Source: Thermoplasmata archaeon (GTDB lineage Archaea; Thermoplasmatota; Thermoplasmata; RBG-16-68-12). From it: DNA of 58,680 bases. The DNA is taken from the NCBI GenBank assembly GCA_041483635.1, contig JBGPGA010000002.1, positions 1 to 58,680 on the forward strand, read 5' to 3'. Below the pieces are notes generated by a model. It made no database searches, was not told where the DNA came from, and saw only the letters and a list, made by a program, of their open reading frames with translations. Below are positions 1-58,680 of the stretch, piece by piece (positions within the stretch are counted from its first letter, which is position 1; each line of letters starts with the position of its first letter). Both the position numbers and the translations under genes were made by a program.

Positions 1-608
1 CAGTCGCGCCGGACCGGGCAGACGTCGCAGCGCGGATTGCGGGCCTTACACAGATCGCGGCCGTGAGCGATGATCGTGAGGTGCCAGGTCATCCGCATGT
101 TGGGCGGCGTCAAGGCCTCCAGGGCGGCACGCGTGGACTCATAGTCTTCACGGTCGACGAGGTTCCAGCGACGAGCGATTCGCGCGATGTGCGTGTCGAC
201 GGGGAACGTCGGGTGGTTCCCCGCCATGGCCAGGACCACATCCGCGGTTTTCGGGCCAACGCCGGGGAGCGACATCAACGCCTCCCGCGCTTCTCGGGTC
301 GGGAGGGCGAGAACGGGGTCGAGGGAGCCGCCCCAGCGGTCCCTCACCTCGCGTGCACAGGCGCGGATTCGCGGTGCCTTCTGGCGTGCGAGCCCCGCGT
401 GCCAGATTGCCTTCGCGATCGTGGATTCAGGGACCGCTGCGACCGTGTCCGGCGCAATGCGCCCCACGGCCTCCCGCAACGCCTCGAGACCCCGCCGCTC
501 GTTGGCCACGGTCGTGCTCTGCGAAAGGATCGTGGAGACCAGGATCTCGAACGGTGTCATCCCCGAGGCCCAGTCCAGCTGCGGATAGCGTCGCTCGAGC
601 GTCCGCAT
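1..608 (-). CDS. nth: Endonuclease III (Nth), 3' end truncated by window edge
   Basis: Own minus-strand translation; the ORF runs off the window so it is absent from the track. MRTLERRYPQLDWASGMTPFEILVSTILSQSTT...LPGVGPKTADVVL...HGRDLCKARNPRCDVCPVRRD shows the HhH-GPD signature plus the C-terminal Fe-S cysteine cluster. ATG at 608-606; alternative GTG at 635-633. Confidence 0.85.
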   Translation of the reverse strand, partial: MRTLERRYPQLDWASGMTPFEILVSTILSQSTTVANERRGLEALREAVGRIAPDTVAAVPESTIAKAIWHAGLARQKAPRIRACAREVRDRWGGSLDPVLALPTREAREALMSLPGVGPKTADVVLAMAGNHPTFPVDTHIARIARRWNLVDREDYESTRAALEALTPPNMRMTWHLTIIAHGRDLCKARNPRCDVCPVRRD

Positions 609-675
609 CGTCCTCAGGAACGCCGCGCGGTCCACGAGATTGCAACTCGGCCGATGGAGATAAAGGCCGGCGCGT

Positions 676-1518
676 TCAGCCCCCGACAAGAGAGCGCATC
701 ATCGTGATGATGTTCCTCGGCCGCTCCCGCAGGCGGCGAGTGAAGTAGGGCAGCCAGGTCGGGCCGTACGGGATGTACTCCGCAACGGCATGACCCTCGG
801 ACACGAGTTCGGCCTTGAGCGGATCGCGGACGCCCTGGAGCATCGCGAACTCGAACGGGACGTCCGGATGCTCCTTGGCGAGCTCGAGGGCCCGCCCGAT
901 CAACTTCCCGTCGTGGGTCGCGACCGCGAAGTGCCTCCCGGCGGAGAACAGGGTCTCAAGGTGCCGCAGGTACTCCCGATCGATCTCCGGGCGGCGCGTG
1001 AAGGCGACGTCCTCCGTTTCCTTGTAAGCGCCCTTGACGAGCCGGATGCGGGCGCGCAGGGCAAGCAGGCGTGTGAGGTCGTCCTCTGTGCGGCGGAGGT
1101 TCGCCTGGAGGCAGAGCCCGACCTTCTCGTACCGCTTCAGCATGTTCTCGTAGACCCAGATTGTGTCCGCGACGGTCGACGCGGCTTCCATGTCCACCCA
1201 GAACACGTGCCCCCACGCCTTCGTGGCGTCGAGAACCGGGACGATCTGGGAGAGCGCGTATTCCTTGTCGACCAGGATGCCGAACTGGGTCGGCTTGATG
1301 CTCACGTCCGTCCGGACATCGGCCGCACGAAGCTTCGCCACGAGGCGGAGGTACTCCTCCGTCGTGGCTTCCACGGGCGGTTTCTCGTGGTAGTGTTCCC
1401 CGAGATGGTTCACGACACCCTGGATACCGCGACGGTTCGCCTCGAGGGCGACCCGCACGGCATCGTCCATCGTCTCCCCCGCGACCCACTGGCGAGCGAA
1501 TCGAATGAGGAGCTCCAT
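676..1518 (-). CDS. Proline dehydrogenase (monofunctional PRODH family)
   Basis: 280-aa ORF. ARQWVAGET, IKPTQFG, VWVDME and LVKGAY...EYIPYG are typical of PutA-type proline dehydrogenase domains. Confidence 0.8.
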   Translation of the reverse strand: MELLIRFARQWVAGETMDDAVRVALEANRRGIQGVVNHLGEHYHEKPPVEATTEEYLRLVAKLRAADVRTDVSIKPTQFGILVDKEYALSQIVPVLDATKAWGHVFWVDMEAASTVADTIWVYENMLKRYEKVGLCLQANLRRTEDDLTRLLALRARIRLVKGAYKETEDVAFTRRPEIDREYLRHLETLFSAGRHFAVATHDGKLIGRALELAKEHPDVPFEFAMLQGVRDPLKAELVSEGHAVAEYIPYGPTWLPYFTRRLRERPRNIITMMRSLVGG

Positions 1519-1575
1519 GGCCCCGGGGATTTCCCGCCTTCGCTCAAATAGCTTCCGAAAGGAGCCGTCCGAAGG

Positions 1576-2034
1576 TCAGACCGGCTTGCCGCACGAAATG
1601 CAGAACTGAGCCTCTTCGGGGTTCAGCCGTCCGCACGAACGGCAGCGCACCTTCACGTCGCCCGCCTGCATGGCCTCCCGCCCTCGGACCGTGTCCGCCG
1701 AGGCGCCCGTGCCCGCCACGGCGCCGAAGAGGAGAAAGAGCCACCACAATCGGACCATCCACCCGCCGACGCCGGCGAGGACGCCGCCGATGACGAAGAG
1801 CATGATCGCGCCGAAGAATCCGTTGAAGAATCCGGTGATCGAGAAATCGGAGCTCGTGGCGTTCCCGATCGTGCCGCTGATGAACGCGAACATTCCGTAG
1901 AGGATGATCAAGATGCCGACGATCATGAGGACCGCGCCGACGAGGAGGACGGTCACCCCGCCCCAGCCGAAGGGCATGGACGGTGCGTTTCTCCGGTTTC
2001 GGGTCGCGGCGTAGGCGGCGAGGGGCAGGGCCAT
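1576..2034 (-). CDS. Membrane protein with C-terminal zinc ribbon
   Basis: 152-aa ORF with 3-4 hydrophobic helices, ending in CRSCGRLNPEEAQFCISCG (CxxC-x10-CxxC). Confidence 0.6.
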   Translation of the reverse strand: MALPLAAYAATRNRRNAPSMPFGWGGVTVLLVGAVLMIVGILIILYGMFAFISGTIGNATSSDFSITGFFNGFFGAIMLFVIGGVLAGVGGWMVRLWWLFLLFGAVAGTGASADTVRGREAMQAGDVKVRCRSCGRLNPEEAQFCISCGKPV

Positions 2035-2147
2035 GCTGTGCTAGCTCCTGAGGCGTCCCGATTAGGACGTCGTCGTGCGAGGGTCGGTCTGCCTCCTGAT
2101 ATACTTTTCAATGGCGTTCCCACGGTTGGTACTCAGACCCGACGACG

Positions 2148-2555
2148 TCACCGGAGGTCCGGACGGGCCAACACGGTCTCCGCGAAGAGGACGCCCTTCA
2201 CCGTGCGCAGGCGGTCCGCGAGCTCGGCGACCTGCTTCGCATCTCCCTCCACGATAAGGACCTCGAGGCACGCCTCCTCGCTCAGGTGCGTGTGTGCTGT
2301 GGCACGGATCGCGCTCAGGAAGTCGTGCTGACGGTGCAGAATCCGATGCGTGACCATGCCGACGTCGTGGCGGTAGACGATCGTGATCGTGCCCACGACG
2401 TTCCCCCCGGACTCAATCCGGCGCTGGACGAGCCCCTGGCGTATCAGGTCTCGCAACCCTTCGGAACGGCTCGAATACCCCTTCTCTCTGACGAACCGGT
2501 CGAACTCCGCGAGGAGGGGTCCCTCCAGAGAAACGCCGATGCGCTCCACAGCCAT
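2148..2555 (-). CDS. nikR: Nickel-responsive regulator NikR (RHH/CopG N-domain plus metal-binding C-domain)
   Basis: 135 aa. Starts with the ribbon-helix-helix ERIGVSLEGPLLAEFDRFVREKGYSSRSEGLRDLIR. The C-domain carries the conserved His/Cys pattern (VYRHD...HRQHDF...HTHL...CLEV) of NikR. Confidence 0.85.
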   Translation of the reverse strand: MAVERIGVSLEGPLLAEFDRFVREKGYSSRSEGLRDLIRQGLVQRRIESGGNVVGTITIVYRHDVGMVTHRILHRQHDFLSAIRATAHTHLSEEACLEVLIVEGDAKQVAELADRLRTVKGVLFAETVLARPDLR

Positions 2556-2629
2556 GTGCTACCCGTCGTGGACGAAGTGTTACCACCAGATGAATCCTGC
2601 GGGTTTCGCCGCCGGACCCGCGCGCTAAA

Positions 2630-2637
2630 GATTTAAG
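2630..2637 (+). promoter_or_regulatory. TATA-like element (GATTTAAG) for the nickel permease gene
   Basis: AT-rich octamer in the nikR/permease intergenic region, 54 nt before ATG 2684. Implies a leader of about 24 nt. Confidence 0.4.
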
Positions 2638-2645
2638 ATGCAGAA

Positions 2646-2672
2646 GTGTTACTCCTAGAACCGGCGTCATAC
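2646..2672 (+). promoter_or_regulatory. Candidate NikR operator (GTGTTA-N15-TCATAC)
   Basis: Imperfect inverted repeat just downstream of the TATA. Compare the E. coli NikR box GTATGA-N16-TCATAC. Overlaps one copy of the direct repeat GAAGTGTTAC (2574-2583 and 2643-2652). Confidence 0.3.
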
Positions 2673-2683
2673 CGCCTTTTTGC

Positions 2684-3436
2684 ATGTCCGATCCCATCCC
2701 CCTTTGGGTGCTCACCCTCGCGGCCCTTGGTCTGGGCCTTCGCCACGGAGTCGATTACGACCACATCTCCGCTATCTGGGACATCACGAGCAGTCAGAAG
2801 ACGGTCCGAGGCGGCGTAATCCTTGGATGGTTCTACGCCGGCGGCCATGGCACCATCGTGGCGGCCCTCGGCATGGCGGCGGTCCTGATCGGTCTCCGCC
2901 TACCTCCCGGCGTGGACAACGCGATGACCGTCGTCGTCGGGGCCACGTTGATCATCCTCGGCATCTACGTCATCAACATGCTCGTCCGCCATCCGGGCGA
3001 GACGTTCCAGCTCAAGTCGCGATGGGTCTTGATCGCCTCGGGGGTCCTGCATGCGTACGAGCGCGCGGTGCTGCGCCTGACGGGTCGGATCCGGAAGCAG
3101 CGCAAGGTCGATCTCAGGGTGGCCGGACCCGTTTCGGCCTACGTGATCGGCCTCATCCACGGGGTCGGTGGGGAAACGCCGACCCAGATTCTCCTCTTCG
3201 TCATCGCAGGGGGCATCACGGGCGGGCTCGCGGGTGCGATCGTCGTCCTGGCCTTCGTCGCCGGCGTCTTCATCACGAACACGGTCGAGTCGGTTTTGGC
3301 CTCCCTGGGCTACGCCCGAGCCGCCGGGAGCCCCCAGCTGTTCCGCCGGATTGCGGCGGTCGCAGCGATCTTCAGTCTCTTGATCGGTGCGCTGTTCGTG
3401 ATGGGCGGCAGCGGACTCCTTCCTCCCCTGAGCTGA
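2684..3436 (+). CDS. Nickel/cobalt permease-like membrane protein (NiCoT/NicO-like, HX4DH motif)
   Basis: 250 aa, about 6 TM helices. LRHGVDYDHISAI in the first helices resembles the RHA(V/F)DADHI signature of NiCoT transporters. Divergent from nikR. Confidence 0.65.
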   Translation: MSDPIPLWVLTLAALGLGLRHGVDYDHISAIWDITSSQKTVRGGVILGWFYAGGHGTIVAALGMAAVLIGLRLPPGVDNAMTVVVGATLIILGIYVINMLVRHPGETFQLKSRWVLIASGVLHAYERAVLRLTGRIRKQRKVDLRVAGPVSAYVIGLIHGVGGETPTQILLFVIAGGITGGLAGAIVVLAFVAGVFITNTVESVLASLGYARAAGSPQLFRRIAAVAAIFSLLIGALFVMGGSGLLPPLS

Positions 3437-3480
3437 CGACGCTCCGTCCGCATGTGTCGGTCAATTGCCTCTGTGCAAGC

Positions 3481-3488
3481 CCTTAAGT
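3481..3488 (+). promoter_or_regulatory. TATA-like element CCTTAAGT
   Basis: 33 nt upstream of ATG 3514. Confidence 0.45.
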
Positions 3489-3513
3489 TCGACCCTCGAC
3501 CTGAAACCCATCG

Positions 3514-4008
3514 ATGGACTACGCGAAGCAACTTGACCAGGCACGAACTCTCGCGGACCTCTTCGAACTCGTAAAGCGGGGCGTGTCCTCTGTCGTTGGG
3601 CGGACCCGCGCGGGTCTCATGCTCGCCCTGGCCGACCTGGGCAACCATCCCCAGGGGTTCCTCGGCGCTTTCTATCCGATCGCCACGAACGTGATTGTGA
3701 TGAACAAGGTTCCTCTCCTTCGGATTCAAGAGACGAACCCGGAGCTCTACAAGCCCTACGCCTTCTATATTCTTCTCCACGAGTACCTGCATTCCGTCGG
3801 ATTCATCGACGAGCTTCTGTGCCGCGACCGGGCCCGCGCGATTGCGGAATCCCTCTTCGGGCCTAGCCACCTCGTGACCCGAATCTCACAGGACTTCTCC
3901 CAGTTCTTTCCGAACCTCGTGTTTCCAGACGCGGCCTGGCAGCCGCAGGAACTCCGCTTGGAGTTCGTACCGAACTTCGACCGCGGCTCTGCGTCGTACT
4001 TCGCGTGA
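3514..4008 (+). CDS. Hypothetical protein with HExxH motif (possible small zinc metallopeptidase fold)
   Basis: 164-aa ORF with YILLHEYLHSVGF (HExxH). TATA-like CCTTAAGT lies 33 nt upstream of the ATG. GC is somewhat lower than in neighbouring genes. Confidence 0.55.
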   Translation: MDYAKQLDQARTLADLFELVKRGVSSVVGRTRAGLMLALADLGNHPQGFLGAFYPIATNVIVMNKVPLLRIQETNPELYKPYAFYILLHEYLHSVGFIDELLCRDRARAIAESLFGPSHLVTRISQDFSQFFPNLVFPDAAWQPQELRLEFVPNFDRGSASYFA

Positions 4009-4126
4009 GTCGCGTGGGTTTCATCTTCCCGATCGAATAAATATGGATGCAGGATTCCCCTGGACCGGCGCTCTCTCAAACGCAGGGCAGGGCGGGTGAG
4101 AGGCGTGCCGGGGTCGGATCGGGGTC

Positions 4127-5614
4127 CTACCTCTTCGTCCCCTTAGCCTCTCTGGCGATCCGGGGGATCTCCTTCTCGAGACCGAGCTCGCGCGCGACAC
4201 CGCGGCCGTACTCGGGATCGGCGCGATAGAAGTGGCCGATCTGGCGGAGCTGGATTTCGCGGGGGACGCTCTTCATCGCGCGGCCGATGTTGCCGATGAG
4301 GCGTTCTTTCTCCTCCGCGGACATCATTCGGAATAGGTTCCCTGGTTGTGAGTAGTCCTCGTTGCCGACGCGATGGTCGTAACGATCCGCGTCACCCGAG
4401 ATCCGGAGCGGTGGTTCTCTGAGGCTCGGGTCTTGGGTCGGCCCACCAAAGCTGTTGGGCTCGTAGTTCGGCGAGCCTCCACTGTTCCCGTCGAAGCGCA
4501 TGAAGCCGTCGCGGTGGTATGTGTTCACGGGGCTTTGGGCCTTGTTGACCGGGAGCGCGGCGTAGTTGACCCCGATCCGGTAGCGGTGGGCATCGGCGTA
4601 GGAGAGGAGCCGGGCCTGCAACATCTTGTCCGGGGACGCGCCGATCCCAGGGATGAGGTTCGAGGGCTCGAACGCGGCCTGCTCGACCTCGGCGAAGTAG
4701 TTCTCCGGGTTCCGGTTCAGTTCGATGACGCCGACATCGAGCAGCGGGTAGTCTCCGTGGGGCCAGACTTTGGTGAGGTCGAACGGATGGATGTGGTAGC
4801 TCTCGGCCTCCTTTTCGGGCATGATCTGAATCTTGACGCTCCACTTGGGGTACTCCCCGCGCTCGATCGCATCGTGGAGGTCCTGGCGGTGGAGGTCGGG
4901 CGTCTGCCCTGCGATGCGGGCCGCCTCTTCGTCGGTCAGGTTCTTGATTCCCTGCTGGGTCTTGACGTGCCATTTGACCCAGAACCGCTCTCCTTTCACG
5001 TTCCACAGGCTGTACGCGTGCGAGGAGTAGCCGTTCATGTTCCGGTAGGTCGCGGGGATCCCGCGGTCCGAGAACAGGATCGTCACCTGATGGAGGGACT
5101 CGGGCGAGAGCGACCAGAAGTCCCACTGCATCGTGGGATCGCGAAGCCCCGTCTTGGGATCGCGCTTTTGCGAATGAATGAAGTCCTGGAACTTGAGCGG
5201 GTCCCGCACGAAGAAGACTGGGGTGTTATTCCCCACCAGGTCCCAGTTTCCCTCCTCGGTGTAGAACTTCATCGCAAACCCCCGCGGGTCGCGGACGGTG
5301 TCCGCGGAGCCGATCTCTCCCGCCACCGTGGAAAATCGCAGGAAGACGTCACACCGGTTTCCGACCTTCTGGAAGAGCTTCGCCCGAGTGTAGCGGGAGA
5401 GTTCCCGGGTGACGGTGAAGGTTCCCCCGGCACCGGCGCCTTTCGCGTGGACGACGCGTTCGGGGACGCGCTCGCGGTTGAAGTGCGCCATCCGTTCCAT
5501 CAGCTCGTGATCGGCCATCAGCACGGGGCCGCGCGGTCCGGCCGTCAGGCTGTTCTGATTGTCGGCGACGGGAATGCCCGCCGCGGTCGTCATTGTCTTC
5601 TTCTTCTCGACCAT
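4127..5614 (-). CDS. Monofunctional haem catalase
   Basis: [55 protein letters not shown] and [11 protein letters not shown] are classic catalase blocks. Start set at the second ATG (5614, MVEKKK) because the AT-rich TATA (5645-5659) lies only about 20 nt from the first ATG (5635) and GGAAGGGGG precedes 5614. Confidence 0.9.
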
Positions 5615-5890
5615 GGTCCCCCTTCCGTCCCTCATAACGATGGCGAGAATATATCTTTGTTCTTTGGCCTTCCAAGCCTTTGCTCCCAGAGTCTGTCTCC
5701 AGCTCAGCGTGCCGATTGATGTGAGGGAGCCGTCGCGTCAGCGAGGGGCCCGTGGAATGAAGGGTGCCCTGTGCTCGGTGCCCTCGCGGGGCGGCTCTGC
5801 GTACTCCACGCACCCGTCACCATCCGCCGAGGGGAGTGTTCACTTTCGGGGAGACGAAATTCTTACCAATCTGGAAACCCCCGGACAAAT

Positions 5891-5898
5891 GTTTAAAT
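5891..5898 (+). promoter_or_regulatory. TATA-like element GTTTAAAT
   Basis: 33 nt upstream of ATG 5924 (FNR-like gene). Confidence 0.5.
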
Positions 5899-5923
5899 CG
5901 GACCTGAGGGTGCCGAGGTTTGC

Positions 5924-6718
5924 ATGATGCAGGGAACGGCCCCCACCCCCGCCGCGACGCAGGCCAAGCCGGTTCTCAAAGAAGCTCCCCCCAAGTTCCG
6001 CTCGGGGAAGCACACGGCCATCGTGAAAGAGGTTTTCGATATCGCGCCGAAGGCCCCCGAGACCTACCTGATTCGGTTCACCTTCGAGAACGAACCCGTG
6101 TTCGATTTCGAGCCAGGCCAGTTCATCTCCCTCTTCGCGGAGAAGGAGGGCAAGAAGATCTCCCGGCCGTACTCAATCGCATCCTGGCCCGAGAACAAGG
6201 ACTACCTCGAGCTCTGCATCAAGGTGGTCGAGGGCGGGTTCATGTCGAATTCCCTCCACCAGGTGACCCCGGGGACCAAGCTCCAGTCCATCGCACCCCT
6301 CGGACGCTTCGTGCTCCAAGAGCCGCTCCAGTACGACACGGTCTTCGTGGCGACGGGCACGGGGGTCGCGCCCTTCGTCTCCCACCTCGGCCACATCTTC
6401 CTGAACGATCTGGACGACGGCCACGAGATCGACCTCGTCTTCGGGACGCGGTACACGTACGAGCTCATCTATCACGAGCTGTTCCTGAAGTGGGCGAGGG
6501 AACACCCCAACTTCCATTACTACTCGACCGTCTCCCGTCCGGAGACTCCGGACTACAAGGGCCGCGTCGGCTACGTCCAGAAAATCATCCAGAACGATCT
6601 GAAGGACTACGCGAAGAAGCAGGTCCTCATCTGCGGGCTCAACAACATGGTCGAGGACGTGCAGAACCTGTGCAAGCAGCTCGGGTTCGCCCTCGTCCGC
6701 TTCGAGAAGTGGGACTGA
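5924..6718 (+). CDS. FNR-like FAD/NAD(P)-binding oxidoreductase (ferredoxin-NADP reductase family)
   Basis: 264 aa. RPYSIAS (RxYS FAD motif), FVATGTGVAPF (NAD(P) GxGxxP), LICGLNNM. Divergent from the catalase gene. TATA GTTTAAAT lies 33 nt upstream. Confidence 0.8.
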   Translation: MMQGTAPTPAATQAKPVLKEAPPKFRSGKHTAIVKEVFDIAPKAPETYLIRFTFENEPVFDFEPGQFISLFAEKEGKKISRPYSIASWPENKDYLELCIKVVEGGFMSNSLHQVTPGTKLQSIAPLGRFVLQEPLQYDTVFVATGTGVAPFVSHLGHIFLNDLDDGHEIDLVFGTRYTYELIYHELFLKWAREHPNFHYYSTVSRPETPDYKGRVGYVQKIIQNDLKDYAKKQVLICGLNNMVEDVQNLCKQLGFALVRFEKWD

Positions 6719-6722
6719 AGCC

Positions 6723-7028
6723 TCACGACTTCGCGTGGTATCGCACCCTGCCGACAATCAGGTGCCGCGGCACCATGCCGAAGTGGCGGCTGTCGCGGCT
6801 GTGGGCCATGTTGTCGCCTAGGACGAAGAAACCAGCCGTCGCGTCGCCGGACATGATCCGCTTGACGAGGAACTGGCCGGTCGCCTCGGGGTTCCGGAGC
6901 ACAACGATTTCTCCGGCCATCGGGTTCCGCGATCGGTACGCCCACCGGTTCACGAGGACGTAGTCGCCGGCCCGGAGCGTCGGCTCCATGCTCTGGTCTT
7001 CGACCCGGAACCGGGCGATGGGGAACAT
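6723..7028 (-). CDS. sodX: S26-family peptidase, NiSOD maturation protease SodX-like
   Basis: 101 aa with SMEPTL (catalytic Ser), VKRI (Lys) and GDN..SRDSR blocks of signal-peptidase-I-type enzymes but no membrane anchor. Lies 12 nt downstream of sodN on the same strand. Confidence 0.75.
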   Translation of the reverse strand: MFPIARFRVEDQSMEPTLRAGDYVLVNRWAYRSRNPMAGEIVVLRNPEATGQFLVKRIMSGDATAGFFVLGDNMAHSRDSRHFGMVPRHLIVGRVRYHAKS

Positions 7029-7040
7029 CCGGAAGGGAGG

Positions 7041-7562
7041 TCACCCGAGCTTCGGGTAGACCGTCTCGCGGGCCGTCGGGTAGGGGGCCTTCGCCTTGAA
7101 TGTGGCAATGCCCTTCGTCTTCCAGAACGCCTCCGCGATCTCGTTGGCGAGCTTGAGCATGTCCTCGGCCGCGGCGAGGTTGATCTCCTGGCGTCCCTTG
7201 CTCCCCGCCTTCAGCGCCTTCCACACGGTGTCGTGGAGCGTCGGGAACTGCTGGACGTGCTCCGGCTTGAAATAGTCGCCGTACAGGATGCGGACTTCCT
7301 GCTTGTAGATCTCCGCGTGCTGCTCCTTCGTGGCGATGTAGCGGGCGAGCTTGTTGTGGTACTCGTGCTTCTGCTCCGGGGTCGCGTTCGCGCCCGGCTT
7401 CTCGAGCTGGCCGACCAGGTCGACCATGCGGATGACCGTGTGCGCCGCAAGCTGGGCGTGGTGCGGGTCGTAGATGCCGCAGGGGATGTCGCAGTGCGCA
7501 TAGGCGACCGGGGCCGGGTGGACCCGGTCGAGGGCTCGGAGTAGCTTGTGTGCGAGGGACAT
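7041..7562 (-). CDS. sodN: Nickel superoxide dismutase precursor
   Basis: A 22-aa leader is followed by HCDIPCGIYDP (Ni-hook HCxxPCGxY). LYGDYFKP and AFWKTKG match Streptomyces SodN blocks. TATA TTTAAATA lies 31 nt upstream. Confidence 0.9.
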   Translation of the reverse strand: MSLAHKLLRALDRVHPAPVAYAHCDIPCGIYDPHHAQLAAHTVIRMVDLVGQLEKPGANATPEQKHEYHNKLARYIATKEQHAEIYKQEVRILYGDYFKPEHVQQFPTLHDTVWKALKAGSKGRQEINLAAAEDMLKLANEIAEAFWKTKGIATFKAKAPYPTARETVYPKLG

Positions 7563-7585
7563 GTTCGCGTCGTAGCCGACCCCCG

Positions 7586-7593
7586 TATTTAAA
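7586..7593 (-). promoter_or_regulatory. TATA-like element TTTAAATA for sodN
   Basis: 31 nt upstream of the sodN ATG (7562) on the minus strand. Confidence 0.5.
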
Positions 7594-7620
7594 CGTGAGG
7601 CGGCCTCCCGGCGCCCTCCC

Positions 7621-8712
7621 TCATTTCGGGTCCGCGGAGGATTCGGAGACCGGCGTGGCGGCGGCCGCGACCCTAGGGAAGTTCCGACGGAATCGCAGCG
7701 CGACGTTCACGAGGCTCATCAGGACGGGCACCTCGATGAGGGGTCCGATCACCGCGGCGAAGGCTTGGCCGGAGGCGATTCCGAAGACTCCGATCGTGGT
7801 TGCGATCGCCAGCTCGAAGTTGTTGCTCGCGGCAGTGAACGACAACGTGGTCGTCTCCTCATAGGAGAACCCGAGGCGCTTGGACAGGGCGAAGGAGAGG
7901 AAGAACATGATCACGAAGTACAGCGCGAGGGGCACGGCGATGCGGAAGACATCCCAGGGCAGGCCGACGATGCTATTCCCGCGAAGGGAGAACATGACGA
8001 CCACGGTGAAGAGCAGGCCGAGGATCGCGGTGGGCGCGAGGCGCTCCATGAAGGTGTGCTCGTACCAGCGCTCCCCCCGCCGCCGCACGAGGATGACCCG
8101 GGTGGCGTACCCGAGGGCGAGGGGGACGCCGAGATAGAACAGGACCGTGCCTGCGACGTCCAGCACGGAGATGGACACGACCTGGGCGGCGGTCAAGCCG
8201 CCGACGATGCCCGAAAGGAACGTGATGAAGAACCAGGCGAGGACGGAGTAGAGGAGCATCTGGAACAGGCTGTTCAGGCCCACGAGGAGGGCTGCGTATT
8301 CCGAGGAGCCCTTGGCCATCGCGTTCCAGACGAGGACCATCGCGATGCACCGCGCAAGGCCGACGATGATTAGGCCGACCCGGTACTGCGGCAGATCCGG
8401 GAGGAAGATCCAGGCTAGCGAGAACATGAGGAAGGGCCCGAGGACCCAGTTCTGGAACAGAGACACGCCCATGAGCCGCTTGTTCGCGGCGAGGCGCGGC
8501 AGGTCGCCGTACCGCACCCGGGCGAGGGGCGGATACATCATCCAGATGAGACCGATGGCGAGTGGGATCGACACGCCCGACCAAGAGATGGAGTTGAGCC
8601 AGCCGGAGAAGCCGGGGACCCAGGCGCCGAGGCCGACGCCGAGGACGATGGCCAGGAGGATCCAAAGGGTCGTCAGCCGGTCAAAGAGGCTGAGGGGCTC
8701 TTCATCGGCCAT
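7621..8712 (-). CDS. acr3: Arsenite efflux transporter Acr3
   Basis: 363 aa, 10 TM. LIWMMYPPLARVRY, GLARCIAMVLVWN and ASNNFELAIA are typical of the ACR3 family. Confidence 0.9.
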   Translation of the reverse strand: MADEEPLSLFDRLTTLWILLAIVLGVGLGAWVPGFSGWLNSISWSGVSIPLAIGLIWMMYPPLARVRYGDLPRLAANKRLMGVSLFQNWVLGPFLMFSLAWIFLPDLPQYRVGLIIVGLARCIAMVLVWNAMAKGSSEYAALLVGLNSLFQMLLYSVLAWFFITFLSGIVGGLTAAQVVSISVLDVAGTVLFYLGVPLALGYATRVILVRRRGERWYEHTFMERLAPTAILGLLFTVVVMFSLRGNSIVGLPWDVFRIAVPLALYFVIMFFLSFALSKRLGFSYEETTTLSFTAASNNFELAIATTIGVFGIASGQAFAAVIGPLIEVPVLMSLVNVALRFRRNFPRVAAAATPVSESSADPK

Positions 8713-9106
8713 GGGTCACCGCCTGCAGCAAGTCCGCGACGCGCCGCTCGATGTCGTCCCGGATGCGCCGGACCTCCTCGAGGGGACGGCCGCTCGGGTC
8801 GGGCAACGCCCAGTCGATCGTGTCTCCGCGGAACGTCGCCGGGCAGACCTCGCCGCGCGCGCAGCCCATCGTGACCACGATGTCCGAGCCCAGGATCTCG
8901 TCCCTCGTGATCGTCCGGGGGACGGTCCCGCTCAAGTCGATTCCGACCTCCCTCATCGCCTCGACCACGACGGGATGCACCCGGGTCGCCGCCCTCGTTC
9001 CCCCGCTGACGATTTCGACGCCAGTGTGAGCCCCTCGCCGAGCGAACGCGGCGGCCATCTGGCTCCGACCTGCGTTCTCGACGCAGACGAAAGCGATCTT
9101 CACCAT
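8702..9106 (-). CDS. arsC: Arsenate reductase, LMW-PTP/thioredoxin-coupled type
   Basis: MVKIAFVCVENAGRSQMA (CX5R P-loop) and downstream Cys residues. Overlaps the acr3 start by 11 nt. Start taken at the internal ATG 9106 (longest ORF starts at 9124). Confidence 0.85.
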   Translation of the reverse strand: MVKIAFVCVENAGRSQMAAAFARRGAHTGVEIVSGGTRAATRVHPVVVEAMREVGIDLSGTVPRTITRDEILGSDIVVTMGCARGEVCPATFRGDTIDWALPDPSGRPLEEVRRIRDDIERRVADLLQAVTHGR

Positions 9107-9217
9107 GGGGCATCGGAGGGACACGGGACGCCGTACTTGAGGCTGACGCAGGAAGGTTCCGGGGATGCGCGAACCTTAACTCCCCCGGCCCGATTCCCGC
9201 TCGGTGGAGGCAACGTC

Positions 9218-10747
9218 ATGAAGATCAACGTCGAGGCCGGGGACATCGCCCGCTGGGAGGACGAGGTCGTCGTCGTGAACCTCTTCGAAGGCGTCGGCCA
9301 CCCGGGCGGCGCGACGGGCGCCGTCGACGCGGCGATCGGCCATCAGATCACCGCCATGATCGCGACCGGCGACATCATCGGGAAGTTCAAGGAGATCGTG
9401 GTCTTCCCGAGCTTCGACCGGATCCCGGGCAACCGCGTGATGGTCGTCGGCCTCGGGAAGCGGGAGGCCTTCACCCTCGACCGCGTCCGGGAAGTCTCCG
9501 CCGCGGCGGCACTCCGGGTGCGCGAGATGGGTCTCCGCACGTTCGCGACGATCGTCCATGGCGCGGGCGTCGGCGACCTGGACCTCGGCGATACGACCGA
9601 GGCCGTTGTTGAAGGAACCCTCCTGGGACTGTACCGCTATACGGAGCACAAGACGGACCACGATCGGAAGAAGATCGAGTCCATGACGCTCGTGAACCTG
9701 GACAAGTCGCGAGCCGGCGCGATCCGCGATGCGGTTCACCGTGCCTCCGTCACGGCGACGATGACGAACTTCGCGCGGGACCTCATCAACGCCCCGAGTA
9801 ATGAGAAGACGCCGCGTCTCTTCACGGACCGCATCCGCACGGCCGCGAAGGAGGCGGGGGCGAAGCTGACCGTCTTCGACGAGAAGCAGCTCGAGAAGAT
9901 GGGCTTCGGTTGCCTTCTCGGGGTCGCGAAGGGCAGCGTGGAGCCGCCGCGCTTCCTGGTCCTCGAGCACAGCGGGGGCGGCAAGTCCAAACCGATCGTC
10001 CTCGTCGGCAAGGGCATCACCTTCGACTCGGGCGGCATCGCCCTGAAACCCCTCGAGGCCCTCGGGACGGACCCGATGTGGGTCATGCGCTACGACATGG
10101 GCGGGGCTGCGGCCGTGCTCGGTGCGGTCATCGCGGCCGCTCGTCTCAAGCTTCCCGTGAACGTCATCGCCCTGGCGCCCCTCACGGAGAACATGCCCAG
10201 CGGGAGCGCACAGAAGCCCGGAGACATCGTCCGGTCCTTCGGGGGGAAGACGATTGAGGTCCTCAATCCCGATGCGGAAGGTCGACTCGTCCTCGCGGAC
10301 GCGCTCGGCTACGCGAAGACGCTGAAGCCTCAGGCGGTCATCGATCTCGCCACCCTGACCGGCGCAGTGAAGGTGGCGCTCGGGAAGCATGCGGCCGGGA
10401 TGTTCTCGAACGATTCCGTGCTTGCGAAGCGCGTCGTCCAGGCCGCGGATGCCACATCGGAGCGGGTGTGGCAGCTCCCCCTCTGGGAGGAGTACGATGA
10501 GCAGATACAGAGCGACTTCGCGGACGTCAAGAACACGGGAGGCCGATCAGCCGGAGCGATCACAGCCGCGAGATTCCTCCAGAAGTTCGCTGAGGGCATG
10601 CGTTGGGCCCATCTCGACATCGCGGGCACGGGATGGATCGAGAGCAGTCCGGATTCCCCTAAGAAACCGTATCTCCCGAACGGCGCCTCAGGCTATGGCG
10701 TGCGGCTTCTGGTCCGCCTGTTGCGGGATTGGAGCGGGTCGCAATGA
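9218..10747 (+). CDS. pepA: Leucyl aminopeptidase (M17, PepA)
   Basis: VGKGITFDSGGIALKP, NPDAEGRLVLADAL and DIAGTGW blocks. ATG 9218 is preceded by GGTGGAGG. The upstream part of track ORF 8312-10747 is open reading frame without coding sense. Confidence 0.9.
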   Translation: MKINVEAGDIARWEDEVVVVNLFEGVGHPGGATGAVDAAIGHQITAMIATGDIIGKFKEIVVFPSFDRIPGNRVMVVGLGKREAFTLDRVREVSAAAALRVREMGLRTFATIVHGAGVGDLDLGDTTEAVVEGTLLGLYRYTEHKTDHDRKKIESMTLVNLDKSRAGAIRDAVHRASVTATMTNFARDLINAPSNEKTPRLFTDRIRTAAKEAGAKLTVFDEKQLEKMGFGCLLGVAKGSVEPPRFLVLEHSGGGKSKPIVLVGKGITFDSGGIALKPLEALGTDPMWVMRYDMGGAAAVLGAVIAAARLKLPVNVIALAPLTENMPSGSAQKPGDIVRSFGGKTIEVLNPDAEGRLVLADALGYAKTLKPQAVIDLATLTGAVKVALGKHAAGMFSNDSVLAKRVVQAADATSERVWQLPLWEEYDEQIQSDFADVKNTGGRSAGAITAARFLQKFAEGMRWAHLDIAGTGWIESSPDSPKKPYLPNGASGYGVRLLVRLLRDWSGSQ

Positions 10748-10775
10748 TGGGTTCTCGCACCTCTCGAATCCCATA

Positions 10776-10783
10776 GACTTATG
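10776..10783 (+). promoter_or_regulatory. TATA-like element GACTTATG for ogg
   Basis: 33 nt upstream of TTG 10809. Confidence 0.4.
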
Positions 10784-10808
10784 CAATTCCAGACGGTACG
10801 TCGGATCC

Positions 10809-11462
10809 TTGGCCACGTACCGGGACTTGAAGATTCTGCGAGTGGAACTCGCGGCGAAGAGGGCACCCATCGAGGCCCGACTAGCCGAGTTCCGCCAGAT
10901 CGGGACGGGTTCCGATGCGGCCCTATTCCAGGAACTCTGCTTCGCGATTCTGGCGATCCAGTCCAGCGCCCGATCGAGCGATTCCGCGGTCCGGGCTCTC
11001 GCGGCCGGAGGTCTCTTGCGGTCCGGGAGTGAGGCAGACATCGCCCGGTTCCTCCATCATCGAACGCGATTCCACAACCACAAGGCCGCGTACATCGTAC
11101 GGGCGCGCGAACGATTCTTCCCGGGCGACACGCCGCGGTTGCGGAACGATCTCGACTCCTTCCCCTCGTCGCGCGAGGCGCGCGCATGGCTGGTCGAGGA
11201 GGTCGATGGGTTCGGCTTCAAGGAGGCAAGCCATTTCCTTCGCAACATCGGCCGCGGCGAGGATCTGGCCATCCTGGACCGCCACATCCTCCGGAATCTC
11301 CTCCGGCACGGGGTCATCGGCCGCCTGCCGAAGTCTCTGACTCCGAGACGCTACCTTGTGATCGAGGCCCGAGTGCAGGACTTCGCGGACGCGATTGGCG
11401 TCTCCCTGGGTGTGCTCGATCTGCTGTGGTGGAGCCGACAGACCGGGGAGATTTTCAAGTGA
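10809..11462 (+). CDS. ogg: N-glycosylase/DNA lyase, archaeal Ogg2-type 8-oxoguanine glycosylase
   Basis: FQELCFAILAIQS, HNHKAAYIV, GFGFKEASHFLRNIG and AILDRHILR match M. jannaschii Ogg closely. TTG 10809 was chosen because TATA-like GACTTATG lies 33 nt upstream and the N-terminal length then matches MjOgg. Confidence 0.8.
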   Translation: MATYRDLKILRVELAAKRAPIEARLAEFRQIGTGSDAALFQELCFAILAIQSSARSSDSAVRALAAGGLLRSGSEADIARFLHHRTRFHNHKAAYIVRARERFFPGDTPRLRNDLDSFPSSREARAWLVEEVDGFGFKEASHFLRNIGRGEDLAILDRHILRNLLRHGVIGRLPKSLTPRRYLVIEARVQDFADAIGVSLGVLDLLWWSRQTGEIFK

Positions 11463-11480
11463 GGCGTGTACGGAGGGCCC

Positions 11481-11705
11481 TCAGAAGGCCCTCCGGTCGC
11501 GGAGGAACCATGCGGTCCACAGGACTGCGATGGCCGCAGCATCGGCGAGCCCCGTGAGCAAGAGGACGCTGAGGTCCGTGGAGATGCTCGGACTCGGCAG
11601 GAACGTCAGGTACGTGAACAGGAACGCAAACCAGACGAAGGCGATGAGGACCGTCCCCGCGATGCGGGTCAGGAGCGATCCGCGGTATGTCATCCGCGGC
11701 CCCAT
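11481..11705 (-). CDS. Small two-TM membrane protein (hypothetical)
   Basis: 74-aa ORF with two clear hydrophobic helices in an otherwise unassigned gap. No homology recognised. Confidence 0.35.
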   Translation of the reverse strand: MGPRMTYRGSLLTRIAGTVLIAFVWFAFLFTYLTFLPSPSISTDLSVLLLTGLADAAAIAVLWTAWFLRDRRAF

Positions 11706-11742
11706 CGAGGCCGTCGCGGAAAGCGTTTCGCCAGCCGCGGTG

Positions 11743-11750
11743 CGTTAAGT
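11743..11750 (+). promoter_or_regulatory. TATA-like element CGTTAAGT for mutY
   Basis: 31 nt upstream of GTG 11774. Confidence 0.45.
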
Positions 11751-11773
11751 AGCCGGGTCGGCATTTCCACGTT

Positions 11774-12883
11774 GTGGAAGGCCCATTCCCTCCTTTGATC
11801 CAGGAGCGGCTGCTTGCCTGGTTCGATGCGAGCCACCGGGACATGCCCTGGCGGAACACGAAGGATCCGTACCGCATCCTCGTGGCGGAATACCTCCTCC
11901 AGCGCACCCGGGTCGCCTCGGGCACTCCGTACTACGAGCGGTTCATCGCCCAGTTCCCGAACGTGCAGGCGCTCGCGAGCGCCTCCGAAGAGGACGTCCT
12001 CCGAGCCTGGGAGGGCCTTGGATTCTACCGCCGCGCGCGGAACCTCCATGCCGCCTCCCGTGCGATTCTTCGAGACCATGGCGGCAGCGTCCCGTCGGAC
12101 GCGGCGACCCTCGCGACCCTTCCCGGAATCGGCCCCTACACGGCCGGCGCGGTCGCCTCGATCGCGTTCGGGGAACGGGTGCCCGCCGTGGACGGCAACG
12201 TGACCCGCGTCATCGCGCGGCTGTTCCGGGTCGAGGCCGACGTCACGACGCGCGCGGGGCGGGCCGACATCGCCGAACGGGCCGGATCCCTCGTGCCTGA
12301 GGGCCGACCGGGCTCCTTCAACCAGGCTATGATGGAGCTCGGGTCCACCGTCTGCACCCCGGTCCGGCCCGAGTGCGCGACCTGCCCCCTCGAATCGGTC
12401 TGCCTCGCCCGCCAGGCGGGGGTTCAGTCCTCCCTCCCGCGGACGCCGGGAATGAAGCGACCTGTGTCCGTCCCGGTGTCCTTCGCATACATCCGCTCCC
12501 TCGGACGGACGCTCCTCGTCCGACGCGGGAAGTCCGAGCTGCTCGGAGGGCTGTGGGCCCTCCCCGGAGGCGAGGTCTCGCGGAGCCGGGGCAAGGGCGC
12601 AGGGCTCCGGGACGTGGTGGAAGCCCAGACCGGGCTTCGCGTGGACGTCAGGGAGGAAGTGGCCCGCATCAACCAAGCATTCTCCCATCGCCGGTGGTCG
12701 GGAGGCGTGTACCGTTGCGTACCCCGCCGATCCGAGCCGCTGACCGCGGCCTCCCGATGGGTCTCCACGGAGGAGGCGAAGCGTCTCCCCCTCATCCCCT
12801 CCCATCGCGAGCTCCTGGCGGGGCTCACGTCTCGAAGGTCTCTAGAGTCGTTCGCCGAGTCCCCACGTCGCCGGGTGAAGTGA
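11774..12883 (+). CDS. mutY: A/G-specific adenine DNA glycosylase MutY
   Basis: RDMPWRNTKDPYRILVAEYLLQRT, LPGIGPYTAGAVASIAF, VDGNVTRV, a CxxxxxxCxxCP Fe-S cluster, and a C-terminal NUDIX-like domain (GGLWALPGGE). GTG start with TATA CGTTAAGT 31 nt upstream. Confidence 0.85.
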   Translation: MEGPFPPLIQERLLAWFDASHRDMPWRNTKDPYRILVAEYLLQRTRVASGTPYYERFIAQFPNVQALASASEEDVLRAWEGLGFYRRARNLHAASRAILRDHGGSVPSDAATLATLPGIGPYTAGAVASIAFGERVPAVDGNVTRVIARLFRVEADVTTRAGRADIAERAGSLVPEGRPGSFNQAMMELGSTVCTPVRPECATCPLESVCLARQAGVQSSLPRTPGMKRPVSVPVSFAYIRSLGRTLLVRRGKSELLGGLWALPGGEVSRSRGKGAGLRDVVEAQTGLRVDVREEVARINQAFSHRRWSGGVYRCVPRRSEPLTAASRWVSTEEAKRLPLIPSHRELLAGLTSRRSLESFAESPRRRVK

Positions 12884-12951
12884 GTCCGTATCAAAGACGA
12901 GATTCGCCGGCGTCCTTTGATAGTCTCGCAGAGTCACCGAGGGCCGATTCC

Positions 12952-13395
12952 ATGACCTCCGGTGCCACCGCCGTCCTCGTCTTCCCCGGACGACGGGTCC
13001 AGGACCTCCTCGTCGCCTACGAGAAGGCGCTCGTCGACTCGGGCTTCGAGATCAAGCAGCATGACTGGACGGGCCAGTACTACGTCCACAAGGCCATCCT
13101 CGGGAGCAAGGCGAAAGCCTACCTCGTCCGGAGGATTGTTCCCTTCGGCGAACTCACGAAGTCAGGCAACCGCCTCGGGGCGGAGGCCCAGATCTACCCC
13201 TCCGGCAACGAGGCGGTTCTCCGCGTCGCAATCGTCCCCTACATGGAGCTGTTCAACAAGGCGGAGGTCGCCTTCTTGACCCAGGGCGTGTTCGAGAAGA
13301 TCGTCGACGACGACTGGAGCGTCGAGAAGCTGCATGAGGTCCTGAACCACATGGCGGCAATGGGGTTCGCCGGCCAGATCCCGGTCCGCCCGTGA
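12952..13395 (+). CDS. Hypothetical protein (147 aa)
   Basis: ATG 12952 lies within track ORF 12373-13395. The region upstream of it is Pro/Arg/Gly-rich nonsense, while the downstream sequence has normal protein composition. No family recognised. Confidence 0.5.
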   Translation: MTSGATAVLVFPGRRVQDLLVAYEKALVDSGFEIKQHDWTGQYYVHKAILGSKAKAYLVRRIVPFGELTKSGNRLGAEAQIYPSGNEAVLRVAIVPYMELFNKAEVAFLTQGVFEKIVDDDWSVEKLHEVLNHMAAMGFAGQIPVRP

Positions 13396-13397
13396 AC

Positions 13398-13405
13398 CCT
13401 TAAGC
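13398..13405 (+). promoter_or_regulatory. TATA-like element CCTTAAGC for trmY
   Basis: 30 nt upstream of GTG 13428. Confidence 0.45.
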
Positions 13406-13427
13406 ACTTCGCGCCCTTCCGTCCCCC

Positions 13428-14009
13428 GTGCGCCGTTTCCTCGTCGTGGGTCACCGTGCCGTCACGTCCCCGGATTTCTCCCTCGACGACCTGGCGGGGG
13501 CCGCGGGACGGATGGACATCCTCCTGAGCGCCGCGAACGCCGCCCTGCTCCTTGCGCACGACATCCGGCGGGATGCGGAGGCCGACCTGCTCCTCCTCGG
13601 ACCGCCCGACCCGCCGCGGTTCGTCCGGATCCTCGGGGACCGCGTGCGCTCCTACCAGCCCGATCTCCGCAGCAACGCGGCCCTCCTCCGGAAGGCCCTC
13701 GAGCACGGCTCGCGCGTCGAGCGGGAAGTGTCCCCCGGAATCCTCGCCTCCAAGTCCGGCTTGGAGGAGGCGCTGGACCGCCTCGGACCCGCGTTCGTCT
13801 ACCTGAAAGAAGGTGCGCCCGACGTCCGCGGCCTGGCCCTCCCCCGGGACGGGACCTTCGTCCTCTCCGACAACCAGGATCTGACCGCGGAGGAGGAGAG
13901 GGCCGTCCTGGCCCGCCACGCGGTCGTCGCGGGGCTCGGGCCTCACGCCCTCCACGCCGATCACGCCATCGTGTTGGTGCAGAACGAACTCGACCGGAGG
14001 CAAGTATGA
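13428..14009 (+). CDS. trmY: tRNA (pseudouridine54-N1)-methyltransferase TrmY (SPOUT, DUF358)
   Basis: MRRFLVVGHRAVTSPDFSLDDLAGAAGRMDILL, PDLRSNAALL and the C-terminal knot region are typical of archaeal TrmY. GTG start with TATA CCTTAAGC 30 nt upstream. Confidence 0.75.
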   Translation: MRRFLVVGHRAVTSPDFSLDDLAGAAGRMDILLSAANAALLLAHDIRRDAEADLLLLGPPDPPRFVRILGDRVRSYQPDLRSNAALLRKALEHGSRVEREVSPGILASKSGLEEALDRLGPAFVYLKEGAPDVRGLALPRDGTFVLSDNQDLTAEEERAVLARHAVVAGLGPHALHADHAIVLVQNELDRRQV

Positions 14010-15106
14010 ACGAGACGGAGTTCGTACGTACGACCCTCTCGGAGTTCGTACGGATACCTTCGGCGGCGGACTCCGACCCGTCCGCCATCCTGGAGGCGGC
14101 CCGGGCCGTCATGGAGGACATGGGGCTCCGCCCCGTCGTCCATGAGGACGTCCAGGTCGTCGAAGCCTCGTCCGGCCCGGGTGGGATCCTCCTGAACGGC
14201 CACCTCGACACAGTCCCGGTGGCATCGGGTTGGACGAAGTCCCAGGGCGCATGGGAGGGCGACATCCTGTACGGACGCGGGACGGCAGACATGAAGGCCG
14301 GGTGCGTCGCGGCCCTGGCCGCGGCCCGCAGTCTCCTGGATCGTGGCAAGGCGGTCTCCCTCCTCTTCACGACGGACGAAGAGACGACGATGGTGGGCTC
14401 GAAGGCGCTCGCCGGGTCACCAATCGTGAAGGAGGCCGCGGCGGTCGTCGTCCTCGAACCGACGGGACTCCGGGTCATCGCGAGTGAGAAGGGCGTGCTC
14501 TGGTACCGCGCGACGACCCATGGCCGGAGCGCCCACGGGAGCATGCTCCACCTGGGCGACAATGCGATCCAGCGGATGGCCCGGGTCCTCGAACGGCTCG
14601 AGTCGTACTCCCATCCCCAAGACGTCCTGGGCGACGTCACGGTCAACGCGGGGCAGATCCGCGGAGGGGTCGCCCCCAACGTCGTGGCGGACGCCTGCAC
14701 CGTGGAACTGGACTGCCGCCATCCGCCGTCCGTGACGAAGGCGGGCGTCGAGACGATCCTCCGTGCGGCCTTCCGGGAGGCGAAGGAGGAGGTGAGCCTC
14801 GAGACGATCCACGAGGTCCCCGCCGCCGCGGTCGCGTTCGACGCCCCGCACGTCCGTCGGCTCCGCGAGCTCGCGGGAGCCGAGGTCGTCGGCGTCCCCT
14901 ACGCCACGGAGATGGCCTGGTACGCCGCGTACAACCCGCGGTGCGTCGTCTTCGGGCCCGGGGACACCGCGCGCATCCATGTTCCCGACGAGCGCGTCTC
15001 CCTCAGGGAGACCGTGCGGGCGTCGGACATCCTCGTTCGGTACGCCGAGCGGCTCGGGCCCCTTCAATACGGCTCGACCAAAACCTATAAGGTCCGCCGC
15101 GAGTAG
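14006..15106 (+). CDS. M20 family deacylase (ArgE/DapE/LysK-like)
   Basis: LLNGHLDTVP, YGRGTADMKAG and LFTTDEETT metal-ligand blocks. ATGA overlap with the trmY stop. Confidence 0.8.
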   Translation: MNETEFVRTTLSEFVRIPSAADSDPSAILEAARAVMEDMGLRPVVHEDVQVVEASSGPGGILLNGHLDTVPVASGWTKSQGAWEGDILYGRGTADMKAGCVAALAAARSLLDRGKAVSLLFTTDEETTMVGSKALAGSPIVKEAAAVVVLEPTGLRVIASEKGVLWYRATTHGRSAHGSMLHLGDNAIQRMARVLERLESYSHPQDVLGDVTVNAGQIRGGVAPNVVADACTVELDCRHPPSVTKAGVETILRAAFREAKEEVSLETIHEVPAAAVAFDAPHVRRLRELAGAEVVGVPYATEMAWYAAYNPRCVVFGPGDTARIHVPDERVSLRETVRASDILVRYAERLGPLQYGSTKTYKVRRE

Positions 15107-15119
15107 CGGCCGCGACACC

Positions 15120-16316
15120 ATGCCAAGCTCGGACAAGGGCCGGGACTTCTACATCGCCACGGAAGAGGAGATCCACGCCGGGAAGACGACGGACGTCTAC
15201 TTCCTGCGGACCCTGGACATCCTCAAGAAGGCGGGGAAGGACCGGACCGTCGTCGACGCGGAAGTCACCACGGGCGGCCTGCCGAACGGGTGGCCCTGGG
15301 GAATCCTGGCCGGGATCGAGGAGGCCGTGCATCTCCTGAAGGGGAAGGACGTGAGCCTTTGGTCCCTCCCCGAGGGAACCCTGTTCCAGCCGCGCACGCC
15401 GCGCGGCGTCCCGCTGCCCGTCATGACGTTGCAGGGGCCGTATGGCGACTGGGCGTTGTATGAAACGCCCCTGCTCGGGCTCATCTGTCAGACGAGCGGA
15501 ATCGCGACGAAGGCGGCGCGGCTGCGCAAGCTCGCGAACGGCAAGCAGATCTTCTCCTTCGGGGTGCGGCGGATGCATCCGGGGATCGCGCCGCTCATCG
15601 AGCGCTCCGTCTACGTGGGCGGGCTCGACGCGATCACGACGCCCCTCGGTTCCTCCATCCTGGGCCTGCCTGCGATGGGCACGATGCCCCACGCCCTGGT
15701 CATCGTCATGGGCGGGTCGCGCGAGGCGTTCCATGCCGTCCAGAAATACCTGGAGAAAAGGATCCCGCGCATCGCCCTCGTCGACACCTACTACGATGAG
15801 AAGACGGAGACCCTCCTCGCCCTGGAGGAGATCCCGAATCTGGCCGGCGTCCGCCTCGACACGCCATCCTCTCGCCGCGGGAACTTCCCGCAGATCGTCC
15901 GCGAGATCCGCTGGGAGCTGGATGTCCGAGGCCACAAGGACGTCAAGATCTATGTCTCGGGCAACATCGACGAGAAGACGATCCCCGCTCTCCTGGCCGC
16001 AGGCGCGGATGGGTTCGGCATCGGCACCTCCCTGAGCAACGCTCCGACCATCGACTTCGCGTGCGACATCGTCGAGATCGAGGGAAAGCCCGTGGCGAAG
16101 CGGGGGAAGTTCGGAGCGCGGAAGGAGCCGCTCCGTTGTCCCAAGTGCGGCACCTATGAAGTCGGCGTGAGCAAGTGCCCCGCGTGTGGCAGTTCGATGA
16201 AGCCCGTCTACGTCCAGTATCTGAACCGCGGGCAGCTAGAAGCGGATCTGCCCCCTCTCTCGGAGATCCGGAGCCGCGTCATCGCGGAGCTCGACCGCGC
16301 CGCACTCGAGGCCTGA
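15120..16316 (+). CDS. pncB: Nicotinate phosphoribosyltransferase, archaeal type with C-terminal zinc knuckle
   Basis: TDVYFLRT, GTMPHALV, VRLDTPSSRRGNF, and C-terminal CPKCG..x..CPACG. Confidence 0.85.
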   Translation: MPSSDKGRDFYIATEEEIHAGKTTDVYFLRTLDILKKAGKDRTVVDAEVTTGGLPNGWPWGILAGIEEAVHLLKGKDVSLWSLPEGTLFQPRTPRGVPLPVMTLQGPYGDWALYETPLLGLICQTSGIATKAARLRKLANGKQIFSFGVRRMHPGIAPLIERSVYVGGLDAITTPLGSSILGLPAMGTMPHALVIVMGGSREAFHAVQKYLEKRIPRIALVDTYYDEKTETLLALEEIPNLAGVRLDTPSSRRGNFPQIVREIRWELDVRGHKDVKIYVSGNIDEKTIPALLAAGADGFGIGTSLSNAPTIDFACDIVEIEGKPVAKRGKFGARKEPLRCPKCGTYEVGVSKCPACGSSMKPVYVQYLNRGQLEADLPPLSEIRSRVIAELDRAALEA

Positions 16317-16322
16317 GCGCGG

Positions 16323-16330
16323 CCTTTATC
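16323..16330 (+). promoter_or_regulatory. TATA-like element CCTTTATC
   Basis: Immediately after the NAPRTase stop; 32 nt upstream of GTG 16355. Confidence 0.45.
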
Positions 16331-16354
16331 GTGCCGCACCCGCCTGGGGTGTCC

Positions 16355-17035
16355 GTGGCCTCGGCGACGAAGGCGGAGGTCCGGGCGACCTATGAGCGCA
16401 TCGCGGAGCCCTTCGCGGCCTCCCGCGAGGAGCCCTGGCCGGAGGTCCTCTCCTTCGCGACCTCGCTCCCCGAAGCGGCGCGCATCGCGGATGTGGGGTG
16501 CGGTAACGGCCGCCACGCGAGGGCCCTCGCCGCCTCGGGACACGCCGTCGTCGCGGTCGACTTCGCACGGAACCTGCTCCTGATCGGCCGACGCGGATCT
16601 CGCGGCCGCCTGTGGGGTCAGCACATTTGTTGGATCCAGGCCGAGGCGACGACCCTCCCGCTGCGCTCCGCCTCGATGGATGCGGCCCTCTGCGTCGCCG
16701 TCCTCCATCATCTGCCCTCGGTCGACGAGCGCATCGTCGCCCTGCGAGAGCTCCGCCGGATCCTTCGGTCCGGAGGCCGCGCGTTCGTCAGCGTCTGGGC
16801 CCTCGATCAGCCCCGCTTCCGGAAGGCGGTCGAGGCGCGGCAGCATCTGCCCCCGGATGTGCGGGGGGACGTGGAGATCCCGTGGACGATGCCCGACGGG
16901 GTCGTCATCCCGCGGTACTACCATCTGTTCCAGGAGGGCGAGCTGGAGGAATTGATTATCGAATCCGGGCTTCACGGAGAAAGGTTTTTCCGGGGCCCAG
17001 GAAACCTCTTCGCGGAAGCTTCGAGCCATGGCTGA
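16355..17035 (+). CDS. Class I SAM-dependent methyltransferase (Trm9/type-11-like)
   Basis: IADVGCGNGRH (motif I), VAVDFA, and LHHLPS...LRELRRILRSGGRAFVSVW. The start is uncertain among GTG 16331, 16349 and 16355. I chose 16355 because it lies 32 nt from TATA CCTTTATC. Confidence 0.7.
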   Translation: MASATKAEVRATYERIAEPFAASREEPWPEVLSFATSLPEAARIADVGCGNGRHARALAASGHAVVAVDFARNLLLIGRRGSRGRLWGQHICWIQAEATTLPLRSASMDAALCVAVLHHLPSVDERIVALRELRRILRSGGRAFVSVWALDQPRFRKAVEARQHLPPDVRGDVEIPWTMPDGVVIPRYYHLFQEGELEELIIESGLHGERFFRGPGNLFAEASSHG

Positions 17036-17216
17036 TGTTGGCACGGCCGTCACGGACTTCTTCGGGACGCTCGGCAGGAATCCCGTCTACCTCCTCTTGA
17101 CGGTGGCCGGCGTTGCGGCCCTCCTCCTCGTGATCATCGCCCACCACATCCACAAGATCCGGAGCCAGGAGATTTTCGTCCACCAGGCCTGGGGCGCGAA
17201 CTGGAAAGGCCGGTGA
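17028..17216 (+). CDS. Small single-TM protein (hypothetical)
   Basis: 62 aa with one hydrophobic helix. ATG overlaps the methyltransferase stop (ATGGCTGA), and its own stop overlaps a GTG (GTGA) upstream of gcvH. Confidence 0.35.
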   Translation: MADVGTAVTDFFGTLGRNPVYLLLTVAGVAALLLVIIAHHIHKIRSQEIFVHQAWGANWKGR

Positions 17217-17239
17217 GGTCGAAATCCTCATATCCGGTC

Positions 17240-17650
17240 ATGGCTTCGTGCCCGCTCGGTGCATCTGTGTCCAAGATCCCCGAGGACCTCCGCTACACGA
17301 AGGACCACGAGTGGGCGAAGATCGAAGGGAACCGAGCCCGGGTCGGGATCACGGACCATGCCCAGAACGAGCTGACCGACGTCGTCTACGTCGAGTTCCC
17401 GCCGATCGGCAAGACGTTCGCGCGAGGCGACGTCCTCGGCACGGTCGAGTCCGTGAAGGCAGTCAGCGAGATCTTCTCCCCGCTGTCCGGCAAGATCCTC
17501 GAGGTGAACAAGGTGCTCGATGACACCCCGGAGCAGGTCAACAAGGACCCGTACGGCGCGGGATGGATGGTCCTGCTCGAGCTCTCGAACCCGGCGGAGG
17601 TGTCGGACCTCCTCGACGCGTCGGCCTACAAGAAGCTCGTCGGCGACTGA
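17240..17650 (+). CDS. gcvH: Glycine cleavage system H protein
   Basis: YTKDHEWAK, GITDHAQ and VESVKAVSEIFSPLSG (lipoyl-Lys motif). Start taken at ATG 17240; the track ORF begins at GTG 17213. Confidence 0.9.
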   Translation: MASCPLGASVSKIPEDLRYTKDHEWAKIEGNRARVGITDHAQNELTDVVYVEFPPIGKTFARGDVLGTVESVKAVSEIFSPLSGKILEVNKVLDDTPEQVNKDPYGAGWMVLLELSNPAEVSDLLDASAYKKLVGD

Positions 17651-17676
17651 GGCGAGAGCGGATCCGGGAACGAACC

Positions 17677-17684
17677 CTTTTATC
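17677..17684 (+). promoter_or_regulatory. TATA-like element CTTTTATC for tRNA-Arg
   Basis: 29 nt upstream of tRNA position 1 (17706). This calibrates the TATA-to-TSS distance without reference to a start codon. Confidence 0.5.
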
Positions 17685-17705
17685 GGCAGGGGCGGTTCGG
17701 CCCGC

Positions 17706-17780
17706 GGGCACGTAGGCTAGTTTGGACTAGGCTAGAGGCCTTCGGAGCCTCAGACCGGGGTTCGAATCCCCGCGTGCCCG
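17706..17780 (+). tRNA. tRNA-Arg (anticodon TCG)
   Basis: Cloverleaf read by eye. Acceptor GGGCACG/CGTGCCC. D arm GGCT-AGTTTGGACTA-GGCT (with G-U pairs). Anticodon arm GAGGC-CTTCGGA-GCCTC. 4-nt variable loop. T arm CGGGG-TTCGAAT-CCCCG. Discriminator G. No encoded CCA. Confidence 0.85.
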
Positions 17781-17874
17781 TCTCGTCTCGCGTTTGTCAA
17801 CCCGGGGTCATTGCCGAGACATACCAACAAATACGAGATATCCAGCTCGTCGATCCAATTCAAGAAGGGCCGGG

Positions 17875-20436
17875 ATGCCTCGAGATGGGGACACACCCCT
17901 CGCGCGCTTCGCGCACGCCATCGCAGTCGGAGACGGATTCTCCTTGGGCGCTCCTGTCCTCTCGGACGACGGTTCCACGGTGACCGTGCCCGTCCTTCAG
18001 ACCCGAGCCCGCGAGCGGCGATACGTCCTCGCTCAGGAGGTCTCGGACCTGATTTCGGCCGTCGACCCGGGCCAGCTTGATCGGCTGCGGGTGCGCAATG
18101 CGACCGCGTCGCGGGTGCTCCTCCTCCCGGGCTCGCTCTTCGAGGGAAAGAAGACCCCGTCCCGCGCCACGACCGCGGGCGCCTTCCTCGAACCGAAGTC
18201 CGAGGCGGAGATCGAGGTCAAGTGCGTGCATGCGTCGCAGTCCATCACAACCGGGGCCGTCCTCCCTCTCGCTGACGCTCTGGCGCCTGCGGCGGTCCGC
18301 CAGGCGCTGCTGGCCCGCGACCAAGGCTGGGTCTGGACCTCCGTGGACCAGGCCGTGGCGGCGCAGCAGGGTTCCTCGTCAGTAGTGTCGACTGTTGAAT
18401 CGGAGTCACAAGCCTCGGATGATCTTCTCGCCGGGGCGGCGGCATCCAGCCCGAACCATCTCGGTCGAGAAACGATGCCTCCGGGAACCGCGTCGGACAC
18501 GCGGCAGTGCGGGGTCGCCATCCTCGACGCCGGGGGCGTCGTCGTACTCGAGATCTTCGACAGCCCTACATCTTGGCGCGTCGCCTCTCCGCTCATCCGG
18601 AAGCAACGTACCGATCCCATCCAGCCGAATCGCCGCTCCCCTCTGATTGTGGGCCTGATTCCCCAGAGGGCCTCTGAAGCCGCCCGGGAGTTCCTCACAC
18701 GGATCGGGGAGGTCGAACACCGCCGCGTGACTCCGCACAGCGCGGTGGCCCCTGACTCGATGTCGGAATACACGGACCTGGATGGGGAGATTGTCCATCT
18801 CATCGCGTTCGGCCGTCTCGACTCACGGCGGGAGCCTGCAGCCGAGGCGCCCGGACTCTCTCTCGCGGGGTTTCCAGCCCATGGGGATTCCGACCGCGGA
18901 ATCGCCGATTCCCCGCTGGCCAACGCCGCGCCGATCGCGCTCGATGGGGACGTCGCGGTGGCTCAGGGCCCCGCAGTAGACTTGGAAGACGAACCTGAGC
19001 CCAGGGGATCGGGGAACCGCCCGCGCCGACGAAAAGTATTAACGAGCGGCTGGGACGCCTCGACGTTCGAATCCCTCGAGCGCTACTCCCGGAAGGAGTT
19101 CGGCGGAGACCGCTCCGCCGCGATGCGCTTCCTCGTCCGCCAAGGACTAGGCCGGCGCGGATACATGGGCCCGCGGCCCCAACGCCCCGCACCCGCGATC
19201 CTGCCATCCGCCGAACCCGAGGCGGCGACCCTCCGCGGGGAGATGGGTCGCGCGACCCTGGAATCGAGGATTCAGGACTACGAGCGGATCGCCCAGACCG
19301 ATGCCTACGCCGGATGGCTTCGCACGCGGGCCCGCGTCGAGCTGGAGCGGCTGGCAGAGGACGAGGCGGACGAACTCCTTCGCGCGGCCGCTCAATCCGC
19401 CCTGGAACGGCTTCCCTCCCCCGTCCCGCTTCCTGAGACCCCTCCCCCTATCGAGGAGGAGCCTCTCCTCCCGCCTCCGGTGGACGTGCGCCCCCTGCTG
19501 CGGCGGGCTTTCTTGGCGAGTGCGGGCGGCCGCTATGCCGACGCCCTCGCGTTGTTCGACAAGGTCCTCGATGCGGAGCCGGACAACCGCACCGCGCTGT
19601 TGGGCCGCGCGGTCGCCCTCCGTCGGTCCGGCAAGGGCCCCGAGGCGCTCGCCGCGCTCGACCTCGTCCTGGGTCTGGAACCCCTGAACGCGGCCGCCTT
19701 GCTGAACCGCGGCCGCGTCCTCCAGGAGCGAGGGGATTTCCCAGGGGCTCTGGAGACGTTCGACCGACTCGCGGCCGTCGCGCCGAACGACTGGGACGTG
19801 TGGATGGCGCGGGGCGACGTCCTTGCGCGGATGGGCCAGGATCGGGAGGCGCTCGGCGCATACTCCGAGGCCCTCCGGCGGAACCCGGACGACGAGGGCC
19901 TCAAGACGAGGATCCGTGCCCTGGAACGAATCCGGCTGGCGCCGGCTCCGGCACCCCTCCCGCGCGTCGCGCTGCCCCGGGACGTCCAGGGAGGCCAATC
20001 CTACCTGGTGAAGGAGGGGAAGGTCGATCTGAGCTACCGCGTGTTCCGGATGCTCGCAGGCCGGAAGCTCCCCTCCCTCGTGATCACCCATCAGGCCCCG
20101 GAGATGGTCCGCGCGGAACAGGGGCTCTTGGACGTGCCGATCCTGGAGCTCAGCCACGCGGCCGGAGTGGATCGGATCGCCCCGACCTCCCTCGCCGTCC
20201 TGACGAAGACGATCGAGCGGTTCGTGGAAGATCATCGGGGCCATGCCGCGATTCTCCTTGATGGCCTCGGGATGCTTGTCGCGAACAACGGAACCCGGGA
20301 CACGGTCCTCTTCCTCGAACGCGTGAATGAAGCGATCCTTCCGTCCCAGTCTGTCTTCCTGATCTCGGTCACGCCGGGGGATCTGGGCGAGAAGGAGACC
20401 GCGATCCTGGAACGCGATCTCCGGGTCCTTTCCTGA
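17875..20436 (+). CDS. Large multidomain protein: uncharacterised N-domain, acidic linker, RHH-like segment, TPR repeats, C-terminal DUF835-like module
   Basis: Start at ATG 17875 (853 aa). TTG 17794 in the track lies only 14 nt after the tRNA. TPR-like repeats (ALALFDKVLDAEPDN, ALAALDLVLGLEPLN, ALETFDRLAAVAPND, ALGAYSEALRRNPDD). The C-terminus SLVITHQAPE...AAILLDGLGMLV...VFLISVTPGDL resembles archaeal DUF835. Confidence 0.75.
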   Translation: MPRDGDTPLARFAHAIAVGDGFSLGAPVLSDDGSTVTVPVLQTRARERRYVLAQEVSDLISAVDPGQLDRLRVRNATASRVLLLPGSLFEGKKTPSRATTAGAFLEPKSEAEIEVKCVHASQSITTGAVLPLADALAPAAVRQALLARDQGWVWTSVDQAVAAQQGSSSVVSTVESESQASDDLLAGAAASSPNHLGRETMPPGTASDTRQCGVAILDAGGVVVLEIFDSPTSWRVASPLIRKQRTDPIQPNRRSPLIVGLIPQRASEAAREFLTRIGEVEHRRVTPHSAVAPDSMSEYTDLDGEIVHLIAFGRLDSRREPAAEAPGLSLAGFPAHGDSDRGIADSPLANAAPIALDGDVAVAQGPAVDLEDEPEPRGSGNRPRRRKVLTSGWDASTFESLERYSRKEFGGDRSAAMRFLVRQGLGRRGYMGPRPQRPAPAILPSAEPEAATLRGEMGRATLESRIQDYERIAQTDAYAGWLRTRARVELERLAEDEADELLRAAAQSALERLPSPVPLPETPPPIEEEPLLPPPVDVRPLLRRAFLASAGGRYADALALFDKVLDAEPDNRTALLGRAVALRRSGKGPEALAALDLVLGLEPLNAAALLNRGRVLQERGDFPGALETFDRLAAVAPNDWDVWMARGDVLARMGQDREALGAYSEALRRNPDDEGLKTRIRALERIRLAPAPAPLPRVALPRDVQGGQSYLVKEGKVDLSYRVFRMLAGRKLPSLVITHQAPEMVRAEQGLLDVPILELSHAAGVDRIAPTSLAVLTKTIERFVEDHRGHAAILLDGLGMLVANNGTRDTVLFLERVNEAILPSQSVFLISVTPGDLGEKETAILERDLRVLS

Positions 20437-20500
20437 TCCGATCGCTCCGTTCGCGGTCCTCGTCAGGCTTATGCGCGGGCAGGGGCTCCGGCCGAATGGG

Positions 20501-21064
20501 ATGGAGACCCGGCGATCGCACCCGGACCCTGCAGGCGTCGTCACCCGGAGGGCTGTCCCCGCGGACGCGCCGGCCCTGGCCGAGATCTACAACGATGCGA
20601 TCGAGGAGAGGATCGCCACGTTCGAGACCGCACCCCGTTCGGAGTCGGCCATGCGCGATTGGATCGGCCAGCACGACGACTTCCACCCCGTCCTCGTGAC
20701 CGAGGTCTCCGATCCGGGAGGCGATGCGAAGGGAGGTCATCAGGTCGTCGCATGGGCCTCCATCGCGAGCTACCGGCCCCGGGAGTGCTACGTAGGGGTC
20801 GGCGAGTTCTCCATCTATGTCCAGGCGGGCTACCGTGGCCGCGGCATCGGACAACACCTCCTTGGCTCGCTCGTCGACGAAGCCCGCGAGCTCGGGTACT
20901 GGAAGCTCGTTTCGCGAATGTTCCCTCACAACACGGCGAGCCGTCGGCTCGTGGCTCGCTGCGGCTTCCGAGAGGTCGGCGTGTACGAGAAGCACGGGAA
21001 GCTGGACGGCCGCTGGCTGGACACGGTCATCGTGGAGCGGCTGATCCCAGAGAACCTCCGCTGA
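20501..21064 (+). CDS. GNAT N-acetyltransferase, phosphinothricin/methionine-sulfoximine acetyltransferase-like
   Basis: ALAEIYNDAIEERIATFE, QAGYRGRGIGQHLL and HNTASRRLVARCGFREVG. ATG 20501 lies 35 nt from TATA-like GGCTTATG. Confidence 0.8.
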   Translation: METRRSHPDPAGVVTRRAVPADAPALAEIYNDAIEERIATFETAPRSESAMRDWIGQHDDFHPVLVTEVSDPGGDAKGGHQVVAWASIASYRPRECYVGVGEFSIYVQAGYRGRGIGQHLLGSLVDEARELGYWKLVSRMFPHNTASRRLVARCGFREVGVYEKHGKLDGRWLDTVIVERLIPENLR

Positions 21065-21153
21065 GGCCATCGATTCCGGCCTCCCTGACGGCCCCCGCGT
21101 CATATGCCTCACCCTTATGCGACGAACGGGAATGAGGTTAGGGAGGATTGTCC

Positions 21154-21699
21154 ATGGCGAAGAAGACGAAGCGGACCGCCAAAAGACCGCGCCTCGCGCA
21201 GAAGCTGAGCCCGATTCCGCCGGGCATGCGCACCGTGACCCCGTACCTCTTCATTGCGGGCGCGGCGCAGGCCCTCGAGTTCTACAAGAGGGCCTTCGGG
21301 GCGAAGGAGATTTCACGACAGCCCACGCCGGATGGCAAGCTCATCCACGCGATGATGAAGATCGGCGATTCCTTTGTCATGCTGTCCGATGCGTTCGAGG
21401 AATCCTCGACGCGGTCACCCACGAGTGTCGGCGCCCTCACATCCATGCTCCACGTCTACACGAAGGATGTGGACAAGCTCTGGAACCAGGCCCTCGCGGC
21501 GGGCGCCAAGGTCGCCATGCCGCTCGACGACGTGTTCTGGGGCGAACGGTACGGGCAGCTCGAGGACCCGTTCGGACACCGATGGACGCTCTCCATGCGG
21601 ATTCCGATGAGCCGCGAGGAACGCGAGGCGAAGCAGAAGGCCGCAATGGCGATGTTTGCCCACGGCGAACATCCGGGCGCGGAGCCGCAATCACGCTAG
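21154..21699 (+). CDS. VOC/glyoxalase-fold protein (PhnB-like)
   Basis: VTPYLFIAGAAQALEFYKRAFGA and FWGERYGQLEDPFGHRWTL are typical of PhnB-like VOC proteins. A basic N-terminal extension is present. ATG 21154 is preceded by GGGAGGA. Confidence 0.75.
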   Translation: MAKKTKRTAKRPRLAQKLSPIPPGMRTVTPYLFIAGAAQALEFYKRAFGAKEISRQPTPDGKLIHAMMKIGDSFVMLSDAFEESSTRSPTSVGALTSMLHVYTKDVDKLWNQALAAGAKVAMPLDDVFWGERYGQLEDPFGHRWTLSMRIPMSREEREAKQKAAMAMFAHGEHPGAEPQSR

Positions 21700-22628
21700 C
21701 CGTGCTCCGCGTCTTCGAAGACCGCAGCCCGGTGCGATTCCGGGAGGAAGGCGTAGACCCGGTCGCGCGCGGCATCGACGCCGATCGTATGGGCCCCTTT
21801 CTCCGTGGGGCAGGATTCGATCCGCTCCAGGGTCTGCGTGTCGAAGACGTCGATGACGCCGGGGTCACCGATGGCGACGTAGAGGTGGTTCCTGTGGGAG
21901 TTGAGGAAGACCACATCGGGCGGACCGCTGAGCGGCCGCTCGTCGAGGGTCTCGCCCGAGGACCGGTTGAGGACGATGAGCCGACCGTCGTCACATGCGC
22001 AGAAGAGGCGCCCGCGCGTCGCGTCGAGGTCCAGGCCGTGCGGTCCGGTGGCCGGGATGGGCAACGTGCGTGCGACCTGATCCGGATGCGGGATGTCGAT
22101 GACCGCGATCTGAGGCGGGTCGCGGATGTTGACGTAGAAGGCCCGCGTCTTGTCGTCGTAGAGGGGCCATCGGGTGCGGCCGGCAACCGGAACACTCGCA
22201 ATCATCGTCCTGGAGGCGATGTCCACCAGGGAGACCGTGGTGGAACCCGGGATCTTCGGGTCGCCCACATTCGCCGCCAGGAGCAGGCCGCGGGAGGGAG
22301 CGAACGCCAGGCCGTTTGGGTGGACACCCACCTTCACCTTTCCCGCGTCGGCATCCTTCCCGTCCTCGAATATGCTGACGGTGTTCTCTCCGCGATTCGA
22401 GGTGAAGACGAGATTCCTTTCGTCGGAGACGAGGACGCCCGCCACGCCCCTCAGGCCGGTGATGGATCGAAGGTAGCGGTCCGTCCGGAGGTCGATGATG
22501 TCGACCGCGTCGTTCGCGGTATGGGCCAGGTAGAGGCGGCCCGAGGCTCCATGGACGGCCGCGTGGTCGAACCCGCCCTCTCCGTGGTGTTCCGGAAGCG
22601 CGATGAAACCCCGGGGTTCGAGGCTCAT
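21696..22628 (-). CDS. YVTN-type beta-propeller repeat protein
   Basis: Repeated approximately 40-aa units (VHPNGLAF, GPHGLDLD, ...). ATG 22628 overlaps the TGA of the upstream ChrB-like gene (TGATG). Confidence 0.7.
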   Translation of the reverse strand: MSLEPRGFIALPEHHGEGGFDHAAVHGASGRLYLAHTANDAVDIIDLRTDRYLRSITGLRGVAGVLVSDERNLVFTSNRGENTVSIFEDGKDADAGKVKVGVHPNGLAFAPSRGLLLAANVGDPKIPGSTTVSLVDIASRTMIASVPVAGRTRWPLYDDKTRAFYVNIRDPPQIAVIDIPHPDQVARTLPIPATGPHGLDLDATRGRLFCACDDGRLIVLNRSSGETLDERPLSGPPDVVFLNSHRNHLYVAIGDPGVIDVFDTQTLERIESCPTEKGAHTIGVDAARDRVYAFLPESHRAAVFEDAEHG

Positions 22629-23092
22629 CAGGCCGCGTGCTCCAGCTTCCCCTTCCCTTCGACCTTCAGCTTGCAATAGGTGTACAGGGCGTCGTACGCG
22701 GGGAACTGGAGCCGCATGTTGTCGTGGTCATCCTTCGCGTTCGTGCGGAACCCGAGGGCCATCGCCTCCAGGCCGGCCCCTTCCGGCCGCGGCCGCCGAG
22801 GCGCCGCGTCCGCGGTGCGGACGACTTCCGCCATGTCGAGCAGGGCGGGGTCCGTGAGTTTGTACTTCCGGATGATCGCATCGAAGCTGCAGCGCTCGTC
22901 GTCCCCCTCTTTGAAGTGGTGGAGCTCGGCTCCCGGCGTGTCGAACGGGATGGCGCCCTGCTCCTTCGCTACGTCGAGGACCTTCTCCCTCGGGACGAAC
23001 AGGAACTCCGCCTTCGGATCGACGAACCGGGAGATGAGCCAGGGACAGGCGATCCGGTCCACCTTGGCCTTCTCTCTCGTCACCCATTTCAT
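22628..23092 (-). CDS. ChrB C-terminal-domain-like (chromate resistance family) protein
   Basis: MKWVTREKAKVDRIACPWLISRFVDPKAEFLFV matches the conserved N-terminus of the Chrom_res domain as I recall it. GGAGG lies 8 nt before the ATG. Confidence 0.65.
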   Translation of the reverse strand: MKWVTREKAKVDRIACPWLISRFVDPKAEFLFVPREKVLDVAKEQGAIPFDTPGAELHHFKEGDDERCSFDAIIRKYKLTDPALLDMAEVVRTADAAPRRPRPEGAGLEAMALGFRTNAKDDHDNMRLQFPAYDALYTYCKLKVEGKGKLEHAA

Positions 23093-23159
23093 GTGTCGTT
23101 CCTCCAGGGAAGCCCGACGGCCCGCCGGCTACAAAAGGCTGGTGCCCAAACGACATCCG

Positions 23160-24284
23160 TCATCCGGGCGGGGGCTTGCCTGGGGTCTCCTTCCCCTTCT
23201 CCTCCGGCGGGTGGACCTTCCGGAAGCTCACGTAGATCAAGGCGTCGTACAGCAGCTTGAGGGCCCCGGCGGCCACGAGCGGCGTGCCGAGCCAGAGGTT
23301 CTCCAAGGCGTACCCCGCGATGGAGGGGCTGATGGACGAGGTGACGGTTCGCGTGGTGCTTGTGAACCCTGCCGCCGGTGTTCGGTCTGCCTCGTCCACG
23401 ATGGCCATGACGTAGGATTGCCGCGTGGGCACGTCCATCTGGGAAAGCGACTGCCGGCAGAGGAGCAGGACCACCGCACCCAGGGCGGTCGGCGCGAAGG
23501 CGACCCCGATGAGGAAGACGTTCGAGGGCACGTGGGTGAAGACCATCGTTCGGAGCAGCCCGATTCGTTTGGCGATGGGAGTCGCGAGGAAGAAAGACCC
23601 GGCGGTCACGAGCTGGGTGAGGAGGAAGAGGAAGCCGAGGGAGCCCAGTTTCAGTCCGAACCGGTCCGCGAAGTACAGCGAGAGGATGTTCCCGCCGATG
23701 AAGCCCCCGCCGAACGAATCGATTGCAAACAACCCGGAAAGGCGGTACACGATGGGCCGGGCCTTCGGAGAGAGGACCGCGCGTTTCGTTGCGGCGGCGT
23801 CCGATTCGACCTGCTTCGATAACCGGGAGTAGAGGAACGCCCCGAGCAGCCCCGACGCGAGGTAGCCGAGGAAGAAGGGCCGCAGCTGGTCCGGCGACGG
23901 GGTCGATGCGAGGCCGGCCAGGCCCGCCCCCACGGCCGACGCTCCGTATCCCACGAAGTTGTAGACGCTGAAGGCGAACGTCCTGCGGCTCGACTCGCAG
24001 GTCCGCGGCAGGATGGCCTGCTCGAGGGAGAGGAACGGCCCGACCTCCCCCGCGCCGACGGTCATGTTGCCGACGATCCCCGCGAAGACCGGGGCCCACC
24101 AGGCCGTCGAGCTGAAGAGGAGCGCGCCCGCGATGCAATCGGTGAGCGCGAAGAACACGAGCGTTCGCCTGCGCCCGATGCGATCTGCGACGAAGCTGAT
24201 GACGAACGTGTACAGCGCGCTGCTGAGGATCGTGAGCGTCAGGACGATGCCGATTTGGACGAGGCTGAACCCGAGGTACTGCAA
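23160..24284 (-). CDS. MFS transporter (5' end unresolved)
   Basis: 11 TM helices and motif A (VADRIGRRR) after the first helix of the track ORF. The missing TM1 (TIPYGFLSVAFSLYL) is encoded in frame upstream of the TTG at 24284 but has no canonical start codon. See finding. Confidence 0.7.
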   Translation of the reverse strand: MQYLGFSLVQIGIVLTLTILSSALYTFVISFVADRIGRRRTLVFFALTDCIAGALLFSSTAWWAPVFAGIVGNMTVGAGEVGPFLSLEQAILPRTCESSRRTFAFSVYNFVGYGASAVGAGLAGLASTPSPDQLRPFFLGYLASGLLGAFLYSRLSKQVESDAAATKRAVLSPKARPIVYRLSGLFAIDSFGGGFIGGNILSLYFADRFGLKLGSLGFLFLLTQLVTAGSFFLATPIAKRIGLLRTMVFTHVPSNVFLIGVAFAPTALGAVVLLLCRQSLSQMDVPTRQSYVMAIVDEADRTPAAGFTSTTRTVTSSISPSIAGYALENLWLGTPLVAAGALKLLYDALIYVSFRKVHPPEEKGKETPGKPPPG

Positions 24285-24553
24285 GTATAGGGAGAAGGCT
24301 ACGCTCAGGAACCCGTAGGGGATCGTCCGCGTCGCCTTCTCGAGGAAGACGAGCTTCCCATCCCGGCTGATCCAGTCACCGTAGCCCAGCAGAGACCCTC
24401 CCTGCCCTCGTTCTTGTCACGTGGGCATGGCCGGCAGGGTCATCAGGCCTTCGGAGCCGGTCCTTCCGCGGGGGCCGTCAGAGGGCTAGCAGCGGTCCCA
24501 AGGACGATGCGTCCATCGGGGCGCCGCAAGAGGCAGGGGGTTCGGCGGGCGGG

Positions 24554-24558
24554 AAAAA
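24554..24558 (-). terminator. Oligo-T tract (T5) flanked by GC-rich inverted repeat
   Basis: Minus strand reads TGA-CGGCGGCCCGTCCCC-TTTTT-CCCGCCCGCCG starting at the stop of ORF 24574-25374. Archaeal terminators are typically T-runs. Confidence 0.35.
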
Positions 24559-24573
24559 GGGGACGGGCCGCCG

Positions 24574-25374
24574 TCACAGCGGCCCGCAAGTGTAGGTGGG
24601 GTGGTTCGGGATCCCGAGGCCATCCGGGCGCTCGGCCCAGAACTTGAACTCGAAGCTCCCCCGGGATTGCGGGTGGATTTCCACGAGGAAGCCGTCCTGG
24701 GAGCCGTCTCCCGAAGCGACGACGTGGTCGGAGAAAGGCACGATGAGGGTCCAGTCCGTCGCGCCCGACGTCCAGGCGACCATGCCGTAGTAGTTCAGGA
24801 CCTTCAGGAGGTCCGACCCGGAGTTGCGGACGGCGTCCGTCGCATTGAGCCCGGGGCTGATCAGGGACCGGTAACCCTTCGCGTCCCGCTCCAGGATCTC
24901 ATGGAGGACGACGGGCCAGTAGTCTGCGCCCCCGATTGCCGCCGTGAGCGTGTGGGCCGTTGTTCCCGCGGGGAAGGAAACGCCCTTCGCCGCAAGGAGG
25001 GGACCGTCCCATCCGATGTAGTAGTCCAGCGTGCGGGAGCTGACGACCTCTTCGGCGCCGCACCCCGCGTAGACGGTCAGCTCGTTCGGCGCCGTGTTGT
25101 TCGGGTTCCGTGCTTCGATCCTCAGCACCGCGGGGACGGGTCGGTTCGCGTTGTTCGTCATCGTCGCGACGACCCGGAAGACCTCGCCCGGGGCGACCGT
25201 CATCGGGACGCCCTCCACGGTCAGGGTGATGGCCTGTCCGTTCACGACGACGGTTCGGTCCACGGTGTTGCTGATCGTGGGCGTGAGCACGCCCACCGCG
25301 CTTGCCGCGAGGAGGACCACCAGGAGGATCGTCCATCGCGTCCGTAGTTTCGTTCCAAGACCCATCGCTTGCAC
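24574..25374 (-). CDS. Secreted or membrane-anchored hypothetical protein
   Basis: 266 aa with an N-terminal signal/anchor (RTRWTILLVVLLAASAVGVL) followed by a beta-rich sequence. No family recognised. Confidence 0.55.
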   Translation of the reverse strand: MQAMGLGTKLRTRWTILLVVLLAASAVGVLTPTISNTVDRTVVVNGQAITLTVEGVPMTVAPGEVFRVVATMTNNANRPVPAVLRIEARNPNNTAPNELTVYAGCGAEEVVSSRTLDYYIGWDGPLLAAKGVSFPAGTTAHTLTAAIGGADYWPVVLHEILERDAKGYRSLISPGLNATDAVRNSGSDLLKVLNYYGMVAWTSGATDWTLIVPFSDHVVASGDGSQDGFLVEIHPQSRGSFEFKFWAERPDGLGIPNHPTYTCGPL

Positions 25375-25491
25375 CTCGTCCGCGCACCGCGCGGGACGAA
25401 GCCGGACACGGCGGCCCGACCCGGATAAGCCGACGTCGTACAGTCACCGTGCACGTAGCCGTCCGAGACGGCGATCGGGCCGCGCCGACAT

Positions 25492-25499
25492 GTTAAATA
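25492..25499 (+). promoter_or_regulatory. TATA-like element GTTAAATA for the thiolase-hbd unit
   Basis: 49 nt upstream of TTG 25541. The leader contains GGGAGAGGAG. Confidence 0.5.
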
Positions 25500-25540
25500 G
25501 AACGCGGGGTTCTTGCATCGTTCGCGGGAGAGGAGACCCC

Positions 25541-26710
25541 TTGACCGAGGTCGTCATCGCCGGCGCTTGTCGCACGCCCATCGGGAAATACGGCCGCGCG
25601 TTCCGCAACGTCGAGGCGGTCAAGCTCGGGAGCCTCGTCGTCGCGGAGGCCGTGAAGCGCACGGGGCTCGTCGGCGCGGACATCGAGGAGGTCATCCTGG
25701 GCAACGTGATCCAGGCGGGGCTCGGCCAGAACCCGGCCCGCCAGGCCGCGCTCTACGCGGGACTGCCGGACCGCATCGGCGCCGTGACGGTCAACAAGGT
25801 GTGCGCGAGCGGGATGAAGAGCGTCGCGATCGCCGCGGACGCGATCCGCGCGGGGTCCGAGGAGGTCATCGTGGCGGGCGGCATGGAGTCGATGAGTCGC
25901 GCGCCCTACCTCGTGAAGGAGGCGCGGTGGGGCATCGGGTACAACCACGTGCCGTTCCTCGACGCGATGGTCCATGACGGCCTCTGGGACGCATACAACC
26001 AGTTTCACATGGGGGTGACCGGCGAGATTGTCTCGGAGCGGTTCAAGGTCAGCCGCGAGGATCAGGATGCTTTCTCGCTGGATAGCCACCGCCGCGCGGC
26101 CCAGGCAACGCTGGAGGGCAAGTTCAAGGAGGAGATCCTCCCCGTCGAGCTGCCTGGTCAGGCCCGCGTCGACTTGGACGAGGGCATCCGCCAGGACACG
26201 TCCCTGGAGAAGCTCGCGAAGCTGACGCCCGTGTTCCGAGAGCACGGGGTCGTGACGGCGGGAAACGCGTCCCAGCTCAGCGACGGGGCGTCCGCGATGG
26301 TCGTGATGTCCCGGCAGGCCGCGGACCGCCACGGCGTCCAGCCCCTCGCCAAGATTGTGGACTACGTTACCTCCGGTGTCAAGCCCGAGCTCGTCATGGA
26401 GGCCCCGATCCCCGCGGTCCGGAAAATCCTGAAGAAGACCGGCCTGACAATCGACGCCTTCGACCTCATCGAGCACAACGAGGCGTACGCGGCCGCGAGC
26501 GTGGCGGTGATGAAGGAGCTCGGGATCGACCACGCGAAATTCAACGTGAACGGGGGAGCGGTCGCCTTGGGCCACCCCCTCGGCTGCAGTGGCGCGCGGA
26601 TCCTGACGACCCTCGCGTACGCGATGAAGGATCGGGGCGCGAAGCGAGGCCTCGCGACCCTCTGCCTCGGCGGGGGGAACGCGATGGCGATGATCCTCGA
26701 GCGGCCTTGA
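25541..26710 (+). CDS. Acetyl-CoA C-acetyltransferase (thiolase II)
   Basis: VVIAGACRTPIGKYG, VNKVCASGMKS (active-site Cys), and NVNGGAVALGHPLGCSGARI. TTG start preceded by GGGAGAGGAG. TATA GTTAAATA at 25492. Confidence 0.9.
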   Translation: MTEVVIAGACRTPIGKYGRAFRNVEAVKLGSLVVAEAVKRTGLVGADIEEVILGNVIQAGLGQNPARQAALYAGLPDRIGAVTVNKVCASGMKSVAIAADAIRAGSEEVIVAGGMESMSRAPYLVKEARWGIGYNHVPFLDAMVHDGLWDAYNQFHMGVTGEIVSERFKVSREDQDAFSLDSHRRAAQATLEGKFKEEILPVELPGQARVDLDEGIRQDTSLEKLAKLTPVFREHGVVTAGNASQLSDGASAMVVMSRQAADRHGVQPLAKIVDYVTSGVKPELVMEAPIPAVRKILKKTGLTIDAFDLIEHNEAYAAASVAVMKELGIDHAKFNVNGGAVALGHPLGCSGARILTTLAYAMKDRGAKRGLATLCLGGGNAMAMILERP

Positions 26711-26764
26711 CCGCCACCCCGCCGGTGCATACGCTCATTACAACGTCCCGGCTACGCGCCCGCC

Positions 26765-27616
26765 ATGCCGATTCGAACGATCGCCGTCCTTGGGGCAGGA
26801 CAGATGGGGGCCGGGATCGCCCAGGTCGCCGCGGCATCCGGATACGATGTCGTCATGCGGGACGTCGAAGATCGCTTCCTAACCAGCGGCTTCTCGCGGG
26901 TCGAACGGTCGCTCCAGCGCTCCGTGGAACGGGGCACTCTCGACGCCGCGACGGCCAAGATGATTCGTGACCGGATCCAGGGAACGCTCGACGTCGCCGC
27001 GGCGGCGAAGGCGGACCTCGTCATCGAGGCCGTCCCCGAGGACCCCGATCTCAAGAAGTCCGTCCTGCGCGAGACAGACGCCCTTGCTGGACCCCACACG
27101 GTCTTTGCGAGCAACACGTCCTCGATCGGGATCGGCGAGCTGGCGGCCGCGACCCGTCGGCCGGACCGGTTCGTCGGGATGCACTTCTTCAATCCGGTCC
27201 CGGCGATGAAGCTCGTCGAGGTCGTCCGGGGGAAGGAGACGAGCGATGGAACGATGCAACTTGCGCTCGAGGTCTGCGCCCGCATGGGCAAGACGGCCGT
27301 CGAGGTCCATGACTTCCCTGGCTTCGTCTCGAACCGCGTCCTCATGCCCATGATCAACGAGGCCATCCTAGCCCTCCAAGAGGGCGTGGCGACGCGCGAG
27401 GCCATCGACACGGTCCTGAAGCTCGGTGCCAATCATCCCATGGGCCCCCTCGAGCTCGCGGATTTCATCGGCCTCGATACATGCCAGAACATCATGGAGG
27501 TCCTGCAGAAGGGGTTCCGCAGCGACAAGTACGCGCCCGCCCCCTTGCTCCGAAGGATGGTGTCCGAGGGGGAGCTGGGGAAGAAGGCCGGCCACGGATT
27601 CTATGATTACGCCTGA
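26765..27616 (+). CDS. hbd: 3-hydroxybutyryl-CoA / 3-hydroxyacyl-CoA dehydrogenase
   Basis: IAVLGAGQMGAGIA, SNTSS, GMHFFNPVP, PGFVSNR and HPMGPLELADFIGLD. Confidence 0.9.
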   Translation: MPIRTIAVLGAGQMGAGIAQVAAASGYDVVMRDVEDRFLTSGFSRVERSLQRSVERGTLDAATAKMIRDRIQGTLDVAAAAKADLVIEAVPEDPDLKKSVLRETDALAGPHTVFASNTSSIGIGELAAATRRPDRFVGMHFFNPVPAMKLVEVVRGKETSDGTMQLALEVCARMGKTAVEVHDFPGFVSNRVLMPMINEAILALQEGVATREAIDTVLKLGANHPMGPLELADFIGLDTCQNIMEVLQKGFRSDKYAPAPLLRRMVSEGELGKKAGHGFYDYA

Positions 27617-27640
27617 TCCGCGGGCGTGGCAGGAGTTCGC

Positions 27641-27886
27641 CTAGAGTTTGCCGCCGAACAGCTTCTGCAACAAGGACGGGCTCGCGGGCGTGGCTGCGGT
27701 CGTGATGTACTTGCCTGCGGTGGCCTGGTTCGTCCGCGGGGCCGTTGCGGCCTTCAGGAGACCCTGTAGCCCCTTCTTCTGCGTGGCCGCGAGGATGAAC
27801 GCGCCGACGATCGCGCCGGCTCCGGCGAGGGTCAGGAACTGCCGCCGACTGATTACGCGACCCCGAACGCCTTCCTGCGTTGCCAT
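27641..27886 (-). CDS. Small protein consisting of a twin-arginine signal peptide plus about 45 aa
   Basis: 81 aa with SRRQFLTLAGAGAIVGAFILAA (Tat motif S-R-R-x-F-L). GAGGGG lies 5-6 nt before the ATG. AT-rich TATA (GTTTATAT) further upstream. Confidence 0.45.
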   Translation of the reverse strand: MATQEGVRGRVISRRQFLTLAGAGAIVGAFILAATQKKGLQGLLKAATAPRTNQATAGKYITTAATPASPSLLQKLFGGKL

Positions 27887-28110
27887 GCCAATCCCCTCGC
27901 GGTTCGCGGCCTTCCCGCGCTTTCACCGATTCAACGGACACGTGATATAAACCGTTTGCGCACGCATCCCACGGGTTAGCCAAGCTCCCACACCGACGAT
28001 CCACCAAGGGTTCCGCCTCGCGCAATCCCGGTTCAGCGTCCTCTCCCGCAAGCCTTTTTTAGACCACCTCCTATACCTCGTGATTTCCGAGGTTCTCACG
28101 AAGGCGGGGC

Positions 28111-31100
28111 ATGTTACATAAGGTAAAGAAAGCCGCCACGAAGGACGAGGTCCTCGGCCTCCTCCAACCCCTCCTCCGCGACTGGTTCACGGCCAAGTTC
28201 GCGGGTCTCACCGAGCCGCAGTCCTATGCGGTGCCCCTCATCCACGCGCGGAAGAACGTCCTCGTGTCCTCGCCCACAGGCAGCGGGAAGACCCTCACCG
28301 CGTTCCTGTCCGTGATCAACGAGCTCTACGCGAAGCAGCTCCGTGGCGAGCTGGAGAACCGGATCTACTGCCTCTACGTCTCGCCGCTCAAGGCGCTCGC
28401 GAACGACATCAACCGCAACCTCGAGGAGCCGCTGCGGGAGATCACGGAACTCGCGACGAAGGAGGCCCAGCCGCTGCCCGAGATCCGCGTCGCGGTCCGG
28501 AGCGGCGACACGTCCCCCCAGGAACGCCAGAAGCAGGTGCGCCGGCCGCCCCACATCTTCATCACGACGCCGGAGAGCCTGGCGATCATCCTGAGCACCC
28601 CGAAGTTCCGGGAGGCCTTCTCGAAGGTCGAGTGGGTCATCATCGACGAGATCCACGAGCTCTGCTCGTCGAAGCGCGGCGCCCTCCTGTCCGTCGGGCT
28701 CGAGCGCCTCCGCGAGCAGACGGGGCGGGACTTCGTGCGGATCGGGCTGAGCGCCACGATCGCGCCGATCGAGGAGGAGGCGAAGTTCCTCGCGGGATAC
28801 GAGGACGGCAAGGTGCGGGACATGCACATCGTCGAGGTCGACACCCGCAAGTCCCTCGACCTGTCGGTCCTGTGCCCCGTGCGGGACATGACCGCGGTCC
28901 CCATGGACGTGGCCAACGCCCGCATGTACGACCTGCTGAGCGACCTGATCGACCAGCACCGCACGACCCTCATCTTCACGAACACCCGCAGCGGGACGGA
29001 GCATGTCTCCTTCAAGCTCAAGGAGCGCGGGGTCGAGGACCTTGAGGCCCACCACGGCTCCCTGTCGAAGGTCACCCGTCTCGATGTCGAGCAGAAGCTG
29101 AAGGACGGCCAGCTCAAGGCCGCCGTCTCGTCGACCTCCCTCGAACTCGGGATTGACATCGGCTACATCGACCTCGTCGTGCAGATCGGATCACCCAAGA
29201 GCGTGGCAAAAGGCCTCCAGCGGATCGGTCGCGCGGGTCATGCGTACGGGGAGACGGCGAAGGGCCGCATGATCGCCTTCGAGCCCTGGGACCTGATCGA
29301 GTGCGCGACCCTCTCCAAGGCGGCGTACGACGGCCGCATCGACCGCGTCGACATCCCGAAGAGTCCCTTGGACGTCCTCGCGCAGGCCCTCGTCGCGATG
29401 TCCCTCGAGAAGCGCTGGGGTGTGGACGAGGCCTACGCGCTCGTGAAGCGGTCCTCGTCCTTCCACGACCTCTCGAAGAAGGACTTCCTCGCCGTCATCG
29501 ACTACCTCTCGTCCCGCAACCCGGACATCAAGGTCTTCGCGAAGATCTGGTTCGACGAGGCCGAAGGACGGTTCGGCAAGAAGAAAGGCACCCGGATGAT
29601 CTACTACACCAACGTCGGCACGATCCCCGAGGAGGGTACGTACCACGTCTACTCGGAGCGGGGGACGCCCCTAGGCGAGCTGAGCGAGCGGTTCGTGGAG
29701 TACCTGAGTCCCGGCGACGTGTTCGTCCTCGGCGGCCGCACGTACCAGTTCGCGCGGGCCCGCGGGACCTCCGTCTATGTCAAGGACGCCTCGGGCCGCC
29801 GGCCCACCGTGCCCTCTTGGACCGGGGAGATGCTTCCGCGGTCCTTCGATCTCTCCGTCGCGGTGGGGAGATTCCGGCGGGACCTGGCCACGAAGATCGA
29901 CAAGGACGGGGAGAAGGCCGCGCGGGAATGGCTCGCGCTGGAGTACCGCGTCGACGAAGGGTCCGCGAACTCCCTCGTCTCCTACGTCCAGGAGCAGCGC
30001 GCCCTCCTCCCGGACCTGCCGACGGACGAGCAGGTGCTCCTGGAGGGCTTCATCGACGAGAAGGGCAACCGGAACATCGTCTTCCACTTCCCCTTCGGCC
30101 GTCGCGTGAACGACGCCCTGAGCCGCGCGTACGCGTTCGCGATCACGGAGAAGCAGCACACGAACGTGCGCGTGAGCGTGACGGATGACAACTTCATGCT
30201 GACGGTCCCGAAGCGCATCGAGATCCACGACCTCGTGAAGCTCGTTTCGAGCGAGGACCTGGAGGACATGCTGCGCAGGGCGATCAAGAACACAGAATTG
30301 TTCAAGCAGCGCTTCCGGCACTGCGCGACACGGTCCTTCATGGTCCTGCGGAACTACAAGGGCCGCGAGGTCTCGATCGGCCGCCAGCAACTTCGCTCCC
30401 AGCGCGTCCTCGACTGGCTCCACGAGATCGAGGACTTCCCCGTGATCAAGGAGACGTACAACGAGATCCTCCATGCGGTCATGGACCTCGATCATGCGCG
30501 CGAGGTCCTCCGGGCCATCGAGGCGGGCACGATCCGCGTCAAGGAGAGCGACTTCACCGGCCTCCCGTCGCCCTTCGCCCACAATGTGGTCCTCCAGGGC
30601 GTCTCCGACCTCGTCCTCATGGAGGACCGGTCCGCGTTGCTCCGCGAGCTGCATCGCAAGGTCCTCGAGCGCGTCATGCCGGCGGACCAGATCACCGCGA
30701 TCCAGTTCAAGCCGGCCGAGGTCCAGGAGTACTTCCGCAAGAAACTCCCGCGGATCGCCCGCAAGGAGGACATCCTCTCCTTCCTCGACCGCGTCGGGGA
30801 CGCAAACCTCCTGCAGCAGAAGGGGCGCAACCCGCTGGAGCACGCGACCGCGTCCTTCCCGGACGTCCGCAAGTGGTCCGGGATGCTCATGGACGAGGGC
30901 CTCGTCGAGAGCGTCTGGACGCCGCAGGGGGTGCACTGGGCCCCGAAGGAGCTCGTGCCCACGTACGCCGCGGTCTACGCGCAGCGCTCGCGCCTGCGCC
31001 CTCCCGAGGAGAAGCTCCTCAAACTCATCCAGGAGAAGCCGCGGACCCACAAGGAGCTCGCGCGCCTCTCGAAGCTCGAGAAGGACGATTTGAACGAGGC

Positions 31101-33519
31101 GCTGCGAAAGCTCGAACGGGGCTATCTCGTCGGCCGCAAGGGCGTGGAGGAAACCGTCTACAGCGCGCGGGAGATCGAGCGTGCGAAGTTCGAGGACTCT
31201 CTGGACCGCCTCCTGACGAAGCGCCTCGAGGCGGACGGCCCGCAGTCCCCTCAGGAGCTCGCAGTCGCCATGGGCCTGGAGGCCGACCTCGTGGAGGAGA
31301 CCCTCCGCGACCTCGAGGCGGAGAGCGTCGTGACATCGGGCCACTTCCTCGTCGACAAGGAATTCCAGTACATGATGACCCGCGACCTCCAGCACCTCCA
31401 GCGGAAGGGCGAGACCCGCGAGGTGTTCGAGGAGGGCCAGTTCAAGGCGTTCCTGCTCCAGAAGCAGTTCGCGGACATCCGGACGATCGACGACTACTTC
31501 GACCGGTTCCTCGAGGTCGGGATGATCCTGGACCTCTGGAACCACACGTCCGCGTTCGACCACGCGGAGTGGCTCGAGCGCCGGAAGAAGGGAGAGATTC
31601 TGGAGGGGCGGTTCCTGAACGGCCGCGTTCGGTACGTCCGGGCCAAGGACGTTCCCCTGTTCCTCTCCGCGTTCCCCCGTAGTCCGCTTACAGATTTCGA
31701 GGGGCGAGTCCTGGACGCGATCCGCTCGACGGAGGGCGTCGACCTCTACGGGATCGTCTCGCGAGTGCGCGAAGAGAAGGAGAAGGTCAAGGAGGCCTTG
31801 GACAAGCTCGATTACGACGTCTACGTGATCCGCAAGTTCCAGGGAGACGGGTGGACCGCGCGGAACCTGTACTTGGCGTACGATCCGCCGAAGGAGGCGG
31901 TCCCGGATGCGGTCGAGAAGCTCGTGCGCTCCTTCCTGGCCGCGTACGGTCCCGTGCCCTTCTCCGGCATCCGGGAATGGGCGCGGTTCGAGTGGGACGA
32001 GCTCGAGATGCTCCTGGACCGCCTGGAGGACCAGGGGGTCGTCACCCGCATCCTGATCACGGGCAAGGGCGAGACGGAGATGTACGTCCTCACGGACGAG
32101 CTCCCGGCGTTGCGGACCGCGCCGCCTGGGGCCAAGGACCCGATGCGCGTCCTCTCCCTCCTGGATCCGTGGACCCAGCCGCTCTGGGCCCAGGTCGCGA
32201 GCCGATACGGGGAAGGCTGGTTCTTCCCGCTCGTCCAGGACGGCGATCTGGCGGGCATGGCGGAGATCTGGGAGATGAGTGGGTGCGTCGAGGTCCGCGA
32301 GCTCGACCTCGTCGGGCCGGACATGCTCGAGCCCGCGATCGCGGCGCTCGGGCGCCTCATGCAGTATCACACCGTGCGCGGGGTCGACGTGCTCCGGGTC
32401 ACGCGCTTCCTCGGCAAGGACGTGCCCGACGCGGAGGATCTTTCGCGATGGACCCAGGCCGGGTTCGTGCGGCTCGGCGACTTCCTGGCCCACGGCCCGA
32501 TCGTACCCCGTGACTTCGACAAGGAGAACCTCCTGGCCTATGCCTTTCAGAAGCAGGGGCTCGCCCCGGATCACCGCTTCCCGGACGCGCTCCAGGCCGC
32601 GAAGGTCCTCGGCGGCCTGCGATCCGACTACGCCGCCCGGTTGCGGGTGAACGAGTTCGTCCCCTTGGAGCGCCTGCACCGTCAGGGCCTGCTGGCGAAA
32701 GGCCTCGCGATTCCGGAATACTGGTCGTACCTCCTCGAGGAGGACCTGCGGTTGTACAAGGCCGCGAAGGCCGCGCGCCTCACGAAGGACGGGAAGCACG
32801 TGCTCAAGATCGTGGCCGAGGATGGGCCGATTTCCCGACAGAGACTGCTAGCCCTGTCGGACCTGAGCTACCCGGCGACGACGGACGCGCTGCGCAAGCT
32901 CTACCAGGGCAACCACGTCACGCGCGACGCGGGGAACCGCTACCGCCACGTCCCGGACCTGAAGATCTCCCAGGAGGAGGCGCGCAAGGAGGTCCTGCGG
33001 CGGATCATCCGCAGCCTCGGCGTGACCTCGGCGGAGGCCCTCGCCGCCTACACGCGCTTCGAGTTCAACATGGGCGAGACGCGGCAGCGTCTGCGGGAAT
33101 TCGAGCGGGAGGGCTGGCTCACGAAGGGTTTCCTGGCGCGCGGCGAGCGAACGGTTTACTGGATCCTCAAGGAGGACGTGGACCACGTCGACCACGCCTC
33201 CTTCCGGCGCAAGTTCGTCCTCACGCCGATGGACAACCTGTTCCTGTACCTGCGGCAGGAGATCGTGAATCGGTTCCACTCCGGGTACTGCTACGTCGTG
33301 TTCGACGGCACCGAGATGGCCGGATCGTTCAAGGCACGCCGGAGGAAGACGGAGTTCGTGATCACGGAATTCGAGGGCGAGCCCGAGGCGCGCCGCATCG
33401 TCGACGCGTGGCAGGATGAGAACGAGCTCGCGGTCCACGAGGAGGTCGACCGGATCTCGGACCACGAGGTCATGGAATGGTTCGCGAAGATGTACGGCCG
33501 GGGGGCGGCGGAGCGATGA
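28111..33519 (+). CDS. lhr: Lhr-type large SF2 helicase (1802 aa) with extended C-terminal winged-helix/AlkZ-like region
   Basis: SSPTGSGKTL (motif I), IIDEIHEL (DExH), SATI and QRIGRAGH, then the DEAD-associated domain (FPFGRRVNDALS...). About 930 further residues carry repeated modules. Confidence 0.9.
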   Translation: MLHKVKKAATKDEVLGLLQPLLRDWFTAKFAGLTEPQSYAVPLIHARKNVLVSSPTGSGKTLTAFLSVINELYAKQLRGELENRIYCLYVSPLKALANDINRNLEEPLREITELATKEAQPLPEIRVAVRSGDTSPQERQKQVRRPPHIFITTPESLAIILSTPKFREAFSKVEWVIIDEIHELCSSKRGALLSVGLERLREQTGRDFVRIGLSATIAPIEEEAKFLAGYEDGKVRDMHIVEVDTRKSLDLSVLCPVRDMTAVPMDVANARMYDLLSDLIDQHRTTLIFTNTRSGTEHVSFKLKERGVEDLEAHHGSLSKVTRLDVEQKLKDGQLKAAVSSTSLELGIDIGYIDLVVQIGSPKSVAKGLQRIGRAGHAYGETAKGRMIAFEPWDLIECATLSKAAYDGRIDRVDIPKSPLDVLAQALVAMSLEKRWGVDEAYALVKRSSSFHDLSKKDFLAVIDYLSSRNPDIKVFAKIWFDEAEGRFGKKKGTRMIYYTNVGTIPEEGTYHVYSERGTPLGELSERFVEYLSPGDVFVLGGRTYQFARARGTSVYVKDASGRRPTVPSWTGEMLPRSFDLSVAVGRFRRDLATKIDKDGEKAAREWLALEYRVDEGSANSLVSYVQEQRALLPDLPTDEQVLLEGFIDEKGNRNIVFHFPFGRRVNDALSRAYAFAITEKQHTNVRVSVTDDNFMLTVPKRIEIHDLVKLVSSEDLEDMLRRAIKNTELFKQRFRHCATRSFMVLRNYKGREVSIGRQQLRSQRVLDWLHEIEDFPVIKETYNEILHAVMDLDHAREVLRAIEAGTIRVKESDFTGLPSPFAHNVVLQGVSDLVLMEDRSALLRELHRKVLERVMPADQITAIQFKPAEVQEYFRKKLPRIARKEDILSFLDRVGDANLLQQKGRNPLEHATASFPDVRKWSGMLMDEGLVESVWTPQGVHWAPKELVPTYAAVYAQRSRLRPPEEKLLKLIQEKPRTHKELARLSKLEKDDLNEALRKLERGYLVGRKGVEETVYSAREIERAKFEDSLDRLLTKRLEADGPQSPQELAVAMGLEADLVEETLRDLEAESVVTSGHFLVDKEFQYMMTRDLQHLQRKGETREVFEEGQFKAFLLQKQFADIRTIDDYFDRFLEVGMILDLWNHTSAFDHAEWLERRKKGEILEGRFLNGRVRYVRAKDVPLFLSAFPRSPLTDFEGRVLDAIRSTEGVDLYGIVSRVREEKEKVKEALDKLDYDVYVIRKFQGDGWTARNLYLAYDPPKEAVPDAVEKLVRSFLAAYGPVPFSGIREWARFEWDELEMLLDRLEDQGVVTRILITGKGETEMYVLTDELPALRTAPPGAKDPMRVLSLLDPWTQPLWAQVASRYGEGWFFPLVQDGDLAGMAEIWEMSGCVEVRELDLVGPDMLEPAIAALGRLMQYHTVRGVDVLRVTRFLGKDVPDAEDLSRWTQAGFVRLGDFLAHGPIVPRDFDKENLLAYAFQKQGLAPDHRFPDALQAAKVLGGLRSDYAARLRVNEFVPLERLHRQGLLAKGLAIPEYWSYLLEEDLRLYKAAKAARLTKDGKHVLKIVAEDGPISRQRLLALSDLSYPATTDALRKLYQGNHVTRDAGNRYRHVPDLKISQEEARKEVLRRIIRSLGVTSAEALAAYTRFEFNMGETRQRLREFEREGWLTKGFLARGERTVYWILKEDVDHVDHASFRRKFVLTPMDNLFLYLRQEIVNRFHSGYCYVVFDGTEMAGSFKARRRKTEFVITEFEGEPEARRIVDAWQDENELAVHEEVDRISDHEVMEWFAKMYGRGAAER

Positions 33520-33926
33520 CCCTCACCGGGGTTGACACGGTTGCGGTGGTCGTCGCGAATGGGCGGAAGGCGATCACTTGGTACCGAGATGTCCTCGGCC
33601 TCGACATCGCATACATCGGGCCAGCCAGCGCAACGGCCGACCCCTCCGTCCGGGGCACGCCGGAGAATCCGGGTCACTGGATTGAGCTCGGCCCCGGCCG
33701 TCCCGAGACACGGATTCATCTTTGCGAGCTCGCGGGGAAGACGGAGCCGGGTCCAACGGGGATCACGTTCCTTACAGATGACATTTACGCGGACTTCGAT
33801 CGGTTGCGGGCCCAGGGCGTACGGTTTCTGTATTCCCCGCAGAAGATGGATTGGGGCGAGTGGCTCTGTGCCTTCGTGGACCCGGATGGTAACGAGTTCG
33901 ACCTGAAGCAGCCCGCGAAGGCCTGA
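33516..33926 (+). CDS. VOC/glyoxalase-fold protein
   Basis: 136 aa. VDTVAVVVANGRKAITWYRDVLGL and FVDPDGNEFDL are typical of the VOC fold. ATGA overlap with the lhr stop. Confidence 0.75.
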   Translation: MTLTGVDTVAVVVANGRKAITWYRDVLGLDIAYIGPASATADPSVRGTPENPGHWIELGPGRPETRIHLCELAGKTEPGPTGITFLTDDIYADFDRLRAQGVRFLYSPQKMDWGEWLCAFVDPDGNEFDLKQPAKA

Positions 33927-33937
33927 GGCCTGGGCAA

Positions 33938-33945
33938 TCTTTATC
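33938..33945 (+). promoter_or_regulatory. TATA-like element TCTTTATC
   Basis: 33 nt upstream of ATG 33971. Confidence 0.45.
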
Positions 33946-33970
33946 GAGCGAGGGTCGATGGGAGGCCACC

Positions 33971-35185
33971 ATGGCGGTCGAGGATGTCTTGGACCGGCTC
34001 GACGGGATGCGGGACGGCATGGTCTCGACCCTCACCGACCTTTGCCGTATCCCGGCGATCGGACCGACGAACGGCGGCGAGGGCGAGGGCAAGAAGGCCG
34101 CCTTCGTCCAGACGATGATGAAGGACATGGGCCTGAAGGTCGAGCGGTTCGACGCTCCGGACCAGCGAGTGCCCGGTGGAAAGCGCCCGAACCTCATTAC
34201 CCGCGTGGGGAAAGGTCCGCGCCTCTGGTTTCTCTGCCACCTGGACATCGTGCCTGCGGGTGACCGGAAAGGGTGGCGGTGCGATCCCTTTGATCCGAAG
34301 CTGATGGACGGCCGCCTCTACGGAAGGGGGACGGAGGACAACGGTCAATCCCTCGTGTCCGTCCTCTCCGCGTACCAAGCCCTCACCAAGGCGAAGGAGA
34401 AGCCGGGTCGCGCACTCGGCTTTGCGATCGTCTCCGATGAGGAGACGGGAAGCGGCCTCGGCTTGAAGCATCTCCTGGCACAGGATTTGTTCGAAGCCAA
34501 GGACGCGTTCGTCGTCCCGGACTGGGGCGTCGCGGGCGGCGACGAGATCGAGGTCGCGGAGAAGAGTCTCCTCTGGCTCAAGATCACCGTGACGGGGAAG
34601 CAGGGCCATGCGAGTACGCCGAACGAGGCTGTCAACGCGCACCGCGCGGGCGCGTTCCTCCTGACCGCGATCGACGCGAACCTCCCGCGGCGGTTCCCTG
34701 CGACGGATCCGATCTTCCGTCCGTGGACCTCCACGTTCGAGCCGACGAAGCACGAAGCGAACGTCCCGAACGTGAACACGATTCCCGGTGAGGACGTCTT
34801 CTACTTCGACTGCCGCATCCTTCCGAAGTATGCTCCGAGGGAGATCATTTCCGCCGTCCAGGAGCTTGCGACCCAGACGATGCAGACGTTCGGCGTTCAG
34901 GTGAAGGTCGAGGCGACGAACCAGGAGTCGAGTCCTCCGACCCCCGCTGACGCGCCGATCGTCCGGGAGCTCCTCCAGGTCCTGAAGAAGGTCCGCAACA
35001 TCCGCGCGAAACCCGTCGGGATCGGGGGCGGTACGGTGGCGGGCCCCTTGCGGGAGGAGAAGTTCCCCTGCGCGGTCTGGTCCACAACGGACGAGACGGG
35101 CCACACGGTCAACGAGTACGCGCGGGTCGACAACTTGGTCGCGGACGCGAAGGTCTTTGCGACCCTCATGCTCGGGCCGAAGTGA
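33971..35185 (+). CDS. M20 family metallohydrolase (DapE/ArgE-like, dimerisation-domain type)
   Basis: FLCHLDIVPAGD, YGRGTEDNGQS and IVSDEETGS. TATA TCTTTATC lies 33 nt upstream of the ATG. Confidence 0.85.
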   Translation: MAVEDVLDRLDGMRDGMVSTLTDLCRIPAIGPTNGGEGEGKKAAFVQTMMKDMGLKVERFDAPDQRVPGGKRPNLITRVGKGPRLWFLCHLDIVPAGDRKGWRCDPFDPKLMDGRLYGRGTEDNGQSLVSVLSAYQALTKAKEKPGRALGFAIVSDEETGSGLGLKHLLAQDLFEAKDAFVVPDWGVAGGDEIEVAEKSLLWLKITVTGKQGHASTPNEAVNAHRAGAFLLTAIDANLPRRFPATDPIFRPWTSTFEPTKHEANVPNVNTIPGEDVFYFDCRILPKYAPREIISAVQELATQTMQTFGVQVKVEATNQESSPPTPADAPIVRELLQVLKKVRNIRAKPVGIGGGTVAGPLREEKFPCAVWSTTDETGHTVNEYARVDNLVADAKVFATLMLGPK

Positions 35186-35410
35186 TCAGCCGCGCGGCGT
35201 CACGGCCGCTTCCTTGATCACGACGACGCTGACGCTGTCCAGGAGCAGGTGGGCTCCGCATTTCGGGCAGTCCACCCCGTTCCAGGAATCGGCGGAACGG
35301 CTCGAGTCCAAGGAGATCCGCGTGGACTTGCAGTACGGGCACAGGAAACTGACCTGGAGATCCCGGTCCTTGAGTCGATCGAGCGTCACCTTGTCGACAA
35401 TCGGTTGCAC
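35186..35410 (-). CDS. Small zinc-ribbon protein
   Basis: 74 aa with CPYC...x22...CPKC. GTG start preceded by GGAGG at -8. Its stop abuts the stop of the convergent M20 gene (TGATCA). Confidence 0.5.
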   Translation of the reverse strand: MQPIVDKVTLDRLKDRDLQVSFLCPYCKSTRISLDSSRSADSWNGVDCPKCGAHLLLDSVSVVVIKEAAVTPRG

Positions 35411-35495
35411 GCGACTGCCTCCGTCGCTGAGCCGTCTACCTGTTCTCCTTCAAGCCTTATTAAGAAAATGGAACACCTGTCGAAGCTGGAGTGTC

Positions 35496-37436
35496 TTACG
35501 CCGTCCCCGTGCGGGCGCCCTCGTTCAGCCGGAGCGCGCGGTCCGCGCAGGACGTCGCCTCGTCGTACCGCCCGAGCTTCGTGAGCACGTAACCCTTGTT
35601 GACCCACGCGCCGCGGTATCCCGGGTCGATCTCGACCGCCCGCTCGTAGCAGGACAACGCCTCCTCAAGGTGGCCGAGCCGCGCGAGCGTGTTCCCCTTG
35701 TTGTTCCAGGCGACCTCGTACTTCGGGTTGACTTTGATCGCGGCGTTGAAGCACCGCAGCGCGTCGAGGAGGCGCCCCATCTTCGTGAGGGCGTTCCCCT
35801 TGTTGAGCCAGGCGACCTCGTTTCGGGGGTTCAGGTCGAGGGCCTTGTCGATCGCGCGGAGGGCCTCGTCGTAGCGGCCCAGGAGGATGTGGCTCGCTCC
35901 TTTCCCGTACCACGGCATCTCCTCCCCCGGAGCGCCCTGGCTGCCGACGGCGATCGCCCGATCGAAGTCCTTCACGGACTGCACGTAGTCCGCGTGCTCG
36001 AGGTGCCGCTCCGCCTTCGTCAGCTCGCGGTGCATGACCAGGCTCGTTCGCCGCTGGTGCAGCCCTTCGGCCGCCACGGCCGCGGGCCACGGCACGATCG
36101 CGAGGAGGCCGAACGTCCAGGCCGCGGTCCCCGCGAACGGAAGCCCGAGCCCGGCCACGACGCCGGACGCCACGAGCGGGATCCCGGAGGCCGCGACAAG
36201 CAGGTCGCGGAGGTCTGACTTCACGAGGCGTCGGGTCGCGAGGGCGAGCGCGACCGCGCCCCCCACCGAGAGGACGGGAGCGAGGGTCACCGGGAACAGG
36301 GGGGCAGCCGCGCACAGGACCGATCCCGCAAGGAGGGGGAGGGCGTCGCTACGCCTGGCCGGATTCGTCCTTCGGAGAATGGCCGTCGCGACGACGTAGG
36401 CGGAAAGGATCGTGACCACAAAGGAGGTGGCCCACGCGATGTCCGCCTGGCCGAGGAGATCCGAGAGGTAGAGGCTCGCTGCGGCGGCCACCACGAGCCC
36501 GCCCAAGAGTTCGGAAGGTAACAGACCTCTCGAAGTGCGTGACGCGGCACCGTGCGAAGCCGCCTTCGGGGTCGGCCTGGGCGAGGGGGCCCGGGCACGC
36601 GGCGGCGGAGCCTGGGTCGCGGCGACGGGCCGAGGGTCGTTGTGCGGGATGGGCTTCGGGGGCAGAGGCGCAGGCTTGGATACGGTCCTCTTCAAAGCTT
36701 TCGGCGACCCGGCGGTGAATTTCCTGCGGGGCCGGATCGGGACGGCGGGGGAGCGCGGGGTGGGCGCAGGCGGCCGGGGCCGCATGATCCTGCGGAGCTT
36801 CGCGACGGGACGCATCCGCTGGTCGGGCGTCGGGGGTCCCGGCCGATCGAGGTCTTCCAAAATGTCGTCGATCAGGTCGAGATCCGGCTCTTCGACGGAC
36901 TGCTCGGCCGAGGCCTCGGCGGGCGGCGCGGGGTGCGGCGGAGGGGCCGCGATCTCCGGTGCGGGAGCGGGTTCGCCTCCCGGAGGCTCCTCGGTCCCGC
37001 CGAGCGGTTCACCGCATATCTCGCACTCCTTCCAGACGGCCTCGTTGTCCGCCCCGCACACGGGGCAGAGGACCGTGTCGAGGATGTCCTTCTCCGGCTC
37101 GGCCTCGGCGGGCTCGGGTTCGAACTCGGCCGCACACCGAGGACACTTCGAATCCCCCGTGGCCACGAATCCGCCGCAGTTCGTACAGAGGAACAGGAGC
37201 CCGTTCTCCCCCCGCTGCAGGACGTCGTCCACGTTCCGGTCCTGGAGCTGGTTCGGATGGCGGAACCCCTTCTCGAACAGGGCGAGGGCCTTCTCGCGGG
37301 GGATGCCGAAGGCTCGGCAGAGGCGGACGACTGCCTCGTCGATGACGAAGGCCCCGCAGTTGTCACACTCCGTCTCGTCCGGGGGCATCGGCTCCTGGCA
37401 GACGGGGCACAGGGCCCGGGCCGTTTTCCCGGGCAT
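35496..37436 (-). CDS. Multi-zinc-ribbon / polytopic membrane / TPR protein
   Basis: The N-terminus has four CxxC pairs (CPVC..CDNC, CTNC..CPRC, CPVC..CEIC). It is followed by a Pro-rich linker, about 6 TM helices and 5-6 C-terminal TPR repeats. Start at ATG 37436, 35 nt from TATA GCTTTATG. The track start 37466 lies inside that TATA. Confidence 0.7.
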   Translation of the reverse strand: MPGKTARALCPVCQEPMPPDETECDNCGAFVIDEAVVRLCRAFGIPREKALALFEKGFRHPNQLQDRNVDDVLQRGENGLLFLCTNCGGFVATGDSKCPRCAAEFEPEPAEAEPEKDILDTVLCPVCGADNEAVWKECEICGEPLGGTEEPPGGEPAPAPEIAAPPPHPAPPAEASAEQSVEEPDLDLIDDILEDLDRPGPPTPDQRMRPVAKLRRIMRPRPPAPTPRSPAVPIRPRRKFTAGSPKALKRTVSKPAPLPPKPIPHNDPRPVAATQAPPPRARAPSPRPTPKAASHGAASRTSRGLLPSELLGGLVVAAAASLYLSDLLGQADIAWATSFVVTILSAYVVATAILRRTNPARRSDALPLLAGSVLCAAAPLFPVTLAPVLSVGGAVALALATRRLVKSDLRDLLVAASGIPLVASGVVAGLGLPFAGTAAWTFGLLAIVPWPAAVAAEGLHQRRTSLVMHRELTKAERHLEHADYVQSVKDFDRAIAVGSQGAPGEEMPWYGKGASHILLGRYDEALRAIDKALDLNPRNEVAWLNKGNALTKMGRLLDALRCFNAAIKVNPKYEVAWNNKGNTLARLGHLEEALSCYERAVEIDPGYRGAWVNKGYVLTKLGRYDEATSCADRALRLNEGARTGTA

Positions 37437-37512
37437 CGCTCCTGTCCATGCCCGCCCTCGGGCCATAAAGCCATTGACCCGGTTGTCAGCCCCGATAACC
37501 CTCGGACGGACC

Positions 37513-37520
37513 GCTTAAGT
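37513..37520 (+). promoter_or_regulatory. TATA-like element GCTTAAGT
   Basis: 34 nt upstream of ATG 37547. The divergent partner GCTTTATG (minus, 37464-37471) serves the TPR gene. Confidence 0.45.
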
Positions 37521-37546
37521 AGCGCGGGCCTCTTGCTCGCACATCC

Positions 37547-38290
37547 ATGGCGGTGTCCCAGCTCGATTTCAGCATCGCCCTCGCCCTGGGGCTCGGCCCG
37601 GCGCTCGCGGTCCTGTACTGGTCCGTCCGCCGGTACGACATCCCCTTCACCCGGTACCGCCTTTTCGACGACCGGCGCCTGTTCGGCGGCTTCGCGGTCG
37701 GCCTGGTCTTCGGCGCGATCGCGGCCTTCGTGGAGGTCAACGCTCCGTCTGGATTGGCGGGGACCGTGGCCGCCCTGGCCGCGTTCTTCCTGTTCGAGGA
37801 GTCCTTCAAGACGGTCTGGCTGAACCGCCGCGCGTACCGCGGACGGTTCGACACGACGTTCTACGGCGTCGCGGTCGGCGCGGGCGTGGCGGGCACCCTG
37901 GCCGTGGCCAGCGCCGTCTCGAGCGTGGCCGCCTCGCCGGCTTCCCTGCACACCGCGGAAAGCCTGCTCCTCCTCGGGCTCTTCTCCGTGAGCTGGAGCC
38001 TGATCCACGCGGCCACGGGCGTGCTGATCGGGTTCGGCGCTTCGCGGGGCGAGACCCTGTGGCCCCTCCTCAAGGCCCTCCTCGTGCGCTACGCGCACGG
38101 GGCCATCCTCCTCGCTTTCTTCCTCGGAGCCGAGGAACCGTGGAGCCTCCTCGCGGTCGCCACGTCGATCGTCTTCGCCGCGGTCCTCTATCACTACGCG
38201 TACTCGATCCTGCTCCCCGCCACCCTGCCCGACGACATCAAGCGGGACATGCAGCGCGAGAAGCGCCGGGCGCGCCGCGCTAAGGCATGA
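37547..38290 (+). CDS. Polytopic membrane protein, possibly a PrsW-like intramembrane protease
   Basis: 247 aa, about 7 TM helices. FLFEESFK (EExxK-like) and later His residues in helices. The functional assignment is weak. TATA GCTTAAGT lies 34 nt upstream. Confidence 0.55.
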   Translation: MAVSQLDFSIALALGLGPALAVLYWSVRRYDIPFTRYRLFDDRRLFGGFAVGLVFGAIAAFVEVNAPSGLAGTVAALAAFFLFEESFKTVWLNRRAYRGRFDTTFYGVAVGAGVAGTLAVASAVSSVAASPASLHTAESLLLLGLFSVSWSLIHAATGVLIGFGASRGETLWPLLKALLVRYAHGAILLAFFLGAEEPWSLLAVATSIVFAAVLYHYAYSILLPATLPDDIKRDMQREKRRARRAKA

Positions 38291-38756
38291 GGTCCACGAC
38301 GCGGTAGAAGCCCGGTTTGGGCTCGAAGACGACGTTCGCGTCGAGGAGGACCGCCAGCGCGCCCTCCGCGTCGGGCAGCCCCAGTCCCTCCAGCACCTGC
38401 ATCCAGTCGTCGCGCGTGAAGAGCTCGAGCTCGTTCGTCAGCTCGACCGCTGCGGCCCGCATCCTCGACGATCGGTCGCCCCGCTTCGGGACGGCCGCGA
38501 TGATCCGGGCGTGGACCTCCCGCAGCCGGGGCTTCTTCGGCGGGGCGAACGCCCTCCTCACTTCCTTCGCGCCACCGGCGAGCTCGGCGTTGACCTGGCC
38601 CACGAGAGGCGCCAGCTCCCTCGCGGTCGTGGCCCTCCCGCGAACGCGGGCGGGGACGACCCGGATGTCGAAACCGCATGAGCACGTGGTCGTCTTCTGC
38701 TTCAGGTCGACGCCCTTTGCCTTCCGACACCGGGGACAGACGACGACACCGTACAT
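38280..38756 (-). CDS. Zinc-ribbon protein (DUF1922/DUF5817-like N-terminus) with helical C-domain
   Basis: MYGVVVCPRCRKAKGVDLKQKTTTCSCG. Lies 5 nt downstream of pdaD on the same strand. Convergently overlaps the previous gene by 11 nt. Confidence 0.6.
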   Translation of the reverse strand: MYGVVVCPRCRKAKGVDLKQKTTTCSCGFDIRVVPARVRGRATTARELAPLVGQVNAELAGGAKEVRRAFAPPKKPRLREVHARIIAAVPKRGDRSSRMRAAAVELTNELELFTRDDWMQVLEGLGLPDAEGALAVLLDANVVFEPKPGFYRVVDLMP

Positions 38757-38760
38757 TCTC

Positions 38761-39249
38761 TCAGGTCATGAACACGACCGCGGCGAGGCAGGCCCCGTAG
38801 TGGTCCATCGGCGTGCTGAGTTCCTCGATCTTGTACTCGAGATGGCGGAACTTGATGCCGCGCATCTTCGCCATCTCCCCCATCTTCCACTCGAGGACCT
38901 CCTGGAGGGACTTCTTCGTGCCGTGCATGTGGCCTTCCGCGACATAGCCGCCGAGGCCGTCGTCGCGGAACCCGTATGCGATCCCTGCGGAGATCGTCTC
39001 GCCCTCGCCGCCCCTCTGCTGCGCGAGCACGCAGAAGGTGATCGCGCCCATCGGGAGATCGCGAATCCGCACCTGCCGGATCCCGACCGGGAGGACGGAG
39101 GAGACGGAGACGATGTTCTGCTCGGACAGGCCCGCATTCTGGAGGGCCTCGTCGAACGCGTTCAGGTCGGAGACCTTGGAAACGGCCTTCCCTGACGTGA
39201 CGAAAAACTTCGTTGGGACGGGCAACATGGTGCTCTGCGGACGCGGCAC
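38761..39249 (-). CDS. pdaD: Pyruvoyl-dependent arginine decarboxylase
   Basis: LNAFDEALQNAGLSEQNIVSVSSVLP (self-cleavage Ser-Ser site) and GYVAEGHMHG. GTG start at 39249; alternative ATG at 39228. Confidence 0.85.
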   Translation of the reverse strand: MPRPQSTMLPVPTKFFVTSGKAVSKVSDLNAFDEALQNAGLSEQNIVSVSSVLPVGIRQVRIRDLPMGAITFCVLAQQRGGEGETISAGIAYGFRDDGLGGYVAEGHMHGTKKSLQEVLEWKMGEMAKMRGIKFRHLEYKIEELSTPMDHYGACLAAVVFMT

Positions 39250-39308
39250 ATTGTCGCGCTCGGCTTAAGCGTTTGCAGAGGGGCGGCGAGAATCTTCACA
39301 GCTCGCAC

Positions 39309-39345
39309 TGATTATTTTTATCTTCTGTCATATATTTATAATGGC
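39309..39345. other. Extremely AT-rich block (about 12% GC over 32 nt)
   Basis: TGATTATTTTTATCTTCTGTCATATATTTATAATGG lies between the rimI stop (39346) and the pdaD start. It is the most AT-rich stretch I saw in the window. Confidence 0.6.
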
Positions 39346-39810
39346 CTAGGCGAGCGAACCGGACGTGTCCGTTCCCTCCGCGATGGAGCGCATCATGCTG
39401 TAGGCGTCCTCGCCCCAGGAGTAGTATCCGTAGAGCACGCCGTCGGTCCGGTATCCGAGGCCGCGGTAGAACTCGATGGCGGCGTAGTTGCGGGTGCTGA
39501 CCTCGAGCCTTACCCGGACGCATGCCCGCCTCCGTGCTTCCGCCTCTGCGGCTTGCATCATCTTGGTCCCGAGTCCGTGACGGCGATGTTCGGGCATCGT
39601 GGCGACGGACAGGACGCGGCAGAACGGTCCCTCGAAGAGGAGCATGATCGCTCCATCCAGCCGCCCGCCATCCGTTTCCTCGACCAGCGTCAGGGCGCGC
39701 TCGTTCCGCAGAATCCAGTCCAGGTGGTCTCGACGGAAGCGGCGCTCCTTGAAGCACGCGGTCTCGATCCGATAGATTCCGTCAAGGTCCTTCGGCGTGG
39801 CGGGTCGCAT
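39346..39810 (-). CDS. rimI: GNAT acetyltransferase, RimI-like
   Basis: MRPATPKDLDGIYRIETACF, VATMPEHRRHGLGTKMM and AIEFYRGLGY. Internal ATG 39810 of track ORF 39346-39966. Confidence 0.75.
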   Translation of the reverse strand: MRPATPKDLDGIYRIETACFKERRFRRDHLDWILRNERALTLVEETDGGRLDGAIMLLFEGPFCRVLSVATMPEHRRHGLGTKMMQAAEAEARRRACVRVRLEVSTRNYAAIEFYRGLGYRTDGVLYGYYSWGEDAYSMMRSIAEGTDTSGSLA

Positions 39811-39962
39811 CAAGGCGGGGATTGAGCGCAAGGATGGTTCATCTCCTTTTCCCTCCTTCTCAGACCTACAAGCGGTCCGCCTCTTCCACGAATCGGATGG
39901 ATGAGCGACCGAGGTTGGCCGATGGCAGCTCCTCCGGCAATCCAGTCCCCCGGCCCGCGAAA

Positions 39963-39970
39963 GCATAATC
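39963..39970 (+). promoter_or_regulatory. TATA-like element GCATAATC for asnS
   Basis: 34 nt upstream of ATG 39997. Confidence 0.4.
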
Positions 39971-39996
39971 TAGAGCCACCGGAATGGCCGAAGGCT

Positions 39997-41286
39997 ATGG
40001 TGGCCATCGCGGACCTCCTGCATGGCAAGCACACGGGGCAACCCGTCGAGCTGAAAGGCTGGATCTACCGCACGCGCACGGTCGGCGGAAAGGCCTTCGT
40101 CGTGCTTCGGGACGCCACCGACATCATCCAGGTCACGATGTCGAAGGACGCGGTTCCGCCCGAGGCGTTCACCGCCGCGGAGAAAGCCCTCATTGAATCG
40201 TCGGTCGTCGTGCGAGGGACCGTCGTCGCGGACAAGCGCGCGCCGGGCGGGTTCGAGGTCCGCGTCTCCGATTTCCGGGTCGTCCACTTCGCGGAGAAGT
40301 TCCCGATCCAGGAGGATTTGAGCGAGGAGTTCCTCCTCGACGTTCGCCACCTCTGGGTCCGCTCGCAGAAGATGACCACGACGTTCCGGATCCGGGACTG
40401 CACGTTCAAGGCCGTCCACGAGTACTTCCGGCGCGAGGGATTCTGGGAGGTCTCCCCGCCGATGATCACGCCCGCGGGGAGCGAGGGCGGGTCCACGCTC
40501 TTCCAGGTCGACTACTTCGGCAAGAAGGCGTACCTCACCCAATCGTGGCAGCTATACGCCGAGGCACTCGTCCTGGCCATGGAGAAGATCTACTACGTCG
40601 GCCCGTCCTTCCGCGCCGAGAAGTCGCGGACCACGCGTCACCTGACCGAATACTGGCATGCGGAGATGGAGCAGGCGTGGGTCGGGATGGACGAGGTCAT
40701 CAAGCACGCGGAGGGCGTGATCTCCCACGTCTGCCAGCTCGTCGCCGAGGAGCGCCCGGACGATGTCGTTGCGATGGGCCGGACGCCGGAATTCCTGAAG
40801 GCGGTCAAGCCGCCGTTCGAGCGCATCACTTACGATGAAGCGCTCAAGGTCCTCAAGTCCAAGGGGATCGAGATCGAGTGGGGCAAGGATCTCCGGACCC
40901 TGGAGGAGCGCGCCCTGACGGAGGGCAAGACGAAACCGATCGTCGTGACGCACTACCCGCGCGTCTCCCAGGCGTTCTACAAGGCGCGGGACCCGGACCA
41001 CCCGGACCTCGTCCTCGGCTTCGACGTGATCGCCGGTGACGGCGTCGGCGAGGTCGTCGGAGGGAGCGAGAGGGAGACGGACCTCGAGGTGATCAAGAAG
41101 TCCCTCCTCGAGCAGGGCGAAGACCCGAAGTCCTACGACTGGTACCTCGACTCCCGCCGGTACGGGAGCGTCCAGCACGCCGGGTTCGGGATGGGGATGG
41201 AGCGCCTCATCCAGTGGATCTGCAAGCTCGAGCACATCCGCGATGCGGTCCCGTTCCCGCGGACGCCCGCGCGCTACTACCCCTGA
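39997..41286 (+). CDS. asnS: Asparaginyl-tRNA synthetase (archaeal type)
   Basis: Near-colinear with Pyrococcus AsnRS: KRAPGGFEVRV, YLTQSWQLY, GPSFRAEKSRTTRHLTEYWH, YGSVQHAGFGMGMERL, and C-terminal FPRTPARYYP. ATG 39997 lies 34 nt from TATA GCATAATC. Confidence 0.9.
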   Translation: MVAIADLLHGKHTGQPVELKGWIYRTRTVGGKAFVVLRDATDIIQVTMSKDAVPPEAFTAAEKALIESSVVVRGTVVADKRAPGGFEVRVSDFRVVHFAEKFPIQEDLSEEFLLDVRHLWVRSQKMTTTFRIRDCTFKAVHEYFRREGFWEVSPPMITPAGSEGGSTLFQVDYFGKKAYLTQSWQLYAEALVLAMEKIYYVGPSFRAEKSRTTRHLTEYWHAEMEQAWVGMDEVIKHAEGVISHVCQLVAEERPDDVVAMGRTPEFLKAVKPPFERITYDEALKVLKSKGIEIEWGKDLRTLEERALTEGKTKPIVVTHYPRVSQAFYKARDPDHPDLVLGFDVIAGDGVGEVVGGSERETDLEVIKKSLLEQGEDPKSYDWYLDSRRYGSVQHAGFGMGMERLIQWICKLEHIRDAVPFPRTPARYYP

Positions 41287-41294
41287 ACGGACAC

Positions 41295-41302
41295 CCTTTT
41301 AC
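41295..41302 (+). promoter_or_regulatory. TATA-like element CCTTTTAC
   Basis: 33 nt upstream of ATG 41328. Confidence 0.4.
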
Positions 41303-41327
41303 GCCGCCCGGCCGTAGGGTCCACCGC

Positions 41328-41819
41328 ATGGCCGCGGATCCGTTCCAGCCCCTCCTCGACGACCACGACGAGTTCTTGGAGAAGCTGACGGAGCTCGAGG
41401 CGGTCCTCGACGAGATGATCAACACCCGCGAGGCGAACGAGGGGAACCGCGAGCTCCTGGACGAGTCCCTCCGGTTCTTCCAGGAGGAGCTCCTGCCACA
41501 CTTCCGCGTGGAGGACGAGTTCGTCCTGCCTCCGCTCGAGGCGGCAATCGGCCGCTACGGAACCCTCGTGAACGTCGTCGCGTACGAGCACGAGGAAGTC
41601 CGGCGGGAGATCGTGAAGTTCCGGGAGGCGCGGGCGCAGCTCGACGCCTCGAAGGACGCGTGGCCCGCGATCCAAGAGCTGAACCGCCACGGGGTCTTCA
41701 CCATCCAGTTCCTCTGGGACCACTTCCGCAAGGAGAAGGTGAGTCTCTTCCCGACCGCGCGGAAGGCCCTCAAGGCGGACCAGCTCGCCGCGATGGCCGC
41801 GAGGATCGCTCAGCGTTGA
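41328..41819 (+). CDS. Hemerythrin-like (HHE cation-binding) domain protein
   Basis: 163 aa, all-helical. DDHDEFL, LPHFRVEDEF, YEHEEVRRE and WDHFRKE are spaced like hemerythrin His/Glu/Asp ligands. Confidence 0.7.
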   Translation: MAADPFQPLLDDHDEFLEKLTELEAVLDEMINTREANEGNRELLDESLRFFQEELLPHFRVEDEFVLPPLEAAIGRYGTLVNVVAYEHEEVRREIVKFREARAQLDASKDAWPAIQELNRHGVFTIQFLWDHFRKEKVSLFPTARKALKADQLAAMAARIAQR

Positions 41820-42256
41820 TCTCTCGCCGCGCGGATGGCCTTGGCCAATCGGTCAAGCTCCTCGTGCTTCGGCATCGTGCCGTAGTGGGGCCCCATCCGG
41901 AGCCCCACCCCGTCCCCCGCGTACCTCGGGTACACGTGCAGATGGACGTGGAAGATCTCCTGGCCCGCGACCACCTCGTCGGCCAGGTGTACGTTCACGC
42001 CCTCAGCCTTGATGCCGCTTCGGCGGAGGGCCACCGCGAGTTCCCGCGCCATCTCGAAGAGGCGCCCGCCTTCGCCTGGCGGCAAGTCGGCGAGGTGGGC
42101 CGCGTGGGCCTTCGGGATCACGAGGAGATGACCCGGGTTGATCGGCCGGATGTCTAGGAAGGCGAGGGTCGTCTCGTCCTCGGCCACGATGCTGGCCGGC
42201 AGTTCATGACGGACGATCTTGCAGAAGATGCAGGTCGCTTCGGCGTCCGCCGTCAT
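41810..42256 (-). CDS. HIT family hydrolase
   Basis: CIFCKIV, DIRPINPGHLLVIPK and the histidine triad HVHLHVYPR. Confidence 0.85.
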   Translation of the reverse strand: MTADAEATCIFCKIVRHELPASIVAEDETTLAFLDIRPINPGHLLVIPKAHAAHLADLPPGEGGRLFEMARELAVALRRSGIKAEGVNVHLADEVVAGQEIFHVHLHVYPRYAGDGVGLRMGPHYGTMPKHEELDRLAKAIRAARDQR

Positions 42257-42322
42257 GATTGTCGCGAAGAAGGCTCATCCCTTCAACCTTTTGCGTGGCG
42301 GGTCTGGCGGGATGCGACGGCC

Positions 42323-43486
42323 CTATGCGCGTTTCGTGGACGGTCCGAGGATGTGTTCCGCGATCACAAGCTTCTGGATCTCGTTGGTCCCTTCGTACAG
42401 GCCCAGGATCCGCGCGTCCCGGAAGAACCGCTCGACGTCGAACTCGCCGCTGAAGCCGTAGCCGCCGTGGACCTGGACGGCCCAGTCCGTGACCCGCTGC
42501 GCCATCTGCGCCCCGAACAGTTTGGCCATGGACACCTCGACCGTGTTGTCCAAGCCGAGGTCCCGCAAATGCGCGGCGCGCAGGGTGAGGAGTCGGGCCG
42601 CGTCGATTTCCACCGCCGATTGGGCGATCATCTCCCGGACGAGCTGGAAGTCGCCGATCGGGCGACCGAACGCCTTCCGCTCTTTCACGTACTTCGTGGC
42701 GGCCTCCAAGGCGGCCCGCGCCACGCCGACAGCGCCCGCCGCGATTCCGATCCGGCCGCTGTTCAGCGTCTTCATGGCCTGGTCCCAGCCGTCGCCTTCC
42801 TTCCCAACGAGGTTCTCCCTCGGGATCCGGCAGTCCTCGAAGGCAAGGTCCGCGGTCGGGCTGGCGCGGAGCCCGAGCTTCGTCTTGGACTCGACGTGGG
42901 TGACCTTGAAGCCGGGCGTCCCTTGCGGGACGAGGAAGAGGCTCAGTCCCTCGTGGCGCTTCGAGCCCGGCTTCCGCGCATACACCTGGACGTAGTCCGC
43001 GATGCTCCCGTTCGAGATGAACCGTTTCTGGCCGTTCAGGACGACCTCATCGCCCTCGTCCCGGTAGCTCGTGGACAGGTTCGCGGCGTCGCTGCCCGCC
43101 TCGGGTTCGGTGAGGGCCCACGCGCCGAGCTTCTCGCCCTTCGCGAGGGGGACGAGCCATCGCTGCTTCTGCTCCTCGTTCCCGAACCACATCAGGGAGG
43201 TCTCGGACAGGGAGGTCTGGACGCTCACGGTCGTCCGCACGGACGAGGACCCGCGGCTGAGCTCCTCCACGAGGAGCATGAACGAGACGTAGTCCATCCC
43301 CGCGCCGCCGTATTTCTCCGGCACGGGGGCCCCAAGGAAGCCGAGCTCGGCCATCTTGGCGTAGAACGCGCGGGGGATCTCGCCTTTCTCCTCCCATTCC
43401 CGGTTGTGGGGGATGATCTCTCGGTCCACGAAGTCCTTCGCGGTCTGCTGGACGAGCTTCTGCTCCTCAGTGAGCCGGAAGTCCAT
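42323..43486 (-). CDS. Acyl-CoA dehydrogenase (short/medium-chain type)
   Basis: MDFRLTEEQ, ALTEPEAGSD, FISNG, QVHGGYGF and YEGTNEIQ. Confidence 0.9.
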   Translation of the reverse strand: MDFRLTEEQKLVQQTAKDFVDREIIPHNREWEEKGEIPRAFYAKMAELGFLGAPVPEKYGGAGMDYVSFMLLVEELSRGSSSVRTTVSVQTSLSETSLMWFGNEEQKQRWLVPLAKGEKLGAWALTEPEAGSDAANLSTSYRDEGDEVVLNGQKRFISNGSIADYVQVYARKPGSKRHEGLSLFLVPQGTPGFKVTHVESKTKLGLRASPTADLAFEDCRIPRENLVGKEGDGWDQAMKTLNSGRIGIAAGAVGVARAALEAATKYVKERKAFGRPIGDFQLVREMIAQSAVEIDAARLLTLRAAHLRDLGLDNTVEVSMAKLFGAQMAQRVTDWAVQVHGGYGFSGEFDVERFFRDARILGLYEGTNEIQKLVIAEHILGPSTKRA

Positions 43487-43562
43487 GGTTCCGCCCCTTC
43501 TCGCGGCCAAACGAGGGGGGTACCCTTAAAGGTTGGGCAAAGGCTGGGTCGCGTCCAGGCGC

Positions 43563-44132
43563 TCACGACTTCCGGCGCGTATCGAGCCACGTCAGGCCGA
43601 GAGCGATCCCGCCCGCCAGGTATCCGAGGAGCGCGACGCCCATCAGAGCGGCGATGGGAAGCGTGGCGGGTCCCAAGAAGTTCGTGTGGATGTAACCGAC
43701 CGTCTGTCCGCCGCCACCGAGGTTTGTGGGAAGATACGCCGCTCCGGCCAGGAATCCTTCGTAGGTCATCAGGAGGGACGCGGCCGCCGCTCCCGCGCCG
43801 CCGAGCACGAGGTGGATCCAAGCCGCCCAGATCCTCCAGCCACGGACGGCTCCTTCCAAGGTGACCTCGAGCTGTTGGTAGAAGAGCGCGCTGAGTCCGA
43901 GACCCGCGATTCCCACGAGCATGTACGAGAGGAGACCCATGACGAACCATGTGCCCGGCCCTCCTCCCGCGACAATCCGGGACGACGCAGGACCGAGCAG
44001 GTAATTCGGCGGGGTTAGACCCGCCAAGATGTTGCCCAGGAGGAGGACCGCGACGACGAGCCACGCGATGCCTCCGAGGATGAACGTCGCGGTCGTGAAT
44101 CGAATCGCCCAAGTGCTTTTCGCCGCTGCCAT
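43563..44132 (-). CDS. Polytopic membrane protein, paralogue A (unknown family)
   Basis: About 5 TM helices. Shares GTWF..G.L.Y..V...G.GLSALFY..LEV and W.HL.LG blocks with the next gene. Confidence 0.55.
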   Translation of the reverse strand: MAAAKSTWAIRFTTATFILGGIAWLVVAVLLLGNILAGLTPPNYLLGPASSRIVAGGGPGTWFVMGLLSYMLVGIAGLGLSALFYQQLEVTLEGAVRGWRIWAAWIHLVLGGAGAAAASLLMTYEGFLAGAAYLPTNLGGGGQTVGYIHTNFLGPATLPIAALMGVALLGYLAGGIALGLTWLDTRRKS

Positions 44133-44263
44133 CACAATCCCCTGAGGCCGAACAGCCGGCGGCCCTTAACCTTTCCCCTGGCCGTCGTGTGAATTGGGCA
44201 GCATAGGGCCACCTCGAACGCACAAACGGGCAGCTCGCAGGGTCTCGACGCGAAAGCGAATCA

Positions 44264-44830
44264 TTAAGGAAGCGAGCCCGGCGGACCCTTGGCCCGACGG
44301 AACTGGATCGCGTACCCGATCCCGCCGAGGAAGGGACCGAGGGAGCCGACGATGAACAGGGTCGAGATGATGGGCACCATGGGCCCGAGGATCTGATCAT
44401 GGACGCACTGCGGGATCTCCTGGGGAGGCGGACAGCTCAAGGTCGGAGCGAACAGCTGAGATCCGCCTACATATCCCCCATACATGAGGAGCCCCAGGGC
44501 CGCTCCGATGATGATGTTGCCCAGGAGCAAGTGGCCCCACGCCAGGTACTGAAGCCCGCCCGTGTAGCGGCGCCCCATGACGACCTCGAGGTAGTGGTAG
44601 AACAGGGCGCTCAGCCCCGATCCAACCACGGGCACGATGAGGTACCCGAGGTACCCGACCGTGAACCAGGTCCCGGCGGAGCCCTGGGCCACGATGTTCT
44701 CGGGCGACACGAACCCGGAGAAGGGGAAGTCCGCGTAGAGCAGGACCTCGGTGAGGACGAACATGATCGTGCCCTGGATCAGGGCCGCGGCGATGAAACG
44801 CCGGGCCCACACGCTTCCGGACCCCTCCAT
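44264..44830 (-). CDS. Polytopic membrane protein, paralogue B (unknown family)
   Basis: Internal ATG 44830 of the track ORF. Shares the conserved blocks of 43563-44132. Confidence 0.55.
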   Translation of the reverse strand: MEGSGSVWARRFIAAALIQGTIMFVLTEVLLYADFPFSGFVSPENIVAQGSAGTWFTVGYLGYLIVPVVGSGLSALFYHYLEVVMGRRYTGGLQYLAWGHLLLGNIIIGAALGLLMYGGYVGGSQLFAPTLSCPPPQEIPQCVHDQILGPMVPIISTLFIVGSLGPFLGGIGYAIQFRRAKGPPGSLP

Positions 44831-44950
44831 GATGAACCTCGGAAGGCCAACGGCCCTGGGTGGCAAAAACCTTCCCGTGCCCCGAAGCGGACGCGCGGCC
44901 CCGTGTAGCACTCATCCGGCTCGACCTGGCTCCTCGGCTCCGGCCGTGTC

Positions 44951-45139
44951 TCAGAACGGAAGGGGGCCTGCCTCGTCCGTCGGCCGGATGATCCATCGAT
45001 GGCCATGCTCGGCGATGACGATGCTGCCGCAGTCGGGGCACCGATAGAACAACGCGCCCCCGTCGTGCCCCAGCTCCTCGATCGTCTCGTGCAGGCACGT
45101 TCGCGGGTCGACGGGGACCTCGATCAGAATCGAGGACAC
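44951..45139 (-). CDS. Small putative zinc-binding protein
   Basis: 62 aa with C-x-H ... CPDC. GTG start. No homology recognised. Confidence 0.35.
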   Translation of the reverse strand: MSSILIEVPVDPRTCLHETIEELGHDGGALFYRCPDCGSIVIAEHGHRWIIRPTDEAGPLPF

Positions 45140-45242
45140 GCTCTGCTCTCCACGACCATTGCGTCGTCCCCCGCCCTAATGCCTTGGGTAAGTACGCTTC
45201 GGCGGAGTTCGGGGAGTCTATGCAGGTCGTAACGCCGTAAAG

Positions 45243-45250
45243 GCTTTATC
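45243..45250 (+). promoter_or_regulatory. TATA-like element GCTTTATC
   Basis: 33 nt upstream of ATG 45276. Confidence 0.45.
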
Positions 45251-45275
45251 GCGTCCGCCCGGATACCGCGGCCCC

Positions 45276-45758
45276 ATGGCGGTCCTCTCGGACGCGGGCA
45301 TCCTCGAGTTCCGCGCGAAGGGCGAGTTGTCCATCGAGCCCTTCACGGAAGCGCATCTCACGCCGAACGGGTACGATGTGAGCATCGAGGAGGTCTTCCT
45401 GCCCTCGGTCGATCAGCGGGTCCGGTCCGGCGTGGCCCACGTGCCCTCCCTGGCGCGGTTCGCCGTGAGCACGCGCGAGACGGTGACGCTGGGTCGGCGT
45501 GTCGCCGGGCAGATCTGGCTCCGGACCACCTGGGCACGTCGGGGCGTCGTGGCCTCGTTAGGCATGATCGACGCCGGGTTCTCCGGCACGCTCACGTTCG
45601 GCGCGCTGAACGCGTCGGATACGACCCTCGATCTCCCCGTTGGAGAACGGTTCGCCCAGATCGTCTTCCATCTCCTCGAATCCCCCGCGGCCGAGACGTA
45701 CGAGCGACGTTCGGGCACGTACCAGGGACAGCGCGGCGTCACCCTGGACCGACCGTGA
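45276..45758 (+). CDS. dCTP deaminase/dUTPase-family protein (probably archaeal dUTP diphosphatase)
   Basis: LTPNGYDVSI, GMIDAGFSGTLTF and ERFAQIVF. 160 aa. TATA GCTTTATC lies 33 nt upstream of the ATG. Confidence 0.8.
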   Translation: MAVLSDAGILEFRAKGELSIEPFTEAHLTPNGYDVSIEEVFLPSVDQRVRSGVAHVPSLARFAVSTRETVTLGRRVAGQIWLRTTWARRGVVASLGMIDAGFSGTLTFGALNASDTTLDLPVGERFAQIVFHLLESPAAETYERRSGTYQGQRGVTLDRP

Positions 45759-46761
45759 CGTCGAAGGCGACGTGGTGCTGGGTCGGCGAGTACGCGCGCA
45801 CGGGGTGCACGGTTATGCCAACGAGGTGTCGCCCGCCCTTCGTCACGACTTCCCGGATCGCCTGCTCGCGGTCCTCGCGGTCCGCGTCCTCCATGATCGC
45901 ATACACATGGACCGTGCCTCGCTCGTTGAGGGCCCGGAGGGCATCCGGGAAGAACTCCATCGCCGAGTGCGGCAGGTCGAGGATGACCCGATCGAGGGGG
46001 GCGTTCTCCCGCAGGACCTCGCGCGCGTCCCCCCCCTGCGTCTCGACCCGGGCCGCGCGGTTCGCGGCGACGTTCTGCCGGAGGAAGTCCACCGCAACGG
46101 AATTCGCATCCGAGGCAACAACCCGCGACGGCCGTCGCCGGCGCGCGATGAGGATCGCGTACGGTCCCACCCCGGCAAAGGGATCCCCGACGGCCTCTCC
46201 CGGGCGGACCTGGTCCGCGACCCGCGCCCGCTCGCTCCCGAGGCGCGGGCTGAAGTAGGCCCGGGCGATGTCTACCCGGTATCGGAGGCCGTACTCCGTG
46301 TGGACCGTCGTCGTGCGCGGTTCGCCCGCCAAGACCTCGAGCTTCCGAATGCGGAACTCTCCCGTGACCCCGTGATCTTGGGCGACCACCTTCACGTTCC
46401 GGTTCGACTGCAGGATTGCACGGGCGATCTCCGCCCGGTGCGGCACGAGCGGCTCGGGGATCTTGAGGATCGCGATGTCCCCGATCACGTCGAAGGCGGT
46501 CGGGAGCTGGGGTCGCAACGCCTCCGGTACCCGGGCGACATCCTTGTAGCTCCGGATCGGCGTGAACGCCTCCTCGAAATCCCGCTGCTCCGTCGGCCAG
46601 CCCATGTCGACGTTTCCCGTGGTCGGCAACCGCAGATGGCCCGCCGTCTCCTGGACCTTGAGGTGCCTCTGGAGCACGCCACGTTCCTTCAGGACGCGGC
46701 GGATCTCCTCGCCCCGTTCCCGCGGCACGACGACGCACCAGGATCGCACGCTCGCGGCCAT
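45739..46761 (-). CDS. trm5: tRNA (guanine37-N1)-methyltransferase Trm5
   Basis: FDVIGDIAILKIPE, ARAYFSPRLGSER, DPFAGVGPYAI and ILDLPHSA. Start at ATG 46761 leaves a 77-nt divergent promoter region with dph5. The track start 46812 would leave 26 nt. Confidence 0.8.
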   Translation of the reverse strand: MAASVRSWCVVVPRERGEEIRRVLKERGVLQRHLKVQETAGHLRLPTTGNVDMGWPTEQRDFEEAFTPIRSYKDVARVPEALRPQLPTAFDVIGDIAILKIPEPLVPHRAEIARAILQSNRNVKVVAQDHGVTGEFRIRKLEVLAGEPRTTTVHTEYGLRYRVDIARAYFSPRLGSERARVADQVRPGEAVGDPFAGVGPYAILIARRRRPSRVVASDANSVAVDFLRQNVAANRAARVETQGGDAREVLRENAPLDRVILDLPHSAMEFFPDALRALNERGTVHVYAIMEDADREDREQAIREVVTKGGRHLVGITVHPVRAYSPTQHHVAFDVTVGPG

Positions 46762-46838
46762 GCGGGGGAGTGTATGAAGAACTTTCGTGGACGCGTCGAG
46801 GCCAACCTTCATGGACCCGCGGGCGGTTCGGTCGCAGG

Positions 46839-47618
46839 ATGGCGGAGCTGGTCTTCGTCGGGCTCGGTCTCCATGACGAGAAGGGCATCACCCTTCGAGG
46901 GCTCGAGGAGACTCGCGCCGCCGATCTCGTCTTCGCGGAGTTCTACACCTCCGCTCTCCTGGGCACGCGGATCGAAGCCGTCGAAGCCCTCGTCGGAAAG
47001 CCGATTCGCCGGCTGACGAGGGAACAGGTGGAGGGCGGGACCGAGGTGATCGAGGCGGCCAAGGACCGCCAAGTGGCGTTCCTGGTGGCCGGGGATCCGA
47101 TGATCGCGACGACCCACGTCGACCTCCGGCTCCGCGCCGCGGCCGCGGGGATTCCCACGCGGGTCGTCCACGGCGTGTCGATCCTCGGGGCCGCGGCCGG
47201 CACCCTCGGGCTGCAGGCCTACAAGTTCGGACGGACGACCACCGTCCCGTTCCCCTCGCCCGGGTTCCAGGTCACGAGCCCCCTCGATCCGATTGTGGAG
47301 AACCGGCGCGCCGGATTGCACACGCTCGTCCTCCTGGACCTCCGCGAGGACGGCACGTTCCTGGACCCGAAGGACGCGCTCCGGTCCCTGCTGGCCATGG
47401 CCGCGACCACGGGCACGCAGGAGTTCGGGCCTCACACGGTGGTCTGCATCCTCAGCCGGGTCGGGTCTCCCGGCGTGAAGGTGGAGACGGGCGCGGTGTT
47501 CCAGCTTCTGGAGCGGGACCTCGGGCCGCCGTTGCATTGCTTCGTCGTGCCGGGTAGCCTGCACTTCCTCGAACGGGAGGCGCTCGTGGCCTTCGCCGGC
47601 GCGGCTCACGATCTCTGA
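46839..47618 (+). CDS. dph5: Diphthine synthase
   Basis: LVFVGLGLHDEKGITLRGLE, AEFYTS, VAFLVAGDPMIATTH and YKFGRTTTVPF. Confidence 0.9.
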   Translation: MAELVFVGLGLHDEKGITLRGLEETRAADLVFAEFYTSALLGTRIEAVEALVGKPIRRLTREQVEGGTEVIEAAKDRQVAFLVAGDPMIATTHVDLRLRAAAAGIPTRVVHGVSILGAAAGTLGLQAYKFGRTTTVPFPSPGFQVTSPLDPIVENRRAGLHTLVLLDLREDGTFLDPKDALRSLLAMAATTGTQEFGPHTVVCILSRVGSPGVKVETGAVFQLLERDLGPPLHCFVVPGSLHFLEREALVAFAGAAHDL

Positions 47619-48367
47619 GACGGGTGCCTCGCGAGCTCCGCGAGATGCTCGACCTGCCAGAACGTGATCTCCAGGCTGTACGTGTGCTTGAACTCGTGGC
47701 CACCCCACCGGTGGCGGAGCTCGCGCATGACCTGGCGGTGGACATCCTCCGGCGTGCTCCATTGCGACGAGAAGGATCGCTGCTCCAGCTCCTCGAGGAT
47801 CGAATCGGCGGGGACGACGTCCTCGAACGGTCCGACGGGCATGACGAGGTCCGGGGGCAGGATGTCGGGCAAGTCCTTCTCATGCAGCCCCGGGGCGGAC
47901 CACGTGTAGCCCGCTTCCCCCGCCAAGTGGTCGTATTCCCGGTGCAGGTTCGTCGTGCGGCCGGACCGCTCGATGATGCTGAAGTAGCTGTCGCGGGTCA
48001 CGCGCACGATCTCCAGGAGAACCTCGCGCCAGTCCGGGACGAGGTGGAGCACGTGGTTCGAGGTGGAGAGGTCGAACGCCCGCGCCGTGAAGGGCAGGCG
48101 CGCCCCGTCCGCGAGGACGACGTTACGGAGGCCCTTGCCGAGCCCGAGCTCAACCATCTTGTGCGAGATGTCCACGCCGACGACGTCGAGCCCGCTCTTC
48201 TGAAGGGGCACCGCGTATCGTCCCGTGCCTACTCCGACCTCGAGGACCTTCTTGGTCAGAAGCTGGTCCACGAGGCTCCCGAGGACGCGGGACATGACTT
48301 TCGGCGGGAGCGCGCGGGTCTCGTCATAGATCGCCGCGACGCGGTCGAACGAGAGGCGGACGGGCAT
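47606..48367 (-). CDS. Class I SAM-dependent methyltransferase
   Basis: VLEVGVGTGRYAVPL (motif I) and VVGVDIS. ATG 48367 lies 33 nt from TATA CTTTTATC (minus). Convergently overlaps dph5 by 13 nt. Confidence 0.75.
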   Translation of the reverse strand: MPVRLSFDRVAAIYDETRALPPKVMSRVLGSLVDQLLTKKVLEVGVGTGRYAVPLQKSGLDVVGVDISHKMVELGLGKGLRNVVLADGARLPFTARAFDLSTSNHVLHLVPDWREVLLEIVRVTRDSYFSIIERSGRTTNLHREYDHLAGEAGYTWSAPGLHEKDLPDILPPDLVMPVGPFEDVVPADSILEELEQRSFSSQWSTPEDVHRQVMRELRHRWGGHEFKHTYSLEITFWQVEHLAELARHPSQRS

Positions 48368-48392
48368 GCGCGGCTCCGCAAAGGCACGCTGC

Positions 48393-48400
48393 GATAAAAG
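48393..48400. promoter_or_regulatory. TATA element GATAAAAG / CTTTTATC, possibly bidirectional
   Basis: 33 nt from the methyltransferase ATG (48367, minus). Read on the plus strand it would start a transcript near 48425, running into the structured leader of the HCD-motif gene. Confidence 0.45.
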
Positions 48401-48437
48401 GGTGCCTCGGCGAGGGCGTGACGCCGCCTCCCGAAGA

Positions 48438-48447
48438 CGATAGTTTC
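48438..48447 (+). repeat. CGATAGTTTC, left copy of a 10-mer that recurs at 50126-50135
   Basis: Exact match. A second 10-mer, CCCCCCCGTC, follows on both sides (48492-48501 and 50141-50150). Confidence 0.6.
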
Positions 48448-48513
48448 GGGCCCGGGGCGCGAGTGAAACCCGTCTGACGAAGCGAATCCGTCCCCCCCGT
48501 CCGTTCCCCTCAT

Positions 48514-48533
48514 GCCCGCCCTTCGGGGCGGGC
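48514..48533 (+). other. Perfect 8-bp GC hairpin with UUCG tetraloop
   Basis: GCCCGCCC-TTCG-GGGCGGGC. Its 3' arm can alternatively pair (GGGCAC 48530-48535) with GTGCCC 48549-48554. Confidence 0.6.
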
Positions 48534-48581
48534 ACCCTCCCGGTTCCTGTGCCCCAGCCGCAACGCGGGTAATGTCGTGGT

Positions 48582-48596
48582 GGTATCATGCATACC
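48582..48596 (+). promoter_or_regulatory. Inverted repeat GGTAT-CATGC-ATACC (candidate operator)
   Basis: 5-nt arms around a 5-nt core containing ATGCAT. Ends 41 nt upstream of ATG 48637. Confidence 0.3.
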
Positions 48597-48636
48597 TTGC
48601 CCTGAAGTATCGGGATGGACGAAAGCGGAGCGGGGG

Positions 48637-49197
48637 ATGAAAACGCCACCTCATTGCGATACCTTAGATGGACCCGTGGTTGTGGCCGCGAAGAAAGCCT
48701 TGGAGACGGGGGATGTGAAGCTCATCCTTCCCTTTGCTCCGAAGCAGGCAGAGACTGAGATCACAGAGGCCTTCGAACGGACGTTGCAGGTCCGGAAGCA
48801 GGGCAAGCAAGCCCAAGACCTAGCGGACTACTGGTTCTTCGAAACCGTGGTCCGGCTACATCGAGAAGGCGAAGGCGCGCCCTACACAGGCCTCAAGCCA
48901 GCCGGCTTGGACTGGGGACCCTTGATCCCCAGGGCGGAAAAGGCCATCGAAAAGGGGGACCCGAAAGAAGTTGTCGACTTCATGGCCGACGCAGTGAAGG
49001 AAGAGCTGGAACAGCGATTCCACCATGCGACGGAGCTGAAGAAGCACGCGAAAGAAAGCGTGGAGGCCGCACGCGCGTACACGAGCGCCATGCTGGGCTT
49101 CGAACTCTACTCCCACCACCTGTATGCGAACATCACGGGCGGCGGAGAGCACGGAGAGAAGGGTCACGGAAGGGGTGCAGGGGAACACGAGCACTAG
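48637..49197 (+). CDS. Uncharacterised HCDTLDGPVV-motif protein with His-rich C-terminal tail
   Basis: 186 aa. MKTPPHCDTLDGPVV, YWFFETVVRLHREGEGAPYTGLKPAG, and C-terminal GGGEHGEKGHGRGAGEHEH. ATG preceded by GGAGCGGGGG. Atypically low GC and many A/T-ending codons. Confidence 0.65.
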   Translation: MKTPPHCDTLDGPVVVAAKKALETGDVKLILPFAPKQAETEITEAFERTLQVRKQGKQAQDLADYWFFETVVRLHREGEGAPYTGLKPAGLDWGPLIPRAEKAIEKGDPKEVVDFMADAVKEELEQRFHHATELKKHAKESVEAARAYTSAMLGFELYSHHLYANITGGGEHGEKGHGRGAGEHEH

Positions 49198-49318
49198 CCA
49201 CCCTTCGCGCGCAGAAGAGCTTCGATGAGCGAGTGGTCCGGGAGACAGACTGGTACGACTGCGTCGTCCAAGTGGACACGTCCGACGGCGCGGTGCAACC
49301 GACGCGCAAGAGGAGGTC

Positions 49319-49864
49319 TCACTCATTCCGGGATTGAGCCTCGCGTCTGGGTTTCGCGTGGGTATCAATGGCCCACGGAAAGATGCGTCCTTCCTCGGCC
49401 TTGAAATGCTCGTCTAAGAGCGCCTCGAGGGCGGCAAGTTTCCGTGACGCTTCTTCAGCGGATGTCGGCAGAGAATCGATGATGTCGCCGACGAGCTTGC
49501 GGACCTGACGGTGCTGTTGCATGGTTCGAATCGCCTCTCCCGCACCTTCCCTTCCGTGGGCGTCGATGAGGACTTTGAGCACACGAGCCTCCTCATCCAC
49601 GACGTGCCGGTCCAGCGTGTCCTTCAGCTCTCGCAGCGAAGCGATTCCGGCGGCCTTGTCCTGCCTCTCCAGAGCCGTTCCAATCACGCGCAATCGGTGC
49701 CGTATGTCTCCATGAGTCTTAACGAGGGACGACACGAACTCTTCAAAAGGCTCCCCTCCGCTCTCGGTAACCACCGTCTCGAGGAGTGCGCCGCACTCCG
49801 AGCAGCGTGTGGTTTCTATTTCGACCTCCCGCCCGCATCCCCTACATTGGTGTTTCTCGCTCAT
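49319..49864 (-). CDS. Zinc-ribbon - hemerythrin-like fusion protein
   Basis: 181 aa. CRGCG..x9..CSECG is followed by a four-helix region with HGDIRHR, DRHVVDEE, QQHRQV and DEHFKAEE ligand-like motifs. Low GC, like its neighbour. Confidence 0.6.
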   Translation of the reverse strand: MSEKHQCRGCGREVEIETTRCSECGALLETVVTESGGEPFEEFVSSLVKTHGDIRHRLRVIGTALERQDKAAGIASLRELKDTLDRHVVDEEARVLKVLIDAHGREGAGEAIRTMQQHRQVRKLVGDIIDSLPTSAEEASRKLAALEALLDEHFKAEEGRIFPWAIDTHAKPRREAQSRNE

Positions 49865-49930
49865 CGACCCATCGCACCAGCGGGCCCGACAGTTGACGTG
49901 TCGACGTATCAATGCTACGCCGAAGGGGTT

Positions 49931-49946
49931 CGGATTTGTCCGGATT
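49931..49946 (+). repeat. CGGATT-TGTC-CGGATT direct-repeat element
   Basis: A hexamer repeated with a 10-bp period. Same architecture as 50072-50087. Confidence 0.55.
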
Positions 49947-50043
49947 CCAAGAATGCTCGTTCCCGAACTTCCATTTCAAAGGTTCTCTGAGTGCAGTCTA
50001 CCGCACCTCCCCGGAAATCGCTTCACCTCGTCCCGGGCCGAGG

Positions 50044-50087
50044 CGAACTCAGATCGAACTCAATCGAATCTCAGGTTTGTCCAGGTT
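50044..50087 (+). repeat. Tandem repeats CGAACTCAGAT / CGAACTCAAT / CGAATCTCAGG abutting CAGGTT-TGTC-CAGGTT
   Basis: Three imperfect 10-11-nt tandem units (50044-50075) run into a second N6-TGTC-N6 element (50072-50087), 78-121 nt upstream of the radA ATG. Confidence 0.55.
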
Positions 50088-50125
50088 CGCCAAAGCGCTG
50101 GACGGCCGAGTCGTCCGTGCAGGGC

Positions 50126-50150
50126 CGATAGTTTCACCCACCCCCCCGTC
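50126..50150 (+). repeat. CGATAGTTTC-ACCCA-CCCCCCCGTC, right-hand copy of both flanking 10-mers
   Basis: Exact matches to 48438-48447 and 48492-48501, in the same order and orientation. Confidence 0.6.
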
Positions 50151-50164
50151 TTATCCTTTTATGT

Positions 50165-51142
50165 ATGGCCAAGGATGGTAAGCAAGGTGACAAGGTGGCC
50201 ACCTCAGTGAAAACGGTGGAAGAGCTCCCGGGCGTCGGTCCCGCGACGGCGGAGAAGTTGCGGGAGGCCGGGTACTCGGATCTCATGAGCCTCGCCGTCG
50301 CGACCCCGGACACGGTTGCGGAGGCCACGGAGATCGGTGCCAACGTGGCGCAGAAGATCATCGCCGCCGCGCGCGAAGCAGTCGACGTGGGCGGCTTCGA
50401 GACCGGGGACGTGATCGCGGAGCGGCGGAAGTCCATCGCGAAGCTCACGACCTGCTCGAAGGCGTTCGACGAACTCCTCGGGGGCGGCCTGGAGACTCAG
50501 GCGATCACGGAATGCTACGGCGAGTTCGGATCGGGGAAGAGCCAGCTGGCTCATCAGCTCGCCGTGAACGTGACTCGCGGCGAGGACGAGGGCGGCCTGA
50601 ACGGCGACACGGTCTGGATCGACACGGAGTCGACCTTCCGGCCGGAGCGCATTCACCAGATGTCGGATGCCCTCGAGCTCGATTCGGAGACGATCCTCAA
50701 GCACATCCACGTCGCGCGGGCGTTCAACAGCCACCACCAGATGCTCCTCATGGAGAAGGCGCACGAGATGACGAAGGACTTTCCCGTTCGTCTCGTCGTG
50801 ATCGACTCCCTGACGGCCCACTTCCGCGCCGAGTACATCGGCCGCGGGGTGCTCGCGGAGCGCCAGCAGCTTCTGAACAAGCACATCCATGAGCTCATGC
50901 GCTTCGGCGACATCCACAACGCCGCGATTTACGTGACGAACCAGGTGGCGGCCAAGCCGGACGCGTTCTTCGGCGATCCGACGCGCCCCATCGGCGGGCA
51001 CATCGTCGGTCACAGCGCGACCTTCCGCGTGTACCTGCGCAAGTCGAAGGGAGGCAAGCGGATCGCGCGCCTGATCGACTCCCCGAACATGCCCGAGGCC
51101 GAGGCCGTCTTCTCGGTCTCCGAGGATGGCATCCGCGACTGA
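50165..51142 (+). CDS. radA: DNA repair and recombination protein RadA
   Basis: [17 protein letters not shown] (HhH), GEFGSGKSQ (Walker A), LVVIDSL (Walker B) and [12 protein letters not shown] consensus TATA (CCTTTTAT, 50155-50162) sits just 3 nt before ATG 50165, so the in-frame GTG 50195 is an alternative start. Confidence 0.9.
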
Positions 51143-51202
51143 GCCTGTCGTGTCAATTCGTGTCGGGACAGATTGAAGTAGCCTCAGGGGCGTCTACCAT
51201 CC

Positions 51203-52288
51203 GTGGACACGGGGCTCCTCCTCATTCCCGGTCCGGTCCCCCTCCATCCTCGGGTCCAGGAGGAACTCGCGAAGCCCGCCCTGCCCCACTACGGGGACGC
51301 GTGGATCAAGGCCTTCGCGGAGACCCAGGACCTGATGCGGTACGTCTGGGAGGCACCGAAGGGTCGGGTCTTTCCTCTCATGGGCCCGGGTCACGCGGGA
51401 CTCGAGTCCCTCGCCTTCACGTTCCTCCGCCCCCGCGACCGGGTCGTCGTCCTCGACAACGGTTTCTTCGGCGAGCGGCTCGCGGAGGTCCTGGCGACGC
51501 ACCGCCTTCGGGTGGAACGGGTGCGCTCCGAGTGGGGCGACGGGTTCGACATGGGAGGCCTGAAGAAGGCGCTCGGGAAGCCGGCGAAGGCCGTGGCCCT
51601 GATTCACAACGAAACCGCGACGGGGGTCACGAATCCCCTGGACGAGGTGGTCGAACTCGCGCACTCGAAGGGCGCCTTCGTCCTCGTCGATGCGGTCTCC
51701 TCCCTCGGCGGCATTCCGGTCCGCGGCGGGAAACTGGCGATCGATGCCGCCTTCAGCGCCTCGCAGAAGTGCCTCGCCGCACCCGCGGGGATCGCGCCCC
51801 TCCTGGTCTCCCCGTCCCTGTGGGAGGCGACGGACCCGAACGGAATCGACGGATGGTACCTGAACCTCTTCACATGGGACCGCTACGAGCGGGAGTGGGG
51901 CGACTGGCATCCGACTCCGACGACGATTTCCTCGAACCTGTTCTATGCGGTCCACCGCGCGCTCGCGCTCGTGAAGGAGGAGGGGCTCCCGCCCCGGTTC
52001 GAGCGCCACGCCCGGGCGGCGTCCCGGCTGCGGGACGGGCTCGTGGAGCTTGGCTTCCAGCCGGTTGCGTCCCCGCCGCTGCTCTCGAACACGGTCACGT
52101 GCATGCGCCCTCCCGCGCACGTCGATGCCGCGAGCTTCGCGAAGTGGCTCAAGGAGAGGCACAACATCTACATCTCCGGCGGCCTCGGGCCCCTGCGGGG
52201 CAAGACGATCCGCATCGGGACGATGGCCACGCAGGCCGAGCCTGAGATTGTGGATCGGTTCCTGGACGCGGCCAAGACTCTGGTGTGA
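51203..52288 (+). CDS. Class V aminotransferase (serine/alanine-glyoxylate aminotransferase-like)
   Basis: LLIPGPVPL, NETATGV, LVDAVSSLGG and SASQKCLAAPAG (PLP Lys). GTG start. Confidence 0.85.
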   Translation: MDTGLLLIPGPVPLHPRVQEELAKPALPHYGDAWIKAFAETQDLMRYVWEAPKGRVFPLMGPGHAGLESLAFTFLRPRDRVVVLDNGFFGERLAEVLATHRLRVERVRSEWGDGFDMGGLKKALGKPAKAVALIHNETATGVTNPLDEVVELAHSKGAFVLVDAVSSLGGIPVRGGKLAIDAAFSASQKCLAAPAGIAPLLVSPSLWEATDPNGIDGWYLNLFTWDRYEREWGDWHPTPTTISSNLFYAVHRALALVKEEGLPPRFERHARAASRLRDGLVELGFQPVASPPLLSNTVTCMRPPAHVDAASFAKWLKERHNIYISGGLGPLRGKTIRIGTMATQAEPEIVDRFLDAAKTLV

Positions 52289-52291
52289 CGC

Positions 52292-54091
52292 TCAGGTCTC
52301 GGGCAGATACGCCTCGAGCCAAGCGATCGCGCGATCGTGGAGACGGACGCGGTTCGAGGTCTTCCGCGGCGAATGGCCCTCGTCGGGGAACTCGAGGTAG
52401 TCGACCGTCTTCCCCATCCTCCGCATCTCCTCGACGATCTGCCGCGCCTCCGTCACGGGGCACCGCGGGTCGTGCGCGCCGCCCGTGAACAGGACGGGCA
52501 CGCGGATCCGATCGAGGTAGAAGAAGGGGGAATACTTGCGGAATCGCTCCGCGTCCGCCTCGGGCGTCCCCATCTTGTTGTGGTCGTACCTCTGCAGGTA
52601 TCCGCGCTCGTTCGACGTCGCGGTGAACCAGTTGAAGAAGCCCACCACGCTCACGCCGACGGTCCAGAGCTCGGGCGCCTGCTCGAGGCAATGGGCGACC
52701 GCATATCCTCCGTAGCTCGTCCCGATGATGCCGAGGCGCCCGGGCAGGCAGCGCCCGGTCCGGACGAGCCAGCGGCCGCCCGCGATGATGTCCTGCATGT
52801 CCGCGCCGCCGAGGTCGTGGTCGCTCGACTTCCGCCACGCGCGACCGTACCCGGTCCCCCCGCGGTAGTTCGGCGCGAGGACCGTGAAGCCCCGGGCCAC
52901 GAGGAACTGGTGACCCGCGTCCCACTCGTTCAGCTCCTGACTCTCCGGCCCGCCATGCGGATCGACGATCGCCGCGCCCCGGGATCGCGCCCTGGGCGGC
53001 TCGTACAGCCATGCGGGGATCCTGCGCCCGTCGAAGCTCCGATACGAGACGAGCTTCCCCCGCGCGAGTTCTCCGGCCGGGAGCTTCGTCCGGAGACTGT
53101 CCACGAGGGTCGTCCGCCGGTTCCCGCGTTGGAGGACGAGCCGGTAGGGCCGCAGGCTCGTCGAGTGCTGGTAGAACAGGGCTCGACCGTCCGAATGCCA
53201 TGCGGGTCGCGCCGCGACGCCTTCTGCCGGCGAAACGGGGCGGATCCGCCGACCGCGCGCGTCCGCGACCATGAGCCGGACGTTCCCGTCGTGGTTCTCG
53301 AGGAAGGCGAGGCGCGCTCCATCCGGGGACCACAGGGGCATCGACTTGTCCCGACGCGTCCGCACGGGCCAACGGACCGCTCTCGTCGTCAGATCGAGAA
53401 CGCCGACATCGAGGTGATCGTGCACATTCGAGATGAACGCAAGGTGGCGTCCGTCCGGGGAGAACGGCTGGGGCCGGCCCACATCCCCTGCGAGGACGCT
53501 CTCGCTGTCCGGCCAGGCGACGAGCTTCTCCATGCGACCGTCGAGGTCGACGATCCCGACCCAGTCCTCGTGTCCAACGCCCGCCGAGAAGGCGATTTGG
53601 CGTCCGTCCGGGCGCCATGCGATCTCGGACACAATGTCCTCGACGTGGGTGAGCTGCCTCGGCGTACCCCCATCGGCTCCGACCGCGAAGACGTTATCGC
53701 GGTCCCGATCCCGGGTCGAGATGAAGGCGATCGTCGCGCCGTCGGGCGACCATCGCGGGGACGCACTGTCCGCGGGGGTGTCCGTGAGCTTCCGCGCCGG
53801 CCCACCGCCCGAGGGCACGACGTAGATGTTGAAGTTCTCGTCCCCTTCAAAATCGGACTGGACCGCGATCCACTTTCCATCCGGCGAGAACTCCGGGTTC
53901 ATCACGGCCTGCTCCGAATTGAGGAGGACCCGCTCGCCCTTCCGTGCGACGTCCCGCACGTAGACGGTCCACTGTTCCCCCTGGTTCGCGGAGTACGCGA
54001 GACGCCGACCGTCCCGCGACACGTCGAAGTTGCCGAGCTGTCCGATCTTCCGGAGGAAGCGCCGGGGCGTGAAGGTGACCTTCCGCGTCAT
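52292..54091 (-). CDS. S9 family serine peptidase (acylaminoacyl-peptidase / prolyl oligopeptidase type) with N-terminal beta-propeller
   Basis: Repeated SPDG/WSPDG propeller motifs, GTSYGGY (GxSxGG nucleophile), and C-terminal D and H blocks. Start set at ATG 54091, downstream of the shared TATA. Confidence 0.85.
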   Translation of the reverse strand: MTRKVTFTPRRFLRKIGQLGNFDVSRDGRRLAYSANQGEQWTVYVRDVARKGERVLLNSEQAVMNPEFSPDGKWIAVQSDFEGDENFNIYVVPSGGGPARKLTDTPADSASPRWSPDGATIAFISTRDRDRDNVFAVGADGGTPRQLTHVEDIVSEIAWRPDGRQIAFSAGVGHEDWVGIVDLDGRMEKLVAWPDSESVLAGDVGRPQPFSPDGRHLAFISNVHDHLDVGVLDLTTRAVRWPVRTRRDKSMPLWSPDGARLAFLENHDGNVRLMVADARGRRIRPVSPAEGVAARPAWHSDGRALFYQHSTSLRPYRLVLQRGNRRTTLVDSLRTKLPAGELARGKLVSYRSFDGRRIPAWLYEPPRARSRGAAIVDPHGGPESQELNEWDAGHQFLVARGFTVLAPNYRGGTGYGRAWRKSSDHDLGGADMQDIIAGGRWLVRTGRCLPGRLGIIGTSYGGYAVAHCLEQAPELWTVGVSVVGFFNWFTATSNERGYLQRYDHNKMGTPEADAERFRKYSPFFYLDRIRVPVLFTGGAHDPRCPVTEARQIVEEMRRMGKTVDYLEFPDEGHSPRKTSNRVRLHDRAIAWLEAYLPET

Positions 54092-54124
54092 GATCCACCC
54101 GTCGGCGCGGGGATGGGGCACCGG

Positions 54125-54132
54125 GATAAAAG
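54125..54132. promoter_or_regulatory. Single TATA element GATAAAAG / CTTTTATC shared by divergent genes
   Basis: Centred between the peptidase ATG 54091 (minus) and the NUDIX ATG 54162 (plus), 71 nt apart. No second AT-rich element lies between them. Confidence 0.45.
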
Positions 54133-54161
54133 CCATCTTGGCGGCCCGCGTTGGCCTGGTC

Positions 54162-54647
54162 ATGTCCGTGAACGTCGCGACGCTGCCGATCACGGTCGGC
54201 GTGGGGGCCATCCTGGTGCGGGACGGCGGCCTCCTGGTGGTAAAGAGGACGTATGGTGCCTTGAAGGGATTCTGGACGATTCCCTCCGGCTACGTCGAGC
54301 CCCATGAGTCCGTCGTCATGACGCTCGAGCGGGAAGTGAAGGAGGAGACCGCCGTGGTCGGTCGGACAGGCTCCCTCGTCGCCGTGCGGAACCGGGTCAC
54401 TGCAGACGTCAACGACACGTTCCTCGTCTTCCACATGGACTACCTTTCCGGCGATCCGACCCCGGACGCGCAGGAGGTGAGCGCGGCGGCCTTCATCCCC
54501 CTCGAGGAGCTCCGGACTTCGGCCGAGTCCGCGCCCTTCACGAAGGCGATGATCGAGAAGGGCCTCCCCGCCCGCGGGATGCGCCTGGACTCATACCTCC
54601 CCCCGGGACCGCGGAAAGAAGGCGAGTTCTACCTGCTGTACCTCTGA
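54162..54647 (+). CDS. NUDIX hydrolase
   Basis: NUDIX box GYVEPHESVVMTLEREVKEETAV. ATG 54162 lies 37 nt from GATAAAAG. Confidence 0.8.
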   Translation: MSVNVATLPITVGVGAILVRDGGLLVVKRTYGALKGFWTIPSGYVEPHESVVMTLEREVKEETAVVGRTGSLVAVRNRVTADVNDTFLVFHMDYLSGDPTPDAQEVSAAAFIPLEELRTSAESAPFTKAMIEKGLPARGMRLDSYLPPGPRKEGEFYLLYL

Positions 54648-54658
54648 GCTCGCGAAAG

Positions 54659-54666
54659 GCCTTATC
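54659..54666 (+). promoter_or_regulatory. TATA-like element GCCTTATC
   Basis: 30 nt upstream of GTG 54689. Confidence 0.45.
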
Positions 54667-54688
54667 CCCCGCGGACCTTGGGGAACCC

Positions 54689-55309
54689 GTGGCGACGACG
54701 ATCCCCGCGGTCTGCATCGGCACGAAGTACGTGCTCGACGCATCCGCGATCGACCGCATCCGCGCCTGCCTCGCGGGAGGCGGCCTCGTCGTGCACCCGA
54801 CGGACACGGTCTATGGCCTCGCTGCGGACCCCTTCCAGGCGAAGGCCATCGAGCGGGTGTACGCCGTGAAAGCGCGCCCGCGGGAGCTCGCGCTTTCGAT
54901 GGCCGTGGCGGACGTCGAGGACATCTTCCGCTACGGGGCGAAGACCCCTTTGGCCGAGAACTTCTGCCGCAAGAACCTCCCTGGACCCTACACCGTCGTC
55001 CTCCGGGCGACGCCCGAGGCCCCCCCCGCACTCGTGAACCGTCAGGCGCTCATCGGGATCCGGATCCCCGATCACCCGATCCCCCGACTCATCGCCAAGA
55101 TCTACGGCCCGATCACGACGACGAGCGCGAACCGCCACGGGCAGCCGTCGCCGACTTCGTGCATCGAGGCGAGGGAGCAGCTCGGCGATTCGGTCGATCT
55201 GTACATCGACGCGGGCCCCTCCCCGCTCGGGGCCGAGTCCAGCGTGATCGACCTCTCCGGTCCCCGGGCAAAGGTCCTTAGACAGGGCGCCCTTCCGACG
55301 AGGGCGTGA
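54689..55309 (+). CDS. L-threonylcarbamoyladenylate synthase (Sua5/YrdC/TsaC family, YrdC domain only)
   Basis: VVHPTDTVYGLAADP, VKARPRELALS, PGPYTVVL and TSANRHGQPS. GTG start 30 nt from TATA GCCTTATC. Confidence 0.85.
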   Translation: MATTIPAVCIGTKYVLDASAIDRIRACLAGGGLVVHPTDTVYGLAADPFQAKAIERVYAVKARPRELALSMAVADVEDIFRYGAKTPLAENFCRKNLPGPYTVVLRATPEAPPALVNRQALIGIRIPDHPIPRLIAKIYGPITTTSANRHGQPSPTSCIEAREQLGDSVDLYIDAGPSPLGAESSVIDLSGPRAKVLRQGALPTRA

Positions 55310-55311
55310 CG

Positions 55312-56199
55312 ATGGACGCCGACGTCCGCGCCTCCCTCCTCGAGGCGGGTCGCGTCTCCAAGGAAGCGAAGGAGCGAGCCGTGGAGCTCGTGGCGGACGG
55401 CGTCCTCCTGCTCGACGTGGCGGAGGAGATCGAGGGTCTCATGCGGAAGCGCGGCCTGCGGCCCGCCTTCCCGACGTGCATCTCGATCGACAACATCGCC
55501 GCGCACTACTCCCCGACGCATGACGACACCCTGCGCTTTCGCCGTGGCAACGTCGTGAAGCTCGACCTCGGCGCGCAGAAGGATGGCTGGATCGCGGACA
55601 CAGCGGTGACGATCGAGGTCGGCACGCGCAACTGGTCGCGGCTCATCCAGGCGTCCGAGCTCGCCCTCCAGACCGCGATCGAGGCCGTCCATCCCGGCGT
55701 CGAGACCCGGGTCCTCGGCGAAGGGATCCGCCGCGCGATCGAGTCGAACGGGTACAAGCCGATCCGGAACCTGACGGGGCACACGATCGAGCGATACGTC
55801 CTCCACGCGGGCAAGAGCGTGCCCAACATCCCGCACGGCCACGACACACTCGAGGAGGGCGAGGTCGTGGCCATCGAGCCGTTCTCCTCCTCCGGCGCCG
55901 GGGAGGTCGACGGTCGGCGGACGGGGAACATCTACCGCGTCCTGCGTACGAAGCCGCTCAAAGAGGATGGGCTCACGGAGTTCCTGGAAAAGCTCTCCGC
56001 CGAGTTCACGACCCTTCCGTTCGCGGAACGGTGGGCCCATGGACTCGACCCGAAAGCGCCGTCCCTCCTCAACCAGCTGCTGCGCACGCGGTCCGTCATG
56101 ACGTATCCCGCGCTCCTCGACGTCGGCGCGGGGATCGTCGCGCAGACGGAGCACACGATGATCGTCCGCGCGGGCAGCGCGGAGGTCACGACCGCGTGA
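55312..56199 (+). CDS. map: Methionine aminopeptidase, type 2 (archaeal)
   Basis: Colinear with P. furiosus MetAP: [48 protein letters not shown] and [11 protein letters not shown] 55312; an overlapping GTG at 55306 is an alternative. Confidence 0.9.
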
Positions 56200-56234
56200 G
56201 ATTCGCGGCCGTGCCCGCCGTGACGTGTCACAAC

Positions 56235-56242
56235 GTTTAATA
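56235..56242 (+). promoter_or_regulatory. TATA-like element GTTTAATA for the DUF211 gene
   Basis: 50 nt upstream of GTG 56285. The leader carries GGAGGA. Confidence 0.45.
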
Positions 56243-56284
56243 CCGGAGGTCCCCATCGACGACCTCCTTTCGGAGGACCGATCC

Positions 56285-56581
56285 GTGACCGAAATCAAGC
56301 GCCTCGTCCTCGATGTTCTGAAACCTCACAAGCCCTCGCTTATCGAGCTTACGCAGCGGCTGAGCTCCCTCAAGGGCGTCGAGGGCGTGAACTGCAGCCT
56401 GGACGAGGTCGACCAGGAGACCGAGACGGTTAAGGTCACGATCGAGGGAAGCTCGATTGCATACGACGGCGTCGAGGCCGCGCTGCGAGAGCTCGGGGCC
56501 GTCATCCACTCCGTCGACGAGGTCGCCGCCGGCAAGCGCCTCATCGAAGACGTTCGCACGATGCAGGACCACCGGGTCTGA
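56285..56581 (+). CDS. DUF211 family protein
   Basis: [19 protein letters not shown]...[25 protein letters not shown]...[13 protein letters not shown] 56285 has GGAGGA at -8 and lies downstream of TATA GTTTAATA (56235). The track start 56225 lies upstream of that TATA. Confidence 0.7.
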
Positions 56582-56651
56582 TTCTCGGCGGCGAATTGTT
56601 TCGCGGCCCTCCCCCGCGCCTTCAAGAGACGGCCTCCCCTCGCACCGGCCC

Positions 56652-57074
56652 ATGGTCGACCTCCTCACCCTCGCCCTGACGATCCTCGCCATCGGCTTCG
56701 GCCTCGTGGTCGGGTTCGTCGCGGGCCGGGCCCTCACCCAGCGGACCCTCGAGCTGGACTTCCGGGACCGGGAGAGGGAGATCCGGCGGGACTCGGTCGA
56801 CCGGAGCCGTTCGACCCTGAGCGGGCAGTTCCTGGAGAAGCTGGCTCCCCATCTCCCCGAGTTCCCGTATGACCCGACGGACGTGCGGTTCCTGGGGAGC
56901 CCGGTCGACTACGTCGTCTTCGATGGCCTCGCCGAGGGGGAGCTCCGAGAGGTTGTTTTCTTGGAGGTGAAGAGCGGGCGGTCGGACTTGAGCGCGAGAG
57001 AGCGCCGGGTCCGCGACGCGGTGAAGGCTGGCGCAGTCCGATGGGACGTGTACCGCGTCCCGGGCGAGGACTAA
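56652..57074 (+). CDS. Membrane-anchored Holliday-junction-resolvase-like (restriction-endonuclease-fold) protein
   Basis: N-terminal TM helix, coiled segment, then PVDYVVFDG...VVFLEVKSGRSDLSARERRVRDAV, which is typical of the predicted Hjc-related endonuclease family (COG4741-like, from memory). Confidence 0.6.
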   Translation: MVDLLTLALTILAIGFGLVVGFVAGRALTQRTLELDFRDREREIRRDSVDRSRSTLSGQFLEKLAPHLPEFPYDPTDVRFLGSPVDYVVFDGLAEGELREVVFLEVKSGRSDLSARERRVRDAVKAGAVRWDVYRVPGED

Positions 57075-57361
57075 CGGGACCGGGACTCCTTGATCCGCTG
57101 GGCGACCTTCTGGACGATCGAGGTCTTGAAGTAGTCCGCGCGGACGAGCACGCGGCCTTCGTGGCGCCAATGCGTCGTCGGAAAGGCCTTCTCCGCGTCC
57201 AGTTCGGGTTGGAGCCCGAGCGCCTTGGCCGCCGCGACGACCTCCTCCGCGGTCGGCGACTCGACGGCCCACTTCTTCGCGACCCGCCGCCCGTCCGCAC
57301 GGGACCGCCCGAGGTCGAAGTACGCGGGGTACAGCACGATGGGCCGGTCGCGCTTGGGCAT
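57071..57361 (-). CDS. srp19: Signal recognition particle protein SRP19
   Basis: IVLYPAYFDLGRSRADGRRV, and later EGRVLV. ATG 57361 lies 32 nt from TATA ACCTTATG. The track start 57445 adds 28 non-conserved residues. Confidence 0.8.
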   Translation of the reverse strand: MPKRDRPIVLYPAYFDLGRSRADGRRVAKKWAVESPTAEEVVAAAKALGLQPELDAEKAFPTTHWRHEGRVLVRADYFKTSIVQKVAQRIKESRSR

Positions 57362-57385
57362 GCGCGGAGCGAAGGGCCGCCTTGC

Positions 57386-57393
57386 CATAAGGT
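57386..57393 (-). promoter_or_regulatory. TATA-like element ACCTTATG for srp19
   Basis: 32 nt upstream of ATG 57361 on the minus strand. Confidence 0.45.
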
Positions 57394-57471
57394 TTTCCCG
57401 GGTGGACGGAACCCGCGTAAGGTTCATGGCATGACCCTGCTTCACCCCAATATCGCGGGTGGCGGAGCACG

Positions 57472-58680
57472 ATGGAAGGGGAACGGGATCTCGTCGACTA
57501 CGCGGTCGATTATGCGCGGCAGAAGGGCGCCAGCTACGCGGAAGCCCGCTTCGAGCGCCAAGAGCCAGAGCAGTTCATCCTGAAGAACGGAACCCTGGAC
57601 GCCCTGTACGTCGGCGCGGACCGCGGGATCGGCGTCCGGGTCTTGGCGAAGGGAAGTCTCGGGTTCGGCGCGACGAACCTTCTCACCAAGGCCGATGTGA
57701 AGACGATCGTGGATGACGCCGTCAAGATCGCGAAGGCCTCGAAGCGGAAGACGCCGATCACCTTCGCGCAGGAAGAGGCCATCACGACGAACTGGTCCGT
57801 CTCGGAGGAGACGAAGCTCTCGGACGTGCCGGTCGAAGAGAAGATCCAGGAGATCCAGGCTGTGGACAAGGCCATCATGGACCTGGGGTTCAAGGTCCCC
57901 GCCCGCTACTTCCAGCTCGCAGGGAACCGGATCACGAAGTACTTCGCGAACTCCGAGGGCTCGAAAATCGGATCCTACAGCCCCCGCCTCCGCGTCACGT
58001 ACTTCCTCACCGTCGTGAACGGCGCCGATGCGGAGCAGACCCACCGGGACTACGGCTGGTCCGGAGGATGGGAGGGCGTCCGGGAATGGGACCTGCTGAA
58101 GCGCGTGACGGACGAGGCGAAGTCCATGCAGCGGTCCCTGTTGGAGGGGAAGAAGTCGCCCGAGGGGAAGATGGACATCGTCGTCGGACCGTTGGTGTCG
58201 GGAATCGCTGCCCACGAGTCCTGCGGTCATCCAACCGAAGCGGACCGGGTCCTCGGTCGCGAAGCGAGCCAGGCCGGGAAGTCGTTCATCGGCCCCGACG
58301 GGCTGGGCATGAAGGTGGGCTCCGAGGTCGTCAATGTCTGCGACGATCCCACGATGGAGCACGCGATCGCGTACTACGCGACGGACGACGAAGGGGTCCG
58401 AGCCCGCCGCCGCTACCTGTACAAGGAGGGCCGCGTCCATGAGTTCCTCCAGAACCGGGAGACCGCGTCCGCGTTCGGAACCCGGAGCAACGGCGCGTCC
58501 CGGGCGGTCAACTACAATGTCGAGGCGATCGTCCGGATGGCGAACACGTTCGTCGAGCCCAAGGACCACACCATCGAGGAGCTCCTCGAGGGCGTCAAGT
58601 TCGGCGTCTACATGAAATCCTTCATGGAGTGGAACATCGACGACAAGCGCTACAACGCGAAGTACGCGGGGCGGGAGGCC
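57472..58680 (+). CDS. TldD/PmbA-family metalloprotease (3' end beyond window)
   Basis: Own translation: MEGERDLVDYAVDYARQKGASYAEARFE...GIGVRVLAKGSLGFG...AAHESCGHPTEADR (HExxxH)...NIDDKRYNAKYAGREA. The frame stays open to the window end, so it is absent from the track. Confidence 0.8.
   Translation, partial: MEGERDLVDYAVDYARQKGASYAEARFERQEPEQFILKNGTLDALYVGADRGIGVRVLAKGSLGFGATNLLTKADVKTIVDDAVKIAKASKRKTPITFAQEEAITTNWSVSEETKLSDVPVEEKIQEIQAVDKAIMDLGFKVPARYFQLAGNRITKYFANSEGSKIGSYSPRLRVTYFLTVVNGADAEQTHRDYGWSGGWEGVREWDLLKRVTDEAKSMQRSLLEGKKSPEGKMDIVVGPLVSGIAAHESCGHPTEADRVLGREASQAGKSFIGPDGLGMKVGSEVVNVCDDPTMEHAIAYYATDDEGVRARRRYLYKEGRVHEFLQNRETASAFGTRSNGASRAVNYNVEAIVRMANTFVEPKDHTIEELLEGVKFGVYMKSFMEWNIDDKRYNAKYAGREA

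Follow-up and report, generated by a model that had tools for sequence, protein, structure and literature searches.

A conserved Thermoplasmata protein joins an ARPP-1 domain to a probable ribbon-helix-helix module, TPR repeats and a DUF835 domain

The 58,680-nucleotide stretch of DNA analysed here (the window) comes from the genome of an uncultured Thermoplasmata archaeon (genome G000), the genus of which is made up of soil and groundwater Thermoplasmata. A plus-strand open reading frame (17794–20436) contains a conserved ATG at 17875, giving a protein of 853 amino acids (17875–20436; 853 codons plus stop). Reading frame and conserved start agree with the single large gene proposed in an earlier note on this DNA, and the motif strings quoted there were all found in the protein. 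Because about 50 full-length orthologue clusters exist (47–67% identity), we regard the gene as real and conserved. A tRNA-Arg gene (anticodon TCG; 17705–17782, plus strand, predicted with ARAGORN) lies directly 5′ of it, as had been noted, although the distance from the tRNA end to the ATG is 92 nt and not the 95 nt originally given. The same tRNA-Arg(TCG) stands 5′ of the orthologue in genomes G075 and G012 and on the P0025 contig.

The intervening 92 nt (17783–17874, plus strand) presumably hold the promoter and leader. In a four-genome alignment this region is better conserved than the coding sequence, and it contains the blocks TTTGTCAAC-CGGGG, an A/T-rich stretch (AAATA..GATAT) and CGATCCAATTCAAGAAGGGCCGGG, the last abutting the ATG. 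A regulon search with these blocks and a TGTCAA-N-TTGACA repeat found no further sites anywhere in G000. As the blocks are unique in the genome, no regulon emerges, and no operator was identified.

Downstream, Pfam matches place genes for a GNAT protein (20471–21064, plus strand), a VOC/glyoxalase protein (21148–21699, plus strand) and a beta-propeller (21696–22676, minus strand) in a slot (20471–22676) that is variable by presence and absence across loci. It is followed by conserved genes for ChrB_C (22628–23092, minus strand) and an MFS protein (23160–24284, minus strand), so that the neighbours (GNAT and VOC, then ChrB_C and MFS) are those previously claimed. Two plus-strand open reading frames (21117–22679 and 22680–23822) were rejected as genes: they lack Pfam matches, and the real genes are those for VOC (plus), propeller (minus) and ChrB_C (minus).

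The block M20–nadC–MTase–gcvH–tRNA–gene–ChrB_C–MFS is shared by five of the seven other loci examined (G075, G012 and three metagenome contigs), where the orthologues are 50–67% identical. The gene is the most divergent member of its block, at 62%, 54% and 50% identity versus 72–97% for its neighbours. Within the genus it occurs in 6 of 38 genomes, which are exactly the six nearest by nadC identity and in all of which it is syntenic; nadC is 83–91% identical to that of the host in carriers and 78% or less in all non-carriers. Farther out in the genus the gene is absent and the locus is rearranged. The downstream slot holds GNAT, VOC and propeller genes in G075, as in the window, only the propeller and a GNAT remnant in G012, only a VOC fragment on one soil contig and none of the three genes on the two other metagenome contigs; it lies outside the conserved context of the protein. 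Lhr-AlkZ helicase and MutY-type genes are also found within the conserved block, a few kilobases away.

The earlier note had suggested that this segment is accessory DNA. No integrase was found among the open reading frames scanned at 14–32 kb, the 22-mer at the 3′ end of the tRNA has no second copy in the window even when three mismatches are tolerated, and GC content is unremarkable. Short repeats around the tRNA proved to be tRNA stems. With no integrase in the scanned frames, no att-like repeat, ordinary GC and conserved synteny, we reject a tRNA-integrated island. The accessory reading fails for the gene because its locus is conserved, which the note itself had named as the observation that would count against it; synteny at five of seven loci, the conserved 92 nt before the ATG, restriction to the six nearest genomes and the absence of integrase and att-like repeat all bear on this, and only the downstream slot varies. 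The gene is most likely chromosomal and vertically inherited in one subclade, and not mobile DNA.

All five modules proposed for the protein were supported, the ribbon-helix-helix (RHH) as a probable one, and the same chain of ARPP-1, RHH-like module, TPR and DUF835 recurs in the roughly 50 orthologue clusters (coordinates of the parts below are all on the plus strand). Residues 5–312 (17887–18810) form an ARPP-1 domain (PF20208, formerly DUF6569, the family to which the N-terminal region had been likened). The assignment draws on a Pfam match above cut-off (54.5 versus 27 bits; residues 62–311 cover profile positions 45–296 of 297), on AlphaFold2 models of the domain with pLDDT above 90 and on invariant residues. 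The predicted fold is beta-rich, with Cys117 (18223–18225) on a beta-barrel insert (residues ~55–136) and Gln150 (18322–18324) placed by the model in the helix that follows; relatives of solved structure are limited to generic small barrels. Both residues are invariant in 50 of 50 fused orthologues, and the nearest-cluster alignment has each of them in 145 of its 146 rows and a gap in the other. The remark that conserved polar residues are changed is correct for R84, Q95 and Q211, which hardly vary across the 145 nearest clusters and are kept in 5, 4 and 23 of the 50 fused orthologues, respectively, but not for T94, R97, C117, Q150, W154 and E226, which are invariant. ARPP-1 is the fastest-evolving and least constrained folded part of the protein (41% mean identity among orthologues), and with R84, Q95 and Q211 lost the domain may be decaying and not sensing.

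To our knowledge, no ligand, activity or function has been demonstrated experimentally for the ARPP-1 family, and a profile of the domain matches 2,936 clusters at 50% identity. ADP-ribosylglycohydrolase (ARG; PF03747) has no match in G000, which is 89% complete, and a Pfam scan of open reading frames found neither ARG nor rhodanese-phosphatase (R-P) genes in the gene block; the sole clear R-P phosphatase of G000 (a PF22785 match) is on another contig. The genomic link to ARG and R-P is a contextual trait of the ARPP-1 family and does not define it by sequence.

A linker (residues 317–384; 18823–19026) follows, with pLDDT below 50 within a stretch modelled as disordered (317–391), 22% mean identity and variable length among orthologues. 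Such a linker had been anticipated, but its description as acidic needs tempering: it is rich in Ala, Pro and Gly and only mildly acidic (12 D/E versus 7 K/R in 69 residues).

The best-conserved part of the whole protein (80% mean identity among orthologues) is an RHH-like module at residues 385–432 (19027–19170), identified from conservation, matches to NikR and a dimer model. The second helix of such a fold had been suspected before; the segment has the make-up of a whole strand-helix-turn-helix module, with a basic arm (RRRK), a putative strand (VLTSGW), a helix (395–409), a G-D-R-S turn and a second helix (413–423). AlphaFold2 predicts the two helices with a GGDRS turn after an extended basic stretch; residues 386–393, the expected strand, are unstructured in the monomer model and lie inside the predicted dimer interface. 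The segment matches none of the RHH models in Pfam or NCBIfam. Its sole PDB profile match is the RHH of Escherichia coli NikR, in register and not significant (E = 0.93), and comparison with the NikR encoded in the window itself gives a probability of 52% in hhalign (E = 1.4e-4) and 41% identity over 27 amino acids in BLASTP (E = 4e-4). Each of these links to RHH proteins is weak taken singly. A two-copy model of the module scored 0.42, against 0.00 for the best of three controls, and so passed a mark that 20 of 30 proteins with solved same-chain pairs attain, compared with 1 of 23 with solved single-chain structures; these counts apply only roughly here because a custom alignment was used. 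Solved RHH dimers exist, and the pass may reflect likeness to these. At least 79% of contacts were common to the runs, with partner pLDDT of at least 67, and the predicted interface (386–398, 400–404 and 413–432) matches expectation for an intertwined RHH dimer. We consider residues 385–432 a probable RHH-type DNA-binding module.

NikR offers a close parallel in design, as it also combines a small RHH module, with helix 1, turn and helix 2 in register, and a ligand-handling (metal-binding) domain in one polypeptide. PutA, which carries an RHH together with proline-catabolic enzymes, is comparable. In both, the RHH is N-terminal, whereas in the 853-residue protein it is internal, lacks a Pfam RHH match and would have ARPP-1 as its sensor.

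Two parts missing from the earlier list come next: a conserved three-helix segment (residues 452–512; 19228–19410) in the AlphaFold2 model, with 55% mean identity, which may possibly serve dimerization, and a Pro/Glu-rich linker (residues 513–538; 19411–19488) apparent from the model and from composition. Four TPR repeats and a capping helix then occupy residues 539–688 (19489–19938), settling a previous estimate of four or five. Several Pfam TPR families match residues ~540–680 (TPR_2 at 65 bits), the AlphaFold2 model has nine helices over 539–688, and Foldseek aligns the region with a consensus four-repeat TPR protein (9gzg; TM-score by target 0.91, r.m.s.d. 1.5 Å, 150 columns) and also with MamA. 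TPR proteins likewise dominate the Foldseek matches of the full-length model. Apparent paralogues of ~700 amino acids that match the TPRs in every genome were set aside; the G000 copy (contig C14) consists of TPRs and a helix-hairpin-helix and is not an orthologue.

The C terminus (residues 705–853; 19987–20433) is a DUF835 domain, as had been proposed. PF05763 matches residues 720–848 at 67.4 bits (cut-off 33.1; 72.1 bits in the genome scan), and the AlphaFold2 model shows an alpha/beta domain at 708–852. When 33 DUF835 sequences were aligned with the 21 KaiC-like domains of G000, hhalign gave a probability of 93.1% (E = 3.2e-7, 147 columns), with a 4-residue gap in DUF835 exactly at the KaiC-like GtGK (Walker A, or P-loop) and LLDGLGML aligned with the KaiC Walker-B strand. 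A first comparison with a thin KaiC alignment had reached a probability of 1.8% and was superseded by the deeper profiles; the DUF835 profile found nothing significant among PDB sequences, where the archaellum protein FlaH/ArlH appeared at E = 0.95. To judge from the profile alignment, DUF835 is a KaiC-like alpha/beta domain from which the P-loop has been deleted. The name iKaiC used for DUF835 is consistent with such an origin (Galperin et al. 2018, PMC5847659, citing Makarova et al. 2017).

Within its 2.36 Mb, G000 encodes 13 DUF835 domains and 21 of KaiC-like type. Its other DUF835 fusions include a 7TM receptor, a DnaA-type ATPase and a class I aminoacyl-tRNA synthetase, and on contig C118 one DUF835-fusion gene is immediately 3′ of a KaiC-like gene. 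The DUF835 of the 853-residue protein scores below its paralogues (67 versus 85–117 bits), and its motif reads DGLGML where DGLEYL is usual; among orthologues, mean identity is 73% for the TPRs and 55% for DUF835. REC-DUF835 proteins, archaeal signalling proteins with DUF835 as output, are found in Thermoplasmata (PMC5847659). The 853-residue protein resembles them in its class and in its C-terminal, KaiC-like DUF835, apparently without P-loop, and differs in the partners of that domain, which are ARPP-1, RHH and TPRs in place of a receiver domain.

The ARPP family is treated by Iyer, Burroughs, Anantharaman and Aravind (2022, Viruses 14:1977, PMC9503650). The parts of that paper concerned with ARPP give an absolutely conserved Cys and Gln as its hallmark, propose action on ribose or other sugar moieties, possibly by SRAP-like cysteine cross-linking, and place it in ARG-centred systems, for which a role in immunity is predicted; the contexts they describe are ARG/R-P systems and two-gene pairs with HIRAN (a DNA-end-binding domain), WYL or a deacetylase. 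The N-terminal 310 residues of the 853-residue protein agree with this family in scoring above the HMM cut-off and in keeping the hallmark Cys and Gln; their fold is predicted to be beta-rich, with the cysteine on a barrel. They depart from it in the relaxed R84, Q95 and Q211 and, set beside the ARPP proteins in those parts of PMC9503650, in their fusion to RHH-like, TPR and DUF835 modules and in having no linked ARG or R-P gene.

Of the 145 clusters (at 50% identity) that lie nearest to the N-terminal domain, 71 have a C-terminal tail of winged-helix type, counted by homology to one such tail in which Pfam recognizes a winged helix (HxlR/ArsR/MarR type), and one further cluster (P0076, 432 amino acids) is an ARPP-1 protein with this RHH-like module at its C terminus (E = 6.5e-22). 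Fusion to a putative DNA-binding domain is the dominant design in the nearest archaeal ARPP-1 clade. These proteins belong to the same N-terminal clade as the 853-residue protein (E-values 1e-42 to 1e-72) and share its order of ARPP-1, variable linker and small domain of DNA-binding type. They differ in ending after that domain, at 400–490 amino acids, whereas the 853-residue protein has ~420 extra residues (helical segment, TPRs and DUF835), and in keeping R84, Q95 and Q211. Among four winged-helix relatives, gene context comprised an R-P phosphatase gene in one (P0156, 57 nt upstream) and a tyrosine recombinase in another, and was uninformative in two; the 853-residue protein has no R-P phosphatase neighbour, unlike at least one of these forms.

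We hypothesize, tentatively and with slightly less than even confidence, that the gene encodes a large, soluble, one-component-style DNA-binding regulator, vertically inherited and tied to an expanded KaiC/DUF835 network. The protein would dimerize through the predicted RHH fold at 385–432, with its preceding RRRK arm, probably aided by residues 452–512, and the dimer would bind DNA. ARPP-1 would be the input domain: it keeps the invariant Cys117, Gln150, Arg97 and Glu226 and so has probably retained the ability to bind, or react with, a ligand of sugar or nucleotide type, whereas the loss of three near-invariant polar residues together with the fastest evolution in the protein suggests that its specificity has changed or that an enzyme has become a sensor. 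The TPRs and the P-loop-less DUF835 may mediate protein–protein contacts that join the regulator to the KaiC-like/DUF835 signalling network.

An unlikely alternative, by analogy with SRAP at abasic sites, is that the protein is a DNA-directed enzyme or lesion sensor, in which the RHH would tether ARPP-1 so that its invariant cysteine acts on or covalently captures a nucleic-acid sugar, with TPR–DUF835 perhaps recruiting repair or signalling partners. This would suit the sugar-moiety and SRAP-like proposal and the HIRAN links in the ARPP sections of PMC9503650, the invariance of Cys117 and Gln150 in the 50 fused orthologues, their presence in 145 of 146 nearest-cluster rows, the prevalence of DNA-binding-domain fusions in the nearest clade and the Lhr-AlkZ and MutY-type genes a few kilobases off. 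The proposed activity is, however, purely hypothetical, no repair gene directly adjoins or co-varies with the gene, several near-invariant residues beside the conserved core are gone in the fused family, and an identity of 41% for ARPP-1 is less to be expected of a conserved catalyst than of a sensor or of a domain in decay.

It is less probable still that the protein is a signalling adaptor without DNA binding, whose RHH only dimerizes while the scaffold brings a ligand-binding ARPP-1 head into hetero-oligomers of KaiC-like and DUF835 proteins. The relation of DUF835 to oligomer-forming KaiC-like ATPases, its fusion to proteins as disparate as the synthetase, the ATPase and the receptor above, the gene pair on contig C118 and the conservation of the TPRs (73%) and DUF835 (55%) would all be expected of such an adaptor; against it, the RRRK arm and the closeness of helix 2 to the NikR DNA-binding domain are typical of DNA-binding RHH modules, and relatives have bona fide winged-helix DNA-binding domains in the equivalent position. 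A single-gene conflict or defence protein, in which TPR–DUF835 would sense an invader and ARPP-1 act as effector on ADP-ribose-type molecules, is very unlikely, for although it draws on the ARG-centred immune systems of the ARPP sections of PMC9503650, the R-P phosphatase gene beside P0156 and the divergence of the gene within its block (62%, 54% and 50% versus 72–97%), the gene keeps a fixed chromosomal place, surrounded by housekeeping genes, in five of the seven other loci examined, no integrase, att-like repeat, ARG, nuclease or other partner is nearby, PADLOC models match neither the protein nor four neighbours, the constrained parts are the RHH and TPRs and not a sensor surface, and a STAND-like switch is disfavoured because DUF835 is without the P-loop it would need.

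Extending the regulator reading to the family, we can propose, as a generalization that is unlikely to hold, that archaeal ARPP-1 is the input module of an unrecognized class of one-component transcription factors (ARPP-1 plus winged helix or RHH) sensing a signal derived from ADP-ribose or nucleotides, or else a lesion in DNA sugar, one such factor being wired in the present lineage through TPRs and a dead KaiC domain into a KaiC-like hub. If true, this would directly link NAD/ADP-ribose-type chemistry to KaiC-based regulation. The widespread ARPP-1 domain (~2,900 clusters at 50% identity) has so far been discussed mainly within predicted ADP-ribose-centred immune systems, and its fusions to DNA-binding domains, with the TPR and inactive-KaiC extension, give a testable handle on its function. 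The 853-residue protein is itself an unusual addition to the DUF835/KaiC-like network, poorly understood and much expanded in these Thermoplasmata, and it exposes an unannotated probable RHH module, its best-conserved part, in proteins whose current labels read just ‘DUF6569 family protein’ or ‘TPR repeat protein’.

The single tRNA that ARAGORN finds in the whole window, tRNA-Arg(TCG) at 17705-17782, is followed by a long open reading frame (17794-20436 (+)) whose ATG at 17875 opens a protein of 853 residues. This start is secure because about 50 full-length orthologue clusters share its N terminus (MP.DGE.PLAR) and the upstream DNA is conserved up to the ATG. Among four genomes compared, the 92-nt spacer between tRNA and ATG (17783-17874) is better conserved than the downstream protein, and the conserved block of 24 nt that adjoins the ATG may be a promoter or operator. 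We found no operator or regulon; the conserved upstream blocks have no second site in G000, the genome of the window.

Pfam assigns ARPP-1 (PF20208, renamed DUF6569) to residues 62-311 (54.5 bits, cut-off 27), TPRs, by many models, to residues 540-680 or thereabouts, and DUF835 to residues 720-848 (67.4 bits, cut-off 33.1). An AlphaFold2 model made from a 50-orthologue alignment (mean pLDDT 80) has a confident, beta-rich N-terminal domain at residues 5-312 and leaves residues 317-391 disordered. It then shows a pair of short helices (395-409 and 413-423), a set of three longer ones (452-512), a Pro-rich linker (513-538), nine helices of TPR type (539-688) and an alpha/beta domain (708-852). 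The TPR part of the model fits onto a consensus TPR protein of four repeats with a TM by target of 0.91 and an rmsd of 1.5 Å. All five modules that the earlier note had proposed from the sequence are there, the ribbon-helix-helix one as a probable identity, and so is the linker, which it had called acidic and of low complexity and which is Ala/Pro/Gly-rich and only mildly acidic. Every domain that Pfam recognises was known already, and NCBI labels orthologues DUF6569 (for one of them, 'DUF6569 family protein [Thermoplasmata archaeon]'). What is new is the full architecture of ARPP-1, probable ribbon-helix-helix (RHH), TPR and DUF835, and the hidden module itself, most likely an RHH.

We tentatively favour the prediction that this protein is a dimeric DNA-binding regulator. 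The ARPP-1 head would serve as its input domain, the RHH module would form the dimer and bind DNA, and the TPR-DUF835 tail may couple the regulator to a KaiC-like network.

Iyer et al. (2022, PMC9503650) defined ARPP through its association with ADP-ribosylglycohydrolase and rhodanese-phosphatase genes. In their description it bears no relation to known domains and has an absolutely conserved Cys and Gln, and its proposed substrate is ribose or another sugar moiety. Here, C117, Q150, T94, R97, W154, G213 and E226 are invariant. R84, Q95 and Q211 are near-invariant across the 145 closest clusters and are kept in 5, 4 and 23 of 50 orthologues, respectively, in the fused family; the window protein has L84 and P95. 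This relaxation accounts for the impression, already recorded from the sequence, that polar residues had changed. It is unlikely that the head is instead an enzyme or a lesion sensor tethered to DNA. No ADP-ribosylglycohydrolase was found in G000 (2.36 Mb, 89% complete), and the sole clear rhodanese-phosphatase of that genome sits on another contig.

No stretch of the protein is better conserved than residues 381-430: mean identity to 49 orthologues is 80% for the RHH segment against 41% for the ARPP-1 domain. The segment runs from a basic arm through a short hydrophobic/polar strand, a helix and a G-D-R-S turn to a second helix. Its profile had a single match in the PDB, the RHH of Escherichia coli NikR, in register and not significant (E 0.93), and none among the RHH models of Pfam and NCBIfam. 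Against the NikR encoded in the window, hhalign gave a probability of 52% (E 1.4e-4) and BLASTP 41% identity over 27 residues. A two-copy model, for which we used our own alignment, scored 0.42, compared with 0.00 for the best of three controls; 20 of 30 proteins solved as one-chain pairs reach this mark, as does 1 of 23 proteins solved as single chains. Between runs, at least 79% of contacts were shared and the pLDDT was at least 67, with a symmetric interface of the strand and both helices. Because RHH dimers are abundant among solved structures, this is a likeness, short of proof. Each of these lines is modest; taken together, they make RHH the most likely identity of the segment. A non-DNA-binding scaffold seems a rather improbable reading of the protein.

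Searching 1.84 billion representatives with a profile of the N-terminal domain yielded 2936 clusters, the nearest 145 of which, fused orthologues aside, are 190-530 aa in length. The tail that follows ARPP-1 is, in 71 of the 145, homologous to a tail that Pfam calls an HxlR/ArsR/MarR-type winged helix, and the C-terminal end of another of these proteins, P0076 (432 aa), is the same RHH module (E 6.5e-22). By these counts, the prevailing design of this clade places a small, predicted DNA-binding domain after ARPP-1; the dominance of such predicted fusions is also new. To this design the window protein appears to add a helical segment, TPRs and DUF835. At one winged-helix relative, the gene for a rhodanese-phosphatase, the canonical partner, lies 57 nt upstream; this neighbour was not seen at the loci of three others examined. 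P0125 (534 aa, metagenomic), also among the nearest 145, joins ARPP-1 to the N-terminal double-psi barrel domains of CDC48, a further architecture that is undescribed.

DUF835 is described as an inactivated KaiC-like domain that serves as an output domain of archaeal response regulators (PMC5847659). An earlier comparison with thin profiles failed to show the relation to KaiC; hhalign, comparing 33 DUF835 sequences with the 21 KaiC-like domains of G000, gave a probability of 93% (E 3.2e-7, 147 columns), with a gap exactly at Walker A and LLDGL against the Walker B strand. Both families are greatly expanded: G000 has 13 DUF835 domains, and seven genomes sampled from the same order, of 2-3 Mb each, have 21-28 KaiC-like ATPase domains apiece. 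DUF835 is also fused in G000 to a 7TM module, a DnaA-type ATPase and a class I aminoacyl-tRNA synthetase, and such variety suggests a promiscuous interaction module. The synthetase (L028, G000:C111:5617-8097 (-)) combines tRNA-synt_1, Anticodon_1 and DUF5915 with a helix-hairpin-helix, a double zinc ribbon and a C-terminal DUF835, an unusual place for a signalling-type domain on a housekeeping enzyme; ORFs of 1400-1500 aa with a terminal DUF835 occur in most relatives. The ATPase protein (L027, G000:C97:1753-3864 (-), 703 aa) has a bacterial DnaA-type ATPase and Hda-lid before its DUF835. On G000:C118, a KaiC-like gene (1736-2425) directly precedes the gene (2453-4204) of a 7TM protein in which DUF835 occurs twice.

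The gene lies in a block ordered M20 peptidase, nadC (QRPTase), methyltransferase, gcvH, tRNA-Arg, gene, ChrB_C, MFS, thiolase, 3-hydroxyacyl-CoA dehydrogenase and Lhr. The block is collinear in the congeneric genomes G075 and G012 and on the metagenome contigs of P0003, P0024 and P0025, with orthologues 50-67% identical; soil and groundwater metagenomes are the source of related contigs. The N-terminal domain occurs in G000 and six others of 38 genus genomes, exactly the six closest to G000 by nadC identity (83-91%), and the gene is absent from G005 (nadC 78%) and all the rest (at most 75%). The 400 class genomes sampled outside the genus gave no full-length match, with only two candidates scored per genome. 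Distant genus members have a rearranged locus, with an MFS gene there in G003 and, in G073, a BNR/winged-helix gene with a tandem pair of tRNA-Arg genes in the gene's place. We found no integrase among the ORFs scanned at 14-32 kb and no repeat of the tRNA-Arg 3' end in the window, and regional GC (0.66-0.70) is as in the remaining window. Because the block is collinear, the distribution matches nadC and integrase and tRNA-end repeat are lacking, the gene is clade-specific, vertically inherited and chromosomal. The evidence thus makes it core to a subclade, a new finding that overturns the suggestion of accessory DNA. A single-gene conflict protein is very unlikely, given this fixed housekeeping context, the absence of partner genes, the lack of a PADLOC match and the missing P-loop in DUF835.

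The tandem tRNA-Arg(TCG) genes of G073, which lacks the gene (G073:C16, L024 7021-7191), are 73 and 76 nt long and 22 nt apart, and the adjoining ORF encodes 674 aa with BNR repeats and a double winged helix. GCA_030157145.1 carries two full-length paralogues, P0015 and P0046, at unrelated, non-syntenic sites (L034 6001-8493 and L057 3501-6017); one adjoins tRNA-Gly, and P0015 retains the ancestral R84 and Q95.

The slot between the gene and ChrB_C (20471-22676) is a local hotspot, in which GNAT, VOC and beta-propeller genes are gained or missing between otherwise collinear genomes. All three are present in G000 and G075 and absent from the P0003 and P0025 contigs; G012 has the propeller and a GNAT remnant, and the P0024 contig only a VOC fragment. 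Of the segment whose variability the earlier note wished to see checked (17.8 to about 25.4 kb), this slot does vary, but the gene keeps its position in the collinear loci. The gene is the fastest-evolving of the block (62%, 54% and 50% identity versus 72-97% for neighbours), with the divergence mainly in the ARPP-1 domain and linkers. Two long ORFs of 520 and 380 aa at 21117-23822 (+) are not genes; they overlie the real ones, VOC on the plus strand and, at 21696-23092 (-), propeller and ChrB_C. Antisense or off-frame ORFs like these are typical artefacts of high GC and can mislead calling based on ORF length.

Follow-up and report, generated by a model that had tools for sequence, protein, structure and literature searches.

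With moderate confidence, we interpret the 1,688-bp segment 48448-50135 as an old accessory module, probably of foreign origin, that was put into the radA promoter and has since been recombining. The islet is real and sharply bounded, but it is shared by several related archaea and is ordinary genome variation. It lies in a 58.7-kb stretch of DNA (the window) from a soil archaeon of the Thermoplasmata and consists of a DUF6448 gene and a Zn-ribbon hemerythrin gene, which are convergent and occupy the space between the methyltransferase (MTase) start at 48367 and the radA start at 50165, as the earlier note had it. The parts of the locus are listed in Table 1; loci of relatives carry L numbers.

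Table 1 Features of the islet and its flanks.
Feature	Position	Strand	Remarks
Left flank MTase: class I SAM-dependent methyltransferase	47606..48367	-	Pfam Methyltransf_11/25; GC3 0.84, host-like
MTase TATA-like box (putative), TTTTATC on the minus strand	48393..48400	-	About 30 nt from MTase ATG; kept in L001, L081, L101
Left CGATAGTTTC copy	48438..48447	+	Left indel boundary; first conserved core upstream of DUF6448
Conserved DUF6448 5′ region	48448..48636	+	Six-sequence alignment, nhmmer profile
Inverted partial radA-promoter copy, GGGGCGCGAGTGAAAC versus GTTTCACCCACCCCCC	48454..48469	+	Inverted repeat I9, 16 nt, 81% complementary
Left CCCCCCCGTC copy, lengthened to a 23-nt direct radA-promoter copy	48492..48514	+	74%, …CGTC..TCC..T.ATG; repeat family D2
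DUF6448 protein gene, 186 aa	48637..49197	+	PF20046, E 4.9e-56
Spacer, convergent stop codons either side	49198..49318		80-96% identity to L081, L086, L087, L101
Zn-ribbon and hemerythrin gene, 181 aa	49319..49864	-	PF01814, E 2.8e-12
Hemerythrin-radA divergent spacer	49865..50125		Fast-evolving, length-variable; hemerythrin promoter region, GTATCAA box conserved near 49905
radA core promoter (putative), CGATAGTTTCACCCACCCCCCCGTCTTATCCTTTTATGT	50126..50164	+	Holds right copies of both 10-mers
Right flank RadA recombinase	50165..51142	+	Pfam Rad51 E 5.7e-86 and HHH_5; GC3 0.90

Islet boundaries and the radA promoter

Two 10-mers recur colinearly at the edges of the islet, CGATAGTTTC at 48438-48447 and 50126-50135 and CCCCCCCGTC at 48492-48501 and 50141-50150, which confirms the coordinates given in the earlier note. 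Each has exactly two copies in the window, all on the plus strand. When 39-nt and 269-nt window segments were paired at random 200,000 times, one exact shared 10-mer appeared in 2.5% of pairs, and two colinear, non-overlapping 10-mers in only 12 (6e-5). The matches also reach beyond the 10-mers, over 23 nt in direct and 16 nt in inverted orientation.

In archaeal BRE/TATA promoters, about 25-30 nt separate the transcription start from an upstream A/T-rich box, which a purine-rich BRE precedes. The TATA-like box of radA sits at -39 to -30 from the ATG, as do the boxes of other window genes, and a promoter survey of the window places similar boxes at -35 to -27 of most start codons. Judged from sequence, the right-hand 10-mers are part of the putative radA core promoter, and they are conserved in all of the roughly 25 relatives, islet present or absent; the motif (A)AAANCGATAGTTTCACNCACCYCCCYG..TTACC stands upstream of radA in all family members. 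The box sequence GATAGTTT is atypical for an archaeal BRE/TATA element, and in islet-free relatives the box is preceded by GAAAA or AAAGA. Because the right-hand copies belong to the radA promoter and the left-hand copies match them, the flanking repeats would be promoter copies, not the attachment remnants that had been suggested; the left-hand copies coincide with conserved cores upstream of DUF6448.

The gene order Trm5-Dph5-MTase|RadA-aminotransferase-S9 peptidase is conserved in about 25 Thermoplasmata loci. An empty site is found in about ten related MAGs, where MTase and radA are adjacent and 103-272 nt apart (L001 and the more distant L004, L006, L016, L018, L019, L025, L027, L045 and L046). 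The junction predicted in the earlier note was found: in the close relative L001 (RadA 95%), the empty site reads CGATAGTTTC-ACCCA-CCCCCCCGTC, with both 10-mers exactly once. Joining the left flank of the window or of L101 up to CGATAGTTTC with the right flank from CGATAGTTTC yields the L001 junction, and the indel is bounded exactly by this 10-mer. Between L101 and L001, 59 of 61 positions match on the left and 30 of 30 on the right, and the overlap of both matches is exactly the 10-mer.

The DUF6448-hemerythrin pair lies upstream of radA in L081/82, L083-85, L086, L087, L092, L094-99 and L101, so that at least six other lineages, all of them diverged, have it in this position (hemerythrin amino-acid identity 66-95%, dS up to 1.7). 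In the radA tree, which represents one gene that is itself recombining, islet-bearing and islet-free lineages appear as sisters (L086 with L001, L083 with L002). Elsewhere the site holds other cargo, including cytochrome b, Rieske and EB_dh genes, PAP2, or HTH_34, HxlR and an AlkZ-like glycosylase, and in further lineages a PKD protein or DUF4386 with HxlR. The islet spot is a variable hot spot carrying differing cargo by lineage.

Nothing points to site-specific or transpositional mobility of the islet. An ORF and Pfam search found no integrase or transposase, bearing out the earlier note, and DUF6448 and hemerythrin are the sole islet ORFs with Pfam matches. There is no tRNA in 44000-54000, no terminal inverted repeat joins 48448… to …50125, and the islet matches neither plasmids nor phages. 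I9, the sole inverted match that involves an end, links the left end to the radA promoter, which lies beyond the insert. The left-end profile hits once per locus, with no further copy in the window or in 107 loci.

Base composition and exchange between lineages

Each islet gene has a G+C content of 59.7%, compared with 66.7±2.3% in 44 reference genes (z about -3.1). GC3 is 0.722 in DUF6448 and 0.672 in hemerythrin versus 0.873±0.037 in 44 other window genes (z -4.1 and -5.4), the normal spread being that of 44 genes from 58.7 kb of host genome. Both values lie below the first percentile (0.724) of 758 same-length reference segments; that of hemerythrin is also below their minimum (0.689), and that of DUF6448 above it. 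The synonymous-codon log-likelihood is likewise low (z -2.7 for DUF6448 and -3.8 for hemerythrin), and nowhere in the 58.7 kb does tetranucleotide use depart further from the norm than in the 1.7-kb interval 48601-50300 (z 3.8). The low G+C first noticed by eye is borne out by these GC3 and tetranucleotide outliers, but averaging over 300-500 nt gives 0.56-0.63, a milder departure than the 48-58% first counted by hand on 60-nt lines.

GC1 and GC2 are normal in the islet genes, and the non-coding islet parts (0.57-0.68 G+C) are inside the normal intergenic range of 0.63±0.04, including the hemerythrin-radA spacer at 0.585; the anomaly is therefore confined to third codon positions. A G+C of about 0.60 also occurs in other 500-nt windows (2300-6900 and 39100-39600), and every other gene has a GC3 of at least 0.776. 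Relatives do carry the same genes at the same place, but without host-like composition, their islet alleles having a GC3 of 0.67-0.81 versus 0.87-0.92. Islet GC3 comes nearer host values in L083, L094 and L092 (0.80-0.86), and where related high-GC genomes have a resident DUF6448 gene, its GC3 is like that of the host (0.89 and 0.94).

Islet and flanks have diverged to different extents. Between the window and L086, dS is 0.115 in hemerythrin and 0.47 in radA, with third-position identities of 0.92 and 0.75 (Fisher p 5e-7). Compared with L081, dS is 0.25 in DUF6448, 0.77 in hemerythrin and 0.42-0.58 in the flanks. The hemerythrin-radA spacer varies from 125 to 258 nt among relatives and is 90-92% identical to those of L086, L087 and L101 and 51% identical to that of L081. 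The high-identity tract is limited to about 48590-49900. This discordance of islet and flank dS therefore indicates recombination among relatives.

Gene products

The DUF6448 protein combines an N-terminal PHCDTLDGPVV motif with a C-terminal His/Gly-rich tail, and matches PF20046 at 189.2 bits (gathering cut-off 27) over positions 1-145 of the 147-position profile. More than 7,900 homologues exist, and all that carry a source name are archaeal; the best matches are archaeal too, where bacterial ones had been considered. Invariant or near-invariant H, C, D and E residues accompany the His-rich tail. The AlphaFold2 model is all-alpha (pLDDT 84), with no fold or sequence match in the PDB. The islet protein resembles the copy of a 41%-GC archaeon (72% identity) no less than that of a family member (66%). 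A CDF cation-efflux gene directly follows DUF6448 in L100 and L107, and given that L092 has a degraded CDF fragment (a ZT_dimer remnant) between the two islet genes, the version in the window may be a reduced form.

The second protein joins a CxxC…CxxC Zn-ribbon to a hemerythrin-like four-helix bundle, with a PF01814 score of 47.6 bits (gathering cut-off 25.3). Residues H52, H88, E92, H119 and E159 are invariant in its homologues, and its AlphaFold2 model, a four-helix bundle with pLDDT 87, has the DcrH hemerythrin as best PDB fold. The homologues form just 15 clusters among 5.8 billion proteins, and one of them adjoins Nramp and cupin genes. Domains and gene neighbourhood suggest that the islet products probably handle divalent metal and/or oxygen or oxidative stress.

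The region upstream of DUF6448

The left-hand copies head a conserved region of about 200 nt upstream of DUF6448, whatever the left neighbour. Left CGATAGTTTC is kept at 8-10 of 10 positions in L101, L081, L083 and L094 despite differing left neighbours, and the C-rich core at left CCCCCCCGTC is also conserved in relatives. The inverted-copy core GGTGAAAC/GGGTGAAAC is conserved better than the neighbouring spacers, GGGTGAAAC being invariant in L101, L081 and L083. Across lineages, identity in the cores (DR1, GTGAAAC and C-rich segments) is 0.55-1.0 and mostly at least 0.7, versus 0.14-0.6 in most intervening spacers. A six-sequence alignment of the 5′ region has 77% mean identity although coding dS between those loci reaches about 1, and its nhmmer profile matches only upstream of islet DUF6448 genes. 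Because a left neighbour other than the MTase does not abolish their conservation, the left copies look selectively maintained and unlike neutral scars. The left cores may, however, owe their conservation to selection converging on one regulator site, which would imitate common descent.

The 5′ region also contains a hairpin, GCCCGCCC-TTCG-GGGCGGGC, at 48514-48533, a near-palindrome, GGTATCATGCATAC, at about 48582-48595, and a putative proximal TATA-like box, CTGAAGTATCGG, at 48602-48613, which is found upstream of DUF6448 in the unrelated locus L100 as well. According to a weak prediction, the C-rich core base-pairs with a G-rich stretch and with the DUF6448 start codon.

Origin of the islet

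We propose that the module entered the divergent MTase/radA promoter region in an ancestor of one sub-clade of high-GC Thermoplasmata from soil or groundwater, as its phylogenetic distribution suggests. The site would tolerate insertions because it lies between two divergent promoters. The insertion point would have been the TATA-like box of the radA promoter, so that 10 bp of the box (CGATAGTTTC) now stand on both sides, and further pieces close to the left end on its inner side, GTTTCACCC in inverted and CCCCCCCGTC…ATG in direct orientation, would also derive from the promoter. These copies may have been made at or near insertion, and the contrast between cores and spacers suggests that the left-hand ones have since been retained in the DUF6448 upstream control region. 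Target-site duplication accounts for the first 10-mer only; to cover the second direct piece and the inverted one, it must further be assumed that a larger duplication was interrupted later or that template switching took place.

The GC3 values point to a lower-GC archaeon as the probable donor and to a module that is only partly ameliorated. By the dS discordance, the module would now be a polymorphic, recombining part of the sub-clade gene pool, its interior exchanged between lineages, and other genes appear to have lengthened it in some of them. L001, which has no module, may represent either a loss or an ancestral empty allele. The horizontally acquired cassette of the earlier note thus survives as an insertion relative to the ancestral MTase|radA order with atypical third positions, but not as a recent or private one, given its presence in at least six other lineages.

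Other readings of the locus were weighed against this one. The motifs may instead be cis-elements, GATAGTTTC / GTTTCACCC half-sites plus a C-rich element, common to radA and DUF6448 and serving one putative regulator, with exact identity kept by selection and not left by recombination; this is possible but on balance doubtful, and it is compatible with the proposed origin of the islet. The cores are conserved where most spacers between them are not, and an AGTTTC-N16/17-GTGAAAC inverted pair precedes DUF6448 in all lineages. At radA, the element is conserved well past the TATA box, over about 39 nt and partly even in L021-L024, the box of islet-free relatives lies within a GAAA-N-TTTC palindrome, and the other cargo found here includes stress- or DNA-damage-related genes (HxlR regulators and the AlkZ-like glycosylase). 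However, no copy of GATAGTTTCAC, with up to 2 mismatches allowed, occurs in promoter position elsewhere in the window, where counts are below chance, and a motif spacing of 5 nt versus 44 nt makes the same geometry impossible at both sites. DUF6448 also has its own proximal TATA-like box at canonical distance, and the comparison comprises just five distinct sequences.

We regard it as unlikely that both genes are native and vertically inherited, with a gene-specific low GC3 (weak expression or relaxed codon selection) and with absence by deletion between short repeats. In favour of this reading, the islet is old within the sub-clade, and both L001 and L002 have an islet-bearing sister lineage. 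The hemerythrin family is tiny, its members with fetched context lie in related high-GC archaeal contigs, and those of them with a judgeable lineage are all in these Thermoplasmata, which fits a native gene of intrinsically low GC3 better than an import from a distant source. A homologue in a different context (L089) also has a low GC3, 0.75 versus 0.83-0.91 in its neighbours. Yet the distant members L004, L006, L016, L018, L027, L045 and L046 are empty with an intact promoter, and the empty state is therefore ancestral for the family. The host-like DUF6448 genes resident elsewhere in related genomes, the rise of GC3 to 0.80-0.86 in three lineages, as amelioration predicts, and the discordant divergence of islet and flanks likewise speak for the insertion of a module.

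A more ambitious extension, which we consider distinctly unlikely, would make the radA promoter a recurrent capture site with a copied regulatory module, in which the left-end pieces (GATAGTTTC, inverted GTTTCACCC and the C-rich box) are working elements wiring DUF6448 and hemerythrin into a putative RadA damage or oxidative-stress control. If true, it would point to a stress regulon not yet described in archaea and offer a first clue to what DUF6448 does.

It is highly unlikely that 48470-48640 forms a structured 5′ leader RNA (riboswitch-like or for translational control), with left CGATAGTTTC as its TATA box and the C-rich 10-mer as an anti-Shine-Dalgarno strand sequestering the GGAGCGGGGG-AUG of DUF6448. 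In the alignment fold and the single-sequence fold alike, the C-rich segment is paired to the G-rich stretch and the start codon; 93.5% of cells are paired with double changes at 6 pairs, covariation is 0.219 versus 0.157 in shuffles (0/500), and the hairpin has a variable loop on a preserved stem. However, one set of six sequences served both to derive the structure and to test it, which biases these controls, and the folding energy is ordinary (z -1.2; 24 of 200 shuffles fold equally well). On neither strand does 47000-51500 match an Rfam family at E up to 1. Most genes of this DNA look leaderless, and transcription directed by the proximal TATA-like box would not include the region.

On a further reading, a small mobile cassette (transposon-like, MITE-like or site-specific) entered this genome alone, and recently, with the 10-mers as target-site duplication or att remnants. 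This would suit the exact 10-bp boundary, the single copy at the empty L001 site and the atypical third positions, but it is extremely unlikely: the presence of the pair at this site in at least six diverged lineages (dS up to 1.0-1.7) already goes most of the way to refuting it. It is also opposed by the missing terminal inverted repeats, tRNA, integrase and transposase, by one element per locus upstream of radA only, by the lack of plasmid or phage similarity and by right-hand repeats that are the putative ancestral radA promoter.

Comparison with known systems

The accessory module shares with small genomic islets its atypical third positions, its presence or absence among close relatives, an exact 10-bp direct-repeat boundary and a variable intergenic hot spot. 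It differs in that there is no integrase, transposase or tRNA target and in that the repeat is a piece of the neighbour's core promoter; the islet is, moreover, old, common to several diverged lineages and recombining among them.

Target-site duplications of the IS4 family measure 9-12 bp, and as with an IS element or MITE, a 10-bp direct duplication flanks a discrete insert here and is single at the empty site. Unlike such elements, the islet is a single copy without terminal inverted repeats or transposase, its cargo is two ordinary genes with their own promoters, and direct and inverted promoter fragments at one end are unexpected from a transposase cut. Microhomology recombination, or a larger duplication of the promoter, would account for the 10-bp direct repeat equally well.

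Microhomology- or template-switch-mediated insertions and deletions leave junctions of the MMEJ and FoSTeS/MMBIR types. Shared features are a junction at a short identical sequence and templated nearby fragments, both direct and inverted, and exact removal of the sequence between short repeats would restore the empty site. Such a mechanism is purely conjectural here; the event lies far in the past, and selection has acted on the junction ever since.

Among HHE proteins, DcrH-Hr (PDB 2AVK/2AWC) is the best structural match of the islet hemerythrin, with a TM score of 0.72 normalised to the target and a Foldseek E-value of only 0.014. Both have the four-helix bundle, the Pfam HHE domain and the invariant His/Glu columns; the islet protein differs in its N-terminal CxxC…CxxC zinc ribbon and in the narrow distribution of its 15 clusters, and its iron/O2 binding is putative. 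The DUF6448 protein agrees with its Pfam family (PF20046) in a full-length match, the PHCDTxDGPVV motif and the His-rich tail. Members of this family often stand directly upstream of CDF (Cation_efflux/ZT_dimer) transporters, whereas the copy in the window is placed beside hemerythrin and radA instead.

Results

The islet lies between a class I methyltransferase (MTase) gene and radA and holds two convergent genes, one for a DUF6448 protein and one for a 181-aa protein that joins a Zn-ribbon to a hemerythrin-like domain. The window is 66.4% G+C over its 58,680 bp, and related loci retrieved with RadA place it among uncultured, high-GC Thermoplasmata recovered in metagenomes of soil and groundwater. 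We compared the islet with 44 well-defined window genes and with 758 reference segments of the same length. Both islet genes have a G+C of 59.7% (z about −3.1 against the 44 genes), and their GC3 is 0.722 for DUF6448 (z −4.1) and 0.672 for the hemerythrin (z −5.4), versus 0.873 ± 0.037 in the window genes. Both values fall below the first percentile of the same-length segments (0.724); the segment minimum (0.689) is undercut only by the hemerythrin, not by DUF6448. Together with a low synonymous-codon likelihood (z −2.7 and −3.8) and the top tetranucleotide outlier of the window, 1.7 kb long (z 3.8), these values bear out the foreign-looking composition proposed in the earlier note. GC1 and GC2 are normal and the non-coding parts of the islet stay inside the intergenic norm, so the deviation is confined to third positions.

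Features of the islet, its surroundings and related loci
Feature	Sequence	Position	Strand	Remark
Low-G+C stretches	window	2300-6900; 39100-39700		500-nt G+C 0.60-0.62
1,802-aa ORF	window	28111-33519		outlying interior ~29800-32300
MTase gene	window	47606-48367	-	left flank of islet
CGATAGTTTC, left copy	window	48438-48447	+	
CCCCCCCGTC, left copy	window	48492-48501	+	
ORF from conserved ATGCCCGCC	window	48512-48640		rejected as coding
High-identity tract with L086/L101	window	~48590-49900		
Top tetranucleotide outlier	window	48601-50300		
TATA-like box CTGAAGTATCGG	window	48602-48613		upstream of DUF6448
DUF6448 gene	window	48637-49197	+	PF20046, E 4.9e-56
Inverted repeat TCGATGAGCGAG / CTCGCTCATCGA	window	49222-49233; 49856-49867		perfect, 12 nt
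Zn-ribbon hemerythrin gene	window	49319-49864	-	PF01814, E 2.8e-12
CGATAGTTTC, right copy	window	50126-50135	+	
Predicted radA core promoter	window	50126-50164		
CCCCCCCGTC, right copy	window	50141-50150	+	
radA	window	50165-51142	+	right flank of islet
Nramp, cupin, hemerythrin locus	L089	4337-6531		
DUF6448-CDF pair	L100	6001-7480		
DUF6448-CDF pair	L107	5001-6458		
Contig end at radA promoter	L092	1-136		MAG CAZJIP01
Contig end at radA promoter	L039	1-100		MAG CAZJIP01
Split radA	L039	98-475; 2000-2602		
Split radA	L045	4099-4476; 6001-6603		
Split radA	L046	2423-2800; 4325-4927		
Split radA	L050	257-634; 2156-2758		
Split radA	L072	4093-4503; 6001-6603		

Two further stretches of the window are as low in G+C as the islet; their genes keep a GC3 of 0.78-0.90, so that first and second positions and spacers account for the low G+C. 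The second strongest tetranucleotide outlier (z about 2.3-2.6) is the interior of a 1,802-aa ORF, with a GC3 of 0.93. Within the islet, an inverted repeat encloses the hemerythrin gene and contains its start codon in one arm; by chance, 2 kb should hold about 0.1 such pairs.

Both 10-mers lie where the earlier note had placed them, each exactly twice in the window and always on the plus strand. When 200,000 random pairs of window segments (39 nt and 269 nt) were drawn, 2.5% had one exact 10-mer in common and only 12 (6e-5) had two that were colinear and non-overlapping. The observation of the islet, with its genes, composition and repeats, is confirmed.

A RadA scan of GTDB genomes yielded 80 loci, and tblastn with the window proteins recovered the backbone (Trm5, Dph5, MTase / RadA, class-V aminotransferase, S9 peptidase) in ~25 Thermoplasmata MAGs. 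The MTase and RadA starts are 103-272 nt apart in ten MAGs (L001, L004, L006, L016, L018, L019, L025, L027, L045 and L046). L001 is a close relative of the window (RadA 95%, MTase 92%), and its 109-nt spacer ends in …CCTCCCAAAGA-CGATAGTTTC-ACCCA-CCCCCCCGTC-TTACCCTCTTATGT-ATG; each 10-mer occurs once, 5 nt apart, as predicted for the single junction of a relative without the islet. Alignment of the window edges to L001 shows left homology stopping right after CGATAGTTTC and right homology starting right at it. The islet-bearing locus L101, whose flanks are almost identical to those of L001, matches it at 59/61 positions on the left and 30/30 on the right, and the two matches overlap precisely on the same 10-mer. 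The breakpoints thus fall exactly on CGATAGTTTC and define an indel of 1,688 bp, one repeat copy counted.

The right-hand 10-mers had been read as mobile-element remnants; instead, they coincide with what appears to be the radA promoter, kept in all family members. The string (A)AAANCGATAGTTTCACNCACCYCCCYG..TTACC stands immediately 5′ of radA in every one of them, with or without an upstream insert, and pieces of the radA upstream string (TTTCACNYACCCC) are discernible as far as L021-L024. A/T-rich boxes (AAAGG-CTTTATC, TTTAAAT, TTAAGT) occupy positions −35 to −27 of most window start codons, e.g. 5924, 7562, 33971, 45276, 48367 and 54689, and this spacing suggests that the archaeon has mostly leaderless mRNAs. 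The radA box, GATAGTTTC, lies at −39 to −30. From the conserved string and the position of this box, we infer that the 39 nt before radA are its core promoter.

Two contigs of one MAG, CAZJIP01, break in or at this promoter (…CCGATAG / …GGCGATAGTTTCAC) and differ in sequence upstream of the break, a pattern that points to strains with different islet boundaries having been assembled together. In five related MAGs, radA is recovered by tblastn in two pieces (residues 1-~126 and 125-325). The ~1.5 kb that separates the pieces falls in the P-loop region and most likely represents a RadA intein, which the radA of the window lacks.

On the left, every islet lineage keeps a conserved stretch of ~200 nt 5′ of DUF6448, which starts at the left 10-mer regardless of the left neighbour. 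An nhmmer profile of this region, which is present in one copy per locus, matches only upstream of islet DUF6448 genes and at a remnant in L092, where a decayed copy of the distal part persists and a GYD gene separates it from DUF6448. Three cores in the region are 0.55-1.0 identical between lineages (mostly at least 0.7), against 0.14-0.6 for most spacers. The first is CGATAGTTTC, with 8-10 of 10 positions kept, the second is G(G)GTGAAAC, the reverse complement of the promoter's GTTTCACCC, and the third is C-rich (…CCCGTC…). In the window, the second left repeat is part of a longer direct match to the promoter (23 nt, 74%), and the inverted piece covers 16 nt at 81%. With these three matching pieces, the left end of the islet carries three radA-promoter fragments, in the order direct, inverted, direct. 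Judged by their conservation, the fragments look as if they were maintained by selection. They could have arisen through an insertion at CGATAGTTTC, by staggered cut or microhomology, with templated junction fragments, or through a larger promoter duplication that was interrupted later.

DUF6448 has a TATA-like box of its own at canonical distance, which recurs 5′ of the DUF6448 gene in L100, an unrelated locus. The left copy may serve as an additional, distal promoter, as an operator, or in both roles. In the predicted fold of the 5′ region, the C-rich piece pairs with a G-rich stretch and the DUF6448 start codon, with some covariation; the fold energy is unremarkable (z −1.2), and a structured RNA is suggestive, not significant. 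A search of 47000-51500 against Rfam, with E values up to 1 allowed, returned no match. The ORF that begins with the conserved ATGCCCGCC was rejected as coding, as sequence inspection found its reading frame broken in L081 and L083. Neither GATAGTTTCAC (≤2 mismatches) nor CCCCCCCGTC (≤1 mismatch) is enriched in the window as a regulon motif; the candidate motifs of a shared regulon would be CGATAGTTTCAC / GTTTCACCC and the palindrome GAAA-N7-TTTC. Just inside the left repeat, identity between the window (48448-48490) and L101 (62-105) is only 43-52% over ~45 nt, against 94% for the adjoining DUF6448 genes. Here the window resembles L083 (GACGAAGCNAATCC), and the left junction is therefore locally mosaic.

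In several lineages, contigs found via protein homologues have the convergent pair immediately before radA. The lineages are L081/L082 (RadA 96%, MTase 89%, DUF6448 92%, hemerythrin 76%), with an added AsnC-type gene on the left; L083-85 (RadA 92%, DUF6448 85%, hemerythrin 67%), with an unrelated 310-aa ORF on the left; L086, L087 and L101 (93-95%); L094-99 (90% and 66%), with an ABC ATPase on the left; and L092, whose larger islet includes GYD, a degraded CDF/ZT_dimer gene and a DUF6448 fragment. Seemingly different genes downstream of identical DUF6448 copies proved to be a gene-calling artefact; tblastn finds the hemerythrin in all. The GC3 of the pair is low in all these lineages, 0.67-0.81 (up to 0.86 in the L092 fragment) versus 0.87-0.92 in the flanks.

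The radA tree groups the window with L081, L086 with L001, and L083 with L002. The islet-free genomes of this sub-clade, L001 (empty) and L002 (cytochrome b, Rieske and EB_dh instead), are thereby each sister to an islet-bearing lineage, and in more distant family members the MTase/radA site is empty. This distribution is most simply explained by a single gain in the sub-clade ancestor and later loss or replacement. L001 either lost the islet or kept or regained the empty allele; a loss would have proceeded by deletion between the 10-bp repeats.

Islet and flanks have different histories. Between the window and L086, dS is 0.115 for the hemerythrin and 0.47 for radA, and third-position identity is 0.92 and 0.75, respectively (p 5e-7); this hemerythrin dS is smaller than the radA dS of L086 and L001 (0.187). 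For the window and L081, dS is 0.25 for DUF6448, 0.77 for the hemerythrin, 0.42 for radA and 0.58 for MTase, and for the window and L083 it is 1.0 for DUF6448, 1.6 for the hemerythrin and 0.6-0.8 for the flanks. The high-identity tract that the window shares with L086/L101 excludes the flanks. This discordance in dS and the end of the tract before the flanks indicate that the islet interior was exchanged among lineages already bearing the islet.

Beyond the cargo of L002, other family members have 0.86-3.7 kb of different DNA in the MTase/radA gap, always stopping just upstream of the radA box: a PAP2 phosphatase (L003), HTH_34, membrane protein, HxlR and AlkZ-like glycosylase genes (L007, L009), the AlkZ-like glycosylase alone (L017, L020, L023), a 744-aa PKD protein (L010, L015), DUF4386 with HxlR (L011) and HxlR-type regulators (L014, L072). 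These inserts have host-like composition and a single GATAGTTTC copy each. That every cargo insertion duplicates a promoter-like element was rejected, the MTase-AsnC spacer of L081 having no significant second copy (no nhmmer match; Smith-Waterman score equal to the shuffle mean). The gap is a variable hot spot; a spacer between two divergent promoters is permissive, and a site-specific mechanism is not needed.

Discussion

The earlier note described a horizontally acquired cassette with attachment or duplication remnants at its edges. Its insertion stands in outline, and the islet is an old, shared, recombining accessory islet rather than a recent mobile cassette. The supposed att or target-site-duplication remnants are best read as copies of the probable radA promoter, and signs of mobility are lacking: there are no terminal inverted repeats at the insert ends, no tRNA in 44000-54000, no integrase or transposase among the islet ORFs, and no blastn match for the whole islet among plasmids and phages.

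The matches of DUF6448 are not bacterial: among more than 7,900 homologues, those with a source name are archaeal (Thermoplasmata, Bathyarchaeia, Methanophagales, Freyarchaeota). The family is strongly conserved, its members being 65-79% identical between archaeal phyla; the islet protein shares 79% identity with the copy in L100 (Thermoplasmata, GC3 0.89), 72% with that in L107 (a 41%-GC archaeon) and 66% with L103, a resident copy of a family member (GC3 0.94). Since other DUF6448 copies have host-like GC3, low GC3 is no property of the family, which favours import of the islet gene from a lower-GC donor. There is room for a second reading, in which the islet genes are native but atypical, because the Zn-ribbon hemerythrin family is tiny (15 clusters) and GC3 is also low in the homologue in L089. 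A metagenome scan with the hemerythrin alignment yielded only 2 loci. In L089, as in L090 and L091, a 68%-identical Zn-ribbon hemerythrin follows Nramp and cupin genes away from radA, and the GC3 of cupin (0.72) and hemerythrin (0.75) contrasts with 0.83-0.91 in their neighbours.

The hemerythrin has invariant His/Glu columns, a confidently modelled four-helix bundle, for which DcrH hemerythrin is the best PDB fold match, and an N-terminal three-stranded zinc ribbon. DUF6448 starts with a near-invariant PHCDTxDGPVV, has additional His, Glu, Asp and Trp residues that are invariant, carries a tail rich in His and Gly, and is modelled as all-alpha (pLDDT 84); PDB searches by sequence and fold gave no informative match, an NCBIfam search none, and a full-text literature search no paper. 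A CDF cation-efflux gene (Cation_efflux and ZT_dimer) comes immediately after DUF6448 in L100, on a 67%-GC Thermoplasmata contig, and in L107, on an archaeal contig of 41% GC, with NicO, FTR1, catalase-peroxidase and flavodiiron protein genes close by, and in L092 a degraded CDF gene lies between DUF6448 and the hemerythrin. We see evenly balanced chances that DUF6448 acts as an accessory protein that binds divalent metal, with a partner hemerythrin that senses iron or O2 or has a protective role. In the window, the islet may be a reduced DUF6448-CDF-hemerythrin cassette.

These findings give context to two uncharacterised families, DUF6448, which is widespread in archaea and CDF-linked, and the narrow Zn-ribbon hemerythrin. 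The islet is a clean, well-bounded case of the gain and loss of small accessory modules by archaeal genomes in the absence of dedicated mobility genes, with breakpoints on 10 bp of a predicted core promoter, a permissive divergent-promoter spacer as the site, and recombination that then shuffles the module among relatives. It also indicates that an inserted segment can divide a promoter and double it, leaving one copy with radA and one with the incoming gene. Current understanding is not overturned, as the islet belongs to the known kind of small genomic islets in variable spots; unusual here are the conserved, promoter-derived junction and the repeated use of the radA upstream spacer.
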